This document shows positions 1 through 64,000 of a stretch of DNA of 64,000 bases, one piece after another. The stretch comes from Armatimonadota bacterium (GTDB lineage Bacteria; Armatimonadota; HRBIN16), in contig OY781964.1 of NCBI GenBank assembly GCA_963677485.1, positions 1 to 64,000 of the forward strand, given 5' to 3'. The position numbers and the translations under genes are program-made. Position 1 is the first letter of the stretch. Every line of letters begins with the position of its first letter. The notes below the pieces were generated by a model. The model was not told the DNA's origin, ran no database searches, and saw only the letters and a program-made list of their open reading frames with translations.

Positions 1-390
1 TTGGGTTAGCACTTCCTGCAATTTTTGGTAACCCTATGGCTAGTTCTGAGGCCTTAAAGTCATTCGACACTTCAAGGAAATACCAGTATGAAGTGAGTAT
101 GGACCGTTATGATAAGACTAAGGCTAGAGCTCTTGCTGGATTCGAAGCTAGTATGGCTCAGTATAAAGCACAGGAAGACGCTTACAATAACTACCAAGAG
201 GACGAAGCTACAGCTAAAGCTACGGCTCAGTGGGCAGTTGAAACAAGAACTAAAACCCTTCAAACATCCATAGCTCAAAAGTCTGATGAGATAAAGAAGA
301 TACAAGATAACTACGACAACCAGCAGGACATTGGGTATAAATATGACTCTTTAGGGAGTAGATCCGAACAGGCTGCCACTTCCCTACATA

Positions 391-2050
391 TTAGTATCTT
401 ACCAACCATATTTTGAACACGGTGTATAGAATATTCTGATATTACGCACCACACAAAGCGTTAGGCACAACGATCTGGCGAATAGCAAGTGCTGCCATGA
501 TGATACGCTTGCCAAGTGCAGTGAGGTAGTATTTGTAGCGTTTACCGCATTTTTTAACGAGCCGGAATACTCGGCATCGCTTGATGAAGTATGATATCTG
601 AGAGCTGGACATCTGCGGTAAGGCTTTTTGAAGCATACGGTTTGTGATCCCGCTGATGCATCCCTCTCCGCGAGCAAGTGCAATGAGACATTCCAAATCC
701 TTCTTGAGGAAAAGGTTGAATCCTCGATACGAGCGATGATCACGGGTGGTCGAGGTCGCGATTTTGATGATCTGATGTTCACCATCGCTGTTGTCATCAA
801 GGGCGGAAAGAAAGTCAAGATATCTGTTGTTTGCAGATAATAACAGTTCCCTCAATGGAGGAAGGCTGTAGATGGTCTTTTGCATAGGGGCGTATTTAAT
901 CTCAGTCGTCCCATCATGATGTTCTACCTCACGGTAGTGTTTAAATTCAGAGACGTCATTCACAGTCGTCTCGATACGCAAGATTATCCCTTGCTTGTCA
1001 TACATTTTGATAGAAGCCCATCCCATGTAGTGTTTGATGCGCGTGCCTTGTATGCGGCGATCGAACTTGTAGTCAGTGCCGATCTCAGCGAGTGTTCGCC
1101 CATCAAGTTTCTTACCAAGAAACATCGCGATAGACTCTGGCGTTACCGTATGTATCGCTGTTTTGACTAGATTATCGTAGATGGCTTTGAGGTCTTCGGC
1201 GCGTTTGAACACGATGTCTGTAGCATATTCCACCTGCATTAGCGACCAATGATATGAATTGTCAGCAAGCCGTATCACGGGGCAATACATTCTGGCAAAT
1301 GCATCCAGCGCATGGTGCAGCTTATCAGCAGGAAAAGCGTCTGCCAGCCTCTGAGCACAGCTAAAGTCGTCGATTTTTACAAAGGCGTTGTCCAGTGGAG
1401 TGAAAACTACTCCCTCGGATTGAAGGCAATGCGCGAGATAATTGTGTCCATTACAATAGAATTGCAGACGGAAGGGCACCCAGGTCGGAACTCGTAGATA
1501 GCACAGTCCAAACTCTGCATCGATGAAATAGAAGTAGTAATGAAGACACTTGGTCTCCTTGATATTCAGCCGGGTTTTGTGGGTAATCTTGTCGTGCCAC
1601 GGGGTGTATGCAGGACATTTTTCCAACACTGAGAATATGTGGACGAGACCGGGGTGACACCCTCGACTACTAATGATCTCTTTGATGCGGTCTTCTTTTC
1701 GAAATGAAGAGGCACGGCGTATATACTCAATTTCAATGCTGTTGGTAACGGCAAGGCGTTCCGCATTGGCTTTGATCTCATCTCGTAGAGGTTCGGCAAA
1801 TTCCTTAGGAAAGTCAAATAGCCTGATGTTGCGTTGATGAAGATAGATGCCCATTCCGTCGCTATGACACCAGCCTGGGATTGTACCGGTGATAACTATG
1901 CGGTCGAAGCATGAATATACCCCAGCTATCTGCTTTGCATAGCGTTCTTGAAGTGATGTCATTCTGGGCAACCTCACGAAAGGGTGTTTGAATGTATATT
2001 ACGTGGCGAATGCAATCATTCCTTTTTTGGTTGCGGCTAAGCCGCCTTAG
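391..2050 (-). mobile_element. IS-like element, copy 1 (TTAG-bounded, no TIRs)
   Basis: Matches 42861-44520 from ttagtatctt to gccgccttag(g); flanks differ; interrupts a gene. Confidence 0.95.
442..1962 (-). CDS. Putative transposase of an unclassified family with C-terminal winged HTH (type I recall being annotated as MarR regulator)
   Basis: Only long ORF of the repeated element; likely start ATG 1962 after GAGG (track start 1977); motifs FDRIVITG, KCLHYYFY, SIKMYDK-x4-LRIETT, YKYYLT. Confidence 0.8.
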   Translation of the reverse strand: MTSLQERYAKQIAGVYSCFDRIVITGTIPGWCHSDGMGIYLHQRNIRLFDFPKEFAEPLRDEIKANAERLAVTNSIEIEYIRRASSFRKEDRIKEIISSRGCHPGLVHIFSVLEKCPAYTPWHDKITHKTRLNIKETKCLHYYFYFIDAEFGLCYLRVPTWVPFRLQFYCNGHNYLAHCLQSEGVVFTPLDNAFVKIDDFSCAQRLADAFPADKLHHALDAFARMYCPVIRLADNSYHWSLMQVEYATDIVFKRAEDLKAIYDNLVKTAIHTVTPESIAMFLGKKLDGRTLAEIGTDYKFDRRIQGTRIKHYMGWASIKMYDKQGIILRIETTVNDVSEFKHYREVEHHDGTTEIKYAPMQKTIYSLPPLRELLLSANNRYLDFLSALDDNSDGEHQIIKIATSTTRDHRSYRGFNLFLKKDLECLIALARGEGCISGITNRMLQKALPQMSSSQISYFIKRCRVFRLVKKCGKRYKYYLTALGKRIIMAALAIRQIVVPNALCGA

Positions 2051-2956
2051 GATGGCTCAGTTGGCAAATACAGACCCAGCCCTTAAGGATCTATTTGATA
2101 ACAGATTTGACAGTCCGGCAGATAGGGTAGCTAAGATGCAGGCAGGGATGGCAAAAGCTGCTGCTATGGATGCCACAGGTGATAAGGATGGAGCATTATA
2201 TATAAGAACTGCCATTGACTATCTGAAGGGTACTTCTTACGCTACCACAGCTGGTGGAACTTACACTCAGAAGGATAGGCAGATAGATATACAACTGAAG
2301 ACGCTTGATGAAAGGATACGAAATAATAACGCAACTCAGGCAACTCAAGCAGCCAAACTAAAACTTGAAGCTGGCAGACTTGCTGTCGCCGCACAGAATG
2401 CTCAGACCAGCGCCACCAGTGCCAACAATGCTCAGTATTATCGACAACTAAACTATACCCGACAGGTAGCTAACTCACTAAAGATTAGTCTTAGGGGTGA
2501 AACCAAGGATTTGACAACTAAAGAGGTGCTACTTCAGAAACAACTTACAGCTGCTCAAGCTATGGTGGCATTACCGGGTATTGATACAGCTACGAAAGCA
2601 ACTTATCAAGCACAGATTAACTCCTTAACAGCACCAATTGGGAAAGACGGTACAGGCGGAAAACTAACATTAGTGCAATCTAAACTGGCTGCTAACCGAG
2701 AACGAACCACCCAAATAGACCTGCAGTTAGGTACGATGGGTGGGATTGTGGAACCTAAACCTGCGCCTGCATCTACAGGTAGTAAGGATGGTTCTGGTAG
2801 TGGTTCTGGAAAGAAACCTACTAAGGGTAAGGGAGATAAAGGAAGCACTACCACACATACCAGTAATGGCACTGTTACAGTCCAAACACCTTCCACAATG
2901 ACAGATAAAGATAGACAGACTGCAATAGAACAAGGCGACCCAAGGCAGGGAGAGTA

Positions 2957-5900
2957 ATGAACTTTACATTTACAGCTAAAGACGGAACCTTATACCACGC
3001 TGACTCCTACGACCTTGGAAGTGCTGCAATGGCTGTAAGGGAAGCTATGGGTGGTAAACTCCCTTATATTGATAAGGGTGGGAATGAACTATATGGTCTA
3101 GCCGCTCAGCAAGCAAGACAGTTCGATGTCGGATCGATGGGAGAGGCTGTCACTAACCAGAACCAGCGAAACCTGCATCTACAACACCTGTCAAGTATGG
3201 GAATCACTCCAGTTGTAGCGAAACCTGACACTGGAACTACTCAATCGATGAGGGCACCTAATGCAGGTGATAGCGGTCCGATTGCTGGTGGACTTCTGGG
3301 ATTATCCAAGGAGATGGTCAAGCGAGGTCAGCCTGCACAGGAAGTTAAGCAGCAGTATTTAAAAGCTACTGCTCCTGTTCCTAGTGATAATGTGATTGGT
3401 GGAATAGGTAACGCAGTAACATCTGCCAAGAATCTCACGCAGATAGCTGGAGCTGTTGCTAAAGGTGCAGTGGATGCTAAGACCCCATTAGGACTACAGG
3501 ATTATATCGCTGGCGGGGCTATGGCTGGACCTAATGCTATAGGTTACCTTGCTTCAAATGCAGTTGCCGGTAAAGTGTTACCTGCGGATACATACAGTGA
3601 CTTCTGGCACGCCACAGCTCCTAATATGATGGCTACACTTGATACAGAGACGGGGTTTAAGGCTGGACTTGCCAAGTCAGTGCTATCAATAGCATCACCT
3701 GAAGGTCTCAGTATGCTTGCTTCTGGTCCATTAGCTATAGGAATAATGGCAGCATCTGCTCCAAGTATGATAGGTCACTCCATAGAGAAGGCCAAGACTG
3801 ATCCAGCCGGAGTCGCGGGTGAGGTAGTTGGTTTTGGTGTTCCACTTCTACTTGGAATAGGCAGTAAGGTACATTCTGATTTAGTAAATGAGGGTGCTAT
3901 AAGGTATGGATTACGCAACCTTGGAAATCTATCAGAACCTGATATGGTGAAACTTGCTGATGGAGTGAATGCCAGTAAGAAGTTTGGCAATGTAGACCCA
4001 TCACTTCCACTTCCTGAAGCACTTCAGAACGTCACCCCATTGAATATCAATAAGCCCACCCTCGCAGATTCAACCTATTTGAAAGCTGCCAAGTCTACCC
4101 TTTCCAACCTGATTGTCAAGACACCTGACGGCTATGACGTCACCTTAATTAACGGTAAGAAGATAGGGATCAGATATGGTGCAGACCAAAGCCAGACCTC
4201 CATCGTCGATCCAGTGACCGGCGAAAAGCTGATGGGTTATGATGATGCGATATGGCTGAAAGACGGTGCCGGTGACCCTGAGTTAAAGCACGAGCTGTTC
4301 CACACTGTGGTTCGTCTTGGCTTAGTTCCACCTGAGCTAATCGATGCAGGTATTAAGCGCTACGGCTCTGTTGAAGAGATGGCTAAGCAATATGAGAATT
4401 ACCAGTCACCTTCTGGCCCACTTGGATACCTGAAGCAACTTGGTGGTAAGCTGGTGGATTTAGTCAGCGACAGGGGTAAGTTGGCGTTCACTCGTATGGC
4501 TGAGCGCATTGACAATATGGATGCATTCGCAAGACCTTCTGAAGCAATGGCACCAATGGAGCCTGCTTACTATGGCGGAAAGAAAGCCAATGCAACGGCA
4601 ACGGATGTGGTCAACAATAATGAAATCGCTAAAGTAATACGGGATAACTTCGCGCCTGAAGACATTACGAAAGATAACCTCCCAGACGTCAGGGATTTGG
4701 TCACTGATGAAGTGGTTCGCAAGTCCAGGCAGCTTTCTGATGATCCTGCACTTAGGCAAAAGCAGATTGAAGTGATTAGAAATAATGCTGAAAGGCTGAT
4801 TTCAAGAAAGCTTCGAGTTGATACTACAAGTCCATCTGATTCAATTATTAATGATACGGACCTAACCTATTTTGTAGATGATCGTACAAATCTAAAGGAC
4901 CTGACTGATGTAGTAAACGGGGACCCTTCCAATGTAGACAAATTGGTTAGTGCAGTATTAGATTTTCACCAAATACCTGCTACTGATGAAATAAAAGCAT
5001 CTCCTAGAAGCAGAATTAATACAATTGTAACTAAACTCCACGATGACTATATTAGTTCCGATAATGCGGAACAACTTAATGCTCCAATAAAGGTTAAGGA
5101 TTTTGCAGGAAATGTTGAGAATAAGACGTTACCTGTTGATGCTGGAATAGCGTCACCTAAGAAGAGTGTGGGACGAACCATAATAGACTTTCTTGATGAA
5201 CACTTCAATGATGAGCACGCACCTATGCTCTCAGCACTTAAAGAATATTCGTCAAGGGAAGTGGACCCCGTATTTAAACTATTTGGAGTTCACAAACCTA
5301 CACTCAACCTTCTTGAAGTGGACTTGCGCCTGTACTCTGGTAGTGCGGCTCGTACAAATAAAGAAATTGCTTGCTGATCAAGGTGCTAATGTTGCGGACT
5401 TCAAGGCGGCTGATGAATACCTTAAGACCGGTGAAGAAGCAGTATTAACAGACGGGTCTAAAGAGGTTCTTAGCTTCTTAACATTTCAGGTTAATAGATA
5501 CTTGCGGGAATCTACACTGGTGAATACCAAAGAGTTCAAAGCGAGCGGTATTAATCCACTCACTAAGGATAGCGTATGGAATAAAGATAACTTTACCCAG
5601 TCACTTGAAGACATTCGTAGGTATGCAGATATCAAAGATCCAATCACTTCACTTTCTGAGGTATTCCGTGGACTAATGAAGGCTGGTGAACTGGCTGACC
5701 GTGAAGTGATGAAAACCAAAGTCATCACTTTAGCTGGTGAAGCTGGAATGGCTACTGAGATATCTAAGCAGAGATACATAGCTATACAGAATATGTCTAA
5801 CAGAAGGTCAGGAACTGTTGAAAGTGTTGACAATTTAAGTGTAGTCATTGTCAACGGAAAGCCAAGATATATATTAGCTGCTCCTGAGATTACAAGTTCA

Positions 5901-7736
5901 ATCAGAATTATTGAGAACCTTACACCTGAAACACAAGGTTTTATAATAAATGGATGGCAATCTCTAATAACTAAAACTAAAAGGGCTATAGTAGCTATGC
6001 CTGACTTTATGCTAAGAAACTTTACAAGGGATATTCAAGACAGGTTTATTAGAGGCAGCAAGCCAAACTTCAAGACTGATCTCACACTATCTGAAGCTAA
6101 TGCTGTTAATAGACTTACAGGTGGGTCTACCGAAGGTTACTATATGCCAAGTTCTGAAGAGTATCTTGCTCATATGGATGAAATGCTTGGTCTGGTAAAA
6201 CAAGGTAAGGTGTCAATGTATATGGGTTGGCTTAGGAAAATGAGTGGTAAGGTAGAGGAGACGAACAGGGGAGCTGAGTTTGCAAACGCTAGTTCTGAGA
6301 TGACAAAAAGACTAGATACTGAAGGTAATTCAGAATTAAAAATTAAATCAGACGCTGAACTTGAGGCAGACGCTAATGCCCTTTCATCTCAACCTACAGA
6401 AAAACTCAATGAACTACTAAATGATTTATCTACTGAGGATGAATCTGAAAATCCACTTCTACATAGTTTAACAATGGCACAGAGGGATGAGTTCTTAAAA
6501 GAGGCATATGTAGATGATGCTTCACGTATTAATGCAATTAACATACTATGGAACCTTAAGAGAGACTTTAAGGTAGGTACAGTATCTAATAAGTATGGTT
6601 CGTATATGGCACGTAACCTAATGGACTTTGCCAAGGGTGGAAAGACAACAAAGTATTTAGATAAAAACTGGGTACCCTTCCTTAACCCATCAACTCAAGG
6701 TCTAATTAGAACTCTGAAATATGCAAAGTCACATCCAACAATGGCCTTTGCAAGATTCTCAGCAGTCATTCTCCTACCAAGATTCTTAGCTGCATTCATA
6801 AATAAGGCTAATGGCAACGAAGCAGAGTATAAAGACCTTCCCACTTGGCGCAGAGAGGCAGGAATTAATATAAAGGTGGGGAACCACTGGCTATATATTA
6901 CACAACCCTTTGAGAATGCTGTGTTTGGTGGAATAGCAGAGAGGTTGATATATTCTGCAATAGATCATAACGTAGAAAGCAACTTTGTAGGAATAAAACC
7001 CAGTGATTTAGTTTTAAACCTACTAGGTGGCAGCGATAGTACGGTATTAGGTCCTATGAAGGCTATACCTGAAATTATGTTCAATCAAAGCACTCTCACT
7101 GGTGCAAAAATCATACCAGCAAACCAAGCAGAGTTGAAAGTCTCTGAACGTACACAGTCCTATTCAGGGGTTGGAACTGACCATCCAAAGATTGTCGGTG
7201 GCACAGAAACTGCATCATTGGGTTCAAAACTCATTGGTAAAGTCTTGCCAATGGATCCAAAAGCAATTGATTACTTCATTAGTAACCAATTTGGAGGATT
7301 AGGTAAGTTCGTGGTTGGATTGCAGACTGGTAAATACGACCGTCAACATATACTGAACACCTTAGCTAACAACTTTGGACTTAAGGATGTGGCAGGCCAT
7401 AGTTCCGCTATTCTATCAGCAGCCTATGACCAAATCTACGGGTATGGACTAAACAAGAACGACCCTATGATTACAAATCCAGCCTATCAAGTGCTGCAAT
7501 CTCAACTCGATGACCACCTTAAAACAGTAGTTCAATTGCGAAAAGAATACAAAGACCCTGCAACCATACCAGCCCGCAAGACAGCGATAGTCAACTTGTT
7601 TCGGGCTGAAGGGACTATGCTGTATGCTATTGGCAAGCAGATGATCGCAATCAAACATCCTGCACCTGTACAGCCAGGCAAAACCACACTTGGACCTAAG
7701 GATTCAGAAGGGTTTCAGGAAGTGAAAACAAGGTAG
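2957..7736 (+). pseudogene. Large phage polyvalent/internal virion protein (HExxH zincin-like motif, C-terminal LPD38-like domain), split by a frameshift near 5355
   Basis: ORF 2957..5377 has LKHELFH...EEMA; ORF 5193..7736 (+1 frame) has LPTWRRE...ITQPFE resembling LPD38 and no convincing start; removing one A from acaaata joins them. Confidence 0.65.
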
Positions 7737-7842
7737 CCTGCACAGATGTATATGATGGCAAAAGTGATGGTGAACCTCAAGAAGTAGCCACATTAACTCC
7801 AGTAATTCGCCTAACCCTGTGTAAATTGAAACAGGTAAAAGT

Positions 7843-7874
7843 ATACCCTCGATAGGAATATCGAGGGTATTTTA
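7843..7874 (+). terminator. Rho-independent terminator
   Basis: ataccctcgata-ggaa-tatcgagggtat followed by T-rich tract. Confidence 0.8.
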
Positions 7875-7995
7875 TATTTCTACCAAATTGGTGTAAATAA
7901 CGTGTGAGTTCTAGCATGATTGGGGGTATACTTACATCAAGACGCGATATGAAAGGGTATCATCCTGCATCGCGTATTACAAAGGAGTTCAGCCC

Positions 7996-9535
7996 ATGAA
8001 TCGGTTAGTCGCTTTAGTGTCATCAACCTGGCTTGCATTGCTCTTTCTGATAATGGCAATGCCAGTATACGCAGCAGCACCTACAATCACTTCATTCGAC
8101 CCAGCATTCGGAAAAATCGGCGACATTGTTTCAATCACAGGGACAGGCTTCACTCCAGCTTCTGTTGCTAGATTCAACGGAAAGCTAGTCACCCAACTTA
8201 CCGTAAATAGTGTTACATCCTTATCTGCGAAGGTGCCTGCAGGAGCAACGTCTGGCCCCATCACAGTCACTACAGTCGATGGGACGGCTACCAGTGATGT
8301 ATATTTTTTCGTAGCACCAACCCTTACATCATTCACACCTACTAAAGGACCAGTCGGAACTGAAGTCACGATAACCGGTACGAACCTCGCACCGGATACA
8401 ACCGTGAAATTCAATGGCATAGCTGCCACATTCTTCGCCGTTATAAACAGCACTACCATTAAGGCTACAGTGCCTAACAATATGACAACAGGTAAGATTT
8501 CTATATCAAACACTTCAGGGACAGCCACAAGCCTTACAAATTTCTATGTTGAACCGACAATTACTTCATTCTCACCAACAACAGTCGCTATTGGCACAGT
8601 AGTAACCATAAATGGAACTAACTTTTTAGGCGCAAGCCAAGTGAAGTTCAACAATGCGACAGCTTCATCATTCACAGTGGTAGATGATACGAAGATAACT
8701 GCTACGGTGCCTATGGGTGCTAATAGAGGACATATAATGGTCACTACTCTCGGAGGCACGGCCAACAAGCTCAGGAGTTTTTAGTTACGTTCCTACGATC
8801 ACTGGGTTCACTCCAAAGAATGTAATACCTGGAGAGTCCTTCACCATCTACGGTACCAATTTCATAGGAACAACTGCTGTAGGTACATATTATGGTAAAG
8901 ATGCATATGAATCGATTATCGAGGATATGCTACAGTTCAATGTAGTCAACGACACTACTATCACCGCCACCATTCCTGTATGGACCGGTAGCTGGGTTGA
9001 ACCACATTGGCCCTATTTCGATATCCCGTCTGATGGTAAGATATTCTGTTGCAGGATAAATGTTTATGCACCTGGAGGGAAGGTTACTAACCCAACGGCG
9101 TTTAGCGTCCATGTGCCAAAAGTTATTACTGCCTCCATACATACAGGTGCAAACTATGTTGGCCCACTCAGCGGGATCACCCTTAACTACGCACTAAGTG
9201 GCACCAGTTCATACTCAGGTACTCTCACGCTAGATAATAGTGGAAAAGGGAATATCAACGCACTGGCTGGAACATACAACCTCGAACTAACAGGAAGCCC
9301 ATGGTTGAGGAGGAAAATCACGAACATCGATGCGAGCAATGATACAACGGTAAATGTATCCCTGGCTAATGGAGACACCAACGGTGACGGTCAGGTGAAC
9401 CTGTTCGACTTCGTTGTGTTGGACATGAACTTTGGCTCCTACACCCCCATGGCTGACCTTGACGGTGATGGCCAAGTGAACCTGTTCGACTACACGATCA
9501 TCGATCAGAACTTCGGAGCTCAAGCTGATCAATAA
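7996..9535 (+). pseudogene. Secreted IPT/TIG-repeat protein with C-terminal dockerin-like domain, frameshifted at ~8764
   Basis: RBS AAGGAG, signal peptide, repeated PTITSF.P units; removing one A in gccAacaagc gives ATSSGVFSYVPTITGFTP... continuing into 8927..9535, which ends in two D.GDGQVNLFD repeats. Confidence 0.8.
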
Positions 9536-9555
9536 CCAGCGACAACAGACCCACA

Positions 9556-9581
9556 ACCCCCTCGTAAGAGGGGGTATTTTT
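9556..9581 (+). terminator. Rho-independent terminator
   Basis: accccctc-gtaa-gagggggt then attttt. Confidence 0.8.
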
Positions 9582-9630
9582 GTACCATAATTCCCTCATA
9601 ATCCTAATGATATATAGGAGGAACCTATAT

Positions 9631-10275
9631 ATGAGAATGGATTTGACTGGACATGTATATGGACGATTGACGGTGCTCAGCATGGATCCTGATAGCTACT
9701 ATTGTTCATGTCAGTGTGAGTGTGGAAATGTGAAGAGTGTACTTTACTTCAGTTTGACATCAGGCCGAACTATGAGTTGTGGATGCTTAAACAAGGAACT
9801 GAGGCTGCAAGGAAAGCAACACAAAACCCATTCAAACGAATATAAGGCATGGACGAACCTCAAGCACCGGTGTTTGAATCCCAATTCCCCAAAGTTCAAG
9901 GACTATGGCGCACGAGGCATTGGAATATCTGACGAATGGATCGACTTTGAGGCCTTCTATAAAGACATGGGAGACAGACCTGGAAAACAATACTCCATAG
10001 ACCGGATAGACAATGACGGTCCCTACAGCAAGGATAACTGCAAGTGGTCTACCTCAAAGGAGCAATCCAACAATAAGCGTACGAATGTGCTCGTATCCCA
10101 TGCTGGAGCGATGGTTACATTGCGTGAACTCAGCGACATCACTGGGATCAAATTCCGAACACTTCAGACCAGATATTACCTTGGATTGACGGGTGATGAA
10201 CTTGTAAAGCCAGTCAGGACTTCTTGTGATTCCACGACACACGATCATGCAAAGCCTGAAGAACAGACGGCCTGA
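9631..10275 (+). CDS. Phage HNH-like endonuclease / DNA-binding protein
   Basis: AGGAGG upstream of ATG 9631; CQCECG, SCGC, YGARGI, SIDRIDNDGPYSKDNCKW motifs of a common phage family. Confidence 0.8.
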   Translation: MRMDLTGHVYGRLTVLSMDPDSYYCSCQCECGNVKSVLYFSLTSGRTMSCGCLNKELRLQGKQHKTHSNEYKAWTNLKHRCLNPNSPKFKDYGARGIGISDEWIDFEAFYKDMGDRPGKQYSIDRIDNDGPYSKDNCKWSTSKEQSNNKRTNVLVSHAGAMVTLRELSDITGIKFRTLQTRYYLGLTGDELVKPVRTSCDSTTHDHAKPEEQTA

Positions 10276-11080
10276 TCCCTATGTAAGTCTGCGTGGTTGA
10301 AAGTGAAGCATGGCCTAACATCTCTCTCACAGCTTCAAGGTTAGCTCCGCCTTCAACCCATGCGGTTGCAGCAGCACGCCGTAACATGTGTGCAGCGATA
10401 TGCACTCCTGCTTGAGAACTTCTACGCTTGAGCATACATTGAATGGCATTACGAGTGATTGGATCCCCTGTCAAATTGGTGAACAAGCATGTTGAACTCA
10501 CCTCACGTGCTGAGACGTATTTCGCCAGTTTGATCCTAGTTTCGTTAGTCAGAAACACGAACCTATCCCTTCTTCCTTTAGTTTCTGAAAGGAGCATCTG
10601 ACCAGTTCTGATCGCGGATAGGGTCATCCCTTCAAGTTCACCAACCCTGCATCCTGTATCAAGGATGGTCAGGATGATGGCAGCATCTCTCATGCCCATC
10701 TCATCTTTGCCACACGTTGAAAGTAGTAAATGAATGTCGGTGTCTACTGGTGGGACCTTCTGCGTCCTGTCAACCCTTGGTGCCTTGATTTTGAGGACAG
10801 GGTTTCTATCCAGCAGTTCCTGTTCTACGAGCCAGTTACCGAAAGCTCGGACTGCACGGTATAAGCCATGCATGGATATCGGCGCTACACCCGTGACTCG
10901 GTACGAGTTCATGAGTGAAGTGACGGAATATGTTGTGAACTGATCTATCGTGATTATCGATTCTGTAAAGTGTTTCAGCATACTATCATAGAATGTGATA
11001 GATGGCTTTCTAAGCCCTCTGGCTCTACAATCAGTGAGGAATTGATCAACTAGGAATTTGGTAGTCAATAGGTCGCTCAT
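10214..11080 (-). CDS. Tyrosine recombinase / phage integrase
   Basis: TGCRVGEL, HMLRR, LGH...TQTY catalytic motifs; adjacent to att site. Confidence 0.92.
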   Translation of the reverse strand: MSDLLTTKFLVDQFLTDCRARGLRKPSITFYDSMLKHFTESIITIDQFTTYSVTSLMNSYRVTGVAPISMHGLYRAVRAFGNWLVEQELLDRNPVLKIKAPRVDRTQKVPPVDTDIHLLLSTCGKDEMGMRDAAIILTILDTGCRVGELEGMTLSAIRTGQMLLSETKGRRDRFVFLTNETRIKLAKYVSAREVSSTCLFTNLTGDPITRNAIQCMLKRRSSQAGVHIAAHMLRRAAATAWVEGGANLEAVREMLGHASLSTTQTYIGIRPSVLQALHDRVSWNHKKS

Positions 11081-11169
11081 TTTGGATTTACGATATAGTG
11101 CTATATACAGCGTGTACTATGAGTTTAACGCGCTACAGGCGGTGGTATTGTGGATGATTTGTGTAATCG

Positions 11170-11217
11170 TGACTCTTAATCAATGGGTCGGGAGTTCGAG
11201 TCTCCCACGGTCCACCA
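11170..11217 (+). other. att site: 3' half of tRNA-Lys(CTT)
   Basis: tgactCTTaatca anticodon arm, gggagTTCGAGTctccc T-arm, acggtccaCCA end; no D-arm or 5' acceptor strand upstream. Confidence 0.85.
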
Positions 11218-11223
11218 TTTTTT

Positions 11224-11249
11224 CACCGCGCACCCAGCGCGGTGTTTTT
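11224..11249 (+). terminator. Terminator of the original tRNA gene
   Basis: caccgcgc-accca-gcgcggtg-ttttt. Confidence 0.8.
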
Positions 11250-11339
11250 GGTTTTAGGGGATACGAGCCGTTACGCAACCCACATCCCCTGCCTTGTCGC
11301 GGCAAATTGGCCACTACCCCACACCGCACGATCGACCCA

Positions 11340-11373
11340 CTGACAATTGTCAATTGACAACTGACAATTGACA
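11340..11373. repeat. Heptamer tandem/palindromic repeat (tgacaat-like, 5 units)
   Basis: ctgacaattgtcaattgacaactgacaattgaca. Confidence 0.75.
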
Positions 11374-11443
11374 TATGGCCCCTATCCCCTTCCCATACGT
11401 CCAAAAGGTATACTCTATATACTCAGCCCTGATGGAGATCCCC

Positions 11444-14227
11444 ATGAACAAAAAACCCGTCGCAAAGTGGTCCATAGTCACCCTGATCGCGTTGCTGGCA
11501 CTGTCCAGCCTATGCGCCAAACCGCAACCCGTGAAATTCAGCTTCGAGGCTTCGCAGGAAGGCTGGATCGCCCTGCCGCCCCCCGCAGGAGTGGAGACCA
11601 CCCTCACGCTCTCAGACGATTCATCAGGTGCGGCGGGCAACAAGAAGTCGCTGCAGGTTGACTACACTCCCCTACCCAAGACCATCGCGGGCGTGCTTCA
11701 TGCCGCTCAGGGTCTGACCGGCCAGGGCGTGCGTCTCCGAGTGAAAACAGCTACGGCCGCCATGCTGGTTCTCGGGCTGGCGGAGCGCGATGGCTCCAAC
11801 TATATGCACGTCATACAAACTGAGGGTGGAAAATGGCAGTTGGTTGACATCCGGTTCGACGCGTTCACGCTGAGCAGCGATTCGTCTGACGAGAACGGCA
11901 AACTGGATGTAGATCAGATCGGCACCATAATAGTGGCCGATGCCGCCGGGTTCTCCCCCCTGAGGCTAGCCAAACAGACCATTTGGGTGGATGAATATGA
12001 GATATTGGCTAAGATCGATTCGCCAAAACCCAAGCCATATCTCTCAATACTCGAAACGGGCATGCCCTCAGCGTCTGGCGCACGCGCCACAGCACGGGTC
12101 ACCTACCCCAAGGGCAAAATCGGCCAGGGGATGCTGGTCAATTCGGCCGGGCAGCTCGTGGTGCTTCCGCTCAAGTTCACGCCCAACAAAGAGGGCGGCT
12201 GGAGCTGGGATCAAGGAACGGTCGAGATGTGGATCAGCCCTCAGTTCGATATGACTCAGGTTCCGGATTTCGCCGCCCTGATCTCGATGCATGATGAGCC
12301 GTTCATGCCGGGTCTGCGCGGCAGCCTGCTGCTCATCTACACCAAAACCCATCAAATCGGCTACATGATCAACGGCAACATGGAGACCATCTTGGCCTCG
12401 CCGACGCTGAACTGGAAGAAGGGCGAATGGCACCACGTGGCCATTTCCTGGGGCAGCAAAGGTATGTGCTTCTACCTGGACGGCAAACTGACCGGCAAGA
12501 ACTCCGTCACCGACGGCCCGGGCATACTCTCCGCCGACATGGTGGTGGGAAGCCACGCCTGGCCGGTCGCCATGCAGAAGATGTCGAACACCATCATAGA
12601 CGAACTGCGCGTGTCGAAGATTCAACGCACCAGTGGTGAGATCGCGGCCATGGCCAAATCGAAACTACCCCTTCAGTCCGATGCCAACACCCTGGCCTTT
12701 GCACACTTCGATGGGTCGCCTGTGCCGCCCATCGAGATCAAGCAGGACACCGTAGCGTTTCACGAAACGCCCATCGGCCAACCCGTCAACCTGATCGCCG
12801 GCATTCCGGGCAAGATACCAGCGAGTTCGCAGCTCGCCTACACCATCACCACACCGGGTGGTGGCGTGGTGCGCAAGGGCGTGGTCAAGCCCGTCCCAGC
12901 CGGCTCGGGCAGTGCGGTCGCGGTGGAGTTGTCGCCGTTTGAGGCCTCTGGATATTACCGCATCGCACTCAGTTTGAACAGCGGACAGCAACAGGTCAAC
13001 AAGGGTCTGGGTTGGTTCAAAGTCAACACCCCAGGGGCATCCGCCGGATCGCTGCTATTCGGTGCCTCCGGCTGTTACGCGGAGTTCACCCCAGGCGAGG
13101 ATTTCTTCAAATACGCCGCAGCGGCCGGAGTACGCTCACTCAGGACCTCCTTCGAGTGGTTTGAGATCGAGCCAAAAGAGGGCCAGTTCGATTGGACAAA
13201 ATACGACCAGATCGTGAAGTGGGCAGACAAATACGGCGTGGAGCTGATCCCCACATTCATCTGGGAGAAGCCGCAGCCCGAGTGGGCCGGTCAGGGAACC
13301 ATCAAGAAGGGCACAGATGAGATGCGCTACCCTCCGCAGGATATGGCCAAGTGGAGCGAATTCGTCACCCAGGTGGTGAACCGCTACAAGGGCAGCATCC
13401 ACTGGTGGATACCCGCCAACGAGCCGAACCTGGCAAGATACTGGGCACCTGTGGCCGATCCCAAAGCCTACACCGCGCTATTGAAGGTCACAGCCACCGC
13501 TGTCAAAAAGGCCGACCCGCAAGCGAAGGTTCTGGGCTGCAGCGTGTCCGTGATGGACCTCAACTTCCTGGAGGAGTGTTTCAAGCAGGGAGCCCTGGAT
13601 GACTCCGACGCGATTGGTGTGCACCCTTATATCTGTCCCAACAGCCCCGACGCGGTCGTCCCGATTAACATGATGGATCCCAGCTCGCAGCACGGCAACT
13701 TTGCCCAATCGCTGGCGGCAGGCAAGGCACTGATTTCCAAATACGGTGGCAAGCAGAAATTGTGGCTTGATGAGGCCGGTCAACCGTATCGTGATGACTT
13801 CATCGCCGCCAACTGGGGCGTGTCCGAGCCCACCGCAGCTGAGGATCTGACCAAGATATACCTGGAGTCGATGGCTTCGGGAGCGGTTGACCGCGTGATG
13901 TGGTTCTCGTTCTTCGGCGGGGAGTATGGCTCATTCGCGCTGATCAAGCCCGATGGCACCCCTAGTCTGCTGATGGCCGCCTATACCGCTGTGTCAGAGC
14001 GCCTTAGCGGTGCCGAGTTCGTGAAGATCGGCGATCGTGGCGAAGGCGTGCGCTCGCTGGTCTTCCAGAAAGGCGGTCAGCGGATTGAGGCGGTCTGGCA
14101 GCCAAGTGGAGTGTCAAGCATCACCCTTCAACCCGGCGAGAAGGCGTTCGACATGTTTGGCTTCGCCATACCCGACGGCCCGTGGAAACTCACCACCCAG
14201 CCGGTTTATTTGGTTAGGACAGATTGA
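11444..14227 (+). CDS. Secreted clan GH-A glycoside hydrolase (GH39/GH42/GH5-like) with N-terminal CBM-like and LamG domains
   Basis: Signal peptide MNKKP...; GTVEMWI/WHHVAISW/IDELRVS LamG; FEWFEIEP..GQFDW, NEPN acid/base, LWLDE nucleophile. Confidence 0.8.
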   Translation: MNKKPVAKWSIVTLIALLALSSLCAKPQPVKFSFEASQEGWIALPPPAGVETTLTLSDDSSGAAGNKKSLQVDYTPLPKTIAGVLHAAQGLTGQGVRLRVKTATAAMLVLGLAERDGSNYMHVIQTEGGKWQLVDIRFDAFTLSSDSSDENGKLDVDQIGTIIVADAAGFSPLRLAKQTIWVDEYEILAKIDSPKPKPYLSILETGMPSASGARATARVTYPKGKIGQGMLVNSAGQLVVLPLKFTPNKEGGWSWDQGTVEMWISPQFDMTQVPDFAALISMHDEPFMPGLRGSLLLIYTKTHQIGYMINGNMETILASPTLNWKKGEWHHVAISWGSKGMCFYLDGKLTGKNSVTDGPGILSADMVVGSHAWPVAMQKMSNTIIDELRVSKIQRTSGEIAAMAKSKLPLQSDANTLAFAHFDGSPVPPIEIKQDTVAFHETPIGQPVNLIAGIPGKIPASSQLAYTITTPGGGVVRKGVVKPVPAGSGSAVAVELSPFEASGYYRIALSLNSGQQQVNKGLGWFKVNTPGASAGSLLFGASGCYAEFTPGEDFFKYAAAAGVRSLRTSFEWFEIEPKEGQFDWTKYDQIVKWADKYGVELIPTFIWEKPQPEWAGQGTIKKGTDEMRYPPQDMAKWSEFVTQVVNRYKGSIHWWIPANEPNLARYWAPVADPKAYTALLKVTATAVKKADPQAKVLGCSVSVMDLNFLEECFKQGALDDSDAIGVHPYICPNSPDAVVPINMMDPSSQHGNFAQSLAAGKALISKYGGKQKLWLDEAGQPYRDDFIAANWGVSEPTAAEDLTKIYLESMASGAVDRVMWFSFFGGEYGSFALIKPDGTPSLLMAAYTAVSERLSGAEFVKIGDRGEGVRSLVFQKGGQRIEAVWQPSGVSSITLQPGEKAFDMFGFAIPDGPWKLTTQPVYLVRTD

Positions 14228-14228
14228 C

Positions 14229-14612
14229 GTAGGGGCATGGCGTGCCGTGCCCTCACCAACGACCGCGCCGGTTTTCCCTAACCGGGGCGGTCTTTCCGGT
14301 TCCTATTGATCGGACGGATCAGGCGGATCGGACCGATAACGGCAGGTACGTTTTATGGGCGGGGAGACCCCGCCCCTACGATCGTTCGTAGGGGCGGGGT
14401 CTCCCCGCCCATGACACGGTTTGGTACACGTACTGGGCATGGCGTGCCGTGCCCAATGTGCCGTGCCCATATTCGAATGCCGTGGATTTATCGGGGCCGG
14501 GGAACGAAACGGGGTTTGGGCACGGCACGCCATGCCCCTACGGTTTCCTCGTCCCCACAAACGTCCCGTCTCCATCCGTGTAATCCGCGCGATCCGTGTA
14601 ATCCATGGTTCA
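14229..14612. repeat. Cluster of GTAG-type REP palindromes and 9-mer repeats between convergent genes
   Basis: REP units at 14229-14252, 14357-14379, 14388-14410, 14430-14454, 14518-14541; cggatc repeats 14308-14335; atccgtgta repeats 14574-14612. Confidence 0.85.
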
Positions 14613-14624
14613 AACAATACGCCC

Positions 14625-15218
14625 CTACCGCGGTTGGACGCCCATCACAAACGTGCTCACCACGTGCTCCACCAGCTCATCATGCGGGTAGTGGCGGTCC
14701 TCAAGGTAGTCAATGGTGATGAAGGCGTTCATCATGCCAAACAGGCTGACGGCCCCTTTAAACGCATCATGGACACGAAACTCCCCAGCCTCAATTCCGC
14801 GCTGCAGAAGCTCGCGCACCATGGTCAAGGTGGCCACAAACTGCTGGGCGAACTGCTTCGACTGCGCGTCCTGTCGTTGGGCCCCCACGATCTCGCGGTA
14901 GACGATGCGCACCAGCCCAGGTCGGCTCTCCGAAAACAGCAGGTAGCCCCTTAAAAAGGCGCGGATGCCCTCCACGGCACTGCCCTGCTGGGAGATAGCC
15001 TCAAGCGTCATCTCGCGCAACATCGCGATGCCCTCAGAGAGGATCGTGATATACAGATCCTCTTTATGCCGGAAATAGTAATACAGAAGCGCGCGGTTGA
15101 CCTCAGCTCTCAGCGATATCTCGCCAATGGAGGTGGCATCATACCCTCGCTCAGCAAACAGCACCTCTGCAGAGCGCATGATGCGGTCTCTCGCGGAGGC
15201 CTTCATCGAATTTGTCAT
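14625..15218 (-). CDS. TetR/AcrR family transcriptional regulator
   Basis: LFAERGYDATSIGEI...LLYYYFRHKEDL HTH. Confidence 0.92.
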   Translation of the reverse strand: MTNSMKASARDRIMRSAEVLFAERGYDATSIGEISLRAEVNRALLYYYFRHKEDLYITILSEGIAMLREMTLEAISQQGSAVEGIRAFLRGYLLFSESRPGLVRIVYREIVGAQRQDAQSKQFAQQFVATLTMVRELLQRGIEAGEFRVHDAFKGAVSLFGMMNAFITIDYLEDRHYPHDELVEHVVSTFVMGVQPR

Positions 15219-15269
15219 CTTCGTCCTATCCTATCTCGCCATCCGTAGTTATTTTACTTGGAATGAATA

Positions 15270-16424
15270 CTAGTTGCAGCCCTTGTTGTCTAGTTGCAGC
15301 CGTCGGCACCCCCAGGAGGCCCATATCAAGGCAATCACCAGCCAGGCCAACAACACCAATACTGTAGAGCCTATCACAGCCGCATCACAGCCCACCAACG
15401 CGATCTTGCGTACCGCATCGGCGTAGTGAGTCAGCGGCATGATGAGCACCGCCTTGTGCAGCCAGTCTGGCATCGCCATCAGCGGCCACGTAAAGCCTGT
15501 CAAAGTGAACAACGGGGCACTGAGCGTCAGCAGCATCTGCGCCGACAAGATCGCATTCCGTGTCATCGCGCCTAATCCAATACCACACAGGATATGGATC
15601 ACCAGATACAGCACCATCAGCCCCAGTATGGCAGCAAATGAGCCACGTACCGGCATCTTGAAGAACCAGATCGGCATCGACATGGAGATCACCGAAAGAG
15701 GAACTAGCAACATACATTGCCCCAGCAGTTTGCCCCACATCACCTGCAGCCAGCTTCTGCCCGCTAAGGACTTGCGCCGCTGACGTTCCTCGAACTCCAG
15801 CCCCATCACCATGCTGGCACCCAACATGCAAACCTGCTGCATAGCGATACATGCCAGTCCGAACAACATGAACGCGGAGTAATTAAAGCTGCTCAGCCAC
15901 ATGCTGCGCGTCTCCACGCTGATGGGCAGTGCCTGGCCGGCAGCCTGGCTCTTTGTTGAACCTGTGGCCATCAGCTTGAGTATGCGGGCTTGCACCCTGT
16001 AACTGCTCAGCACGCCCAATGCCGCCTTATACACGACGTTGCCCATAATCACATTACTGCCATCAAGCGTGAGCATCACCGCGGGAGCACGCCCTGACTT
16101 CAGGTCACGTGCCATGTGCGTCGGGATCACTACACAGCAAAAACTCTTGCCATCGCGGTTGAGCTGCTCATATTGCGCCATCGAGTTTACGGTGTAGGCA
16201 TACCGCAGCCCGTCGGTGACGTCCATATCCTGAACCAACGCACGGGAGATGGCACTGTTGTCGTTGTCGATCACCGTGAAGGGCACATTCTGCACACGCC
16301 CTTGAACATACACAAACCCAAACACCGTCATGTAGAACGCCTGTCCCAGCAGAACGATGGTCCGAAGGGTTCGGTTATTGAGCACGCTCATCACTTCTCG
16401 AAGAGCAATCCGCCAAACGCTCAT
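15270..16424 (-). CDS. ABC-2 type transporter permease (YbhR/S-like)
   Basis: N-terminal TM, IDNDNSAISR periplasmic domain, LTGFTWP..AMP...PLTHY. Confidence 0.88.
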   Translation of the reverse strand: MSVWRIALREVMSVLNNRTLRTIVLLGQAFYMTVFGFVYVQGRVQNVPFTVIDNDNSAISRALVQDMDVTDGLRYAYTVNSMAQYEQLNRDGKSFCCVVIPTHMARDLKSGRAPAVMLTLDGSNVIMGNVVYKAALGVLSSYRVQARILKLMATGSTKSQAAGQALPISVETRSMWLSSFNYSAFMLFGLACIAMQQVCMLGASMVMGLEFEERQRRKSLAGRSWLQVMWGKLLGQCMLLVPLSVISMSMPIWFFKMPVRGSFAAILGLMVLYLVIHILCGIGLGAMTRNAILSAQMLLTLSAPLFTLTGFTWPLMAMPDWLHKAVLIMPLTHYADAVRKIALVGCDAAVIGSTVLVLLAWLVIALIWASWGCRRLQLDNKGCN

Positions 16425-17575
16425 ACCCTGGCACCAGCCGTGTAGAGCTTCATATTACGCATGCATCCGATGATTCCGGCCGCCAAACCCATCACGGCCC
16501 ACACCAACAGTGGCCATATGTGACCCCAGTTGTCAGTCAGGCCCAGCCCCATCAGATGGTTGCGCCTGATCACCTCAGCAAAGTGCGTGATGGGCAGCAT
16601 ACCTGCGATCACACGCAATGCAGAGGGTAACGCGTTGGTGGGCCATGTAAAACCGCTCATGAGGAATGATGGCATTGCGATGACCGCGAAGGTGCCAAGC
16701 GTTCGCTGAGGATCATGGATCAAAATACTAAAACCGACCCCAACCATGCACATCACCATGCTGAAGTAGGCCGTGAACCACATCACGAATACCATGGATC
16801 CCAGCAGATGCGCTTGAACCACAGAGATGGATAACCACATGGTCACCATCGACAACGGCACCAGGATCACGGTGTATGCACTCCACTTGGCGAATATCTC
16901 CACCAACAGACTGCGTTTTCCGAGTGTATTGACAGCCGTCGTCTCCAATGTCATCAATAATGGGATGAGCTGTATGGCAATGCCCACCAGTCCAAGCAGT
17001 ACGAAGTTGGCGTAGTTTTGGTTGAACGCAGGGTTGTTGAGTGCGCGGATTGTGCTGTCCAGCGGCAGCGCATCGGTCATAGCCGCTGACCGTGCTTCAC
17101 CGCGCGATGCCATGCTGCGAGCCACATCCACACCAACGGCGTAGGTGGTTCCTATGCTGCTGATCGTCTGTAAAGCCACATTGCCTATGGCCATATTACT
17201 ATTGTCGATCAGTGCCTGTATCTTGGCTCCACGGCCACGCTGCACGTCTCTGGAAAAATGCTGTGGAAATACCAGCATCAGCTTTGCCGTATCACGTAAC
17301 GCGAGTTGTTTGAACTCGTTCGGGCTGTTCGCATACCCGGCAAACCGGAAATACTCGCTCTGTTGCACGCCTTGAATGATCTCACGGCTCAGTGCGGAGT
17401 CATCAGCATCCACCACCACAAACGGGATAGCAACCACCTTCTGCTGCGAATAGACGGCTCCCAGCAGACCACCATACAACAAAGGTGCCAGCACAGCTAT
17501 GATCAGCATCGCTCGCCTTGACAGTATGTGCCGCCACTCCTGCCGGAACATCCGCCAAAAACCCACTCGATTCAT
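16421..17575 (-). CDS. ABC-2 type transporter permease (YbhR/S-like)
   Basis: VVDADDSALSR, MSGFTWP, PITHF; multiple TMs. Confidence 0.88.
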   Translation of the reverse strand: MNRVGFWRMFRQEWRHILSRRAMLIIAVLAPLLYGGLLGAVYSQQKVVAIPFVVVDADDSALSREIIQGVQQSEYFRFAGYANSPNEFKQLALRDTAKLMLVFPQHFSRDVQRGRGAKIQALIDNSNMAIGNVALQTISSIGTTYAVGVDVARSMASRGEARSAAMTDALPLDSTIRALNNPAFNQNYANFVLLGLVGIAIQLIPLLMTLETTAVNTLGKRSLLVEIFAKWSAYTVILVPLSMVTMWLSISVVQAHLLGSMVFVMWFTAYFSMVMCMVGVGFSILIHDPQRTLGTFAVIAMPSFLMSGFTWPTNALPSALRVIAGMLPITHFAEVIRRNHLMGLGLTDNWGHIWPLLVWAVMGLAAGIIGCMRNMKLYTAGARV

Positions 17576-17579
17576 ATTG

Positions 17580-18935
17580 CTATCGCCCTGAGTCCGCCAG
17601 CGGAAGAGCGACTCTCGCGGTCATCCCAGCACGCATTCGTGGGTCTGGTTTCAGGAGCTTGACAACGATCTGAAGCGATTTGACATCGGTGCTGTTGGTT
17701 TCGTTGGTGGCCTTCTTAACTGCAAACGCGGCCGCGGCGCCTACTCGAACGATACGGGCGTCGTAGCTATTCTCACCCATGGCTGGCAGGCTCACCTTCA
17801 CGACATCACCCAGTTTAAGCTGAGCAAACAGGCTCTCATCCGCGTAGACCTTCACCCGGAAGGTGTGGTTGTTAGATAGGGTAATAATGGGATATCCGGC
17901 GTTAACCATCTCACCTGGGTCGGACAGACGGGTCGAAACAAACCCATCCACGGGCGCGTAGATCAGCGTCTCATGCTTGTATGATGACGCCTCCTGCACC
18001 TGACCTCGAGCGGCTTTGGCCTTCGAAGAGGCCGCGAGTTGGTCCATCTGACGGATGTTCACCTGCGCCATGGCATCCTGAGCCTGCCGGAGTTGGGCCT
18101 CCGCAGCACTCACGCCGGCTCGCGCCTTGTCGATATCTTCCTTACGCGCACCTTTCTTGGCCAGTGTTAACTGGGCAGCGGTCGCCGAAAGGTTCGCGCG
18201 GGCTTGATCGATGTCTTCCTTACGAGCCCCCTCTTTGGCCATGTCCAGCTTGGCTTCCGCAGCCTCCATAGATGCTTTGGCCGAGAGATACTGCATCCGC
18301 ACCTCATCCTCTTTTTGCCTTGGAAGAACTCCATCATCGCTGAGGCTGCTCACACGCTTCCAAGTGGCCTCCGCGGCGTCAAACTGCGCCTTTGAGGCGG
18401 AGAGCCCCGCCTCAGCCTGCCGAAGCTCCTGTGGGCGCACCGCGGTCATGGCCAACTGCAGCTTCGCTTTCGCGGCATCATACGCCGCTTCGGCTTGACG
18501 CAACTGCTCTGGGCGTGTCGCGTGGAGAGCCATGGTCAGTGTGGCCTTCGCGGCCGCCAAGTTGGCAGCCGCCAGTTGCACCTGATCGCGGCCAGACGCA
18601 TCCTGCAGCCCTACCGCCAGACCGGCTTGCTGCACGATGGCATCGGCCGCATCCGCCATACCCGTAGCCTGCGTGAGCTTGGCATCCACTTCCTTGGATT
18701 CCAATACAGCAAGCAGCTCGCCTGCTTTCACGGAGTCGCCTTCGTCAACCGTCATCCTGGCGATACGCCCTGGGATTTTCGAGCTGACATCAACCTCATC
18801 GGTCTCCAATGTGCTCTCAATGATGGCTGCCCCATCTTTCACCGGCACACCAAGATCAGCATGCTTTTTGCCACAGCCTGAAACGGCAAGCGCGGCTATA
18901 CTCACTGCGAACACTACAGGTAAAGATATCTTCAT
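17580..18935 (-). CDS. HlyD-family membrane fusion lipoprotein (YbhG-like)
   Basis: Lipobox VSGC, VSSKIPGRI..V.EGD.V, coiled repeats, IYAPVDG. Confidence 0.9.
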   Translation of the reverse strand: MKISLPVVFAVSIAALAVSGCGKKHADLGVPVKDGAAIIESTLETDEVDVSSKIPGRIARMTVDEGDSVKAGELLAVLESKEVDAKLTQATGMADAADAIVQQAGLAVGLQDASGRDQVQLAAANLAAAKATLTMALHATRPEQLRQAEAAYDAAKAKLQLAMTAVRPQELRQAEAGLSASKAQFDAAEATWKRVSSLSDDGVLPRQKEDEVRMQYLSAKASMEAAEAKLDMAKEGARKEDIDQARANLSATAAQLTLAKKGARKEDIDKARAGVSAAEAQLRQAQDAMAQVNIRQMDQLAASSKAKAARGQVQEASSYKHETLIYAPVDGFVSTRLSDPGEMVNAGYPIITLSNNHTFRVKVYADESLFAQLKLGDVVKVSLPAMGENSYDARIVRVGAAAAFAVKKATNETNSTDVKSLQIVVKLLKPDPRMRAGMTARVALPLADSGR

Positions 18936-18937
18936 AG

Positions 18938-20275
18938 CTAGTCCTTGAGACGAATTTGTGCATTGCCATCAAGCAGACTGTCGGTCAGCTTGCGCAACGC
19001 GAGATACGCGGTATCCATTTGGTAAAGTGCCTGCTGACGCTGCACCTGAGCGTTCTGAACATTGAGAATGGCATCCAGTTGTTCTACGCTGGTTCCGGCT
19101 CCGACTTCAAACCGCTTGGTAGCAAGCCGTTGTGCCTCTTCAGCCGTTTCTACGCTCTTGTTAGCGGAGATGAGCCCCTGCTGTGCACTGCCCAACTGCT
19201 GATAAGCCTGCTGAACCATCAGCTTCAAACCATCAGCGTACATCAGCGCCGTATTGGCTGTGTCAGCAGCCTGCGCGTGCTGATCTTTGGCATCTGCGCG
19301 GGCCTGACCGCCGTCAAAGAAGTTCCACTGCATACCCAGGATGACTGTTGTTTTCGGCTCCATGATGGTCAGGTCATCCTTCAGAAGCTCCTGCTTAGCG
19401 ATCAACGCAATTTGCGGCTTATCGGCAGCACCAGCCACCTTCGCCATGCTCTCCTGCGCACCAGTCTTCAGCTTCAGTGCTTTGAGTTCGCGTGAGTTCA
19501 TCAACGCGTCATTTTGGGTCTGAGGGAGTGAAGGGTTCCAGGTCAGCTCAGACAGCGGAGTTGAGAGAGCCAGTTGTGTATCAAGCGGCATGTTCAGTTT
19601 GTTGAGCAGTGCACTCACCGCCAGATCACGCATATATGTGGCATCTGTTAGTCGTTTCTGCTGCGCGGAGAGCTCAGACTCTGCACGCAGCACATCATAC
19701 CTGGCGACCGTGCCGGCTTTGAACAGGCTTTGGGCGTTGTTGACATGCTTCGTCACGGTGTCCAGAGCGGTTTGATGAACCTCTACCACACTTTGTGCTA
19801 GTTGAGCCTGGTAATAAGCCACGCTCATGTCATAGACCACATTGTTGATTTTGCCCTTATTGGACTCCAATACAGCCTTCAAACCCTGATCGGCCGCGCT
19901 TTTGGCGTTTTCGATCCGTCCACTGGTATACAATGGCAGGTTCATTCCCAGAGTCGCACGAGTGCTGAACTCCTGGCCAAGGGCGATCGGTGGGATTTTA
20001 ATGGGCAACGCGGGTATATTGAGTGACATTTGGGGAGGATCAGGCAGCCAGGTAGTCGAAGGCTTCAAATCGAACTTGGGCATGGACAGGCTTTTAGCGG
20101 CGTCCTTCTTCGCTTCAGCCATCTGCTGACCATATCGCGTGCTTTTGATCTCCAGATTATTCTCGATGCAGCTTTTGGCGGCGTCTTGAATGCTCATCGT
20201 GACCGGCTCTGCATAACATGCCAGTGATACGACTGTCGCGCAAGCGATCAAACTGTAGTTCATGGTTCTGTTCAT
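18938..20275 (-). CDS. TolC-family outer membrane efflux protein
   Basis: Signal peptide, PLYTSGRI, WNFFDGG, RFEVGAGT motifs. Confidence 0.9.
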   Translation of the reverse strand: MNRTMNYSLIACATVVSLACYAEPVTMSIQDAAKSCIENNLEIKSTRYGQQMAEAKKDAAKSLSMPKFDLKPSTTWLPDPPQMSLNIPALPIKIPPIALGQEFSTRATLGMNLPLYTSGRIENAKSAADQGLKAVLESNKGKINNVVYDMSVAYYQAQLAQSVVEVHQTALDTVTKHVNNAQSLFKAGTVARYDVLRAESELSAQQKRLTDATYMRDLAVSALLNKLNMPLDTQLALSTPLSELTWNPSLPQTQNDALMNSRELKALKLKTGAQESMAKVAGAADKPQIALIAKQELLKDDLTIMEPKTTVILGMQWNFFDGGQARADAKDQHAQAADTANTALMYADGLKLMVQQAYQQLGSAQQGLISANKSVETAEEAQRLATKRFEVGAGTSVEQLDAILNVQNAQVQRQQALYQMDTAYLALRKLTDSLLDGNAQIRLKD

Positions 20276-20296
20276 GGCAAGGCTCCCTATTGAGTA

Positions 20297-20356
20297 TTAA
20301 CCAAAAGTTAAATACCCGTTTAGTTATATATTACATCGTGTTTGGCCTTTTGTCAG
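20297..20356 (-). promoter_or_regulatory. Sigma70-like promoter with downstream palindrome (candidate TetR operator)
   Basis: Minus strand CTGACA-17 nt-TAATAT (20356-20328); ttaac-caaaa-gttaa at 20297-20311. Confidence 0.55.
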
Positions 20357-20784
20357 CTTTTATCATGAATTCAGGGTGGTTTTTTTCGATAAACCGGTCT
20401 TTCACCGATCTGGTGTTCCCTATTCCGACGCGTTTAGTGCAAGCTGAGGTGCGACCTGTTCTATTAGAGCCATAAAACGCCTGACAAGATTCTCTTGCGT
20501 TTCTAGCTGAAGCTGCGGCCGTCGGAATGCATACTCCGCTAACGCGTTTTTCAACTCGTCAACAATATATGGAACTGCTTGCTGTGGATGTGCTGGCAGT
20601 CCCATGAACGCTTCATCGGTCGATTTACTTTCTACAGGTATATCCAGTGAGACCACGAAGGTACCTGCCGCATAGTCACGCAGTGTGGTAGAACCGAAAC
20701 CTCTCCATACTACTACATCTGGTGACTATACGAGCACGCAGGTAATACTAGATGCTTCTGTCGTTATGATCACACGACTGGCAA

Positions 20785-21993
20785 CTATTTAATACTGCCA
20801 ACCAGGGTAAACATCGGCGACATAATCGATATGGCGATAAACCCCACTAATCCACCCATGAAGATGATCAGAGCTGGCTCTATCATTGAGGTCATACCTT
20901 TGATGGCGTTCTCTACCTCTTTTTCGTAGAACTCGCTCACCTTCACCAGCATCTCAGGTAGTCGGCCCGACTCCTCGCCCACGTCTATCATGTGCGCGAC
21001 CATCGATGGGAACAGCCCGGTAGCGGCGATCGGCACGCTTAACTTCTGCCCCTCAAGCACCGAGGTTCGCACCCTTGTTAAAGACGCCTCAATCACCACA
21101 TTGCCCGTTGTCTCACCCACGATCTCAAGACATCGGATTAGTGGTACACCACTGGCGACCAGCACGCCCAAAGTCTTTGTGAAGCGTGAAACCGCCATTT
21201 TCAAAAGCATGTCGCCAACCAATGGTAGCCGCAATTTCACAGTATCGACCTGGAATTGCCCTTTTTTGGTCGAAACAAGCCGTTTGAAAAAGAATATACC
21301 AGCGGCTATCAACATCAAAGGGATATACCAGTATCCTGTCGCGATATCACTTACTGCGAATACAAACTTGGTAGTCGCAGGCATCTCGATATTCATGCCA
21401 GCAAAAATGCCCTTGAAGGTCGGCAGCACAAAAGTAAACATGGCACCCACCAGGACCACTGCAAACACCAGCACCATCACAGGATACATGAGGCTGGCTT
21501 TAATCTTCTGGCGTATTTCAAGGTCCGCCTCAGTAAACTTGGCGACACGCATCAGCACTTGATCTAAAAGACCGCCTACTTCAGCAGCCTTTACCATATT
21601 GACAAACAGATTGCTGAATACCTGTGGGTGTCTGGACATCGACTCGCCTAATGGTAGACCGTTCTCTACATCCTGCGATAGTTGCGTGATGACTTCCTGG
21701 AACGAAGGGTTCTTAGCTTGTACACGAAGGATATCAAGGCTCTTCAATAACGGAATTCCACTATCGATCATCGTAGCGAACTGCCATGCGAACTGCACCA
21801 CTTCCTCAGGCTTGATCTTGGCCTTCATACTGGGCAGCGCAAACCTTGAGCCAGATTTGGATTCCTGAAGGTAAGTGATATACAAACGCTGGCTTTGAAG
21901 CATCTGAGTGGCCGAAGCGAGGGATTCGGCCTCCACTACCCCGTTGATACTTTTACCTTCTGCATCGACCGCTTTATAAGAAAACTTTGCCAT
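20785..21993 (-). CDS. pilC: Type IV pilus platform protein
   Basis: T2SS-F repeats; AAEVGGLLDQVL, VGEESGRL, IEP. Confidence 0.93.
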   Translation of the reverse strand: MAKFSYKAVDAEGKSINGVVEAESLASATQMLQSQRLYITYLQESKSGSRFALPSMKAKIKPEEVVQFAWQFATMIDSGIPLLKSLDILRVQAKNPSFQEVITQLSQDVENGLPLGESMSRHPQVFSNLFVNMVKAAEVGGLLDQVLMRVAKFTEADLEIRQKIKASLMYPVMVLVFAVVLVGAMFTFVLPTFKGIFAGMNIEMPATTKFVFAVSDIATGYWYIPLMLIAAGIFFFKRLVSTKKGQFQVDTVKLRLPLVGDMLLKMAVSRFTKTLGVLVASGVPLIRCLEIVGETTGNVVIEASLTRVRTSVLEGQKLSVPIAATGLFPSMVAHMIDVGEESGRLPEMLVKVSEFYEKEVENAIKGMTSMIEPALIIFMGGLVGFIAISIMSPMFTLVGSIK

Positions 21994-22002
21994 TATATAT
22001 GC

Positions 22003-23235
22003 CTATATCGCACTGATCAGCCGCAGCAGGTTGTCCTTGTCCATACACCGGCCAAGTGCGCCTTCCATATCAATCTTTCGTGCCTTAACCAGTGCGGCCA
22101 ACGAGCTATCCATGGTCTGCATGCCTATCCCTTTGCTGGTTTCCATCATACTGTATATTTGGTGGGTCTTTGCTTCCCTGATCAGGTTGCGTATGGCACT
22201 CGTGGCAACCAGGATCTCTAGTGCAGCGGTACGCCCGCCACCGATCACCGGCACCAATTGCTGCGCCACCACCGCCTGTAGCGTATTCGCCAGCAGCACG
22301 CGTATCTGCTCCTGCTGCTCCGGTGAGAAGACATCAATCACGCGGTCCACCGTTTGTGGAGCATTTCGAGTGTGCAAGGTGCCAAACACGAGGTGACCAG
22401 TTTCGGCCAGCGTCAAAGCCGCCTGGATGGTCTCCAGATCACGCATTTCGCCCAAAAGTATAACGTCAGGGTCTTCTCGCAGGGCTGCTCGTATCGAGTT
22501 ATGGAAACTCTCACTATCGGAACCAATCTCTCGCTGGTTCACCATACTGCACTTGTGCTGATGCACGAACTCTATAGGGTCTTCTATCGTCAGTATATGC
22601 TTATAGGTTTTGCTGTTGATCGCATCTATCATTGCGGCAATCGTGGTAGACTTGCCTGAACCTGTCTGCCCGGTCACCAGTATCAACCCGCTGTGAAGTT
22701 CGGTAAAGCTGCGGATCACTTCTGGCAGCTTCAAGTCTTCAAAGCTTGGGATTTTGGTAGGGATCGCACGCATAGCGCAGCAGATATTGGACTTTTGTTT
22801 GTATAAATTGACTCGAAACCGCCCTGTCGCATCGGTGCCAAAGCTGATGTCAAGCTCTTTTGTGTTCTCAAACTTAGTGACTTGCTCATCACTCAAGGCA
22901 TCATACACGATCCGCTGCAGCAGGTTGTTGTCCAGCACATCCATAGCCATGCTGTATAACACGCCATCGACGCGGAATACGGGAGCCAGACCTGCCGTGA
23001 TGTGTATGTCAGAGGCCTTGATTTTACGAGCGATCAACATCAGGTCTTCGATAGACATGTCATCAACTGGAGGCATCTCAAGGTCAGTCGGTATGGGCAG
23101 GTTATGAGAGCTTAGTGTTTTCACCGCTTCACGATCGGATATCGTATCTATGGGTTTCTGCGCGGGTTTACTTTCTAGCGAATCTAGAGGTTCCAATCCA
23201 TCTATAGAGATCGGACGAAGACCATCATCTGGCAT
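22003..23235 (-). CDS. pilT: Type IV pilus retraction ATPase
   Basis: GQTGSGKS, TIEDPIE, ALREDPD, GHLVFGTLH, AIRNLIRE. Confidence 0.95.
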   Translation of the reverse strand: MPDDGLRPISIDGLEPLDSLESKPAQKPIDTISDREAVKTLSSHNLPIPTDLEMPPVDDMSIEDLMLIARKIKASDIHITAGLAPVFRVDGVLYSMAMDVLDNNLLQRIVYDALSDEQVTKFENTKELDISFGTDATGRFRVNLYKQKSNICCAMRAIPTKIPSFEDLKLPEVIRSFTELHSGLILVTGQTGSGKSTTIAAMIDAINSKTYKHILTIEDPIEFVHQHKCSMVNQREIGSDSESFHNSIRAALREDPDVILLGEMRDLETIQAALTLAETGHLVFGTLHTRNAPQTVDRVIDVFSPEQQEQIRVLLANTLQAVVAQQLVPVIGGGRTAALEILVATSAIRNLIREAKTHQIYSMMETSKGIGMQTMDSSLAALVKARKIDMEGALGRCMDKDNLLRLISAI

Positions 23236-23246
23236 GAAACACTCTC

Positions 23247-24986
23247 CTAATTCGAGTAGATAACACGTATAGATTCGTCTAAGGTTGTCTGGCCCAGCAA
23301 GATTTTTTTGATACCATCTTCACGCATAGATACCATACCTGCATCCTGAGCGGCTCTACGAATAGCGTGTGTGGGTTCGCGGTGCAAGATCATGTTCCGA
23401 ATTTCTTCTGTCACTGGCATTATTTCAAAGACACCGACTCTGCCTTTATACCCCGTGTTCTTGCACTTAAGACAACCCGCCCCGCGATAGAAAGTCGGGG
23501 TACCGCTCATTTCAGTATCGGTGATTGCCATCCGCTTTAACGAAACCGGATCCGGCTGGTATTCCTGCTTGCACTCCGTGCAGATCGAGCGCAGCAGTCT
23601 TTGCGATACTATACCCAATAAAGAACTGGCGATTAGAAAAGGCTCGACTCCCATATCAATCAAACGGGCGACGGCTCCTGGAGCATCATTTGTATGCAAC
23701 GTGCTGAGCACGAGGTGCCCCGTCAGTGCCGCCTCAACAGCGATAATGGCGGTCTCTCTGTCGCGAATTTCACCCACCATGATCACATCAGGGTCTTGCC
23801 TCATCATGGCCCTGAGTCCGGCTGCAAAGGTCATTTCGGCTTTGGGGTTCACATTCACCTGGGTCAATCCCGGCAGGTCATATTCAACTGGATCCTCAAT
23901 GGTCAGGATGTTGTTTAACCCGGTATTCAAACGGCTTAAAGCACTGTATAAAGTGGTGGATTTTCCTGAGCCGGTGGGTCCCGTCACCAGTATGATTCCG
24001 TATGGTCGACTGATCATCGTCTCGAACATATCCATCGTCTCACGGAGCATGCCTAGTTTATGGAAGTCGACAGATATACTGCCCCGGTCAAGAACACGCA
24101 AGACTATTTTTTCGCCGAATATGGACGGCAGCGAATTGACACGCAAGTCATAGTGTTTGTTATCAACCAAAAGGCTGATACGGCCATCCTGAGGCATCCT
24201 CTTCTCCGCGATATCCATGTTCGCCATGATCTTAATACGGCTGGTCAGACATGCCTGGACTGGACGAGGAACAACCATCATATCGCGCATAATGCCATCG
24301 ACGCGGTAGCGCACCCTGACACCCTCTCGGCCTGGCTCAATATGGATGTCGCTAGCCTTTTCGTGAATTGCATCTGCCAGCAGCAGGTTGCTAAGGCGGA
24401 CAACTGGAGCCACAGCCGACAGCTCACGGAGCTGCTCTATGCTCATGTCGTCTTCCTGGTTTCGCAGGATGTTTTCTACATCAACCGAAGCTTCGTCCAG
24501 TTCCTGGACTACTTCGCTCAGCACATGGCTAACCTTCACCTCTTCCCTGAAGGCATTCGCGATCGCCATCATGATTTCTTCTTCTGTGGCGAAAAGAGGG
24601 TCCACCTCTTTACCTGTGATCAACCGCATCTCATCGGTAGCGAAGATATCAAGCGGGTTGACCATCGCCACAGTCATGCGTTTACCCTCTAGTGATATCG
24701 GCGTGGCTTTATATCGGCGCGAAGCTTGTTGCGAAAGAAGACGCGATATGTCAGGTTCAACATTGACTTTCGCGAGATCGACAAAAGGTATACCCCATGC
24801 ATCCGCCAGCACCATCACACGCTGCCGATCGGTCACCATGCCCATTTCCATAAGCACTTTATCGAGTTCAACGACATTCTGAAGCTGTTGTTGTTTTTCG
24901 ATCGCCAGGGTGAGTTGTTCTTGAGTAATGAGCCCTGCCTTCACGAACAGGTACCCCGGTCGCTGACCCAGAGGTAGTGGATCCAT
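23247..24986 (-). CDS. pilB: Type IV pilus extension ATPase, paralog 2
   Basis: MshEN-like N-terminus, ASDIHIEP, GPTGSGKS, RQDPD, CxxC/CxxC. Confidence 0.93.
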   Translation of the reverse strand: MDPLPLGQRPGYLFVKAGLITQEQLTLAIEKQQQLQNVVELDKVLMEMGMVTDRQRVMVLADAWGIPFVDLAKVNVEPDISRLLSQQASRRYKATPISLEGKRMTVAMVNPLDIFATDEMRLITGKEVDPLFATEEEIMMAIANAFREEVKVSHVLSEVVQELDEASVDVENILRNQEDDMSIEQLRELSAVAPVVRLSNLLLADAIHEKASDIHIEPGREGVRVRYRVDGIMRDMMVVPRPVQACLTSRIKIMANMDIAEKRMPQDGRISLLVDNKHYDLRVNSLPSIFGEKIVLRVLDRGSISVDFHKLGMLRETMDMFETMISRPYGIILVTGPTGSGKSTTLYSALSRLNTGLNNILTIEDPVEYDLPGLTQVNVNPKAEMTFAAGLRAMMRQDPDVIMVGEIRDRETAIIAVEAALTGHLVLSTLHTNDAPGAVARLIDMGVEPFLIASSLLGIVSQRLLRSICTECKQEYQPDPVSLKRMAITDTEMSGTPTFYRGAGCLKCKNTGYKGRVGVFEIMPVTEEIRNMILHREPTHAIRRAAQDAGMVSMREDGIKKILLGQTTLDESIRVIYSN

Positions 24987-25305
24987 GTTACAAATACCCT
25001 TTCACTATCGGTGAAATCTGGCAGACGGACTCATTTCGATGCCGTTTGGATGAAAATGTCGTGGGCAACGGAAGACCCTCAGTTGTAGGGAGGACCATTG
25101 AGGTCATCCGCACGATTTCGGGTGACTATTTTGATACCCCGTATTAAGACCACAGCCCACCGTGACGGACGGCAATAACGCCCATCTCCTCCGCCTAACA
25201 AGCAGATCTTAATCCCACTAAACTCATTATATGCTTATGTACCGTCTGTTCAATGGAGAGCACTATCTGCAGTATCTCTGCGAGCTTGGCACGCAAAGAC
25301 GGATA

Positions 25306-27045
25306 CTAACTGGAGTAAATCACCCTTATCGATTCCTCAAGGGTCGTCAAACCAAGCAGAATTTTCTTCACGCCGTCATCACGCATCGTCACCATACCCG
25401 CTGCTTTCGCGGCAGCGCGGATGAGGTGCGAAGGCGCCCGTTGAAGTATCAGATTCCGGATCTCATCAGACATTGGCATCAGCTCAAAAACTCCTATACG
25501 CCCCTTGTATCCTGAGTGTTTGCACTTGACGCACCCTGCCCCCCTGTAAAACTTCTGCGAACTATTCACGACCATGTCGTCAATACCTAGTCTCTTCAAA
25601 GACTCCTGATCCGGTGTATACTCCTCTTTGCACTCACTGCATATCGATCGAAGCAGACGCTGGGAGACCACGCCCAGTAGTGAACTGGCGATCAGGAACG
25701 GCTCTACGCCCATATCGATCATACGTGCGATCGCTCCCGGCGCATCGTTGGTGTGTAGCGTACTTAGCACAAGATGGCCCGTGAGAGCTGCTTCCACCGC
25801 GATGACCGCGGTCTCTTTGTCGCGGATCTCGCCCACCATGATCACATCGGGGTCCTGACGCATCATGGCACGAAGACCCGCAGCAAATGTCATCTCGGCT
25901 TTGGTGTTCACATTCACTTGTGTCAAACCGGGCAGGTCATACTCAATAGGGTCCTCGATGGTGAGGATGTTATTTAGCCCGCTATTTAATCGGCTCAAGG
26001 CACTATAAAGAGTTGTAGACTTCCCCGACCCAGTTGGACCAGTGACAAGGATGAAACCGTAAGGGTGACCGATCATCTTCTCGAACATCATCATGGTTTC
26101 GTTCAGCATACCCAGCTTATTGAAATCGACAGAGATGCTGGTCCTATCCAAAACACGCATCACGATCTTCTCACCAAACAACGATGGAAGGCTGTTGACA
26201 CGAAGATCGTAGTGCTTTCCATCTACCACCAGGCTAATGCGGCCGTCTTGCGGCTGACGTTTTTCGGCGATGTCCATATTCGCCATGATTTTGATACGGC
26301 TGGTAAGGCAGGCCTGCACGGGACGAGGAACCAGCATCATATCGCGCATCATGCCATCCACACGGTAGCGTACGCGTACGTTTTCCCTGCCTGGCTCTAT
26401 GTGGATATCGCTGGCCTTTTCGCGGATAGCATCGGCTAGCAGTAAATTACTCAAGCGGACTACCGGTGCTACGCCCGACAGCTCACGCAGCTGCTCCACG
26501 CTCATCTCATCGTCGGGATCAGACAGGTTTTCATCAAGACTTACTGCCGCTTCGTCGAGTTCCTGCACGACCTCGCTCAGCACATGGCTCACTGGAATCT
26601 GTTCACGATAGATGCTGGCTATTGTTGCCAGTATTTCTTCTTCAGTTCCATACACTGCGTCGATATACCGGCCAGTGACCCGCTGCATCTCATCGGTAGC
26701 ATATACATTCAGAGGGTTAACCATCGCCACGGTTAACTTCATTCCATCGAGTTGAACAGGAACTGCCTTATACCTGCGGCAAACCTGTTGTGGCAGCATT
26801 TTGGCCGTTTCAGGCTCTACATTGATCTTGGTCAGATCGATATAGGGCACGTTCCAGGATTCCGCAACCACAGCCACACGCTGCTGGTCTGTCATCATAC
26901 CCATCTCAATCATGACTTTGTCAAGATCAAGCATGTAGGGCAGATTTTTCTGCTTTTCTATCGCAAGTAATAGTTGCTCTTCAGTGACTAATCCTGCTTT
27001 GACAAACAGTTGACCTGGTTTTTCAACAGATGGTTGTGATGCCAA
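25306..27045 (-). CDS. pilB: Type IV pilus extension ATPase, paralog 1
   Basis: Same motifs and same length (579 aa) as 23247..24986. Confidence 0.93.
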   Translation of the reverse strand: MASQPSVEKPGQLFVKAGLVTEEQLLLAIEKQKNLPYMLDLDKVMIEMGMMTDQQRVAVVAESWNVPYIDLTKINVEPETAKMLPQQVCRRYKAVPVQLDGMKLTVAMVNPLNVYATDEMQRVTGRYIDAVYGTEEEILATIASIYREQIPVSHVLSEVVQELDEAAVSLDENLSDPDDEMSVEQLRELSGVAPVVRLSNLLLADAIREKASDIHIEPGRENVRVRYRVDGMMRDMMLVPRPVQACLTSRIKIMANMDIAEKRQPQDGRISLVVDGKHYDLRVNSLPSLFGEKIVMRVLDRTSISVDFNKLGMLNETMMMFEKMIGHPYGFILVTGPTGSGKSTTLYSALSRLNSGLNNILTIEDPIEYDLPGLTQVNVNTKAEMTFAAGLRAMMRQDPDVIMVGEIRDKETAVIAVEAALTGHLVLSTLHTNDAPGAIARMIDMGVEPFLIASSLLGVVSQRLLRSICSECKEEYTPDQESLKRLGIDDMVVNSSQKFYRGAGCVKCKHSGYKGRIGVFELMPMSDEIRNLILQRAPSHLIRAAAKAAGMVTMRDDGVKKILLGLTTLEESIRVIYSS

Positions 27046-27060
27046 TCTCTATCTAGCCTT

Positions 27061-29523
27061 TCACTTCTGTGGTTCGTCTCCAGGAGCGGTCGCAGTCGGG
27101 AGCTGGTCAGTTGACACCTTACCACCATCATCGACGATCGTTGCCGTCACGAAAACCACCACTTCTGACTTGCTCTTACTACTGCTATCCTGTCGGAACA
27201 GGTATCCAAAAATCGGTAGGTCGCCAAGCAGCGGAATCTTGGTGCTTTTCTTGATGTCGGTCTCTTTGATCAAGCCGCTTAATACTATAGTTTCACCCGA
27301 CTTCACACGCACCGTATTGGAGGTTTGGCGTTTGCTGATGCGGGGTAAAGCCACGCCCTGGGCATTGAGGGTGATATCGGTAATGCTGCTGATTTCCGGC
27401 TCCACCATCAACACGACCTCATCGTTCCCCGCCAGTTTCGCATTGCAAGTGAGCTTTACACCCACCTCAACCTGCTCTGTGGTGATCGTCACGCCGTTGG
27501 TTGTCTGCATGATGGAGCTGATATAACGCAGTGTGTCACCAATGAACAGAGTTGACGGGATGCCCTCCATTGACAGACTCTTGGGGCTCGCCAGCAGCTT
27601 CGCCTTGTTTTTGTCGATCAATGCCTTCAGATGCATATCCAGGCCCAACGGGGTGGCTACAGTTGAGAAAACATCGTTGATTGATGTAGCTGAGTCAAGT
27701 GTGCGCAGGATATTCAACCGTCCATGGTCATCAACCTCCAAATGAGCCGTTGAGCCTGAGTAATCAGGGGCAAATCCAAAGGTGTTATCAAGGCCATCGG
27801 TCAAGTCCACGATCTTCGCTTCAATCATGATCTGAGGCTTAGACACATCCAGTTGGGCAAGCATCTCCATCGCTTTATCGACATCGACACGCGGACCAAG
27901 CAGGATGATGGTATTGGAGGTATCGTCCATGATCTGGGATTTATCGCCACCCGCGGCCGCTTGACTACTTCCGCCGCTGTCAGTAGTGGGTGGGCCAGTC
28001 GGTGCTGCGGTGCCAGGCGCTGTGGTGCCAGGCACGGTCTTGCCACCCACCGCACTGGCAGTTGCTTCTAAATCGATGTCCGTAAACTTGAGCCCGCCTT
28101 CTTTTTCTTTCGAACTGAGTGGACTCTGGGCGTTTCGCGGACCTAGATACACCTTGACAGTTGGCAGCATCCAACCGATGGTAGAGAATAGATCCTGAGC
28201 TTTGGAGTGTCGGACGCGATATATCTTGGTATATATATCTTCCTGTTCTTTTTTATGCAGGCTCTCTAGTTGCTCCACCAGCTTCTTGGCATTATCAACA
28301 TCCTCTTTCGGCCCTATCAATGTCACAAACTGGGTGCTGATCCCACGCATTTTCGATGTTGTGTCATTGAGCATACTCACTTTAACCTTAAGGGCTGGAA
28401 AGGTAGCAGTCAATACATCCTGCATCAGCTTGGCACCTGTACTGCTAAATGGCACCATATCTATAGACGCTGGACCTGTTCCACCCTCTCGAACCTGCTC
28501 TGCGGTGTGGATGAGGTATGTTTTACCATCGAATTGAACCTTGATGCCGTACACCGTAGATATGTAGTCCAGAGCTTCGGCTAAAGTCACGTTCTGCAGA
28601 TTTAGAGATACATCGCCTTTTACGTTGCTCCCCACCACGATATTCGCACCGCTCTGAAGTGCCAAGCTGCGTAATACCGTCGGCAGGTCAGCCTTGGCGA
28701 AGTTCAGACTCAAACGCTGGGCTGATGCGGGTTGTGCAGGAATTGTGGACCTTTGGATAGTCAACGCCTGCCCATCCGACAGCGCGCTTGATCCGGTGGG
28801 AACCGCGCTAACGACCGGTTTTGAAGGTACGACGGTCTGCATAGGGGCAGGTTCAGGGCTAGGCGTGGCCTCTGCTCTGCTCTTGGAGGCCTCTGCTTCG
28901 ACCTTAGCGGGCAGTGTGGCATCGGCCTTCAGGACGGGTACAGGGCTCGTCTGCTGACTGCCAGATGCAACTTCAGCAACATGATTTTCTTTAGCTATCG
29001 GTTTGGCTATCACATTACTAGCTTGCTTCGCTCCCACGGAAGGCTTGTCGGAGGTAATGTCCGCTGCAGGGGTGTCCATCAACTCTGCAGTCGGCTCCAC
29101 TACAGCCGGCTCGTAATCAGCACCGTAGACGGAAAGAATCAGCTCACGCCCACCACTGTTTTCTTTGAGATCATACTTGATGTTACGGCTAAGCCTGACA
29201 CGGATCCGCATGACCGGCGGTTTTGCGCTGTACCACTCTACCGCCACTCTGTAGGCACCAGGCAGCTTAGGGGACGCAAACCGGGCGGTACCATCCATCA
29301 CCGCATCAACGTCAAGTACCGGTGATTTCATCTTGCCGACAGTGGTCAGTTTATGCTTCAGAGCGCTCTGTGACTTAATCACAACAGCGAAATGATCCAG
29401 TTCGTCTATAAAACTGACCTTTGCGCGAGGTGTTTCAGCAGCCCATGCATGAGCTCCCATGATCCACATCGATATGGCGACCAATGCGATCACTATGGAT
29501 GCTCGCTTGTATGGTATGTGCAT
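27061..29523 (-). CDS. pilQ: Secretin (PilQ/GspD family) with AMIN-like N-terminus
   Basis: LSLNF..ADL..VL, PQIMIEAKIV, KIPLLGDLPIFGYLFR. Confidence 0.9.
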   Translation of the reverse strand: MHIPYKRASIVIALVAISMWIMGAHAWAAETPRAKVSFIDELDHFAVVIKSQSALKHKLTTVGKMKSPVLDVDAVMDGTARFASPKLPGAYRVAVEWYSAKPPVMRIRVRLSRNIKYDLKENSGGRELILSVYGADYEPAVVEPTAELMDTPAADITSDKPSVGAKQASNVIAKPIAKENHVAEVASGSQQTSPVPVLKADATLPAKVEAEASKSRAEATPSPEPAPMQTVVPSKPVVSAVPTGSSALSDGQALTIQRSTIPAQPASAQRLSLNFAKADLPTVLRSLALQSGANIVVGSNVKGDVSLNLQNVTLAEALDYISTVYGIKVQFDGKTYLIHTAEQVREGGTGPASIDMVPFSSTGAKLMQDVLTATFPALKVKVSMLNDTTSKMRGISTQFVTLIGPKEDVDNAKKLVEQLESLHKKEQEDIYTKIYRVRHSKAQDLFSTIGWMLPTVKVYLGPRNAQSPLSSKEKEGGLKFTDIDLEATASAVGGKTVPGTTAPGTAAPTGPPTTDSGGSSQAAAGGDKSQIMDDTSNTIILLGPRVDVDKAMEMLAQLDVSKPQIMIEAKIVDLTDGLDNTFGFAPDYSGSTAHLEVDDHGRLNILRTLDSATSINDVFSTVATPLGLDMHLKALIDKNKAKLLASPKSLSMEGIPSTLFIGDTLRYISSIMQTTNGVTITTEQVEVGVKLTCNAKLAGNDEVVLMVEPEISSITDITLNAQGVALPRISKRQTSNTVRVKSGETIVLSGLIKETDIKKSTKIPLLGDLPIFGYLFRQDSSSKSKSEVVVFVTATIVDDGGKVSTDQLPTATAPGDEPQK

Positions 29524-29525
29524 TC

Positions 29526-30122
29526 CTAATCCTCCCCAACGGTCAACGTGTATGATTTGCCTTCTTTGACGAACGTAGCAGATTCGCGTGTCACCGAAAT
29601 GAGCCGTGAACCGTCCGCAGCTTGATCACCTAGAGCGACTTGGTCGCCACCGCCAGCACCTTTGATGATGGCCATCTGATGATCACCAACTATAGTGCCC
29701 AGCAACTTAAATTCTGGCGGTATCTTCACTACCGGTGGTATTGGCGTTTGCACGGGATTACCCTCCACCGAAACAGGTCCGGTATTGTTCGATGGTTTGG
29801 GAAAATCAGGCAGCGGCATCAATCCAGATGGCTTAGGCCCGATATGACCGGGTGTATTTGGTGAATGCGTCTCCATATTAGGAATTTCATCAAACTGCTC
29901 CGGTGTCACAAATGGATCTCTTTCATTGCCAGAAGGCTTAATAAACGGCACCGTAACCGTCACGACACCAGGTTCTGTTTTCTTATGGTCAACTTTAACC
30001 GTGCTTCCAGTCAACACAGGCTTGTTGACACCGGTCTGATAATACACTGCGGCGATCAAGCAGACCGCCAGAAGGAGTAAAATTAAAAGCTGCTTTTGCT
30101 GCTTTGGATCCGATGTATTCAT
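29526..30122 (-). CDS. PilP-like pilus alignment protein
   Basis: TM, RDPF, FKLLGTI..AII; lies between pilO and the secretin. Confidence 0.7.
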   Translation of the reverse strand: MNTSDPKQQKQLLILLLLAVCLIAAVYYQTGVNKPVLTGSTVKVDHKKTEPGVVTVTVPFIKPSGNERDPFVTPEQFDEIPNMETHSPNTPGHIGPKPSGLMPLPDFPKPSNNTGPVSVEGNPVQTPIPPVVKIPPEFKLLGTIVGDHQMAIIKGAGGGDQVALGDQAADGSRLISVTRESATFVKEGKSYTLTVGED

Positions 30123-30733
30123 CGTGCAGCCACCTCATCCCTGTATATGAACGCCGTGAGCGAAATGCTCATATCGACCGTCTGCGGGTCGGCTCTATAC
30201 AGACGAGGCTTTGGGCGTATGTCGACACGCTTCACGTTCACAATCTTTGGAAATCGGGTGAGCCCATCAAGAAACTGCATGCAATCCCAAAATCGGCCAG
30301 ATACAGATAACTGAATGTCTTGTTCGTCATAAAGTTTTTTGGCGGGAGGTGTTGCTTTTGCTGCGTCTGTTCCAGATGGTGCAGGGGCTGCTGGCTTTGC
30401 ATTCTCAAGCCGAACAGAAACGACATTTAGCCGGTACTGTTTCGCGGCGATTTGAAGCTGTTTCAGTAAAGATGGGACATAACTGCGTTCTGTCACCGAT
30501 AATTCCAGGTACCTGAGCTGCCCTTCAGCGGATTTTAAGCGTCGGTTCGCGTCTTCCAGCTTTCTAGCGACCGCTTGCGTCTCCTGAAGTCGGTTATCAA
30601 TTGACATCAATTCAGAATCGACAGATGATTGCATCGTGAAAAGCCAGTAGATACTAGCGACACCCACTACCGCTATGATGGCGCACAATGCCGCGAGGAA
30701 TCGTCGCTCCATTTTGGATGAATAGCTTTTCAC
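30119..30733 (-). CDS. pilO: Type IV pilus alignment protein
   Basis: TM plus coiled coil, VPSLL, L.VSGRF...FL..L.RFPKIVNV. Confidence 0.85.
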   Translation of the reverse strand: MKSYSSKMERRFLAALCAIIAVVGVASIYWLFTMQSSVDSELMSIDNRLQETQAVARKLEDANRRLKSAEGQLRYLELSVTERSYVPSLLKQLQIAAKQYRLNVVSVRLENAKPAAPAPSGTDAAKATPPAKKLYDEQDIQLSVSGRFWDCMQFLDGLTRFPKIVNVKRVDIRPKPRLYRADPQTVDMSISLTAFIYRDEVAAR

Positions 30734-31317
30734 TTCGGTGCCTCGCTTTTTGGAGCATCAGGCATTTGAAGAGGCATCAACTCGCCGCCAATTTCGAAAT
30801 CTACTATTTTGACGTTAGGGGTACTTCGCTGCTGGGTAAAATGCAGCTCCACTTTCGGGAATTTCTGGTTCATCTGCAGCATCATATCGCCCACAAGGCG
30901 TTGTTCCGCAGCAGAACCGGTGATCGTGATCACTGCGGCCTTACCATCGGTGCCGTCAGTGCTGGTCAGTGAGTTCAACCATACATTAGCTGGTAAACTA
31001 CGCGACGCATTCACAATTGCCTCATACCATAACCGTGTGTTATTTTTGGCCATATTGAGCGTGTCAAGCTTTGGTTTCAGAGCCATGATCTGTGTTTCAA
31101 TCTTCTTAACTTCGACCATGCGCGGCTCCATAGATACCAGCGTAGACCGGTTCGCCGCCAACTGTCCAGTTGCCAGGAGCCAGCGCGTTAACATCACACT
31201 AATACCAAGCCCTAGAATCACCAACTCACCAATCAACAGCCAGTATAAAAACCGCTTGTGCGCTTCCTGGCGTCGTAACTGCTCACGCTGGACAACGATA
31301 AGGTTAACGATGGGCAT
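30730..31317 (-). CDS. pilN: Type IV pilus alignment protein
   Basis: N-terminal VNLI, TM, LPANVWLNSL. Confidence 0.85.
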   Translation of the reverse strand: MPIVNLIVVQREQLRRQEAHKRFLYWLLIGELVILGLGISVMLTRWLLATGQLAANRSTLVSMEPRMVEVKKIETQIMALKPKLDTLNMAKNNTRLWYEAIVNASRSLPANVWLNSLTSTDGTDGKAAVITITGSAAEQRLVGDMMLQMNQKFPKVELHFTQQRSTPNVKIVDFEIGGELMPLQMPDAPKSEAPK

Positions 31318-31338
31318 ATAACAACCTCATGGATCCGA

Positions 31339-32469
31339 TCATACCCGCATCCCCCGCTTCTCGGCGGCCCATACGTGCATGGAGCAGCCCATAGCCACAC
31401 CCATCAGCATGTTCCACTTCGCCTTTGCGGCGGCATCGCCCTCCATCACCCGGATGAAGCCGTCTTCAATCGGCTGCGACAACCTGACATCCAAGCCAAG
31501 ACGAGCGGCCATATAGTCACTCACGCCAACTATCTGGCCGACACCACCGCTTAGAGTCATCCGTTTGACTTGCTCATCTGAGGAGTCCGGAATCTGCGAC
31601 TGGTGGAACTGCATGCTGCGCCTCACTTCACGAAGCACTTCGTCTAGCTGCTCCTGTAAAACCCGCAAAGCAGTAGCGTTCGTTACCATTTCTTCTGTCA
31701 GAACGGTATCTTCCGGGTAACGCCGACGAAGAAGATCACGCATATCAAGGCTATACATCAACTCAGCAGCAGGCTGCTCGTTAAGCCGCAATTCCGCGGC
31801 AATGGCCTTGATGATGGCGTCAAGACCAACGCTAACTGTTCTGATCAGAATGGGCACATTATGAGACTTGAGATATAGGCTCGACAGGCTGCCGCCTATG
31901 TCCAAAATGCAGATCGTATTCTCCCTGTCTTCGCCCGCCTCTTGAATACAGCCGTATAAGGCTCGTTCAAGGCAAAAGCCATTCACATCAACCGCAACCA
32001 CTTCAATCCCAGCCTGGGTAATTGCCGACATATGACCGTTAAGGAGTTCGTTTGGTACAGCAACCAGCAATACCGGCTGTTCCAGCATTTCGGGTGTAGC
32101 CGGCATTAAACTATAACCAATCTGGCAGTCATCTACAGGTATTGAGAGGTGCTTCTGCGCTTCAAAATGAATGGTTTGCTCCAGCAGTTTGGGACTTAGT
32201 TTTGGGAAGTTGACCTCACGAACCACAACCCCGGTACCACTCACGGAAGTCACCGCCATATTGATCTTAATGCCGTTATCTTTTACAGCCTTCGATATGA
32301 CTGATGCAACCGCGCTAGTATCTTTTACGACACCCTCTACCACGGAGCCAGGTGGCGTTTCGCAAATGACCGCAGCATCCATCTGCCAACCTGTAGGGGT
32401 TAACTCCAAATGTGTGATCTTCACACTGCTGCTGCCGATATCAATTCCCAGAACTGAAGGTAAACCCAT
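31339..32469 (-). CDS. pilM: Type IV pilus actin-like protein
   Basis: LGIDIGSSSVK, LDIGG, LSGG. Confidence 0.9.
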   Translation of the reverse strand: MGLPSVLGIDIGSSSVKITHLELTPTGWQMDAAVICETPPGSVVEGVVKDTSAVASVISKAVKDNGIKINMAVTSVSGTGVVVREVNFPKLSPKLLEQTIHFEAQKHLSIPVDDCQIGYSLMPATPEMLEQPVLLVAVPNELLNGHMSAITQAGIEVVAVDVNGFCLERALYGCIQEAGEDRENTICILDIGGSLSSLYLKSHNVPILIRTVSVGLDAIIKAIAAELRLNEQPAAELMYSLDMRDLLRRRYPEDTVLTEEMVTNATALRVLQEQLDEVLREVRRSMQFHQSQIPDSSDEQVKRMTLSGGVGQIVGVSDYMAARLGLDVRLSQPIEDGFIRVMEGDAAAKAKWNMLMGVAMGCSMHVWAAEKRGMRV

Positions 32470-32535
32470 TCTACTCCTATGCTTCCTGAACAGATCGTTA
32501 CATCTTACAATATACCAATTTACGCCTGATGCTGA

Positions 32536-33004
32536 TTACTGCTGTTTATCCCTTAGTTCTTTGGCCAATTGCTGCCCCCGCCGCATCTGCTCTAGCATTT
32601 TATTACGCTGCGTAGAAACCAGCCGTAACCACAATCGCCATATCACAAGCGCACTGATTCCTAAAGCCAACAGTGAACCGCCCACCACCCGCAATGCCCG
32701 GTACCACGGGTTTTGCATGCGTATGTCGCGTTGGACTGTTTGCAGTGCGCTTACATCCTGTGGGTTTTTCAAACGCTCTGCTTGCATTATATTATTAGAA
32801 TTATCAGACTGTTGTGGACGGCTTGTCTCTTGTGGTGGCTTTATGACGGGGACATCGTCAGGCTGTTCAGAACGAGCACGATAAGCCCGCTCAACCTCGA
32901 AGCTGTCTACTGAGTTCGTCGGTTGTCGCACAATCGCCCCTGAAATGTGACTAACAACCATCATCGCAACCGTAATACCGAGGCATGTAACCCGTTTTTT
33001 CATA
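32536..33004 (-). CDS. Hypothetical exported/membrane protein in pil operon
   Basis: MKKRVTCLGI signal-like N-terminus overlapping upstream stop; C-terminal TM. Confidence 0.6.
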
Positions 33005-34778
33005 ATGTTGTTTGCACCACCTTGACCTGCCATGTCTGCGATTTTAATATGGGAGCCCGTGGAAGATCAATGTCTATCAATGGCAGCCCACTTGAGTTAC
33101 GGTCTTGTATGCGATTATCATAAACGAATTTGATGGTTCCATTACCCGATAGCATGGTCGCTTCATCCTTGCATATATAACTGCCGTAAATCATGCCACT
33201 GGACAGCAATCCGCCTATCACATGGTCGGTGTACATAATAGCACTCACTTCAGAGGGTGTTCCTGCGCCTGACAGCCCCGTGGCTATTGTTCTATATTGA
33301 GCTGTACCTGAGTAATCTGTTGCAGTACCATTATATGCGGCAACCGTGTTACCACTTTCATCAAGCCGGACCTTAGTAAATGGGGGTGTTATATATTGCC
33401 TTATATAACTCAGCCAACTGCTAACGCCGGTATCGCCAAGCCAGATACTTCCCTTCGCTGCCAACCCTAGTATGTCCTTCTTTTCATTCACAGCATCAAC
33501 AGTAGCCGGGTTACTTCCCCTAAAGTCCGGTGGATTCGCATAAGAAATGCTGCCCCAGATGTGTATATTACGTTGGGTATAGATCGTGCCTTGGCCCGAC
33601 ACAGTTCCCTTAATAACACAGTCTCCCAAAACCGTCACCGGACCATGGATCTTTATTGGTTTTGTGGAATCTGTATTTAGCAGTGCTAAACTGCCGTTAT
33701 ACACCCCATTCGTTGTTTTTCTCTCATATACCTTCTTTGTGGAATTATACACATCGATAAAGGCCCCTTGGTTATAGTATGGGTTCGTAGTTCCATCAAG
33801 ATAGGTCTGTTTTGGGTCCACATAATTCTGTGACAATGTCTGGTAATAACTAATTGCAGAAAGGTCGGGCATGACCACTTCCGAAGTAGGCATCGGATCA
33901 AGTAATGTGCCAGAAAATGACCGAGTGCCTCGAGAGTCTGCCTTCACAGCTCCGCTGATACGCCCCGTAGTCACTGCAGCACCTGCATCATACAGGAAGT
34001 CACGCCACATTTCATACATTGATCCGCCTTTGGCACCATACACAGCACTGGAGTATGCCTGACGATACCTGGCCTGCATATTCGCGATATATGTCGCGTT
34101 AGTTTGTTGGCTATAAGTTCCTGACACAAGGCCGGTAGCTGCAGGTATCAGCTTGTTACTTGCTGTCGCGGCAACACTACCGTTGATCATACCACCGCCT
34201 GAAAAACTAAAGTCCCCGTTTGCCCGCATGTCTCCCATGACTTGCAAACTGGTATTTGTAAAACCTGACATCCAGCCATAGTTATGCACGAAATAGGCAT
34301 AGTCGAAAACACCTGCCCTGGGTAAAGCATAATCTACCACTTCATCTATTGAAGTCCGTGCTTCATTACTGTCTAGTATCCCGTCATTATCAACATCATC
34401 CCAACCAACACTTCTGAAAGTAACTCGTCGGCAAAACATATTGACTTGAGTATACCCCACAGCTGCCACAGCGTAGCGCATTGTAAGGTGAACCACAGCT
34501 CCGCGGGAATCGATCGGATTGGCAACCGTAGCACCTGTCAGCAAGGTATCCATCGCCGTATACGTCTGGTTCGCTTTAAAGAGTTTCCAAATGGCCAGTT
34601 TATGAACCTGTAAACCAGCTTCAGCAGCGAGAAGGGTCCTGGTATTTTGCTCTTGACGTGCAGCATACCGAAAAGCAGCCGTTGACATCTGTAGCAACAC
34701 TGTGCCAAGTGTCAAGCAGATGAACATCATCACTAAGGTGGTTACTAATGCGGCTCCCCTGTTAGCTGGTGTTCGCAC
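33000..34778 (-). CDS. PilX-like large minor pilin / tip protein
   Basis: RG|AALVTTL prepilin-like N-terminus lacking E5; AAEAG; beta-rich C-terminus. Confidence 0.75.
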   Translation of the reverse strand: MRTPANRGAALVTTLVMMFICLTLGTVLLQMSTAAFRYAARQEQNTRTLLAAEAGLQVHKLAIWKLFKANQTYTAMDTLLTGATVANPIDSRGAVVHLTMRYAVAAVGYTQVNMFCRRVTFRSVGWDDVDNDGILDSNEARTSIDEVVDYALPRAGVFDYAYFVHNYGWMSGFTNTSLQVMGDMRANGDFSFSGGGMINGSVAATASNKLIPAATGLVSGTYSQQTNATYIANMQARYRQAYSSAVYGAKGGSMYEMWRDFLYDAGAAVTTGRISGAVKADSRGTRSFSGTLLDPMPTSEVVMPDLSAISYYQTLSQNYVDPKQTYLDGTTNPYYNQGAFIDVYNSTKKVYERKTTNGVYNGSLALLNTDSTKPIKIHGPVTVLGDCVIKGTVSGQGTIYTQRNIHIWGSISYANPPDFRGSNPATVDAVNEKKDILGLAAKGSIWLGDTGVSSWLSYIRQYITPPFTKVRLDESGNTVAAYNGTATDYSGTAQYRTIATGLSGAGTPSEVSAIMYTDHVIGGLLSSGMIYGSYICKDEATMLSGNGTIKFVYDNRIQDRNSSGLPLIDIDLPRAPILKSQTWQVKVVQTTL

Positions 34779-35317
34779 TATTTCATATTCCTTAAATATA
34801 CCATCTGGCCAATGCGGTAATCACGATTCCCTGCATTCGTCACCTTCCGGATATTCAGTAATATCCTAAGCCCTCTTAACCTAGCCGTCGGAAACACATT
34901 CGTAAAAGGAGTATAGCTTTGTCCCGTAGCCGGATCTGTGGTCAACAGACCTGTTAAGAGTGGAGCTGTTCTTCCCGACCACTCCAGGTTCCCGTTTTGA
35001 ACCCGAAACCACTTTTGCGTGGTGCTGGCGATCATCGGAGCGATGAAGTCGCCGTTGGTCTGTGCATTTGGCATATAGTAGTTTATCTGGTTGCCACTGT
35101 TTACTATTTCCATATATGCCGCGCTTCTGAGCTCGCCGGCCAGACGCTGCATGGCCAGACCGCCGTCCATGCTCATCGTGCTGTCAGCCCAGCCCCCTTG
35201 GTATATTCGCCCGCCCATGATCACCAGCGAAGTGCTGCCGAGTACAATCAGGGTGGTGATGGCCATCGCCACCATCAGCTCCACCAGCGACATACCCAGG
35301 TTAGATTGTGTTTTCAT
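34778..35317 (-). CDS. PilW-like minor pilin
   Basis: G|MSLVELMVAM N-methylation motif. Confidence 0.8.
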   Translation of the reverse strand: MKTQSNLGMSLVELMVAMAITTLIVLGSTSLVIMGGRIYQGGWADSTMSMDGGLAMQRLAGELRSAAYMEIVNSGNQINYYMPNAQTNGDFIAPMIASTTQKWFRVQNGNLEWSGRTAPLLTGLLTTDPATGQSYTPFTNVFPTARLRGLRILLNIRKVTNAGNRDYRIGQMVYLRNMK

Positions 35318-35751
35318 AAGTTGGCTATGATCGTGCTGACCGTGATGGTCTGCGTGGCCCCGCTGGAGCCTCGCCAGTTAATGATGACCAGCACTTTCTT
35401 GAGGTCAAATGCCACATCCGATACCGCCAACGTTCCGGTTCCATTGGGTAGGCGAGTGGCAGGACTGTTGGCACCGTCAGCACTAGTGATGGAATAGGGA
35501 GTAGTAGTTGGTGAGCTTCCAATAACACCATAGGCCAGCAAGCCATCGTAGGTTAAGTTACCAAAACCCACTAGCCGTACCGTTTCCATCGTACGCTGTG
35601 CAATGGTGACCGCCTCAGCCCTTAGTTTCGCATCATTGTTCACACGCATGCCCAGTGGGTATAACGCGCCAAATATGGCAATGAGGAAGCTGAATGCCAT
35701 CAGGGCAATCATCACCTCTACCAGCGTGAACGCTTTATTTTTCGTGGGCAT
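35314..35751 (-). CDS. PilV-like minor pilin
   Basis: A|FTLVEVMIAL motif. Confidence 0.8.
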   Translation of the reverse strand: MPTKNKAFTLVEVMIALMAFSFLIAIFGALYPLGMRVNNDAKLRAEAVTIAQRTMETVRLVGFGNLTYDGLLAYGVIGSSPTTTPYSITSADGANSPATRLPNGTGTLAVSDVAFDLKKVLVIINWRGSSGATQTITVSTIIANL

Positions 35752-35781
35752 CTGCAGATGATCTCCGTGTCTAAAAATGGA

Positions 35782-35813
35782 TTGAGCGACCCCCTACTCG
35801 GAGGGTCGCTCAA
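35782..35813 (-). terminator. Strong hairpin after the major pilin gene (terminator or mRNA stabiliser)
   Basis: ttgagcgaccc-N10-gggtcgctcaa. Confidence 0.7.
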
Positions 35814-35845
35814 CTTCAGGGTTGATAAGCTTACCTAACACGTAC

Positions 35846-36187
35846 CTATGGTAAGACGTGACCCTCTACACCGCAAGTAGTCGCATAGGGAGAAGTTTCA
35901 GCCATTGTATAGGTTCCAGCTGCTGGACATACCGGCTCTGCTTTCATAGGTCCGTCAGTAGCCCACAAACCACCTTTCTCAGTTGAACTGAGTGAGGGTG
36001 TCTGGTTTTTCATTAACACTTGCTCAGTAGCAGACTGTATCTGCTTAAGGTTCGCTATACAAGCCTTCGTCTGAGCGGTGGTCCGAGCATTTAAGAAGTT
36101 AGGGATGGCGATGGCCATAAGAACACCGATGATCAAGACCACGATCATGATCTCGACTAATGTGAAACCCTTGCGTAGGTTTTTCAA
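35846..36187 (-). CDS. pilA: Probable major type IV pilin
   Basis: KG|FTLVEIMIVVLIIGVLMAIAIPNF; GGAGG RBS; first gene of the cluster. Confidence 0.85.
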   Translation of the reverse strand: MKNLRKGFTLVEIMIVVLIIGVLMAIAIPNFLNARTTAQTKACIANLKQIQSATEQVLMKNQTPSLSSTEKGGLWATDGPMKAEPVCPAAGTYTMAETSPYATTCGVEGHVLP

Positions 36188-36306
36188 GTTGAATTCCTCC
36201 CGAGATATATAGTAACGAGTTACAGTTCACCAGTATACCTGCAAACAGGGCAGACTGGTAATCGGGCACCTTCTGCAAGGAAGGAACTATGCCTGATCAT
36301 GATTTT

Positions 36307-36335
36307 AGCATACACGGGTTAAATATTCTTGTCAA
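36307..36335 (-). promoter_or_regulatory. Sigma70 promoter of the pilin operon
   Basis: Minus strand TTGACA-17 nt-TATGCT. Confidence 0.7.
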
Positions 36336-36469
36336 GCCTTTTCAGGCTCCCCGCCGCATTCATGACATCAACATGAATATGATACACTGAAATACAGGAA
36401 ATAGCCGTCTATTTTGCAGTAAATATGCCAGTGTTCTATTAGTTTCTATACATATAGGTTTAACCAGCA

Positions 36470-39115
36470 ATGCCAGTTCCATTCAAAGCACACACCCCCA
36501 TGCTCCAACAGTATTTCCGCGCGAAGGAAGAATTTCCCGGCGTGATGCTTTTTATGCGTGTGGGCGATTTCTTCGAACTCTACGGTGAAGACGCCGAGAT
36601 CGCCTCGCGGGAACTAGAGCTCACCCTCACCGGACGCGAAGATGGTCCGAACGGCCGCGTCTCCATGGCGGGAGTACCCCACCATGCGGTTGAGCGATAT
36701 TTAGCCAGGCTGGTGGCGAAGGGCATCAAGGTCGCGCTTTGCGATCAGGTGGAAGACCCCAAGACAGCCAAAGGGCTTGTGAAGCGTAAAGTCACCAGAG
36801 TGGTCACACCCGGCACGATTCTGGAAGACAGCATGCTGGATGGCTCCGCAAACAACTACCTGGTAGCCTGTGTGGCAGGCAGTGACCTCAGCGGAGTGGG
36901 CGTGGTGGATGTTTCCACCGGCGAATTCCTGGCCACTGAGATTCCGGGTGACGCCACCATCGCCCGCATCGTGCAGGAGGTGCAGCGTCTGCAGCCCGCT
37001 GAAGTGCTGGTGCCCATCGAAGCGAGTGAGCTGGCCCAGGCGATCGAAGATTCCGTGGGAGCGATCGTCACCCCCTACGACCCGAATGAGTATCCTGACC
37101 GCACCAGCAGCCGCAATATACTATTGAATCACTTCTCCACCAGTTCGTTGCGCGGTTTCGGATGCGAGGATTACACGGTCGGCCTGGATGCCGCCGCGAT
37201 GGTGCTGCGTTATCTGAACCGCAACCAGGTTCAGGCACTGCAGCACATCCGCACCCTCTCCACCTATTCGGTAGAGAGCTTCATGTATCTAGACACCGCC
37301 GCGCGGCGGAACCTGGAGCTCACCAAGTCGCTGATCGACGGCACCCGCAAGGGCACCTTGATGGATACCCTGGACCGCACGCGCACGCCCATGGGCACCC
37401 GCATGATGCGCCGATGGCTGGATGAGCCGCTGCAAAGTGCCGACGAAATCAACGAACGCCTCGACGCCGTTCAAGAGCTGGTTGCCAACAGCATCCTGCG
37501 GGAGGATATCCGTACCAACCTGCGGAAGATAGGCGATGTGGAGCGCCTCATCTCTCGTGTCGCCGCCGGAGCAGCTTCACCCCGCGACTATGCTGCACTA
37601 CGAAGCTCGTTGCAGGCGTTGCCCCAACTGAACCAACTGGTGTTGGCCCTCACCTCCCCGATGGGCATAAAGCTGGCAGCACGGGTGGAGCCCCTTCCTG
37701 AACTGGAACAGTTCCTGGCCGATGCCATCATCGACGACCCGCCAGCCACCACTAAAGACGGCGGGATCATCCGCGAAGGGTTCCATGCGGAGCTGGACGC
37801 CATCCGCGCAGCGCAGCACGACGGCCGCCGCTGGATCGCACAGCTTGAGTCGGGTGAGCGCGAAAGCACTGGCATCAACACCCTGAAGGTGGGCTACAAC
37901 GCGGTGTTCGGGTATTATCTGGAGGTCACCAAAGCGAATTCCGCCAAGGTGCCGCCTCACTACACACGCAAGCAGACCACCGTGAACGCCGAACGCTACA
38001 TCACGCCTGAGCTGAAGGAGCTGGAGGCGAAGGTCACCGGGGCTGAGGAGCGCGCCGTCACCCTGGAGCACGAGCTGTTCGGAATGGTTCGCGAGAAGGT
38101 CGCTTCCTTCGCCGGAGATGTGCAGCGGATCGCCCATGCCTGTGCCACAATCGATGTGCTGTGCAGCTATGCGGACATCGCCGCCACCTATGACTACTGC
38201 CGGCCAAACATCCTTAATGAAGGCGCCATCAACATCACGGCTGGACGGCACCCAGTGGTGGAGCAGTTTGGTAATAGCAGCTTCATTCCCAACGACTGCC
38301 GTCTGGACGATACCCAGCGTATGATCGTGCTCACGGGCCCTAACATGGCTGGCAAGAGCACCTATCTGCGGCAGGTGGCGTTGATTGCGCTGATGGCACA
38401 CATCGGCTGTTTTGTGCCTGCCGATGCGGCGGACATCCCGCTTATTGACCGCATCTTTACTCGCGTCGGAGCGCATGACGAGTTGGCGACCGGACAGAGC
38501 ACCTTCATGGTGGAGATGACTGAAACCGCGACGATCCTTAACCACGCCACCGACCGCAGTCTGGTGATTCTGGATGAAATCGGCCGCGGCACCAGCACCT
38601 ATGACGGGCTGGCGATCGCATGGTCGGTCGCGGAATACCTGCTAGCAGTCGGCTGCCGCACGCTGTTCGCTACCCACTACCATTATCTGAATGAGTTGGC
38701 GAACCAGCAGCAGGTGGTTTCAAACTTCCGAGTGACCGTGCGCGAAACAGGTGACCGCATCATCTGGCTGCATAAAATCATGCCCGGCGGCACGGACAAA
38801 AGCTACGGCATCCAGGTGGCCCGCATGGCCGGAGCCCCACCGGAGATGATCGCACGGGCGCATGAGATCCTGGCTGAGCTGGAAAAGAACACCATGGACC
38901 GCAAGGATGTGGCCGGTGTGATGGGCCTTGAGCCCCCAGCCACCACCTCGGTGAAGAAGAAAAAGCTGCAGCTCACGCTGTTTGATATCGACCGCCACCC
39001 CATTATTGATGAGCTGGAGCAGTTGGATGTCAGCACCATGACACCTGTGGATGCCATCGTGAAACTGCAGGAGTGGCAGCGGAGGGTGAAGAAGGAAACT
39101 GGGGCGAAGAGGTAG
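36470..39115 (+). CDS. mutS: DNA mismatch repair protein MutS
   Basis: TPMLQQY, GDFFELY, TGPNMAGKSTYLRQ, STFMVEM, DEIGRGT, SYGIQVA. Confidence 0.98.
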   Translation: MPVPFKAHTPMLQQYFRAKEEFPGVMLFMRVGDFFELYGEDAEIASRELELTLTGREDGPNGRVSMAGVPHHAVERYLARLVAKGIKVALCDQVEDPKTAKGLVKRKVTRVVTPGTILEDSMLDGSANNYLVACVAGSDLSGVGVVDVSTGEFLATEIPGDATIARIVQEVQRLQPAEVLVPIEASELAQAIEDSVGAIVTPYDPNEYPDRTSSRNILLNHFSTSSLRGFGCEDYTVGLDAAAMVLRYLNRNQVQALQHIRTLSTYSVESFMYLDTAARRNLELTKSLIDGTRKGTLMDTLDRTRTPMGTRMMRRWLDEPLQSADEINERLDAVQELVANSILREDIRTNLRKIGDVERLISRVAAGAASPRDYAALRSSLQALPQLNQLVLALTSPMGIKLAARVEPLPELEQFLADAIIDDPPATTKDGGIIREGFHAELDAIRAAQHDGRRWIAQLESGERESTGINTLKVGYNAVFGYYLEVTKANSAKVPPHYTRKQTTVNAERYITPELKELEAKVTGAEERAVTLEHELFGMVREKVASFAGDVQRIAHACATIDVLCSYADIAATYDYCRPNILNEGAINITAGRHPVVEQFGNSSFIPNDCRLDDTQRMIVLTGPNMAGKSTYLRQVALIALMAHIGCFVPADAADIPLIDRIFTRVGAHDELATGQSTFMVEMTETATILNHATDRSLVILDEIGRGTSTYDGLAIAWSVAEYLLAVGCRTLFATHYHYLNELANQQQVVSNFRVTVRETGDRIIWLHKIMPGGTDKSYGIQVARMAGAPPEMIARAHEILAELEKNTMDRKDVAGVMGLEPPATTSVKKKKLQLTLFDIDRHPIIDELEQLDVSTMTPVDAIVKLQEWQRRVKKETGAKR

Positions 39116-39325
39116 GGGGAGGAGTCAGGAGTGGAGGAGACAGGAGTCAGGAGAAAGGAGGACAGGAGTCAGGGACACGGCGGTTTCGGCACATTCTATT
39201 GTCACAGTGTATGTTAAAACCATAAGACGGGTAAGATGAGTAGGACGAGAAGGACAGACAACACTCCCCTTCTCCCCTTCTCTCCTTCCCTCCTGACTCC
39301 TGACTCCTGACTCCTTCTCTCCTTA
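39116..39325. repeat. Inverted arrays of aggagtc-type heptamers between convergent genes
   Basis: ggagtcaggag... 39118-39175 against ctcctgactcctgactcct 39290-39315. Confidence 0.8.
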
Positions 39326-41278
39326 CTCCTCCCCCCGTGCCCCAAAGTTGCGGTCTAACGCGATGTAGTCAAACAGGTTCACTGTGCCGTCTCCGTCGAC
39401 ATCGCCCACAATGCTGTTCTGCCCAAACCGCTTATCGAGTTCCACGTAATCAAACAGGTTGATGCTGCCCCCGCCATCGATATCGCCACCGATTAAATCC
39501 ACGTTCACCTGGCGGTCACTCGGGATGGCGGTTCGCACCGCCAGGCAGTTCACGCTTCTCACACGAACTTGTGACGCAGGATATACCGGCTCTGTACTGG
39601 CACTGCCGAAGGTGTCAAGAATCTGTTCCGTTGATCCAAGCAGACCGCCTAAGCTGTCCAGATAGTCGACGGTAACAGTGCGTCCTGCCATCTCCGTGCC
39701 GGACAGGAGGTCCGACATGATCACATGCAAACTCAAGTCCGCCGGACAAACATCGAGCCAGTAGATATCGTCCACTTGGCGGAAATTGCGAAGGCTCCAG
39801 GCACAGTTCTGCCCATCATATCCCATATTGTTCGGGTGGCTGTTACGTGAAAAGATCTGATCATAGGCATGATAGAAGTCGAGGGCATCTCCACTGCTTG
39901 TGTTGTCATAAAGCTCCTGGGTGCCGCAGGCCTCCTCGAGGTCGACCATATATCGATCACGGTTGTCGTTATCGGAGCGGCTTTCGTCCACATGCCAGAC
40001 CAACACACCTCGAGACGGCCCCACCGCAAGCCGGTTGCAGGATTCCAGCAGGAAATATTGCTGCGTCGTGTTCTGCAAGGGTATCCTAATGATCGGACCG
40101 TTGTCGATATCCACATCCTTCATCTTCAGGCTGGAAGCCGAATCTACGACAGTCGCAGCGACCCAGCCCAGCTTCATCCTAATATAGGCACTTGGGTCGC
40201 ATGGATTTCCGCCATTATTACGCCACACGCCGCCCGCCATGATGCAAAAATCACCTGCGCCAGCACTGGTATAGGTATAATCGTATAGGTCCGGCATGTC
40301 CAGCACATGAAAGAACTCATGGCAAATCACCCCCACACTGGTGATGCCCAGCGAACTTGGGGTTGACTGCCAACCTCGCTGGGCCGGCTCTGTGTGATAC
40401 TTCGTGATTCTCACACCATCCACCGCTACCCCATTAGGCCAGCCCACCCAGCTCTGGTGAGACCATATGTTGTCCGAGCTGTTGCCACCGTATTCTTGAC
40501 CAAGGCCAGCGTGGATCACATCCAGGCCATCTACGACCCCATCACCGTCACCGTCGAACTCGGAAAAGTCCACGGTGCTATCCAGTGCGGAAATCGCGTC
40601 CGACACCATCTCGGGTGCATTGACATCGGTATCCTCCCCCACATCTGCACCATAGTAAGCCATCGGTCTGGACAGTGTGACGGTGAACACGGAGCTGTGG
40701 ACTGATAGCTGCCCCCTTGAGACACGCTGGTAATATCCGTTCACAGAGCAGCGGTTGAACCCATCGTCATACCCAGGCGTGTTCAAAAGGCTTTCGTAAC
40801 TCGACACCGGATACGGCACGCTGACATCGCTGAAGTTGACCAGTATCACCAGGTTCTTCAGACTGCCGATAGGGTTGATGACCTTGGCACCAATCGGTGC
40901 CGACATATTCGTGGCACTCATCTGCCGACCGGGTAGCTTCGCGGTGGAGGTGAGTAAGGCTGGTGGGGCCCAGTTTAATCGGGGTATCCCGTGCGATGCC
41001 GGTGAAGCATTGGGTAATACCAACCAGGGAGTGGGAACTATAGCTCCCTCCGCAAGCTGAGCATAAACCCATGCCCCGCTGGCGGCTTTCATCGCCAAGT
41101 AGCCAGACGCATCTTCATGCCAGCTTTTATGCTCATCGCCGCGCAGGCGTATCTGGACTAAGTCGCCAGAAGGCTGCCTGCTACTGAAAAGTATCGGGTT
41201 GGCTGGCACCGCAAAGACAGGTAATGATGAAATGGTAACGAAAGCAATGATGGATGCTATACGGGCAAGATAAGCCAT
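39323..41278 (-). CDS. M6-family (immune inhibitor A-like) secreted metalloprotease with C-terminal dockerin-like domain
   Basis: AVPA..QPSG...GDE propeptide, IHAG.GQE, IWSH, HEFFHVLDMPDLYD; two NLFDY repeats. Confidence 0.9.
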   Translation of the reverse strand: MAYLARIASIIAFVTISSLPVFAVPANPILFSSRQPSGDLVQIRLRGDEHKSWHEDASGYLAMKAASGAWVYAQLAEGAIVPTPWLVLPNASPASHGIPRLNWAPPALLTSTAKLPGRQMSATNMSAPIGAKVINPIGSLKNLVILVNFSDVSVPYPVSSYESLLNTPGYDDGFNRCSVNGYYQRVSRGQLSVHSSVFTVTLSRPMAYYGADVGEDTDVNAPEMVSDAISALDSTVDFSEFDGDGDGVVDGLDVIHAGLGQEYGGNSSDNIWSHQSWVGWPNGVAVDGVRITKYHTEPAQRGWQSTPSSLGITSVGVICHEFFHVLDMPDLYDYTYTSAGAGDFCIMAGGVWRNNGGNPCDPSAYIRMKLGWVAATVVDSASSLKMKDVDIDNGPIIRIPLQNTTQQYFLLESCNRLAVGPSRGVLVWHVDESRSDNDNRDRYMVDLEEACGTQELYDNTSSGDALDFYHAYDQIFSRNSHPNNMGYDGQNCAWSLRNFRQVDDIYWLDVCPADLSLHVIMSDLLSGTEMAGRTVTVDYLDSLGGLLGSTEQILDTFGSASTEPVYPASQVRVRSVNCLAVRTAIPSDRQVNVDLIGGDIDGGGSINLFDYVELDKRFGQNSIVGDVDGDGTVNLFDYIALDRNFGARGEE

Positions 41279-41492
41279 ATATACCCCTTCTAGACGAGTT
41301 CATCGATGATATCCCTACGTACAAGATATAACATTAGCCGTATCATTTACTACACTGCCTGGTGGCCGAAAGTTATGACAGAGAGTCCGAACTGGCCCCA
41401 TGACCAAGCATCGTCAGCACAGACCATATACCGTTTATATTCTGATATACTATGCTCATACCATCCCATCGCTATACACTGAAGGAGCTATC

Positions 41493-42686
41493 ATGAAGCC
41501 ACACTGGTCAGGAGTCATCGCGGTCACCACAATACTAATTTGTTGTTCATCTCTCGTGTGCCAAGCCAAACCCATCCCGGTGTCATCTTTACGCTGGGCG
41601 GAAAATCTGCTTGCAAGAGCATCAAATCCCATCAACAACCAATGGACGATAACGACGTTCGAACTCAGTGATGCTGAAGAGGCATTTCAACAAATATTAT
41701 ACAAATACGGGCGTAGCTCCCGAGCCTATAATGGATTGGCCAGGTGTAGAATGAATCGCAGCCATTACACCCAGGCAATCACTGCCTATCGAAAGTCCCT
41801 GGAGCTATCGCCTGACAAAAACATGATATATGCAGAGTTACAGACCGCGCTGTTAACTCAACAAGTTGCCAAGTTAGCAGTACCGGATCTTCCTAATGGC
41901 CATATGTTAGTGAGCATCAACAGATATCCCCTGCCAAATCAACCAAACATGTGGGTGGTGCTGTCAGCCAGGGTTGTTTTACCTAAAAAAGATGAGTGGG
42001 GTGGATGGACCGAACCATCATACATGGACACATGCATTTCGGTGTTCATGCAGGATGGCTCCCATCTCAAGAAACTGTGTGATTTTCAGAAGATCGGATA
42101 CCAAGAGGACTACATCGATGTGCATCTGCTTCTGCATGACATGAATCATGATGGGACGAAAGAGATCATAGTTCATCTAATAGCATCTGGTGGTGATCAC
42201 ACACCTTCGTATATGAATGTGTTCATATGGAAAAACCAACAACTACACAAAGTGTTTGGCGGCTTTAGCGACAATCCATATCTTATCAAGGATATCAACC
42301 ACGATGGTCGTTATGAGATAATAGATGACCATATGATTGGAGATTACATGTGTGTTGCTGACATGCCACATTGGGCCAATATCTACGCATACAAGAACGG
42401 AACTTTTCAACTGGCGAACGGTGACTACCCATCTGAATTCACTACAATTCAGGAATATATGAAGGAACTCCTTCGCGAATTTCCACGCGACACCGACCTT
42501 CTGGAGTATTTAGGCACCACCTACGAAATCCAAAAATACCCGAGCCTAGCGATACGATCCTACAGGAAAGCCATGCAGGTTTACCGCCATGAGCTTAATG
42601 CGGAGCGTGACCCGGCAGGGCGTGCCAGAATTCAAGCAGACATCAACACAATCCACCAGCGCATACGCAGACTCAAGGCTCAATGA
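41493..42686 (+). CDS. Exported TPR-containing hypothetical protein
   Basis: AAGGAG before ATG 41493, signal peptide, TPR-like AYNGLA...AITAYRKSLELSP, D.N.DG repeats. Confidence 0.75.
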   Translation: MKPHWSGVIAVTTILICCSSLVCQAKPIPVSSLRWAENLLARASNPINNQWTITTFELSDAEEAFQQILYKYGRSSRAYNGLARCRMNRSHYTQAITAYRKSLELSPDKNMIYAELQTALLTQQVAKLAVPDLPNGHMLVSINRYPLPNQPNMWVVLSARVVLPKKDEWGGWTEPSYMDTCISVFMQDGSHLKKLCDFQKIGYQEDYIDVHLLLHDMNHDGTKEIIVHLIASGGDHTPSYMNVFIWKNQQLHKVFGGFSDNPYLIKDINHDGRYEIIDDHMIGDYMCVADMPHWANIYAYKNGTFQLANGDYPSEFTTIQEYMKELLREFPRDTDLLEYLGTTYEIQKYPSLAIRSYRKAMQVYRHELNAERDPAGRARIQADINTIHQRIRRLKAQ

Positions 42687-42860
42687 ATTACTAAGAGTAT
42701 TCCCTTAGCTGGTGGCTGGCATCAGGCAGATGGGTGCCGGACAGAAATGAAATGCAGGGTCAAATCTCGTGGTGTAACGAAATATGGCCCTGCTTGAATG
42801 GTATCTACGCTAGCATCAGCTTACTGATTCGCGTTGCTAAAGGAACTCTGCACTACAGGG

Positions 42861-44520
42861 TTAGTATCTTACCAACCATATTTTGAACACGGTGTATAGA
42901 ATATTCTGATATTACGCACCACACAAAGCGTTAGGCACAACGATCTGGCGAATAGCAAGTGCTGCCATGATGATACGCTTGCCAAGTGCAGTGAGGTAGT
43001 ATTTGTAGCGTTTACCGCATTTTTTAACGAGCCGGAATACTCGGCATCGCTTGATGAAGTATGATATCTGAGAGCTGGACATCTGCGGTAAGGCTTTTTG
43101 AAGCATACGGTTTGTGATCCCGCTGATGCATCCCTCTCCGCGAGCAAGTGCAATGAGACATTCCAAATCCTTCTTGAGGAAAAGGTTGAATCCTCGATAC
43201 GAGCGATGATCACGGGTGGTCGAGGTCGCGATTTTGATGATCTGATGTTCACCATCGCTGTTGTCATCAAGGGCGGAAAGAAAGTCAAGATATCTGTTGT
43301 TTGCAGATAATAACAGTTCCCTCAATGGAGGAAGGCTGTAGATGGTCTTTTGCATAGGGGCGTATTTAATCTCAGTCGTCCCATCATGATGTTCTACCTC
43401 ACGGTAGTGTTTAAATTCAGAGACGTCATTCACAGTCGTCTCGATACGCAAGATTATCCCTTGCTTGTCATACATTTTGATAGAAGCCCATCCCATGTAG
43501 TGTTTGATGCGCGTGCCTTGTATGCGGCGATCGAACTTGTAGTCAGTGCCGATCTCAGCGAGTGTTCGCCCATCAAGTTTCTTACCAAGAAACATCGCGA
43601 TAGACTCTGGCGTTACCGTATGTATCGCTGTTTTGACTAGATTATCGTAGATGGCTTTGAGGTCTTCGGCGCGTTTGAACACGATGTCTGTAGCATATTC
43701 CACCTGCATTAGCGACCAATGATATGAATTGTCAGCAAGCCGTATCACGGGGCAATACATTCTGGCAAATGCATCCAGCGCATGGTGCAGCTTATCAGCA
43801 GGAAAAGCGTCTGCCAGCCTCTGAGCACAGCTAAAGTCGTCGATTTTTACAAAGGCGTTGTCCAGTGGAGTGAAAACTACTCCCTCGGATTGAAGGCAAT
43901 GCGCGAGATAATTGTGTCCATTACAATAGAATTGCAGACGGAAGGGCACCCAGGTCGGAACTCGTAGATAGCACAGTCCAAACTCTGCATCGATGAAATA
44001 GAAGTAGTAATGAAGACACTTGGTCTCCTTGATATTCAGCCGGGTTTTGTGGGTAATCTTGTCGTGCCACGGGGTGTATGCAGGACATTTTTCCAACACT
44101 GAGAATATGTGGACGAGACCGGGGTGACACCCTCGACTACTAATGATCTCTTTGATGCGGTCTTCTTTTCGAAATGAAGAGGCACGGCGTATATACTCAA
44201 TTTCAATGCTGTTGGTAACGGCAAGGCGTTCCGCATTGGCTTTGATCTCATCTCGTAGAGGTTCGGCAAATTCCTTAGGAAAGTCAAATAGCCTGATGTT
44301 GCGTTGATGAAGATAGATGCCCATTCCGTCGCTATGACACCAGCCTGGGATTGTACCGGTGATAACTATGCGGTCGAAGCATGAATATACCCCAGCTATC
44401 TGCTTTGCATAGCGTTCTTGAAGTGATGTCATTCTGGGCAACCTCACGAAAGGGTGTTTGAATGTATATTACGTGGCGAATGCAATCATTCCTTTTTTGG
44501 TTGCGGCTAAGCCGCCTTAG
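42861..44520 (-). mobile_element. IS-like element, copy 2
   Basis: Matches 391-2050 at offset 42470; translations identical in all listed frames. Confidence 0.95.
42912..44432 (-). CDS. Putative transposase of an unclassified family, copy 2
   Basis: Protein identical to 442..1962 (track start 44447). Confidence 0.8.
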   Translation of the reverse strand: MTSLQERYAKQIAGVYSCFDRIVITGTIPGWCHSDGMGIYLHQRNIRLFDFPKEFAEPLRDEIKANAERLAVTNSIEIEYIRRASSFRKEDRIKEIISSRGCHPGLVHIFSVLEKCPAYTPWHDKITHKTRLNIKETKCLHYYFYFIDAEFGLCYLRVPTWVPFRLQFYCNGHNYLAHCLQSEGVVFTPLDNAFVKIDDFSCAQRLADAFPADKLHHALDAFARMYCPVIRLADNSYHWSLMQVEYATDIVFKRAEDLKAIYDNLVKTAIHTVTPESIAMFLGKKLDGRTLAEIGTDYKFDRRIQGTRIKHYMGWASIKMYDKQGIILRIETTVNDVSEFKHYREVEHHDGTTEIKYAPMQKTIYSLPPLRELLLSANNRYLDFLSALDDNSDGEHQIIKIATSTTRDHRSYRGFNLFLKKDLECLIALARGEGCISGITNRMLQKALPQMSSSQISYFIKRCRVFRLVKKCGKRYKYYLTALGKRIIMAALAIRQIVVPNALCGA

Positions 44521-45829
44521 GTTCTTCTTGAGCAATATCCCAAATGTGGTGCCCTTCTTGACCTTAACATCTTGACCAGTCGCGGCCTTGTGCTGTGTGG
44601 TGCTGTATGCATATCCAGCCACCGCACCGATCAGGGTGCCAACCAGCGGCTTCTTCCATCCAAGCTGCCCGGCTATCAGTCCGGCACCAGCACCGATGGC
44701 GATGAACTTCGCAGGGTTACGGTTTGCACTGACTGTGCCCACCAGTCTGCCAGACTTGGAGTCTGTCCTGACGCTCTTCTTATCAAGCAATGTCAACTGT
44801 CCGCTGATAGATTTCGAACTGCCGTATGGCGGCTTGATTCCGATAAATCGAACACTGATCTGGCCAGCGGTGTGTTTCGTCGCTTTGGTCACAGAGGCGA
44901 CTTTGCCAGTAAACTTTGAGCCTTCGGGAATCCCGCCACCACCATTACCTTCGTAATGTGCGTAGAACAGATCGCCCACGTGGTTTTTGGCTGAACTGAT
45001 CTGAGTATCCATCTTAACAGGTATGACCGTGCCTTTTGGTATGGTCGTGCTCGCTGATACGGAGATGGCGAAAGCCATCAACAGTGCGGATTGCAGGTAT
45101 CTCATGTGAACTTGCATAGTATCACTCTTTCTTATTCGATTGTCTGAATACTTAACCAGCATGATGCTGGCCGTGCACTTCGCCCGGCGGTTGTCGGATG
45201 TCATCGTAATATCGAATGCATTGTCCGCATGGATGTCGGTCGTGTGCCCTATATAGCGTGCAGGATTTCCCTGTCATACTGTTCTAAAGTCACCCTCTTC
45301 TGCTACATCAACATGCTAGTGTTGCCTGTATGAAGGGGTCTTAGTTGCCAACATCGGTTCGGTCTCGATTGTCGTTCATCTCTCTTGCAGGATGCCTACG
45401 GTGAGGAATTCCTGCCTTGTAACCTATTATACCCATACCAGAACATATAAATGTTCGTTTTTCTAACAGCATTTCATTTGCATATACTGTCAATTCTACT
45501 AGGTTTGGAGTGGATGCAGTGGCTTGAGCCGTGGATGGTGTGTCTTTGTGTGTCAGTATCGCGGCCGAGGCATCAAGTCAGACCGTGGCTCGATCTTGTA
45601 TAGGTAAAATTACCATGTCACTTACGACGCCGGTCTGTGCCTCGACACAGTTGGTGTTATTAAACGAGCCACCACCGGGCCCGACAGTGTCGCATGCCTG
45701 CTCCGAAGTGGGGCGAAATGCCGGTTGCCAAATCCGCCGAGGCATGAGTGTCTCGGTTATTGATCAACAATCCCTCATCGCGACCTTCGCGTCTTCGAGT
45801 GCGACGTTCCATGGCCTCGGCGCACAGCT

Positions 45830-48800
45830 CTACTCCAGCAGCACGGTGAAGCGCACGCGGCCCTGCTTGTATTGCGCATTGCTGGCATCGGTGCCGACCT
45901 GCGCCTCGAAACGCTCATATTGACCGTCCAGGATGTATTCATTATACGAGGGCGCAGCGGTGCTGATGCCCTTTTTGTAGACAGTATGCAAGATGGTGAT
46001 CGGCTTGTCATCTATGGTGGAGTCATTCTTCTGCCAGCCTGAGGTTTGCACGGCGCGGTAGGCCTTGAGGTCGGTCAGGTAGACCATCTCACCGCGTGCA
46101 TTGATCAGCTTGGCATCAGCCCAGTCGGCACGGTCGTAGGCAGCGCCATCTCCACCATCATCCACCAACAGTGTCAGCTTGTGCGCACCCTTCACGGAGA
46201 CAGACACGCTGACCGGCGGGTCGGTATAACGGCAGACCGGGCTGACGAACACCACACGCTGATAGCTGCCGGTGACCACCGCACCGATCCGCTGGCTGCC
46301 CACGAACCGCGCGGCTTTGAGAACGCTCCATTGGCAGCGCAGCGGTTTGGTGTATATCGCCGATTTCGCATTCGGTGCGGTGCCGTCGAGAGTATATCGG
46401 ACCACGCCTTTCGCTCCACCGGTGGAGATCATCACCTGATCTGAAGGGTGCATCTGGCCCGACTTCGGCGTCACCATCAGCTTACCAGCCGCGTTGGTGA
46501 CCACGCCATACAGCCGCAGACCTTTACCGGCGGGAATGGTGAGTTGGCTGTTTTTCACCGTTCCCAACAGTTCACGCTTCAGATCACCGTCGGGGCGCAG
46601 TTCAAACACTCGGTACGAACCGCCTTTCGACAGCGGAACGCACTTGGCCAGATCGATGCCGGCCTGTTTAAGGCTGTCCAGTACGATGTTCCACTGGCCT
46701 GGTTTGGCCAGGAAAAGCCCAAGTTTGCCATGCACACGCACCGCGCCCACCTGCTGCATCGAACTGGTCTGCGCCCACAGGTAGTTCTTGCCATCCACCC
46801 GCGTGACGGCCTGTTTACCGACCATCAGGCGCGATTGTGTGATGCCCGGTGCCGTTACATAGAACCCATTGGGTGCCAGAAGCACCGACCGTGACCCTGC
46901 CGTATACTTACGCGGTTTAGTGTCGAAGTTCACCACCGTGGTGGCGCCATTGGCAAAAACTGTGCGCTGTATCATGCGGTCTGCACTCAGGAACTCGTGC
47001 TTCTTCAGCTCCTGCCCGAACAGAACGGTGTTCAGACGGCAGGTCTTCCAATAGGTCTCCACAAAGCGCGATCGGTTGCGATCCCAGCCATATCCTATAT
47101 TGCTGGTCCACATCAACGGCATGGTCCCGTAGAGCATATTCGCCAGTTCCTTACGGTCACAAATATCGGGAGCCACATCATAATAGTAGTCGCTGGAGTC
47201 GCCCCAGTACCAGGAGGTTTGCACACAGTCGTGAAATACCAGCTCCCAGAGAGGTATCTGCTTATCGTAAGCCGCAGCATATCTCAGATAGTCCGGTTTG
47301 ATTTCCGCACGCGTCTTCGGCGGCAGAAGATACCCAGCCGGCATTTCCCACCAGAATGCACCGCTAGCCATTCCCTCGCTGTAGTCCAGAACACTAGCAT
47401 TCCAGGCTTTACCGTGCTCACCACCTACAACCAGCCCATGATCGGCCATGTATTTGTAAAGCGCCTTTCGGTATAGCATATCTTGCCTGCGGTCGAAGGT
47501 GTGCTTTGGATGATAGTCTTCGTATAGATCCAGAGCACTGGAAACATCGAGGAAGCGTGCGGTAAAAGGGTGCGTCTTCAACAACGCGGGCAGGAAACTG
47601 TCAGCCACCTTGATGGCTCGATAACTGGAGCGGGTGCTATACGAAGGACCTCCGAGGGTTGGCCAGCCGATTTCAGGCTTATCCTCAGCACTTCGATAGG
47701 CACTTTCAGCGATATTATCGCGGTTGATGCCCATTGGCCCTTCTAGAATGTCAGAGAAGTTATCATACTCACCAGCAAGAAACCCATGCGTTGTCATGCC
47801 CGTTATCTCCTCGGCCGATGGTGATTTAGAGATGGCACCATAGATCAACGCTCGGACAATGCCGGCAGCTTTAAGTTGCTTGATGAACTCAGTATCAGTT
47901 CGCCCGCCCCAGATAAGTGCCGCACCGCGCAGCCAGTCGACCTTCGGCCGCGTAGCACTCTTCTGCGCGAGCGTTTTGAATAACCCGTTGCGCTTCGCGT
48001 AGTTTCGGAAGTTCTTCGCCATGGCCACGTACCCACCGTTCGGCAGGAACTGCCAGCTCATGCTGCGAGCATACGAGAAGCTTCCCATTGAAGGTGCCCA
48101 GCGGGTTTGCGGCCACATACGGCCAGCCGTATCCTCTTTCAAATCGACGAACACATTACAGGGCGTTTCGAACAGCGACATCACGCCCTCACCGGTCACC
48201 GTGTCCATCACGCCCACCCAGGGCATATCGAGGCCGATGTTCTGATAGCAGCCCAAGCTGCGGACGGGATACAGACTGTCCTTCTGGTCGATGATCAGCC
48301 CGTTGCACCTCTGTGTGAGCAGCAAGGCACCGTGCTTCAGATCGCTTTGCAGACGAGGCGGGTAGTTCAGACGGATGAGCTTCTTCATGTTGTCCTTGGC
48401 GGTGATTGTGAACCTGACGGCAGCGTCTTTGCCCAGGCTGACCTTACAGTTGAAGTCCGCCGACTGACTGACCTCCCTCAGCTTCAGCTCCATGCCGCTG
48501 GAGGTGAGCCGTTTGACATTCAGCAGACGCACGAAACCGGCAGAGGCGGTGCTCCATCTACGCCTGGTGCGGAGGTCGGTGATGGTGTAGGTGTGTTTGC
48601 GGGTGTCAAGCTGCAGCGTGAGGGCTCCGTTGGTCAGCTTCACGGTTCTATTGACGCCCGCAAGCGGCGTGCCCTCGATGGTCTCACTCCCAGGGGCCTC
48701 CAGCTCGATGCTCTGGATGTCGAACTTGCCCTTGCCCTTGCCGGTGTCCAAACGCAGTTGGGTCACGGTGCCTTCCACATCCAGCGGAACGGTGTAGTCG

Positions 48801-49210
48801 TGCCACTGACCGTCGTGGGTGAGGTCGTAGTAAATGACCGCCGCTTCCGCAAAGTTCGAGGACAGCATAGAGGGCAACCGAACTGTCCAGTAGATTCGCC
48901 CTTGCCCGGAGCATGTGGAGCGCGCCCGGATTCTGACCAGAAGCGGCGCATCGGCGGATATCTTCGGACTGTAGATCCACGGGTCCTGACCCGTGTTGGT
49001 GACCTGAAGCATGTCATCCGCCGCCTGCACGGTGGTGTCGTGCCCCGCAATCCAACCCTCTGTGCCCTTCTCAAAGCTCCAGCTTTTGATAACTTTACCC
49101 GTGGCATGAACAGGCGTATCAGTCCCCGCCAGCAGCAGCATAATCAGCACACCGCACAGTAGTCGCATCAATTTCAAGGGTATAGTCCTCTTCTGCTTTT
49201 GGTCATTCAT
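45830..49210 (-). CDS. Secreted multidomain glycoside hydrolase (GH101/GH129-like) with YTLDG module and NPCBM/NEW2-like domain
   Basis: Signal peptide; FLDV, GGEHG...YSEG, IPLWELVFHD; RYTLDGTAP; DGGDG..YDRADW. Confidence 0.7.
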   Translation of the reverse strand: MNDQKQKRTIPLKLMRLLCGVLIMLLLAGTDTPVHATGKVIKSWSFEKGTEGWIAGHDTTVQAADDMLQVTNTGQDPWIYSPKISADAPLLVRIRARSTCSGQGRIYWTVRLPSMLSSNFAEAAVIYYDLTHDGQWHDYTVPLDVEGTVTQLRLDTGKGKGKFDIQSIELEAPGSETIEGTPLAGVNRTVKLTNGALTLQLDTRKHTYTITDLRTRRRWSTASAGFVRLLNVKRLTSSGMELKLREVSQSADFNCKVSLGKDAAVRFTITAKDNMKKLIRLNYPPRLQSDLKHGALLLTQRCNGLIIDQKDSLYPVRSLGCYQNIGLDMPWVGVMDTVTGEGVMSLFETPCNVFVDLKEDTAGRMWPQTRWAPSMGSFSYARSMSWQFLPNGGYVAMAKNFRNYAKRNGLFKTLAQKSATRPKVDWLRGAALIWGGRTDTEFIKQLKAAGIVRALIYGAISKSPSAEEITGMTTHGFLAGEYDNFSDILEGPMGINRDNIAESAYRSAEDKPEIGWPTLGGPSYSTRSSYRAIKVADSFLPALLKTHPFTARFLDVSSALDLYEDYHPKHTFDRRQDMLYRKALYKYMADHGLVVGGEHGKAWNASVLDYSEGMASGAFWWEMPAGYLLPPKTRAEIKPDYLRYAAAYDKQIPLWELVFHDCVQTSWYWGDSSDYYYDVAPDICDRKELANMLYGTMPLMWTSNIGYGWDRNRSRFVETYWKTCRLNTVLFGQELKKHEFLSADRMIQRTVFANGATTVVNFDTKPRKYTAGSRSVLLAPNGFYVTAPGITQSRLMVGKQAVTRVDGKNYLWAQTSSMQQVGAVRVHGKLGLFLAKPGQWNIVLDSLKQAGIDLAKCVPLSKGGSYRVFELRPDGDLKRELLGTVKNSQLTIPAGKGLRLYGVVTNAAGKLMVTPKSGQMHPSDQVMISTGGAKGVVRYTLDGTAPNAKSAIYTKPLRCQWSVLKAARFVGSQRIGAVVTGSYQRVVFVSPVCRYTDPPVSVSVSVKGAHKLTLLVDDGGDGAAYDRADWADAKLINARGEMVYLTDLKAYRAVQTSGWQKNDSTIDDKPITILHTVYKKGISTAAPSYNEYILDGQYERFEAQVGTDASNAQYKQGRVRFTVLLE

Positions 49211-49235
49211 TTTGACGGATTGGACGGATTGTTTT

Positions 49236-49388
49236 TTACCACAGAGGGCGCGAAGGTGGGAGGAGAAAAGGAGACAGAAGAGCAGGAGAAAAGGAGCGTA
49301 AGAGCAGGGATTGTCTGAACCACCTAGCGGTTCAGGCGCTCCTCCTATCTCCTCTCCTCCTTTCTCCTCCTCACACCTCTGCGGTTCA
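49236..49388. repeat. Three-layer nested palindrome
   Basis: accacagagg/cctctgcggt outer, aggagaaaaggag/ctcctttctcct middle, ctgaacc/ggttcag inner. Confidence 0.7.
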
Positions 49389-50465
49389 GATCAGCTCATC
49401 AGCTTCCTCTGTGTCCTCTGCGGGCTTACTGCCAACTGAGCCGAACACAGCACGGATGCCCTCCAGCTTCATGTAACCCTCGCCCTGGGTGGGTGCCACA
49501 ATGCCGCCCTCACCATACTCATTCCAGGCATAAATGACAAACGCCTTCTGTCGGTGCTCAATGGATCCTGGAATGCCAAGCCGATGAGAGTTGTCCAGCT
49601 CACGCTTCACGATTCTCATAGCAGACACCCACTCCTCTCGGGTGGGAGCATCGAATGAAGGCCTCGGGTCTTTCCACGGCCGCGGATCCCAGCCAGAGGG
49701 CACATATGGCATATAGAGTTTGTCGGCATGAATAGCTTGATATTCCCAGCCACCGACAGCATGGTTGATCAGCTCGCTGTAGGGATGCGGTGTTTCCGTC
49801 ACCGGAAGCATGGGCATATCCATGTAGGTTGTAGCGAAATCGAATGCCTCGATGTGCTCCTCAAGGGGCTTTTCGTATGGCATGATGCCGGTGGACACCA
49901 GCGGGTTCGGCAACCCACTCTCCTGCACGATACGGCGCAGCGTTTTTACCTGCTTCGCGACCCGTGCAGGATCGTTGCCGTTCTGCTGCAGAAACTGATG
50001 TGCACCGTGGATTTTGAATACCGGCCGGCCATCCACCTTTAGATAGCTTGGGTGCTGCATCCACTGAGCCCACAACCTGCAGGTGGATTCCCATGCCTCG
50101 TCGGTTTCGATGGTGAACGGCGCGTGGTTGACATACTCCACGCAGAACTGCATCAGATGGCTGTTTTTGGAGGCCATGAAGCAACTCACACCGTCGTTCA
50201 AATGTTCTGCGTGCGCTTCCTTACCGGCATCCTTCAGCGGCGGATACCAGAGAATCTGGAAAAAGCTGACACCATAACTGGCAGCAGCCACGATTTCCTT
50301 GTCCATGGTCTGCTGTTCCACATACAGACCCAGCGAAGGCACACGGCCAGGGTAGTCAGCGGTCCAGTTGAGCCCGGCCGTGTGGTATTTGTTCGGCTGC
50401 TCCGGCCACCATCCGGCGAAGTAGTAAATGCCAACCAGGTATTCGCGTTTCGTTTGATCACTCAT
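49386..50465 (-). CDS. GH99-like / WbsX-type glycoside hydrolase
   Basis: GIYYFAGW, YLKVDGRPV, GWDPRPW, IYAWNEYGEGG; RBS GGAGG before ATG 50465. Confidence 0.75.
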   Translation of the reverse strand: MSDQTKREYLVGIYYFAGWWPEQPNKYHTAGLNWTADYPGRVPSLGLYVEQQTMDKEIVAAASYGVSFFQILWYPPLKDAGKEAHAEHLNDGVSCFMASKNSHLMQFCVEYVNHAPFTIETDEAWESTCRLWAQWMQHPSYLKVDGRPVFKIHGAHQFLQQNGNDPARVAKQVKTLRRIVQESGLPNPLVSTGIMPYEKPLEEHIEAFDFATTYMDMPMLPVTETPHPYSELINHAVGGWEYQAIHADKLYMPYVPSGWDPRPWKDPRPSFDAPTREEWVSAMRIVKRELDNSHRLGIPGSIEHRQKAFVIYAWNEYGEGGIVAPTQGEGYMKLEGIRAVFGSVGSKPAEDTEEADELI

Positions 50466-50589
50466 GAGTTTTGCCTCCCTGAATACTAGATGTAACGTAT
50501 GATGGCTCTGACGGATCGGTCGGATGGGCCAACATTTATGTGACACGTCCCTCTTCGCGACCTTCGCGTCTTCGCGTGAGATGATCCCC

Positions 50590-51390
50590 CTACAGCACGA
50601 ACATGAAGAACCGCAGCACCTCAAACCAGTCGGTGGTGTGGAACATCACCTTCCGTGTGCCTTCGAGTCGGGCACCCGGGTAGTAGGAACGGCTATAAGC
50701 CACTTCATGGTTGCGGAACATCACCTCCACATCGAAGGTATCTGGCAGCTCCAGCAGGCATTTGCTGACGTCGGCTGAGAGCGCTTGCTTCACGCCGTCC
50801 GCAATTTGGCGGATGCTCAGCCTGGGATGCTGGGCGATCGAGGCGGCTCCCACGCCTTCACTGACCGCCACGGTGGTGATGTGCGGGATGAGCCGTTTAG
50901 CTTCCGTGCAAATCTGTTTATCTCCGCTGAGGAACACCAGTGGAACGCCGAACATCGCGGCGGTATGGGCACCGATCATCGTCTCGCTGCAATCATAACC
51001 GTTCAATTTCACATGCACATTTTGTGAATTCATCGTGTGCGACATCGGGTTGCCGCTCCAGCCAGCCGCCGCATGATAGCCAATCAGCATCGCCGCATGA
51101 AAGCTGCTGTCCAGACCCGCCATCATGGAATACGGGTCACGCGTCCAGCCACGCATGAGCTGCGCCTGCTCCGGCAACTCGGCGGCATCGATGTTCCTGG
51201 CAGTGCCGTGTGCGTCCTTCACGAACAACGCGTCGGCTCCGGCTGCCAGTGCCGCAGTGCAGGCACTTTTGACCTCCTGGGTCATTTGGTCGGCGAATTT
51301 CGGGTAGTGCTGGTTGTCTTTCTCCGTTTCGGCCCACGCGACGATGCCGGTGGTGCCCTCGATGTCGGCGCTGATGTATACTTTGTTCAT
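50590..51390 (-). CDS. dppA: M55-family D-aminopeptidase
   Basis: YISADIEG, DAH, GYH, SHT, LSGD motifs. Confidence 0.9.
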   Translation of the reverse strand: MNKVYISADIEGTTGIVAWAETEKDNQHYPKFADQMTQEVKSACTAALAAGADALFVKDAHGTARNIDAAELPEQAQLMRGWTRDPYSMMAGLDSSFHAAMLIGYHAAAGWSGNPMSHTMNSQNVHVKLNGYDCSETMIGAHTAAMFGVPLVFLSGDKQICTEAKRLIPHITTVAVSEGVGAASIAQHPRLSIRQIADGVKQALSADVSKCLLELPDTFDVEVMFRNHEVAYSRSYYPGARLEGTRKVMFHTTDWFEVLRFFMFVL

Positions 51391-51414
51391 TTGTCTCCTT
51401 AATTTTTACCAAGG

Positions 51415-51582
51415 AGGGAGAGGAGGCAGGAGTTAGGAGTCAGGAGAAAGGAGTTTGGACAATAGAGCGATGAACCGGGATTTTGTCCCGTGTCCTGCTT
51501 CCCTCTCTGAATCCTTCCTCCTTGCCTCCTGACTCCTCCTCTCCTGTCTTCTGTCTCCTCCGCTCCTGACTCCTCTCCCTGC
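51415..51582. repeat. Inverted aggag-heptamer arrays
   Basis: aggagttaggagtcaggag against ctcctgactcct arrays. Confidence 0.75.
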
Positions 51583-51585
51583 CCA

Positions 51586-52536
51586 TTAGCTGCAGGCGGG
51601 TTCCAGAACCTCAACGGTGCACCGGTCGGCGTCGAGTCTGGTGCGCACACCAAACGGCAGCGTGATTTTCGGTGTGTAGTGTCCCACCTGAAAACCGATG
51701 ATCGTCGGACGCCCAACGGGACGCACGATGTCGTTAAATACCTCAGCCAGGGTCTGATTTCCTGCGTACCCGTTTTCGGTGTGGCAGCCAGACCAGGTGC
51801 CCAGGATGATGCCAGCAGCCTGCTCCAGTTTACCCGCCAGCCGAAGTTGCGTCAGCATTCGATCGACGCGGTATTCCTCTTCGCTGATCTCTTCCAAAAC
51901 CAGCAACTTGCCGCGGGTGTCCAGTTCATACGGCGTGCCCATCAGTGCGGTGATCAACGACAGGTTGCCTCCCACCATCTCACCCTCCGCAGAGCCGCTC
52001 ACCAGCGTTTTGATCTCAATACCACCCACAGGATTGGATAGTTGTCCAATGGGAGCGGTGGTGCTGATGGCTTTCAGCATGCTGTCATGCGAAAAGCTAT
52101 CCAGCTCAGGAACCATGCACGACGCGGGCATCGGAGAGTGGAAGGTGACCATGTGGCACCGTTGGGTGATGGCGATCAGCAGCGCGGTGATGTCGCTGTA
52201 GCCTGCAAACAGCTTCGGGTGCGCGGCGATCGTCTCGTAATCGAGCAAATCCAAAATGCGTGGAGTGCCATAACCGCCCTTCAGACAGACGATGCCGTCG
52301 ATGGCCGGATCGGCGAACATCGCATTGAGATCATCCGCACGGCACTGGTCGGAACCCGCCAGATATCCGGTTCGTTGGAAGCAGCTTGGGCCTGGTTTGG
52401 TGCGAAATCCCTGCCGATGAAGCCACTCCAGCGAACGATAGACCACCTCATCACCGCTGACCGGGCTGGCGGGTGCCACCACGCCCACGCAATCTCCCGG
52501 GCGCAGCGCCTTGGGACGTATAGCCTGCGCTAACAT
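51586..52536 (-). CDS. ldcA: S66-family LD-carboxypeptidase
   Basis: GGYG, GYSDIT (Ser), GGNL, LEE (Glu), GH (His). Confidence 0.9.
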   Translation of the reverse strand: MLAQAIRPKALRPGDCVGVVAPASPVSGDEVVYRSLEWLHRQGFRTKPGPSCFQRTGYLAGSDQCRADDLNAMFADPAIDGIVCLKGGYGTPRILDLLDYETIAAHPKLFAGYSDITALLIAITQRCHMVTFHSPMPASCMVPELDSFSHDSMLKAISTTAPIGQLSNPVGGIEIKTLVSGSAEGEMVGGNLSLITALMGTPYELDTRGKLLVLEEISEEEYRVDRMLTQLRLAGKLEQAAGIILGTWSGCHTENGYAGNQTLAEVFNDIVRPVGRPTIIGFQVGHYTPKITLPFGVRTRLDADRCTVEVLEPACS

Positions 52537-53360
52537 GACTCCAACTCCGGGTATAACACGAAGGAGAAGAAGCGAAGCAACTCACCCATATCTGAGGTGC
52601 AAAACCTCACCGTGCGGGAGCCATCCAACGAGGCGCCCGGATAGAACGAACGGCGATAGGCCACATGATGAACTTTGAACATGATCTCCACATCAAACTG
52701 ACTGGGCAAATCCACCATGCATGCGCTGAGATCACCCTGCAAAGCTACGTAGGCCGCCAGCTCCACCTGCTGAAGTAAACCCGCAGGAGAAGACGAAACT
52801 GTGGCACCGCCAAGCCCGTGCTTGAGCGCCACGGTGTGGATGTTGGCATTCAACCGCTTGGCACTCTCGCAAAGCTGATGGTCGCCGCTCACAAACACCA
52901 GCGGCACCGAGTAATATGAGGCGGTATAGGCCGCGATCACGCACTCGCTAACCTCTTCACCGTTGATCTTCACGTGAACACAACTGTCGTTCATGGTGTG
53001 GGACATCGGGTTGCCAGCCCATCCCGCTGCCGAATGGTAGCCCACCAGCATGGCGGCGTCGAAGCTGCTGTCAAGCATCGCCATCATGGCGTTCGGTTCA
53101 CCGGTCCAGCCACGGACCAGACGGGCCTCTTCGGGCAACTGTTGGAAGTAGATATTGCGCGCGGTGTGGTGGCCGTCACGCACTAACAGATCGGTGGCTC
53201 CGGCTTTCAATGCACCCAGGCACGCCGCACGCACATGCTGTGTCATCACATCTGCAAAATACTGGTAGTGCGGTGTTTCGATATTTGCCTCGGGCCAGCG
53301 CACCACGCCCGGTAGCCCTTCGAAATCCGCTGAGATATATATTTTCATAACTGTCCTCAC
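52530..53360 (-). CDS. dppA: M55-family D-aminopeptidase, second paralog
   Basis: YISADFEG, DGH, GYH, SHT, VSGD. Confidence 0.9.
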   Translation of the reverse strand: MRTVMKIYISADFEGLPGVVRWPEANIETPHYQYFADVMTQHVRAACLGALKAGATDLLVRDGHHTARNIYFQQLPEEARLVRGWTGEPNAMMAMLDSSFDAAMLVGYHSAAGWAGNPMSHTMNDSCVHVKINGEEVSECVIAAYTASYYSVPLVFVSGDHQLCESAKRLNANIHTVALKHGLGGATVSSSPAGLLQQVELAAYVALQGDLSACMVDLPSQFDVEIMFKVHHVAYRRSFYPGASLDGSRTVRFCTSDMGELLRFFSFVLYPELESC

Positions 53361-53403
53361 GATCGTATTCCACTCAATATGATAACACTGAGATTAGGGT
53401 GCA

Positions 53404-53632
53404 CTCACGCGAAGACGCGGAATACGGAATGTCTCACGCGAAGACGCGAAGACGCGAAGGATATGGTATAGAAAGATTTGTGTGAACCGTGGATAGCCGG
53501 TTCCGACGGATTGGACGGATCGGTCGGATGGAACAACCGCCTGGCGATTCTTCCCGCTCCCTCTCCACGCCCTCCGCGTCTTCGCGTGAGACATTCCATT
53601 CTCTCTCCGCGCCCTCCGCGTCTCCGCGTGAC
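53404..53632. repeat. Nested inverted repeat of cacgcgaagacgcgaag 9-mer modules
   Basis: tctcacgcgaagacgcgaagacgcgaagg against ctccgcgtcttcgcgtgaga; inner cggattggacggatcgg. Confidence 0.8.
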
Positions 53633-53638
53633 ACAACA

Positions 53639-54751
53639 CTATCCTTCGATGTATATCCGTGGCACGCGTGGGCCGATGGTACACAAAACCTCATTGCGGT
53701 TGGTGTTCCCCCACTCCGCCAGCTCCATCAGGCCCACGCCCGGTTCATCCACTTCGCTGAGCAGCAGCACTTCGTCGCCTATGATCACACCGGCAATGTC
53801 TGTCACATCGATGGTGCATTGGTCCATGCAGACTGAGCCCACCACTGGTGCCCGCTGCCCACGCACGCTGACCCACGCCTTATTGGCCAGGCAGCGCGAG
53901 TATCCATCGGCATACCCCACCGCCAGGGTGGCGATGCGAGTGGGTCTCTGAGTGACGAAGTAGCTGTCATAGCCGATGCTTTCGCCTGCAGGCACATCCA
54001 TGATATGGCTGATAGTGGTGATGAAACGGACGGGCAGCTTCAAACACAGCTCCTCCGGCTTATGTTCGGAAGGCGGCGCACCATAAAGGATTGCACCAGC
54101 ACGGACCATGTCCATCTGATGGTCGGGATAGCGCACCATGCCGATGCTGTCACAGATGCTCAACGTAGGCAGTTTCAGACCCAGCTCTTGCAGCCACTGC
54201 ACCATCTGGCGAAACAGCTCGATTTGCTGATAGTCTTGTGTGGGTTCACGCAGCGAAAGGTGTGCAAACAGCGTATCGACCACCACTCCACGCAGACGGG
54301 TGATCTGCTGGATGAGCTCAGCGGTCTGTTTTGTGGCGGGAAAGCCCAGCCGGTGGAATCCGGTATCAAGCTTCACAGCGATGTGGGCATGTTGACCGTG
54401 ATCAAGAGCCGCTTCGGTGGCCAACTCCGCTTGTGCGAACCGGCATACGGTGAGCTGTATCCGGGCCTCGACAGCCGTTGAGATGTCGTCGTCCGACACG
54501 ATGCCCATTACCCACAAGGGTGCCTGGGGATACTGGTACCGAAGCTCTATGGCCTCACTCAGGCAGGCCACGGCCAACAAATCGGCCCCGCCATCCAGCA
54601 TCACTTGCGCTATCTCCACCGCACCAAATCCGTAGGCGTTGGCCTTGATCACCGCCGCCAATTTTACATTGGGGCGAAGCATGGCCCTCACCGCTTGCAG
54701 GTTGGCGGCCACCGCATTGAGGTCCACTTCCAGCCATGTTCTACGCGTCAA
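53639..54751 (-). CDS. alr: Alanine-racemase-family PLP enzyme with atypical active-site residues
   Basis: WLEVDL, VIKANAYG, KLDTG..RLG, GYADG, CMDQ, RVPR. Confidence 0.9.
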   Translation of the reverse strand: MTRRTWLEVDLNAVAANLQAVRAMLRPNVKLAAVIKANAYGFGAVEIAQVMLDGGADLLAVACLSEAIELRYQYPQAPLWVMGIVSDDDISTAVEARIQLTVCRFAQAELATEAALDHGQHAHIAVKLDTGFHRLGFPATKQTAELIQQITRLRGVVVDTLFAHLSLREPTQDYQQIELFRQMVQWLQELGLKLPTLSICDSIGMVRYPDHQMDMVRAGAILYGAPPSEHKPEELCLKLPVRFITTISHIMDVPAGESIGYDSYFVTQRPTRIATLAVGYADGYSRCLANKAWVSVRGQRAPVVGSVCMDQCTIDVTDIAGVIIGDEVLLLSEVDEPGVGLMELAEWGNTNRNEVLCTIGPRVPRIYIEG

Positions 54752-54828
54752 GGTTGATGCCTCCTAAGGCGGATTTTTGTGGGTGTGACAACCTTAGGAT
54801 ACCTTATACACCATGATCGTGTGTAGTG

Positions 54829-55061
54829 ATTCACTCACACGGAGACGCGGAGGGCGCGGAGGGGATTGTCCGAACCACGGATTACGCGGATTGATGGGAT
54901 GACACGGATGGAGAGGGAGAGGGACGGGAATGCCTGCACCTTATCCTCTCCATCCGAACCTATCCGTGTCATCTGTGTAGTCCGTGGTTCAGACAAAGAG
55001 CCTGCAGGTCAAACACACACCATCTCCCCTCCGCGACCTCCGCGTCTCCGCGTGAGTGAAT
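54829..55061. repeat. Nested two-family palindrome (~230 bp)
   Basis: attcactcacacggagacgcggagg/cctccgcgtctccgcgtgagtgaat outer; tgtccgaaccacgga...gacacggat/atccgtgtc...tccgtggttcagaca inner. Confidence 0.8.
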
Positions 55062-55096
55062 CCCTTGGGTTTTATGCTATGGTGACTAGTGAAAAG

Positions 55097-55170
<74 letters not shown>

Positions 55171-55194
55171 AATTGAGGTTGGATCAGCACAAAA

Positions 55195-55223
55195 ATTATA
55201 CCACGATGCTCGATTTCGCGCAA
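55195..55223 (-). promoter_or_regulatory. Promoter of tRNA-Gly
   Basis: TTGCGC-17 nt-TATAAT on minus strand. Confidence 0.7.
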
Positions 55224-55244
55224 GCTCACTCACTCACCGCGCCG

Positions 55245-56339
55245 TCAGATCGGCTCATCCTTCGAATCTGCCACCACGATGATATCGATATCTTTGGTCT
55301 GCCGCATGATGCGCGTAATGATGGAGCCTTTGAGTATCTCCTGAAGCCGACCACGCGCTGATTGGCCCATCACAATCGCGGTTGCACCTGCCTGTACGGC
55401 ATACTGGACGATCTCACCAGAGACCGAATCGCCCTCCAGCTCAACCACTTTACCGCCGAAGTTCCTCGCGAGTTCATAGACGCAGTTGATCTGGTCCTGC
55501 TCACGTTTGGTCAGGCTGGCTCCCGGCGGCCTCACAAACACCACGTCAAATGTGCCCTGCATCCGCTTCGAAATACGGTAACCACGCCGGACTAGCTTCT
55601 GCGCCACGGTTCGAGGGGTCACACATACCAAAACATGCTCGCGAGCCAGCTTCCCTTGGGCCATATCATGCCCTTTCATGTATTCATGAAGCTGCTCGTC
55701 CACCTCCTCAGCGGTTCGCTGCAAGGCCAGCTCGCGCAAAGCCACGATGTTGCCTTTCCGGAAGAAGTTGGCCAGTGCCTGCGGGATCTTATCTTCTTTG
55801 TAGATGTCGCCTCGCTTCAGCCGGTTGATCAGCGCATCTGCGGTCAGGTCGACCAATTCCACTTCATCAGCCGAGTCGATGACCCAATCGGGTACAGTCT
55901 CACGCACCCTCACGCCGGTAATCTCAAAAACCACATCGTTCAAGCTCTCCACGTGCTGCACATTCAATGTGGTGATCACATTGATCCCAGCCCCTCTGAT
56001 CTCCTCGATGCTCTGCCAGCGTTTGGCATGAACCGTGCCCGGCACGTTGGTGTGCGCCAGTTCATCGATCAGCACACATTCCGGATGGCGGGATATCACA
56101 GCGGCGGTATCAAGTTCGTAAAAAACCGTGTCGCGGTATTCAATCTTCTTCAACGGAATCTGCTCGAACCCTTGCATCTGCTCAGCGGTGGCAGGTCGAC
56201 CGTGTGTCTCGATCAATCCAATCACAATATCCTCACCACGGCCGACGCGCCGATGCGTCTCGGACAGCATCTTGTAGGTCTTTCCTACACCAGCCACCGC
56301 ACCGACGAATATCTTGAGTTTCCCTCGGTCTGAGCTCAT
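55245..56339 (-). CDS. kdpD: Stand-alone KdpD N-terminal (KdpD + USP) protein
   Basis: RGKLKIF.GA..GVGKTY.ML, DELAHTN, NFFRKGN; USP domain; no TM or kinase. Confidence 0.9.
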   Translation of the reverse strand: MSSDRGKLKIFVGAVAGVGKTYKMLSETHRRVGRGEDIVIGLIETHGRPATAEQMQGFEQIPLKKIEYRDTVFYELDTAAVISRHPECVLIDELAHTNVPGTVHAKRWQSIEEIRGAGINVITTLNVQHVESLNDVVFEITGVRVRETVPDWVIDSADEVELVDLTADALINRLKRGDIYKEDKIPQALANFFRKGNIVALRELALQRTAEEVDEQLHEYMKGHDMAQGKLAREHVLVCVTPRTVAQKLVRRGYRISKRMQGTFDVVFVRPPGASLTKREQDQINCVYELARNFGGKVVELEGDSVSGEIVQYAVQAGATAIVMGQSARGRLQEILKGSIITRIMRQTKDIDIIVVADSKDEPI

Positions 56340-56920
56340 TTTAGCGTTCGGCCTGCCTCATCAAGTTCAAGGTTAATCCGCAGCACGTTGACCCTTGGCT
56401 CACCCAGAAAGCCTAATTCACGCTGGGTGATGTGGTCGGCTACAAGCTGCTTGACACGTTCTACCGATAAGCCGCGGGTCTTCGCCACACGCGGCACCTG
56501 AGCATATGCGTTCGCGATGCTAATGTCGGGATCTAATCCGCTACCCGAAGCGGTCACCATATCTACTGGTATCTGACCAGCATCAACTCCAGGGTTTTGG
56601 AGCCGTACGGCCTTTGAACGGTCTGCTATGGTCTCAAGCAGTACCTTGCTGGTGGGCCCAAGGTTTGACCCGCCTGATGATACGGCATCGTATCCTTTCC
56701 CGGCCGCAGATGGTCGGGAATGGAAGTAGGTAGCATCTGCGAATTGCTGACCGATCAGTTCCGAGCCGATTACTCTACCGTTCACTCTGACCAGGCTGCC
56801 ATTCGCCTGCCTAGGAAACAGCAGTTGGGCTAATCCTGTCATCACCAGCGGATAGAGAATCCCTAGCACGACCATCGTCACAAGTGCCATGCGAATAGCG
56901 ATCGATGTATGTCTTCCCAT
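56336..56920 (-). CDS. kdpC: K+-transporting ATPase subunit C
   Basis: QANGSL, YFHSRPSA, SGSGLDPDIS, RVNVL. Confidence 0.96.
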   Translation of the reverse strand: MGRHTSIAIRMALVTMVVLGILYPLVMTGLAQLLFPRQANGSLVRVNGRVIGSELIGQQFADATYFHSRPSAAGKGYDAVSSGGSNLGPTSKVLLETIADRSKAVRLQNPGVDAGQIPVDMVTASGSGLDPDISIANAYAQVPRVAKTRGLSVERVKQLVADHITQRELGFLGEPRVNVLRINLELDEAGRTLK

Positions 56921-56930
56921 TCTTGACCTC

Positions 56931-59048
56931 CTAAGCCGCCAGACCGAGGGCTACCAGTATCAAGTCGATAAACTTAAGCCCGATAAACGGCACCACGATC
57001 CCGCCTGCACCGTAGACCAGCAGGTTGCGCTGCAGCAGCGAAGCCGCACCCAGCGGACGGTATTTCACGCCTCTGAGCGCCAACGGGATCAGTGCCACGA
57101 TCACCAACGCGTTGAAGATGATGGCCGAAAGAATGGCACTGTGCGGTGAATGGAGCTGCATGATGTTGAGCTTGTTGAGCACAGGATACGTCGTGGCAAA
57201 AATAGCTGGGATGATCGCGAAATACTTCGCCACATCGTTGGCAATACTGCATGTGGTCAACGCTCCGCGGGTCATCAAGAGCTGTTTGCCGATCTCCACT
57301 ATCTCAATGAGCTTGGTGGGATTGGAATCCAAATCCACCATGTTACCCGCCTCTTTGGCGGCCATCGTGCCGGTATTCATCGCCACGCCCACATCGGCCT
57401 GCGCCAGTGCGGGAGCGTCATTGGTGCCATCTCCGGTCATCGCCACTAGTTTACCTTGTGACTGCTCCTTCTTGATCAATTCCATCTTGTTCTCAGGTGT
57501 CGCTTGAGCGAGGAAATCATCCACTCCGGCCTCTTTCGCGATCGCCGCAGCGGTGAGCGGGTTATCGCCGGTGATCATCACCGTGCGGATACCCATAGCC
57601 CTGAGCTGATCAAAGCGTTCCTTGATGCCGCCCTTCACCACATCCTTCAAGTGGATCACTCCCACGATATTGCTGTCTTTAGCCACAACGAGAGGCGTGC
57701 CTCCAGAATTCGAGACCGATTCGACGATGGGCCGCAGTTGGTTGGGTATGGAACCCTTCTGCCTTTGCACCCAGGCGATGACGGCATCCGCCGCGCCTTT
57801 CCGGATGCAGTGGCCGTCGATATCGACCCCACTCATACGTGTCACAGCAGTAAACTCCACGAATTCGGCGTCCGGGTCGATGTGCCGGTCGCGAATTCCG
57901 AAGCTCTTGGCAAGCACGACGACCGAGCGTCCCTCAGGCGTCTCGTCGCTGAGCGAGGCCAGTTGGGCGATGTCCGCCACTTCCCTCTCAGATAACCCAT
58001 TCACCGGGATGAACTCCGCAGCCTGGCGGTTGCCGAAGGTGATGGTGCCGGTTTTGTCCAGAAGCAATGTGTCCACATCCCCCGCCGCCTCGACAGCGCG
58101 TCCCGACATGGCCAGCACATTATGCTGGATCAGTCGATCCATACCGGCGATCCCAATGGCCGATAGAAGCCCGCCGATGGTGGTGGGGATCAAACAAACC
58201 AGCAATGCGATCAGCACAGAAATGGGCACGGCACCACCGGAATAGATGGCGAAACACTCCAGTGAGACCACCACCAGCATGAAGATGATGGTCAGTCCGG
58301 CCAGTAGAATATCAAGTGCGATCTCATTCGGGGTTTTCTGCCGTGAGGCACCCTCCACTAGCGAAATCATGCGGTCAAGGAAGCTCTTACCGGGATCAGA
58401 CATGATCTTCACCTTGATCCGGTCGGAAAGCACCTTAGTGCCGCCCGTGACGGCACTGCGGTCACCACCGCTTTCGCGAATCACGGGTGCCGACTCGCCG
58501 GTGATTGCGGATTCATCCACCGAAGCTATCCCTTCCACCACCTCGCCATCACCCGGTATCACCTCGCCAGCCGTCACCATCACCACATCACCACGTCGAA
58601 GCTGTGCAGCCGACACATGGGTCAGCTTCCCATTGAGGATCAGGTTGGCTACGGTATCGGTCTTCATCTTCCGCAGGGTATCAGCTTGCGCTTTGCCTCT
58701 GCCTTCCGCCATAGCCTCGGCGAGGTTTGCGAATAGGACAGTAAACCACAGCCAGACCGCGATGGCACTCAGGAAAGCCACGTCTGGGCCACCACGCAAC
58801 GCATCCACGACTGCATAGTATGTGCATATCACGCTGCCCACTTCCACCACAAACATCACCGGACTGTGTATCATCTTTCTGGGATCAAGCTTCACAAGCG
58901 CATCGAGAGCAGCCTGAGGGATGAGTTTCCCCATCGAGTCATGGCTGCGGTGTCTGCCGCCCGATACTTCATCAGTCGGCATCACTATATCGGTATCAAT
59001 CTCTTCACGTTCTATGGTCGCGCTGCTTCTATTAGTCATCTTCATCAC
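56931..59048 (-). CDS. kdpB: K+-transporting ATPase subunit B
   Basis: [23 protein letters not shown]. Confidence 0.97.
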
Positions 59049-59052
59049 CTCC

Positions 59053-60780
59053 CTAACCTATACGGCCTGCGTACATCATCAAGTGTTCGACCACCGGTCC
59101 CAGCGCGTATGCCGGGAAGAACGTGAGCGCCCCGACGATCAGTATCACCCCCACCAACAGCCCAACGAACAGTCCTCCAGTGGTCGGAAATGTGCCGCTC
59201 GATTCTGGAACCCGCTTCTTCTTCACCAGCGACCCGGCGATAGCCATGATCGGTATGATGAACATAAATCGGCCGATGAGCATTGCACATCCAAGAACGG
59301 TGTTGTAGAACGGCGTATTGGCAGATAGGCCTGCAAATGCACTTCCGTTGTTTCCAGTTGCGGAACTGGCTGCATAGAGTATCTCTGACAACCCATGCGG
59401 CCCGGTGTTCAACCGACCAGCAAGACCAGATGGCGTGACAGATGCCACGGCACTGAACCCAAGTATGCTGACCGCAACCACAAGAATAGCCAGCATGGCC
59501 ATCTTCATTTCCTTCGGCTCTATCTTCTTACCGAGATATTCCGGAGTTCGTCCCACCATCAACCCTGCGATGAACACAGCGAGTATGGCGAACATCAGCA
59601 TCCCAAGCAGTCCCGAGCCGACACCGCCAAAGATGATCTCGCCAAGCGCAATGTTGAGCATCGCGATACCGCCGCCCAGTGGCGTGTAGCTGTCGATCAT
59701 TGAGTTAACGGCTCCGCAGGAGGCATCTGTAGTCGCGGTCGTAAAGAGTGCTGAGCCAGATATACCAAACCGCGTCTCTTTGCCCTCCATGTTTCCACCA
59801 GATTGTTGACTGCTGGCCTGCTGATAAACCCCCAGTTTGGTCATCAATGGGTTACCGGCTTGCTCTGTCCAATAGATTCCACTCACACCGCCCAGGAACA
59901 TGATCATCATCGCTGAGAATAGTGCCCAGCCTTGCTTTTGGTTGCCGACGAAACGGCCAAAAGTGTAGGTAAGTCCCGCTGGGATTAAGAAGATGGCAAG
60001 CACCTGCAGGAAGTTGGTGAGTGGGGTTGGATTTTCGTATGGATGTGCGGAGTTGGCGTTGAAGAACCCTCCGCCGTTGATCCCGATCATCTTGATCGCC
60101 TCTTGTGAGGCCACGGGACCTTGGGCGATCACCTGATGAGCACCTTCCAATGTGTTCACTGTGACATACGGCGACAGGTTTTGTATCACACCTTGTGAAA
60201 CAAACACCAGCCCAAGCACGATGGACAACGGCAGAAACACCCACAGACAGGATCGGGTGAGATCCACCCAGAAGTTGCCTATCTCCTCCACCGAATGGCG
60301 TGACAAGGCCCGTAGGAACGCCACAGCCAGAGCCAGACCGACTCCGGCAGACACGAAGTTCTGCCAGGTGAGCCCAACCATTTGGGTGAAATAACTCGCG
60401 GCACTCTCGCCTGCATACGCCTGCCAGTTGGTATTTGTGACAAAACTCACGGCGGTGTTGAATGCCAGCATCGGATCCATAGAAGCAGCGTGCGCGGCAT
60501 TCCACGGTAGAATGTGCTGAAACCTCAAGATCGCGTACAACACGAACAGACAAACCATACTAAAGATCAGCATCGTTGAGGTATAGGTCGTCCATTTCAT
60601 TTCACGCTGAGGGTCCACTCCGCAAATCCTGTAAATCACATTCTCAACAGGCCGCAACACTGGATCAAGCAGCGTTCGTTCGCGACGAAACACCTTGGCC
60701 ATATAGGCACCCATCGGCTTTGTCAGTAGTATCAGCAGAACTGCAAACACCACTATCTGCGATACACCCATCCATATCAT
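59053..60780 (-). CDS. kdpA: K+-transporting ATPase subunit A
   Basis: [26 protein letters not shown] filter motifs. Confidence 0.97.
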
Positions 60781-60806
60781 CTCAGGCCTCCCAGCAGCTT
60801 ACGCAT

Positions 60807-60896
60807 CTACAGCCGTTCCGGCTTCAGCAGGCAGAAAAATAGATAAGCTAACAGTGCAACCGAGATCAACCCGATCACCACATATTCCGGGCTCAT
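60807..60896 (-). CDS. kdpF: K+-transporting ATPase subunit F (29 aa, not in ORF track)
   Basis: MSPEYVVIGLISVALLAYLFFCLLKPERL; YL...L.PE motif directly upstream of kdpA. Confidence 0.9.
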   Translation of the reverse strand: MSPEYVVIGLISVALLAYLFFCLLKPERL

Positions 60897-61165
60897 TATT
60901 TACCACCTATAGCTTCTCGGTTGCTCTCACGTAAAGCAGGCTCATCCCGAAAAACACGAGCACTATCGCGATCATGGTCAGGTCCAGCATTGTTGATCAC
61001 CTCAATCTTTTCTATGGCTCCTACCATTCGGTCAGGACGGCCGGGACGGCGTCCCCAGGTATCTTCGCACTCTGGGCTGCACCAGTAACGCACCTGGCAC
61101 CAGGTATACAACCTCATGATTACCAGGTATGCGCCGATTGCGAATATCACATGCCATGCATCCAT
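60896..61165 (-). CDS. Small hypothetical membrane protein overlapping the 27-aa peptide
   Basis: GGAGG RBS before MDAWHVIFAIGAYLVIMRLY; C-terminal part overlaps the other ORF. Confidence 0.45.
   Translation of the reverse strand: MDAWHVIFAIGAYLVIMRLYTWCQVRYWCSPECEDTWGRRPGRPDRMVGAIEKIEVINNAGPDHDRDSARVFRDEPALRESNREAIGGK
60907..60990 (-). CDS. 27-aa single-TM peptide upstream of kdpF
   Basis: GAGGTG RBS; MLDLTMIAIVLVFFGMSLLYVRATEKL. Confidence 0.75.
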   Translation of the reverse strand: MLDLTMIAIVLVFFGMSLLYVRATEKL

Positions 61166-61213
61166 TTCGAAACCTCCCAAGCCTAATATGCTTAGGCTTG
61201 TAAATATCTGGTC

Positions 61214-61294
61214 ATAGGGGCGCCCCTTGTGGGCGCCCTGAACTAGAACCGTTTAGTAATCAACGATTAGGGCGCCCACAAGGGACGCCCCTAC
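61214..61294. repeat. Inverted REP doublet in the kdp leader
   Basis: ataggggcgccccttgtgggcgccc / gggcgcccacaagggacgcccctac. Confidence 0.85.
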
Positions 61295-61439
61295 GACCGT
61301 ATCAATAACAGCGTAGGCTGCCGTGCCAGCACGGGCCGGTTCTTGTTCTTTCATCTAGAGAATACAATTGGAGGTATAAACGGGATGTGAACCCGAGCTG
61401 GGTATGTGTTAAGTTTTTGTATAGCTGAGGATTTGAGGC

Positions 61440-62138
61440 TTAGGAGGAGGTGAAGCGGAAGCCGACGCCGGTTTCAGTCAGTATATAGCGAGGCGAGGAG
61501 GGTCGGGGTTCGATCTTCTTTCGCAGGTGGCTGATATGCACGCGCAGTGTCTGGGCGTCCTCAAGGTATTCAGGCCCCCACACTTTCTGCAGGATCATTT
61601 TTGAGGTCAGCACGCAATCGGCGTTTTGAGCCAGATAAGCCAGGATATCAAACTCCATCCTGGTGAGCTCGATCTCTTGGCCCGCACGCATGACGGTGCG
61701 TTTGGCGATGTCTATCTCCAGTTCACCCGCATGGATCACTGGCGGAGCGGAGACAACCGCCGCAGTCCTGCGCAACAGCGCGCGGATTCTAGCCAGCAGC
61801 TCGGTGGTAGAAAATGGCTTGGTGAGGTAGTCATCAGCACCGATGTCCAGGGCCGCCACCTTATCGGCATCACCGCTGATTACGGACAGCATCAGGATCG
61901 GACCCTCATACCAGTTGCGAAGCTCGCGGCACACATCGATGCCGGTAAGACCCGGCATGGCCATGTCCAGTATCACCAGATCAGGCGGGAGCTCGATGGC
62001 CAAGCTGATGCCTTCTTCTCCATTAGAGGCCAGCACCACATCATATTTGCGGGCCGTCAGTATCGACTTGAGAGCTCTTCGGATCTGCTCCTCATCGTCA
62101 ACGACCAAAACCCGTGCCATTTTTTCTGGTGAACTCAT
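61440..62138 (-). CDS. kdpE: OmpR-family response regulator
   Basis: VVDDE, ILD, GADDYLTKPF, LRVHISHLRKKIE..PRYILTE.GVGFR. Confidence 0.92.
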   Translation of the reverse strand: MSSPEKMARVLVVDDEEQIRRALKSILTARKYDVVLASNGEEGISLAIELPPDLVILDMAMPGLTGIDVCRELRNWYEGPILMLSVISGDADKVAALDIGADDYLTKPFSTTELLARIRALLRRTAAVVSAPPVIHAGELEIDIAKRTVMRAGQEIELTRMEFDILAYLAQNADCVLTSKMILQKVWGPEYLEDAQTLRVHISHLRKKIEPRPSSPRYILTETGVGFRFTSS

Positions 62139-63730
62139 GATGCCCCTGGACCTTCTTTCACAGGCAGTGAGATGACAAACCGTGCCCCGTGAGGCACGAC
62201 ATCCTCTACCCAGATTCTACCGTCATGATAGCGTACAATTTCGCGGGTGACCGCCAGTCCCAAACCGGTGCCTGAAGTCGACCGGGCGGTGCTGTCGCCG
62301 CGGTAAAACTTATCGAATATTTTCTCACGCTCAGATGGTAGGATACCAGCTCCTTCGTCTTCTATCCAAATTCTGAACTCATTCGTGCCCATCGATACGC
62401 CCATCCGCACAGGACTGTCAGAAGGACTGTAGGCCAGTGCATTGGCCAGCACGTTTTCAAGAGCCCGGGCCATCTGCACGAAATCAACGCAGACCATAGG
62501 AAGGGTGTCTGGCAGCAGCACCTCCACCCTCGGTTTTTGCTTCTGAGGAATCTTTGACAGGGCGCTCCAAATCAGATCGGCCATATCATACCACTCTTTT
62601 TTTGGTTCCCAAGCCGATGATTCCAGGCGTGACAGGTCCAACAAGGCGTTGATGCTGCCCGAAAGGCGGTTCAAGTCTTCCTGCACACTCGCCAGCTCCG
62701 GAGCCACGCTCTCCAGGTTCCACTCCACATCCTCTGAGGCGAGGTTGCTGACTGTCGCAGTGATGGAGGCGATCGGTGTCTTCAGTTCATGTGAGACAGA
62801 GGACATCAGCGTGGACTTGAACCGATCCGCCTCACGCAGCGCATCGGCCTGAACAGCCGCGGTCTGCAGCCGCTTACGCTCCAGAAAAGCCGCTGTTTGA
62901 TTAGCGGCCGCCACCAGCGGACGGACTCCGCTTATCGAATAAGGCTGCCCATCAAACCGCGGACCAACATACAATATCCCTTCCTGCCTGTCAGCAGACT
63001 GTAGCGGGATGTATAAGTCATTACGGCTGCGGTCGGCACCCGCTAGAGTGTGCTCAACCGAAATCGGCCAACCAACAGTCGTAGGGTCTGAGCGTTTGTC
63101 GATGGGTGGTAATCCTACCGCCTTCGATTGCTCGTATGCCCATTCGGCGATGGCCATCACCGATGGTTCAGCAGGCGCTTCTCTCTCACCCACCGAGGTA
63201 AACTCATTAAGCTTCCCCGCTTGATCTGCCAGTAATAGCGCAGCAGTACAAGCTCCGGTAATGTTGAGCACCTCATGCATCAACAGCTCTGCTGTATCCG
63301 CCACAGACGCATCAGACACTAACCGCGCACTGAATTGGTTGAGCATCGCCATCTCGCGTTCGCGGGCCAGAGCCTCCGCTTCGCGGTCGCGCATTCGGCC
63401 CGTCTGCGTGCCCATCGCCGCTGCGACCGCCAAAAACACCAGCAGCGACAACCAGTCCTGAGGGTCATGCACCACTAACGTGTCGTATGGAGGCAAGAAG
63501 AAAAAGTTCCATTGAAAAAACGCCAGAGCGGCTGCCAACAAAGCCGGTTTCACGCCACTCAACCCAGCCACCAAACCCACAATCAGCAGATACAGCAACG
63601 CCCACTGCCCCTTAGCGAAATGCTCGCGGCCAGGTACAAACAGTGCCGTCGCCGCGAACACACACACCACGGCGAACAGGTAGCTATGCTGTTTTATGAA
63701 GGTCTTCAGGTATTTCAACTGAGCAGTCAC
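62135..63730 (-). CDS. kdpD: KdpD C-terminal sensor kinase (4 TM DUF4118-like, GAF, HK)
   Basis: NFFFLPPY, SVSHELKTP, N and G boxes GTGLGLA; lacks the N-terminal KdpD domain. Confidence 0.88.
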   Translation of the reverse strand: MTAQLKYLKTFIKQHSYLFAVVCVFAATALFVPGREHFAKGQWALLYLLIVGLVAGLSGVKPALLAAALAFFQWNFFFLPPYDTLVVHDPQDWLSLLVFLAVAAAMGTQTGRMRDREAEALAREREMAMLNQFSARLVSDASVADTAELLMHEVLNITGACTAALLLADQAGKLNEFTSVGEREAPAEPSVMAIAEWAYEQSKAVGLPPIDKRSDPTTVGWPISVEHTLAGADRSRNDLYIPLQSADRQEGILYVGPRFDGQPYSISGVRPLVAAANQTAAFLERKRLQTAAVQADALREADRFKSTLMSSVSHELKTPIASITATVSNLASEDVEWNLESVAPELASVQEDLNRLSGSINALLDLSRLESSAWEPKKEWYDMADLIWSALSKIPQKQKPRVEVLLPDTLPMVCVDFVQMARALENVLANALAYSPSDSPVRMGVSMGTNEFRIWIEDEGAGILPSEREKIFDKFYRGDSTARSTSGTGLGLAVTREIVRYHDGRIWVEDVVPHGARFVISLPVKEGPGAS

Positions 63731-63791
63731 TCTCTATGGGATAGCGATGCGTGGCAAAGTTTGTGTATGCCGACTGGCGAATCGCTGACTT

Positions 63792-63855
63792 GGGCGAAGC
63801 ACGCCTCGCCCATGGTTCCTATAACCGTCTTAGGGCGGGGAGACCCCGCCCCTAC
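63792..63855. repeat. REP palindromes
   Basis: gggcgaagcacgcctcgccc; gggcggggagaccccgcccctac identical to 14357-14379. Confidence 0.85.
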
Positions 63856-63886
63856 GATTCCGTGACCATCGCCCCGCGCGTTACTG

Positions 63887-64000
63887 CTATTCGGCGAAGG
63901 GGTTGATGAAGGTGAAGTCGTTGTACACGTCCGAACAGGCTGTGCCGTTCAGGAACTGAAGGCTGAACTGCGCCTCCTGCGCTCGCCTGGCGATCCGCCA
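63887..64000 (-). CDS. 3' end of an unidentified gene running off the window
   Basis: Open frame ...VYNDFTFINPFAE* followed by REP. Confidence 0.4.
   Translation of the reverse strand, partial: WRIARRAQEAQFSLQFLNGTACSDVYNDFTFINPFAE

Follow-up and report, generated by a model that had tools for sequence, protein, structure and literature searches.

The 64,000-nucleotide stretch of Armatimonadota DNA analyzed here (the window) contains two identical copies of a 1,656-bp insertion sequence, at positions 395 to 2050 and 42865 to 44520, both oriented with their single ORF on the minus strand. The same element is found at 20 more sites, giving 22 identical copies in the 5.22-Mb genome. In copy 1 the ORF (442 to 1962, minus strand) encodes a putative tyrosine transposase of 506 amino acids, in which residues 1-390 are predicted to form a TBP-like/Rep_trans-like double five-strand sheet and residues 390-506 a MarR-like winged helix. 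The ORF-proximal end carries an AACCAA box (2027 to 2032, minus strand; TTGGTT on the plus strand), a subterminal hairpin, GCGGC-TAA-GCCGC (2033 to 2045), a one-base linker (2046, here C) and a terminal TTAG (2047 to 2050, plus strand; CTAA in the ORF orientation), and is followed by a G at 2051. The ORF-distal end has a terminal motif reading ..TTGTTCAAAATATGGTTGGTAAGATA in the ORF orientation (395 to 430, minus strand) and adjoins a second TTAG at 391 to 394. In copy 2 the corresponding flanking positions are TTAG at 42861 to 42864 and G at 44521 (all plus strand). The sequence statements of the original prediction, which had drawn attention to these ends, were all correct.

Positions 391 to 2051 match 42861 to 44521 over 1,661 nt without a difference. 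On the left the identity does not reach beyond the T of TTAG (extension 0), and on the right the first mismatch is at 2052, after TTAGG, so that the flanks read a-TTAG...TTAGG-a for copy 1 and g-TTAG...TTAGG-t for copy 2. In all 22 genomic copies the right end was hairpin-C-TTAG followed by G, but the left tetranucleotide was TTAG in 17, ATAG in 4 and TTAA in 1, the remainder of the element being identical. The TTAG target preference claimed originally from two sites is thus strict and far above chance. Since the left tetranucleotide varies and the right one is fixed even where the left differs, the element itself carries the right TTAG, and the left tetranucleotide is supplied by the target; the two are not the equivalent, duplication-like pair that had been supposed. 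The sequence of a paralogous empty site is ..GCGCGGTTAG|GGAAAACC, and that of its occupied counterpart ..GCGCGGTTAG[IS]GTAAAACC. The added length is exactly the element, a single TTAG is present, and G 2051 is assigned to the flank because only then does the empty site stay in register. The ORF-distal junction reads TTAG^TATCTTAC. The element inserts directly 3' of a target TTAG that precedes G (TTAG^G), with zero duplication.

A cut-and-paste IS of the ordinary kind, with TTAG as its preferred target and a 4-bp duplication of it, would also place TTAG on both sides of 17 of the 22 copies and would leave one TTAG in the empty paralogous site. Such an IS is at odds with the unequal flanking tetranucleotides of 5/22 otherwise identical copies and of 15 of the 46 relatives with both ends readable, including the whole CCAA/CTAA group described below; moreover, the element is without terminal inverted repeats and its protein matches no DDE or other transposase family. 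This explanation survives only if each of the five deviant left tetranucleotides arose by later point mutation in an otherwise unchanged element, which is very unlikely, and we give it hardly any credence. The left flank of one ATAG copy (L017) was searched for in 31 related genomes and, besides its own genome, gave short partial matches in only 2. Contigs of four public runs, which are blind to rare forms, showed no joints, excision products or circle junctions when compared with L017:1004-3700. The element is present at ~99% identity in three metagenomes, without the L017 flanks. The window's genome contains no solo ends or extended copies.

The hairpin proved to be conserved in the family, as the original prediction required. 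Pairing in the stem amounts to 92.7% across 55 related 5' ends; 0/500 shuffles did as well, slid controls gave 3.7-38%, and 8 doubly changed cells were found in 2 of the stem pairs. Because the stem is conserved with compensatory changes across relatives, the hairpin is real; the stability of the 71-nt end folded alone is unremarkable (z -0.84, -1.35). The linker between hairpin and terminal tetranucleotide is 1 nt long in 55/55 aligned ends (C, G or T in the ORF orientation). Directly 3' of the hairpin in that orientation, the AACCAA box (columns 19-24 of the alignment) is nearly invariant, with A20, C21 and C22 invariant in the 55 sequences. The GC-rich hairpin is thus conserved as a structure and the adjoining box as a sequence. 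At the other end, the terminal motif recurs at a constant position in the 3' ends of 52 related elements, with the family consensus ..TTTTGCGCAcGATCTcActgGTAAGrGA, and neither a consistent hairpin nor an inverted repeat with the ORF-proximal end was detected there. A candidate inverted repeat linking the 5' untranslated stretch to the 3' end was rejected as a family feature (mean z 0.55, with an outlier in only 1/46 elements, L042).

The tetranucleotides of the relatives show the same asymmetry as the genomic copies. In the ORF orientation, the element-borne tetranucleotide is CTAA in 44/55 and CCAA in 11/55, and the target-side one, in 52 relatives, is CTAA in 44, CTAC in 3, CTAT in 2, CTAG in 2 and CTGC in 1; the group with CCAA at one end has CTAA at the other. 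The base equivalent to the flanking G is C in 52/54 related 5' flanks. Branches at 22-25% protein identity have wholly different hairpin sequences and still use NTAG, their hairpins being of other sequence and length at the same place. The end of a Burkholderia branch, for example, reads CTAA-C-GAGGC-TCC-GCCTC, with a 5-bp stem, and the 11-bp stem of a distant branch reads CCACTTCCGGG. Copies on a Mycobacterium riyadhense plasmid have CTAG, CTAG and TTAG on the left and, on the right, an 11-bp hairpin with compensatory changes followed by C-GTAG. In Burkholderia sp. YI23, two copies share 7,458 bp that start exactly at the CTAA-hairpin and extend beyond the other end of the element. Rolling-circle elements yield one-ended read-through products, and this repeat is possibly a one-ended event; as a single case it could also be an ordinary segmental duplication that ends at the IS by chance.

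In IS200/IS605 elements the tetranucleotide target is selected by pairing with a guide beside a subterminal hairpin, with pairs that are in part non-canonical. The original prediction proposed a similar guide here, in or beside the hairpin, and a target that could be reprogrammed. In the window's copy, CTAAG (2037-2041; the loop plus its closing pair) is indeed the reverse complement of the terminal CTTAG (2046-2050), and TGGTTG (2028-2033) that of CAACCA (403-408, plus strand), with which it was thought to close a stem across a circle junction. The layout of an IS200/IS605 element is also present, with no duplication, one tetranucleotide borne by the flank and one by the element, and a subterminal hairpin. 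The comparison of relatives upheld this layout and gave no support to the base-pairing guide. The loops of the 55 related ends are as different as GTA, ATA, CGA, GGA, GAA, AAA, TAA, TGA and ACAAG, against a tetranucleotide that is always CTAA or CCAA, so that a hairpin carrying the target complement is not a family feature; complementarity of loop to terminus was found in the window's element only. The alternative CTAAG:CTTAG pairing is at shuffle level (46.9% paired versus 46.6% in shuffles; 196/500 shuffles as good). So is the cross-end complementarity, which reaches 6 nt or more in 5/46 relatives (mean 4.02, versus 3.94 in shuffles); CAACCA is present in the window but its complementarity is not conserved in the family, and even there the 6-nt complement is matched by 5% of shuffles. 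The variable T/C of the element-borne tetranucleotide showed no covariation with any column in the two ends, the best mutual information among 51 columns being 0.129 bit, a value reached by 40/500 shuffles. Elements with their own CCAA still adjoin CTAA targets, and retention of NTAG by branches with unrelated hairpins argues against reprogramming. These tests covered Watson-Crick pairs, and because the target barely varies, non-canonical guide pairs would escape them. We consider guided target choice very unlikely, and the two complementarities of the window's copy appear to be coincidences; recognition of the tetranucleotide probably lies with the protein and not with a changeable DNA guide.

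The 506-amino acid protein has no recognized family. At E<=1 no Pfam family matched it, and NCBIfam gave no family and no IS model; these scans thus returned no DDE, DEDD, HUH/Y1 or HUH Y2 domain. PHROGs matched neither the protein nor either half of the interrupted gene, the ESM Atlas had no named neighbors (best score 0.81), and a PDB sequence search with the family profile returned weak MarR matches only. Relatives are numerous: 7,998 of 8,000 scored candidates qualified, and relatives make up 6,547 clusters at 50% identity. In species genomes 252 were found, spread over many phyla. Members of the family are at present annotated as regulators or hypothetical proteins, and many matches are 1.6-2.3-kb contigs that start or end at CCTAA. 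The element is a member of a large IS family for which we found no description or annotation in Pfam, NCBIfam or the literature. We infer that the 506-amino acid protein is its transposase.

AF2 models of the protein had pLDDT 93.9 and 90.8, the latter for the N-terminal domain folded alone. This domain was folded separately, and the winged helix dominated structure searches with the whole model; for residues 390-506 the matches are MarR/HxlR winged helices, at Z ~10. Over residues 2-390, the only matches to the N-terminal domain at Z >7 were TBPs (Z 8.7, 8.2, 8.1, 7.4 and 7.1) and the Rep_trans structures 4cwc_A (Z 7.4, rmsd 5.5, 180 aligned) and 4cij_A (Z 7.2, rmsd 4.7, 189 aligned), the next-best match, at Z 6.0, covering half a domain. 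Foldseek placed 4cij first for the whole model (E 2.6e-4, probability 0.97). With the N-terminal domain it listed the unrelated sheet proteins GlyRS and HMG-CoA reductase beside 4cij, all with low TM scores, and we give this search little weight.

Rep_trans initiators and relaxases are tyrosine nucleases with a TBP-like sheet. The group (PF02486) includes RepC, RepD and RepDE of the pT181 family, RepSTK1, RstA of CTXphi and the MOB_T relaxases of ICEs, and its ten-stranded antiparallel sheet of two five-strand modules is also predicted for the N-terminal domain here, with a whole-domain fold match at the middling Z scores given above. The residues D20, R21, Y143, Y145, E245, K319, Y321, R329 and E331 are invariant in our protein alignment. 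The protein's motifs are D20, Q243-x-E245-x-A247-x-D249, K319-x-Y321-D-K323 and R329-x-E331, which are invariant or nearly so and lie on strands. When matched by eye, an alignment of bona fide Rep_trans members presents D, R-x-D-x-A-x-D, R-I-Y-D-K and R-x-E in this order too, so that both seem to share a succession of D, acidic-x-A-x-D, basic-x-Y-D-K and R-x-E motifs located on beta strands. In RepDE the equivalent set is D46, R140/D142/A144/D146, R189/Y191/K193 and R212/E214, on strands 6, 10 and 11 (PMC4797284). On this correspondence Y321 is the likely nucleophile, and D20, E245/D249 and E331 are likely metal ligands.

Similarity to Rep_trans at the profile level is absent. The PF02486 profile matched nothing in the genome, while a control genome responded, and hhalign of the family alignment against an alignment of 9 true Rep_trans members gave probability 0.3 and E 0.2. 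The proposed kinship therefore rests on middling structural Z scores and eye-matched motifs, and TBP itself scores equally high. With this qualification, the N-terminal 390 residues would be distantly related to the rolling-circle initiators and relaxases of the Rep_trans group. The domain is also larger (~390 amino acids, with large helical insertions, versus ~200-270 in Rep_trans). Rep_trans enzymes act at a hairpin and form a 5'-phosphotyrosine link (PMC4797284, PMC6499999); they cut in the loop, whereas the cut inferred for the new element would be 5-6 nt outside the stem. Known members replicate plasmids or phages or transfer ICEs, and none was reported as an IS transposase in the literature that we found. 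The Rep-Arvir/DUF7845 rolling-circle initiators offer a parallel: they have an N-terminal TBP-like catalytic domain (~300 amino acids) followed by a winged helix, and are tied to Rep_trans through structure only (PMC13107129). Those are replication proteins of archaeal viruses and plasmids, whereas the new element is present in many chromosomal copies, and PF25227 was not matched by its protein in the Pfam scan at E<=1.

A different reading of the ends is double-strand site-specific recombination, of IS110 type or driven by a recombinase, between a TTAG-bearing circular or donor junction and a TTAG core, with the 'hairpin' serving as a palindromic duplex site for a winged-helix dimer. Domains of the MarR type commonly act as dimers on palindromic duplex DNA, and a palindrome beside the crossover fits the C-terminal MarR-like domain. 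Most copies have the same tetranucleotide at both junctions, and a natural 3'-end-CTAA-5'-end junction is present in L043. (Scans for a promoter made by such a junction, in the element and in the L043 junction, gave nothing above shuffles.) The weak replication-strand bias also suits this reading. By cumulative GC skew, the TTAG^ strand falls on the template of the lagging strand in 15/22 copies (two-sided binomial p ~0.13), and by local skew in 11-14/22. From a strict single-strand, fork-dependent mechanism of the IS608 type one would expect a larger bias than 15/22. On the other hand, all 5 mismatched copies differ on the left only, at core position 1 or 4, with the right always TTAG; this disfavors exchange of a 4-bp core, since mismatches on both junctions, or blocked recombination, would be expected. 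The stem varies freely in sequence and length (5 bp in GAGGC, 11 bp in CCACTTCCGGG) at a fixed position, which fits recognition of structure better than base-specific reading of a duplex. The modeled catalytic domain resembles single-strand nickases and not DEDD, serine or tyrosine recombinases, and an Rfam search of 300-2150 at E<=1 found no RNA in the element. We regard double-strand recombination as unlikely, but as deserving more weight than either duplication or a base-pairing guide.

Among known transposons the element most resembles the IS200/IS605 group (IS608, ISDra2; HUH Y1 TnpA) in layout. Both are small IS without terminal inverted repeats or target duplication that insert 3' of a fixed tetranucleotide, have one cleavage site in the flank and one at the element's last four bases, and carry a subterminal hairpin near a cleavage site. 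The enzyme is unrelated, as originally proposed: it has 506 amino acids, a predicted TBP-like sheet plus winged helix and no HUH/Y1 domain. IS200/IS605 elements have hairpins at both ends and the new element a detectable one at the ORF-proximal end only; no Watson-Crick guide pairing was found in the new family, its strand bias is weak in comparison with the lagging-strand bias of IS200/IS605, and its target is constant over the whole family, whereas IS200/IS605 members differ. Like IS91/ISCR and Helitrons (HUH Y2), the element inserts at a specific tetranucleotide without duplicating it, has asymmetric ends and carries a hairpin close to one terminus, a few bases in; there is also one candidate one-ended product. 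Helitrons end in CTRR after a hairpin. The element differs from both groups in having neither an HUH domain nor a helicase, in its hairpin end lying upstream of the ORF, and in that one-ended transposition would be a single case. IS110/IS1111 elements combine a DEDD transposase with a bridge or seek guide RNA and a member-specific target; the new element has no DEDD domain, and its target is the same in all members.

Taken together, the element probably represents a new IS family whose mobility depends on a Rep_trans-like tyrosine nuclease. In such a mechanism the enzyme would nick one strand at both tetranucleotides (TTAG^ on the plus strand, equivalently ^CTAA on the ORF strand), and a single strand would be released or copied and close on one tetranucleotide, giving a circle junction that would read ..GTAAGATA-CTAA-GGCGGC... 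The closed strand would then be joined into a TTAG^G site. By analogy with Rep_trans origins and with the ends of IS200/IS605 elements and Helitrons, the hairpin would position the cut, and the C-terminal winged helix may bind the element ends.

The programmable guide, the most exciting aspect of the initial observation, is unsupported. The family is large, occurs in many phyla and is labelled as regulator or hypothetical, so that naming it would improve the annotation of genomes and metagenomes; it also breaks assemblies, as many matches are short contigs with CCTAA at their start or end. If the proposed mechanism is true, the enzyme is a compact single-stranded DNA nicking-joining enzyme specific for a hairpin plus TTAG^G, and a covalent nickase that reads a 4-5-nt target and a hairpin could serve for DNA-protein tagging or insertion. 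Transposons are classified by the chemistry of their transposases (DDE, DEDD, HUH, serine, tyrosine recombinase and Cas1), and a Rep_trans-like transposase, if true, would add a class. The abstract of the Replitron preprint names only HUH groups as Rep-mobilised transposons (10.1101/2022.12.15.520654). We put at about even the chance that these elements are a new class of prokaryotic transposon whose transposase is a Rep_trans-type (TBP-fold) tyrosine nuclease, a class that would have spread through most bacterial phyla under the labels of MarR/ArsR regulators or hypothetical proteins. A second, non-HUH lineage of rolling-circle initiators would then also have been recruited for transposition.

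The two window copies of the element are identical base for base from 391-2051 and 42861-44521, the identity starting at the T of TTAG and stopping after TTAGG. All of the sequence features in the original prediction were present when the window was read and the copies compared: TTAG at both ends; the hairpin GCGGC-TAA-GCCGC (2033-2045), separated by one base (C2046) from the element-borne TTAG (2047-2050); CTAAG (2037-2041), the complement of CTTAG (2046-2050); and TGGTTG (2028-2033), the complement of CAACCA (403-408). Folded alone, the hairpin end was not unusually stable (z -0.84 and -1.35).

The genome is a single contig of 5,220,040 bp carrying 22 copies of the element at 99-100% identity. 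A scripted search allowing up to 3 mismatches located 22 right and 22 left ends and no solo ends. The right end reads ..GCCGCC-TTAG followed by G in 22/22 copies, and the base after the position of that G is never C. On the left, 17 copies have TTAG as the tetranucleotide, 4 have ATAG and 1 has TTAA. Target duplication is ruled out by the five copies with unequal flanking tetranucleotides, because these copies are otherwise identical. The left tetranucleotide comes from the target, and the element's own final four bases are the right TTAG. For the copy at 2411324 an unoccupied paralogous site lies 5 kb away, ..CAAGACCGGCGCGGTTAG|GGAAAACCGCCCCGG.., compared with ..GCGCGGTTAG[IS]GTAAAACCGCCCCGG.. 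for the occupied site; the insert is therefore 1,656 bp long, and the G is part of the target. The target is TTAG^G and is not duplicated. The element has one conserved ORF, and the TTAG at its terminus lies one base beyond a conserved hairpin. The initial observation is confirmed, with far stronger support than the sequence alone had given it. The ORFs flanking copy 1 (3-416 and 2052-2957, plus strand) share a frame class and the 1,656-bp insert is divisible by three, which fits a single long gene in a phage-like region interrupted by the insertion; neither half matched a PHROGs family.

Other repeats were also seen in the window. A 40-nt repeat family unrelated to the IS (TCCCTC.TCGCGACCTTCGCGTCTTCG.GTGAGA..) occupies 45771-55065, with five direct copies and one 41-nt inverted pair (54825-54865 / 55025-55065). 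Two diverged tandem duplications, 23247-24674 with 25306-26733 (spacing 2,059 nt) and 51029-51252 with 52990-53213 (spacing 1,961 nt), show 63-77% identity and are probably paralogous neighbouring genes.

Across phyla, the hairpin end in ORF orientation reads C|CTAA-N-CCGGC-NNA-GCCGG-AACCAAACAGG. In an alignment of 55 related hairpin ends (49 distinct rows), columns C1, A3, A4, G9, A13-C16 and A20-C22 are invariant and the element-borne tetranucleotide takes two forms, CTAA (44) and CCAA (11). The hairpin is conserved with covariation: pairing in the stem is 92.7%, with an outer pair of C:G (43), G:C (4) or U:A (1) and a next pair of C:G (46) or U:A (3). Pairing and covariation as good were reached by 0/500 shuffles, and slid controls gave 3.7-38%. 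A C precedes the tetranucleotide in 52 of 54 distinct flanks. The far end reads ..TTTTGCGCAcGATCTcActgGTAAGrGA|CTAA, its tetranucleotide being CTAA in 44/52 and CTAT, CTAG, CTAC or CTGC in 8. Of the 46 elements for which both ends were read, 15 have two unequal tetranucleotides, an asymmetry also seen in the window's genome. The end plan persists in distant relatives with other sequences: a Burkholderia sp. YI23 relative (22% identity) ends in CTAA-C-GAGGC-TCC-GCCTC, and three copies on a Mycobacterium riyadhense plasmid have CTAG, CTAG or TTAG on one side and, on the other, an 11-bp hairpin with compensatory changes (CCGCCGCCGGG vs CCACTTCCGGG) followed by C-GTAG. Several related elements adjoin short tandem repeats containing the target word downstream of L036, where (GTACCTAA)n follows the element, and in the flanks of L065 and L069, which suggests that CTAA-rich repeats attract insertions. 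In the Armatimonadota stretch L042 (1399-1500), the leader holds an inverted hairpin-G-TTAG plus 24 nt of the far end, beginning 12 nt after its own hairpin (28-nt perfect match, z 17.4); such a leader/far-end repeat is absent as a family feature (mean z 0.55, L042 being the sole outlier of 46).

It had been proposed that the hairpin carries a guide that selects the target by base pairing. Loops in the relatives include GTA, ATA, CGA, GGA, GAA, AAA, TAA, TGA, CAA, AGA and ACAAG with the tetranucleotide unchanged, and the TTA loop that supplies the complement is found, within the alignment, only in the window's element. Pairing of the CTAAG:CTTAG type stood at 46.9% of cells compared with 46.6% in shuffles (196/500 as high). 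When the hairpin-side box was compared with the last 30 nt of the other end in 46 elements, the cross-end stem likewise fell to background, with a mean longest complement of 4.02 nt compared with 3.94 in shuffles and 6 nt reached in 5/46. Elements with their own CCAA end still adjoin CTAA; at neither end does any column covary with the element-borne T/C, the best mutual information (0.129 bit) being reached by 40/500 shuffles; and no Rfam family matches the element. A reprogrammable base-pairing guide is therefore not supported by these sequence comparisons, which address Watson-Crick pairing, non-canonical pairing being outside their reach. The broader interpretation, an ssDNA-type, hairpin-dependent mechanism, is plausible.

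The 506-aa ORF (1962 to 442, minus strand) matched no Pfam family at E<=1, no NCBIfam IS model and no PHROGs family. The AlphaFold models were confident (pLDDT 93.9 for the full-length protein, 90.8 for residues 1-390); residues 390-506 are predicted to form a MarR/HxlR-type winged helix (Z about 10). The model of residues 1-390, searched alone against 48,161 chains, had seven domain-spanning matches: five TBPs (Z 8.7, 8.2, 8.1, 7.4, 7.1) and the Rep_trans initiators RepDE (4cwc_A; Z 7.4, rmsd 5.5, 180 aligned) and RepSTK1 (4cij_A; Z 7.2, rmsd 4.7, 189 aligned). These Z values rank as middling; the next match (Z 6.0) covered half a domain. Foldseek placed 4cij at the top for the whole model (E 2.6e-4) and mixed it with unrelated sheet proteins for the N-domain.

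According to PMC4797284, RepDE and RepSTK1 have a TBP-like ten-stranded sheet of two five-strand modules. In RepDE, strand 6 carries R140/D142/A144/D146, strand 10 carries Tyr191 between R189 and K193, strand 11 carries R212/E214, and D46 is the third metal ligand. Nine true Rep_trans proteins from Armatimonadota (7/301 genomes), when aligned, had an invariant R-x-D-x-A-x-D, the Y of R-I-Y-D-K, and R-x-E. The element family has D20, Q243-x-E245-x-A247-x-D249, K319-x-Y321-D322-K323 and R329-x-E331, which, matched by eye, follow the Rep_trans order and all lie on predicted strands. Comparison of the family with the Rep_trans alignment by hhalign gave no link (probability 0.3), and PF02486 had no match anywhere in the genome. 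The protein is thus like Rep_trans in predicted fold and in the eye-matched motif pattern, but the profile test was negative. Rep-Arvir (PMC13107129), an archaeal TBP-fold initiator whose link to Rep_trans is likewise structural only, shares the order of catalytic domain then winged helix.

We propose that a Rep_trans-like tyrosine nuclease would nick one strand at both tetranucleotides, that this strand would close on a single tetranucleotide, and that the closed strand would be joined into a new TTAG^G. The 3'-end motif is joined through one CTAA to the hairpin end in L043, L099 and the first Burkholderia copy, so either insertions also use the CTAA on the target side of a resident element, giving head-to-tail insertion beside it, or junction forms exist and the joints are such forms or their relics. 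Remnants of 20-40 nt directly precede complete elements in L043 (140-190), L099 (about 1380-1420) and L104 (about 960-990); they resemble the ORF-distal end of another copy (..GTAAGGGA, ..GTAAGAGA and ..GTAAGTA, respectively), with a single CTAA at the joint. On Burkholderia sp. YI23 plasmid byi_1p, two copies have 7,458 bp in common (L115 from 1588 and L116 from 1500; also L117/L118), starting exactly at the CTAA-hairpin and running about 5 kb past the ORF-distal end, with no recognisable terminus where the stretch stops. This single case could reflect one-ended (read-through) transposition or simply an ordinary IS-bounded duplication; it would be as expected of a rolling-circle element that missed its terminator, with the hairpin end as origin. 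Cumulative GC skew has its minimum near 2.14 Mb and maximum near 4.74 Mb. By this division the TTAG^ strand lies on the lagging-strand template in 15/22 copies (two-sided binomial p about 0.13), and by local skew in 11-14 of 22, counts that argue against a strictly fork-dependent single-strand route.

The junction logic of the element resembles that of IS200/IS605, and its hairpin and asymmetric ends resemble those of IS91 and Helitrons, but the defining enzyme test was negative for each. A literature search, with most subscription journals outside its range, returned no Rep_trans-like or TBP-fold transposase and no IS with such ends; an earlier description under another name is possible.

Relatives of the protein number at least 7,998 of 8,000 scored candidates. 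Among the 120 listed, lengths are 469-532 aa, most lie on 1.6-3-kb contigs, and names are hypothetical or MarR-family. At E<=0.001 the relatives fall into 6,547 clusters (50% identity), and 659 of these reach 1e-30. A relative is encoded in 252 of 286 candidate stretches from one-genome-per-species contigs, in Chloroflexota, Nitrospirota, Acidobacteriota, Planctomycetota, several classes of Pseudomonadota, Bacillota and others; 15 plasmid records also matched, annotated as ArsR-family regulator or hypothetical. The elements appear to form a widespread IS family that lacks annotation and whose transposase falls in a structural class not known among transposons. For L030, L040, L078 and L085, assembled contigs of other genomes start exactly at CCTAA; the elements therefore break short-read assemblies at their own boundary, and their copy number in MAGs may be obscured as a result.
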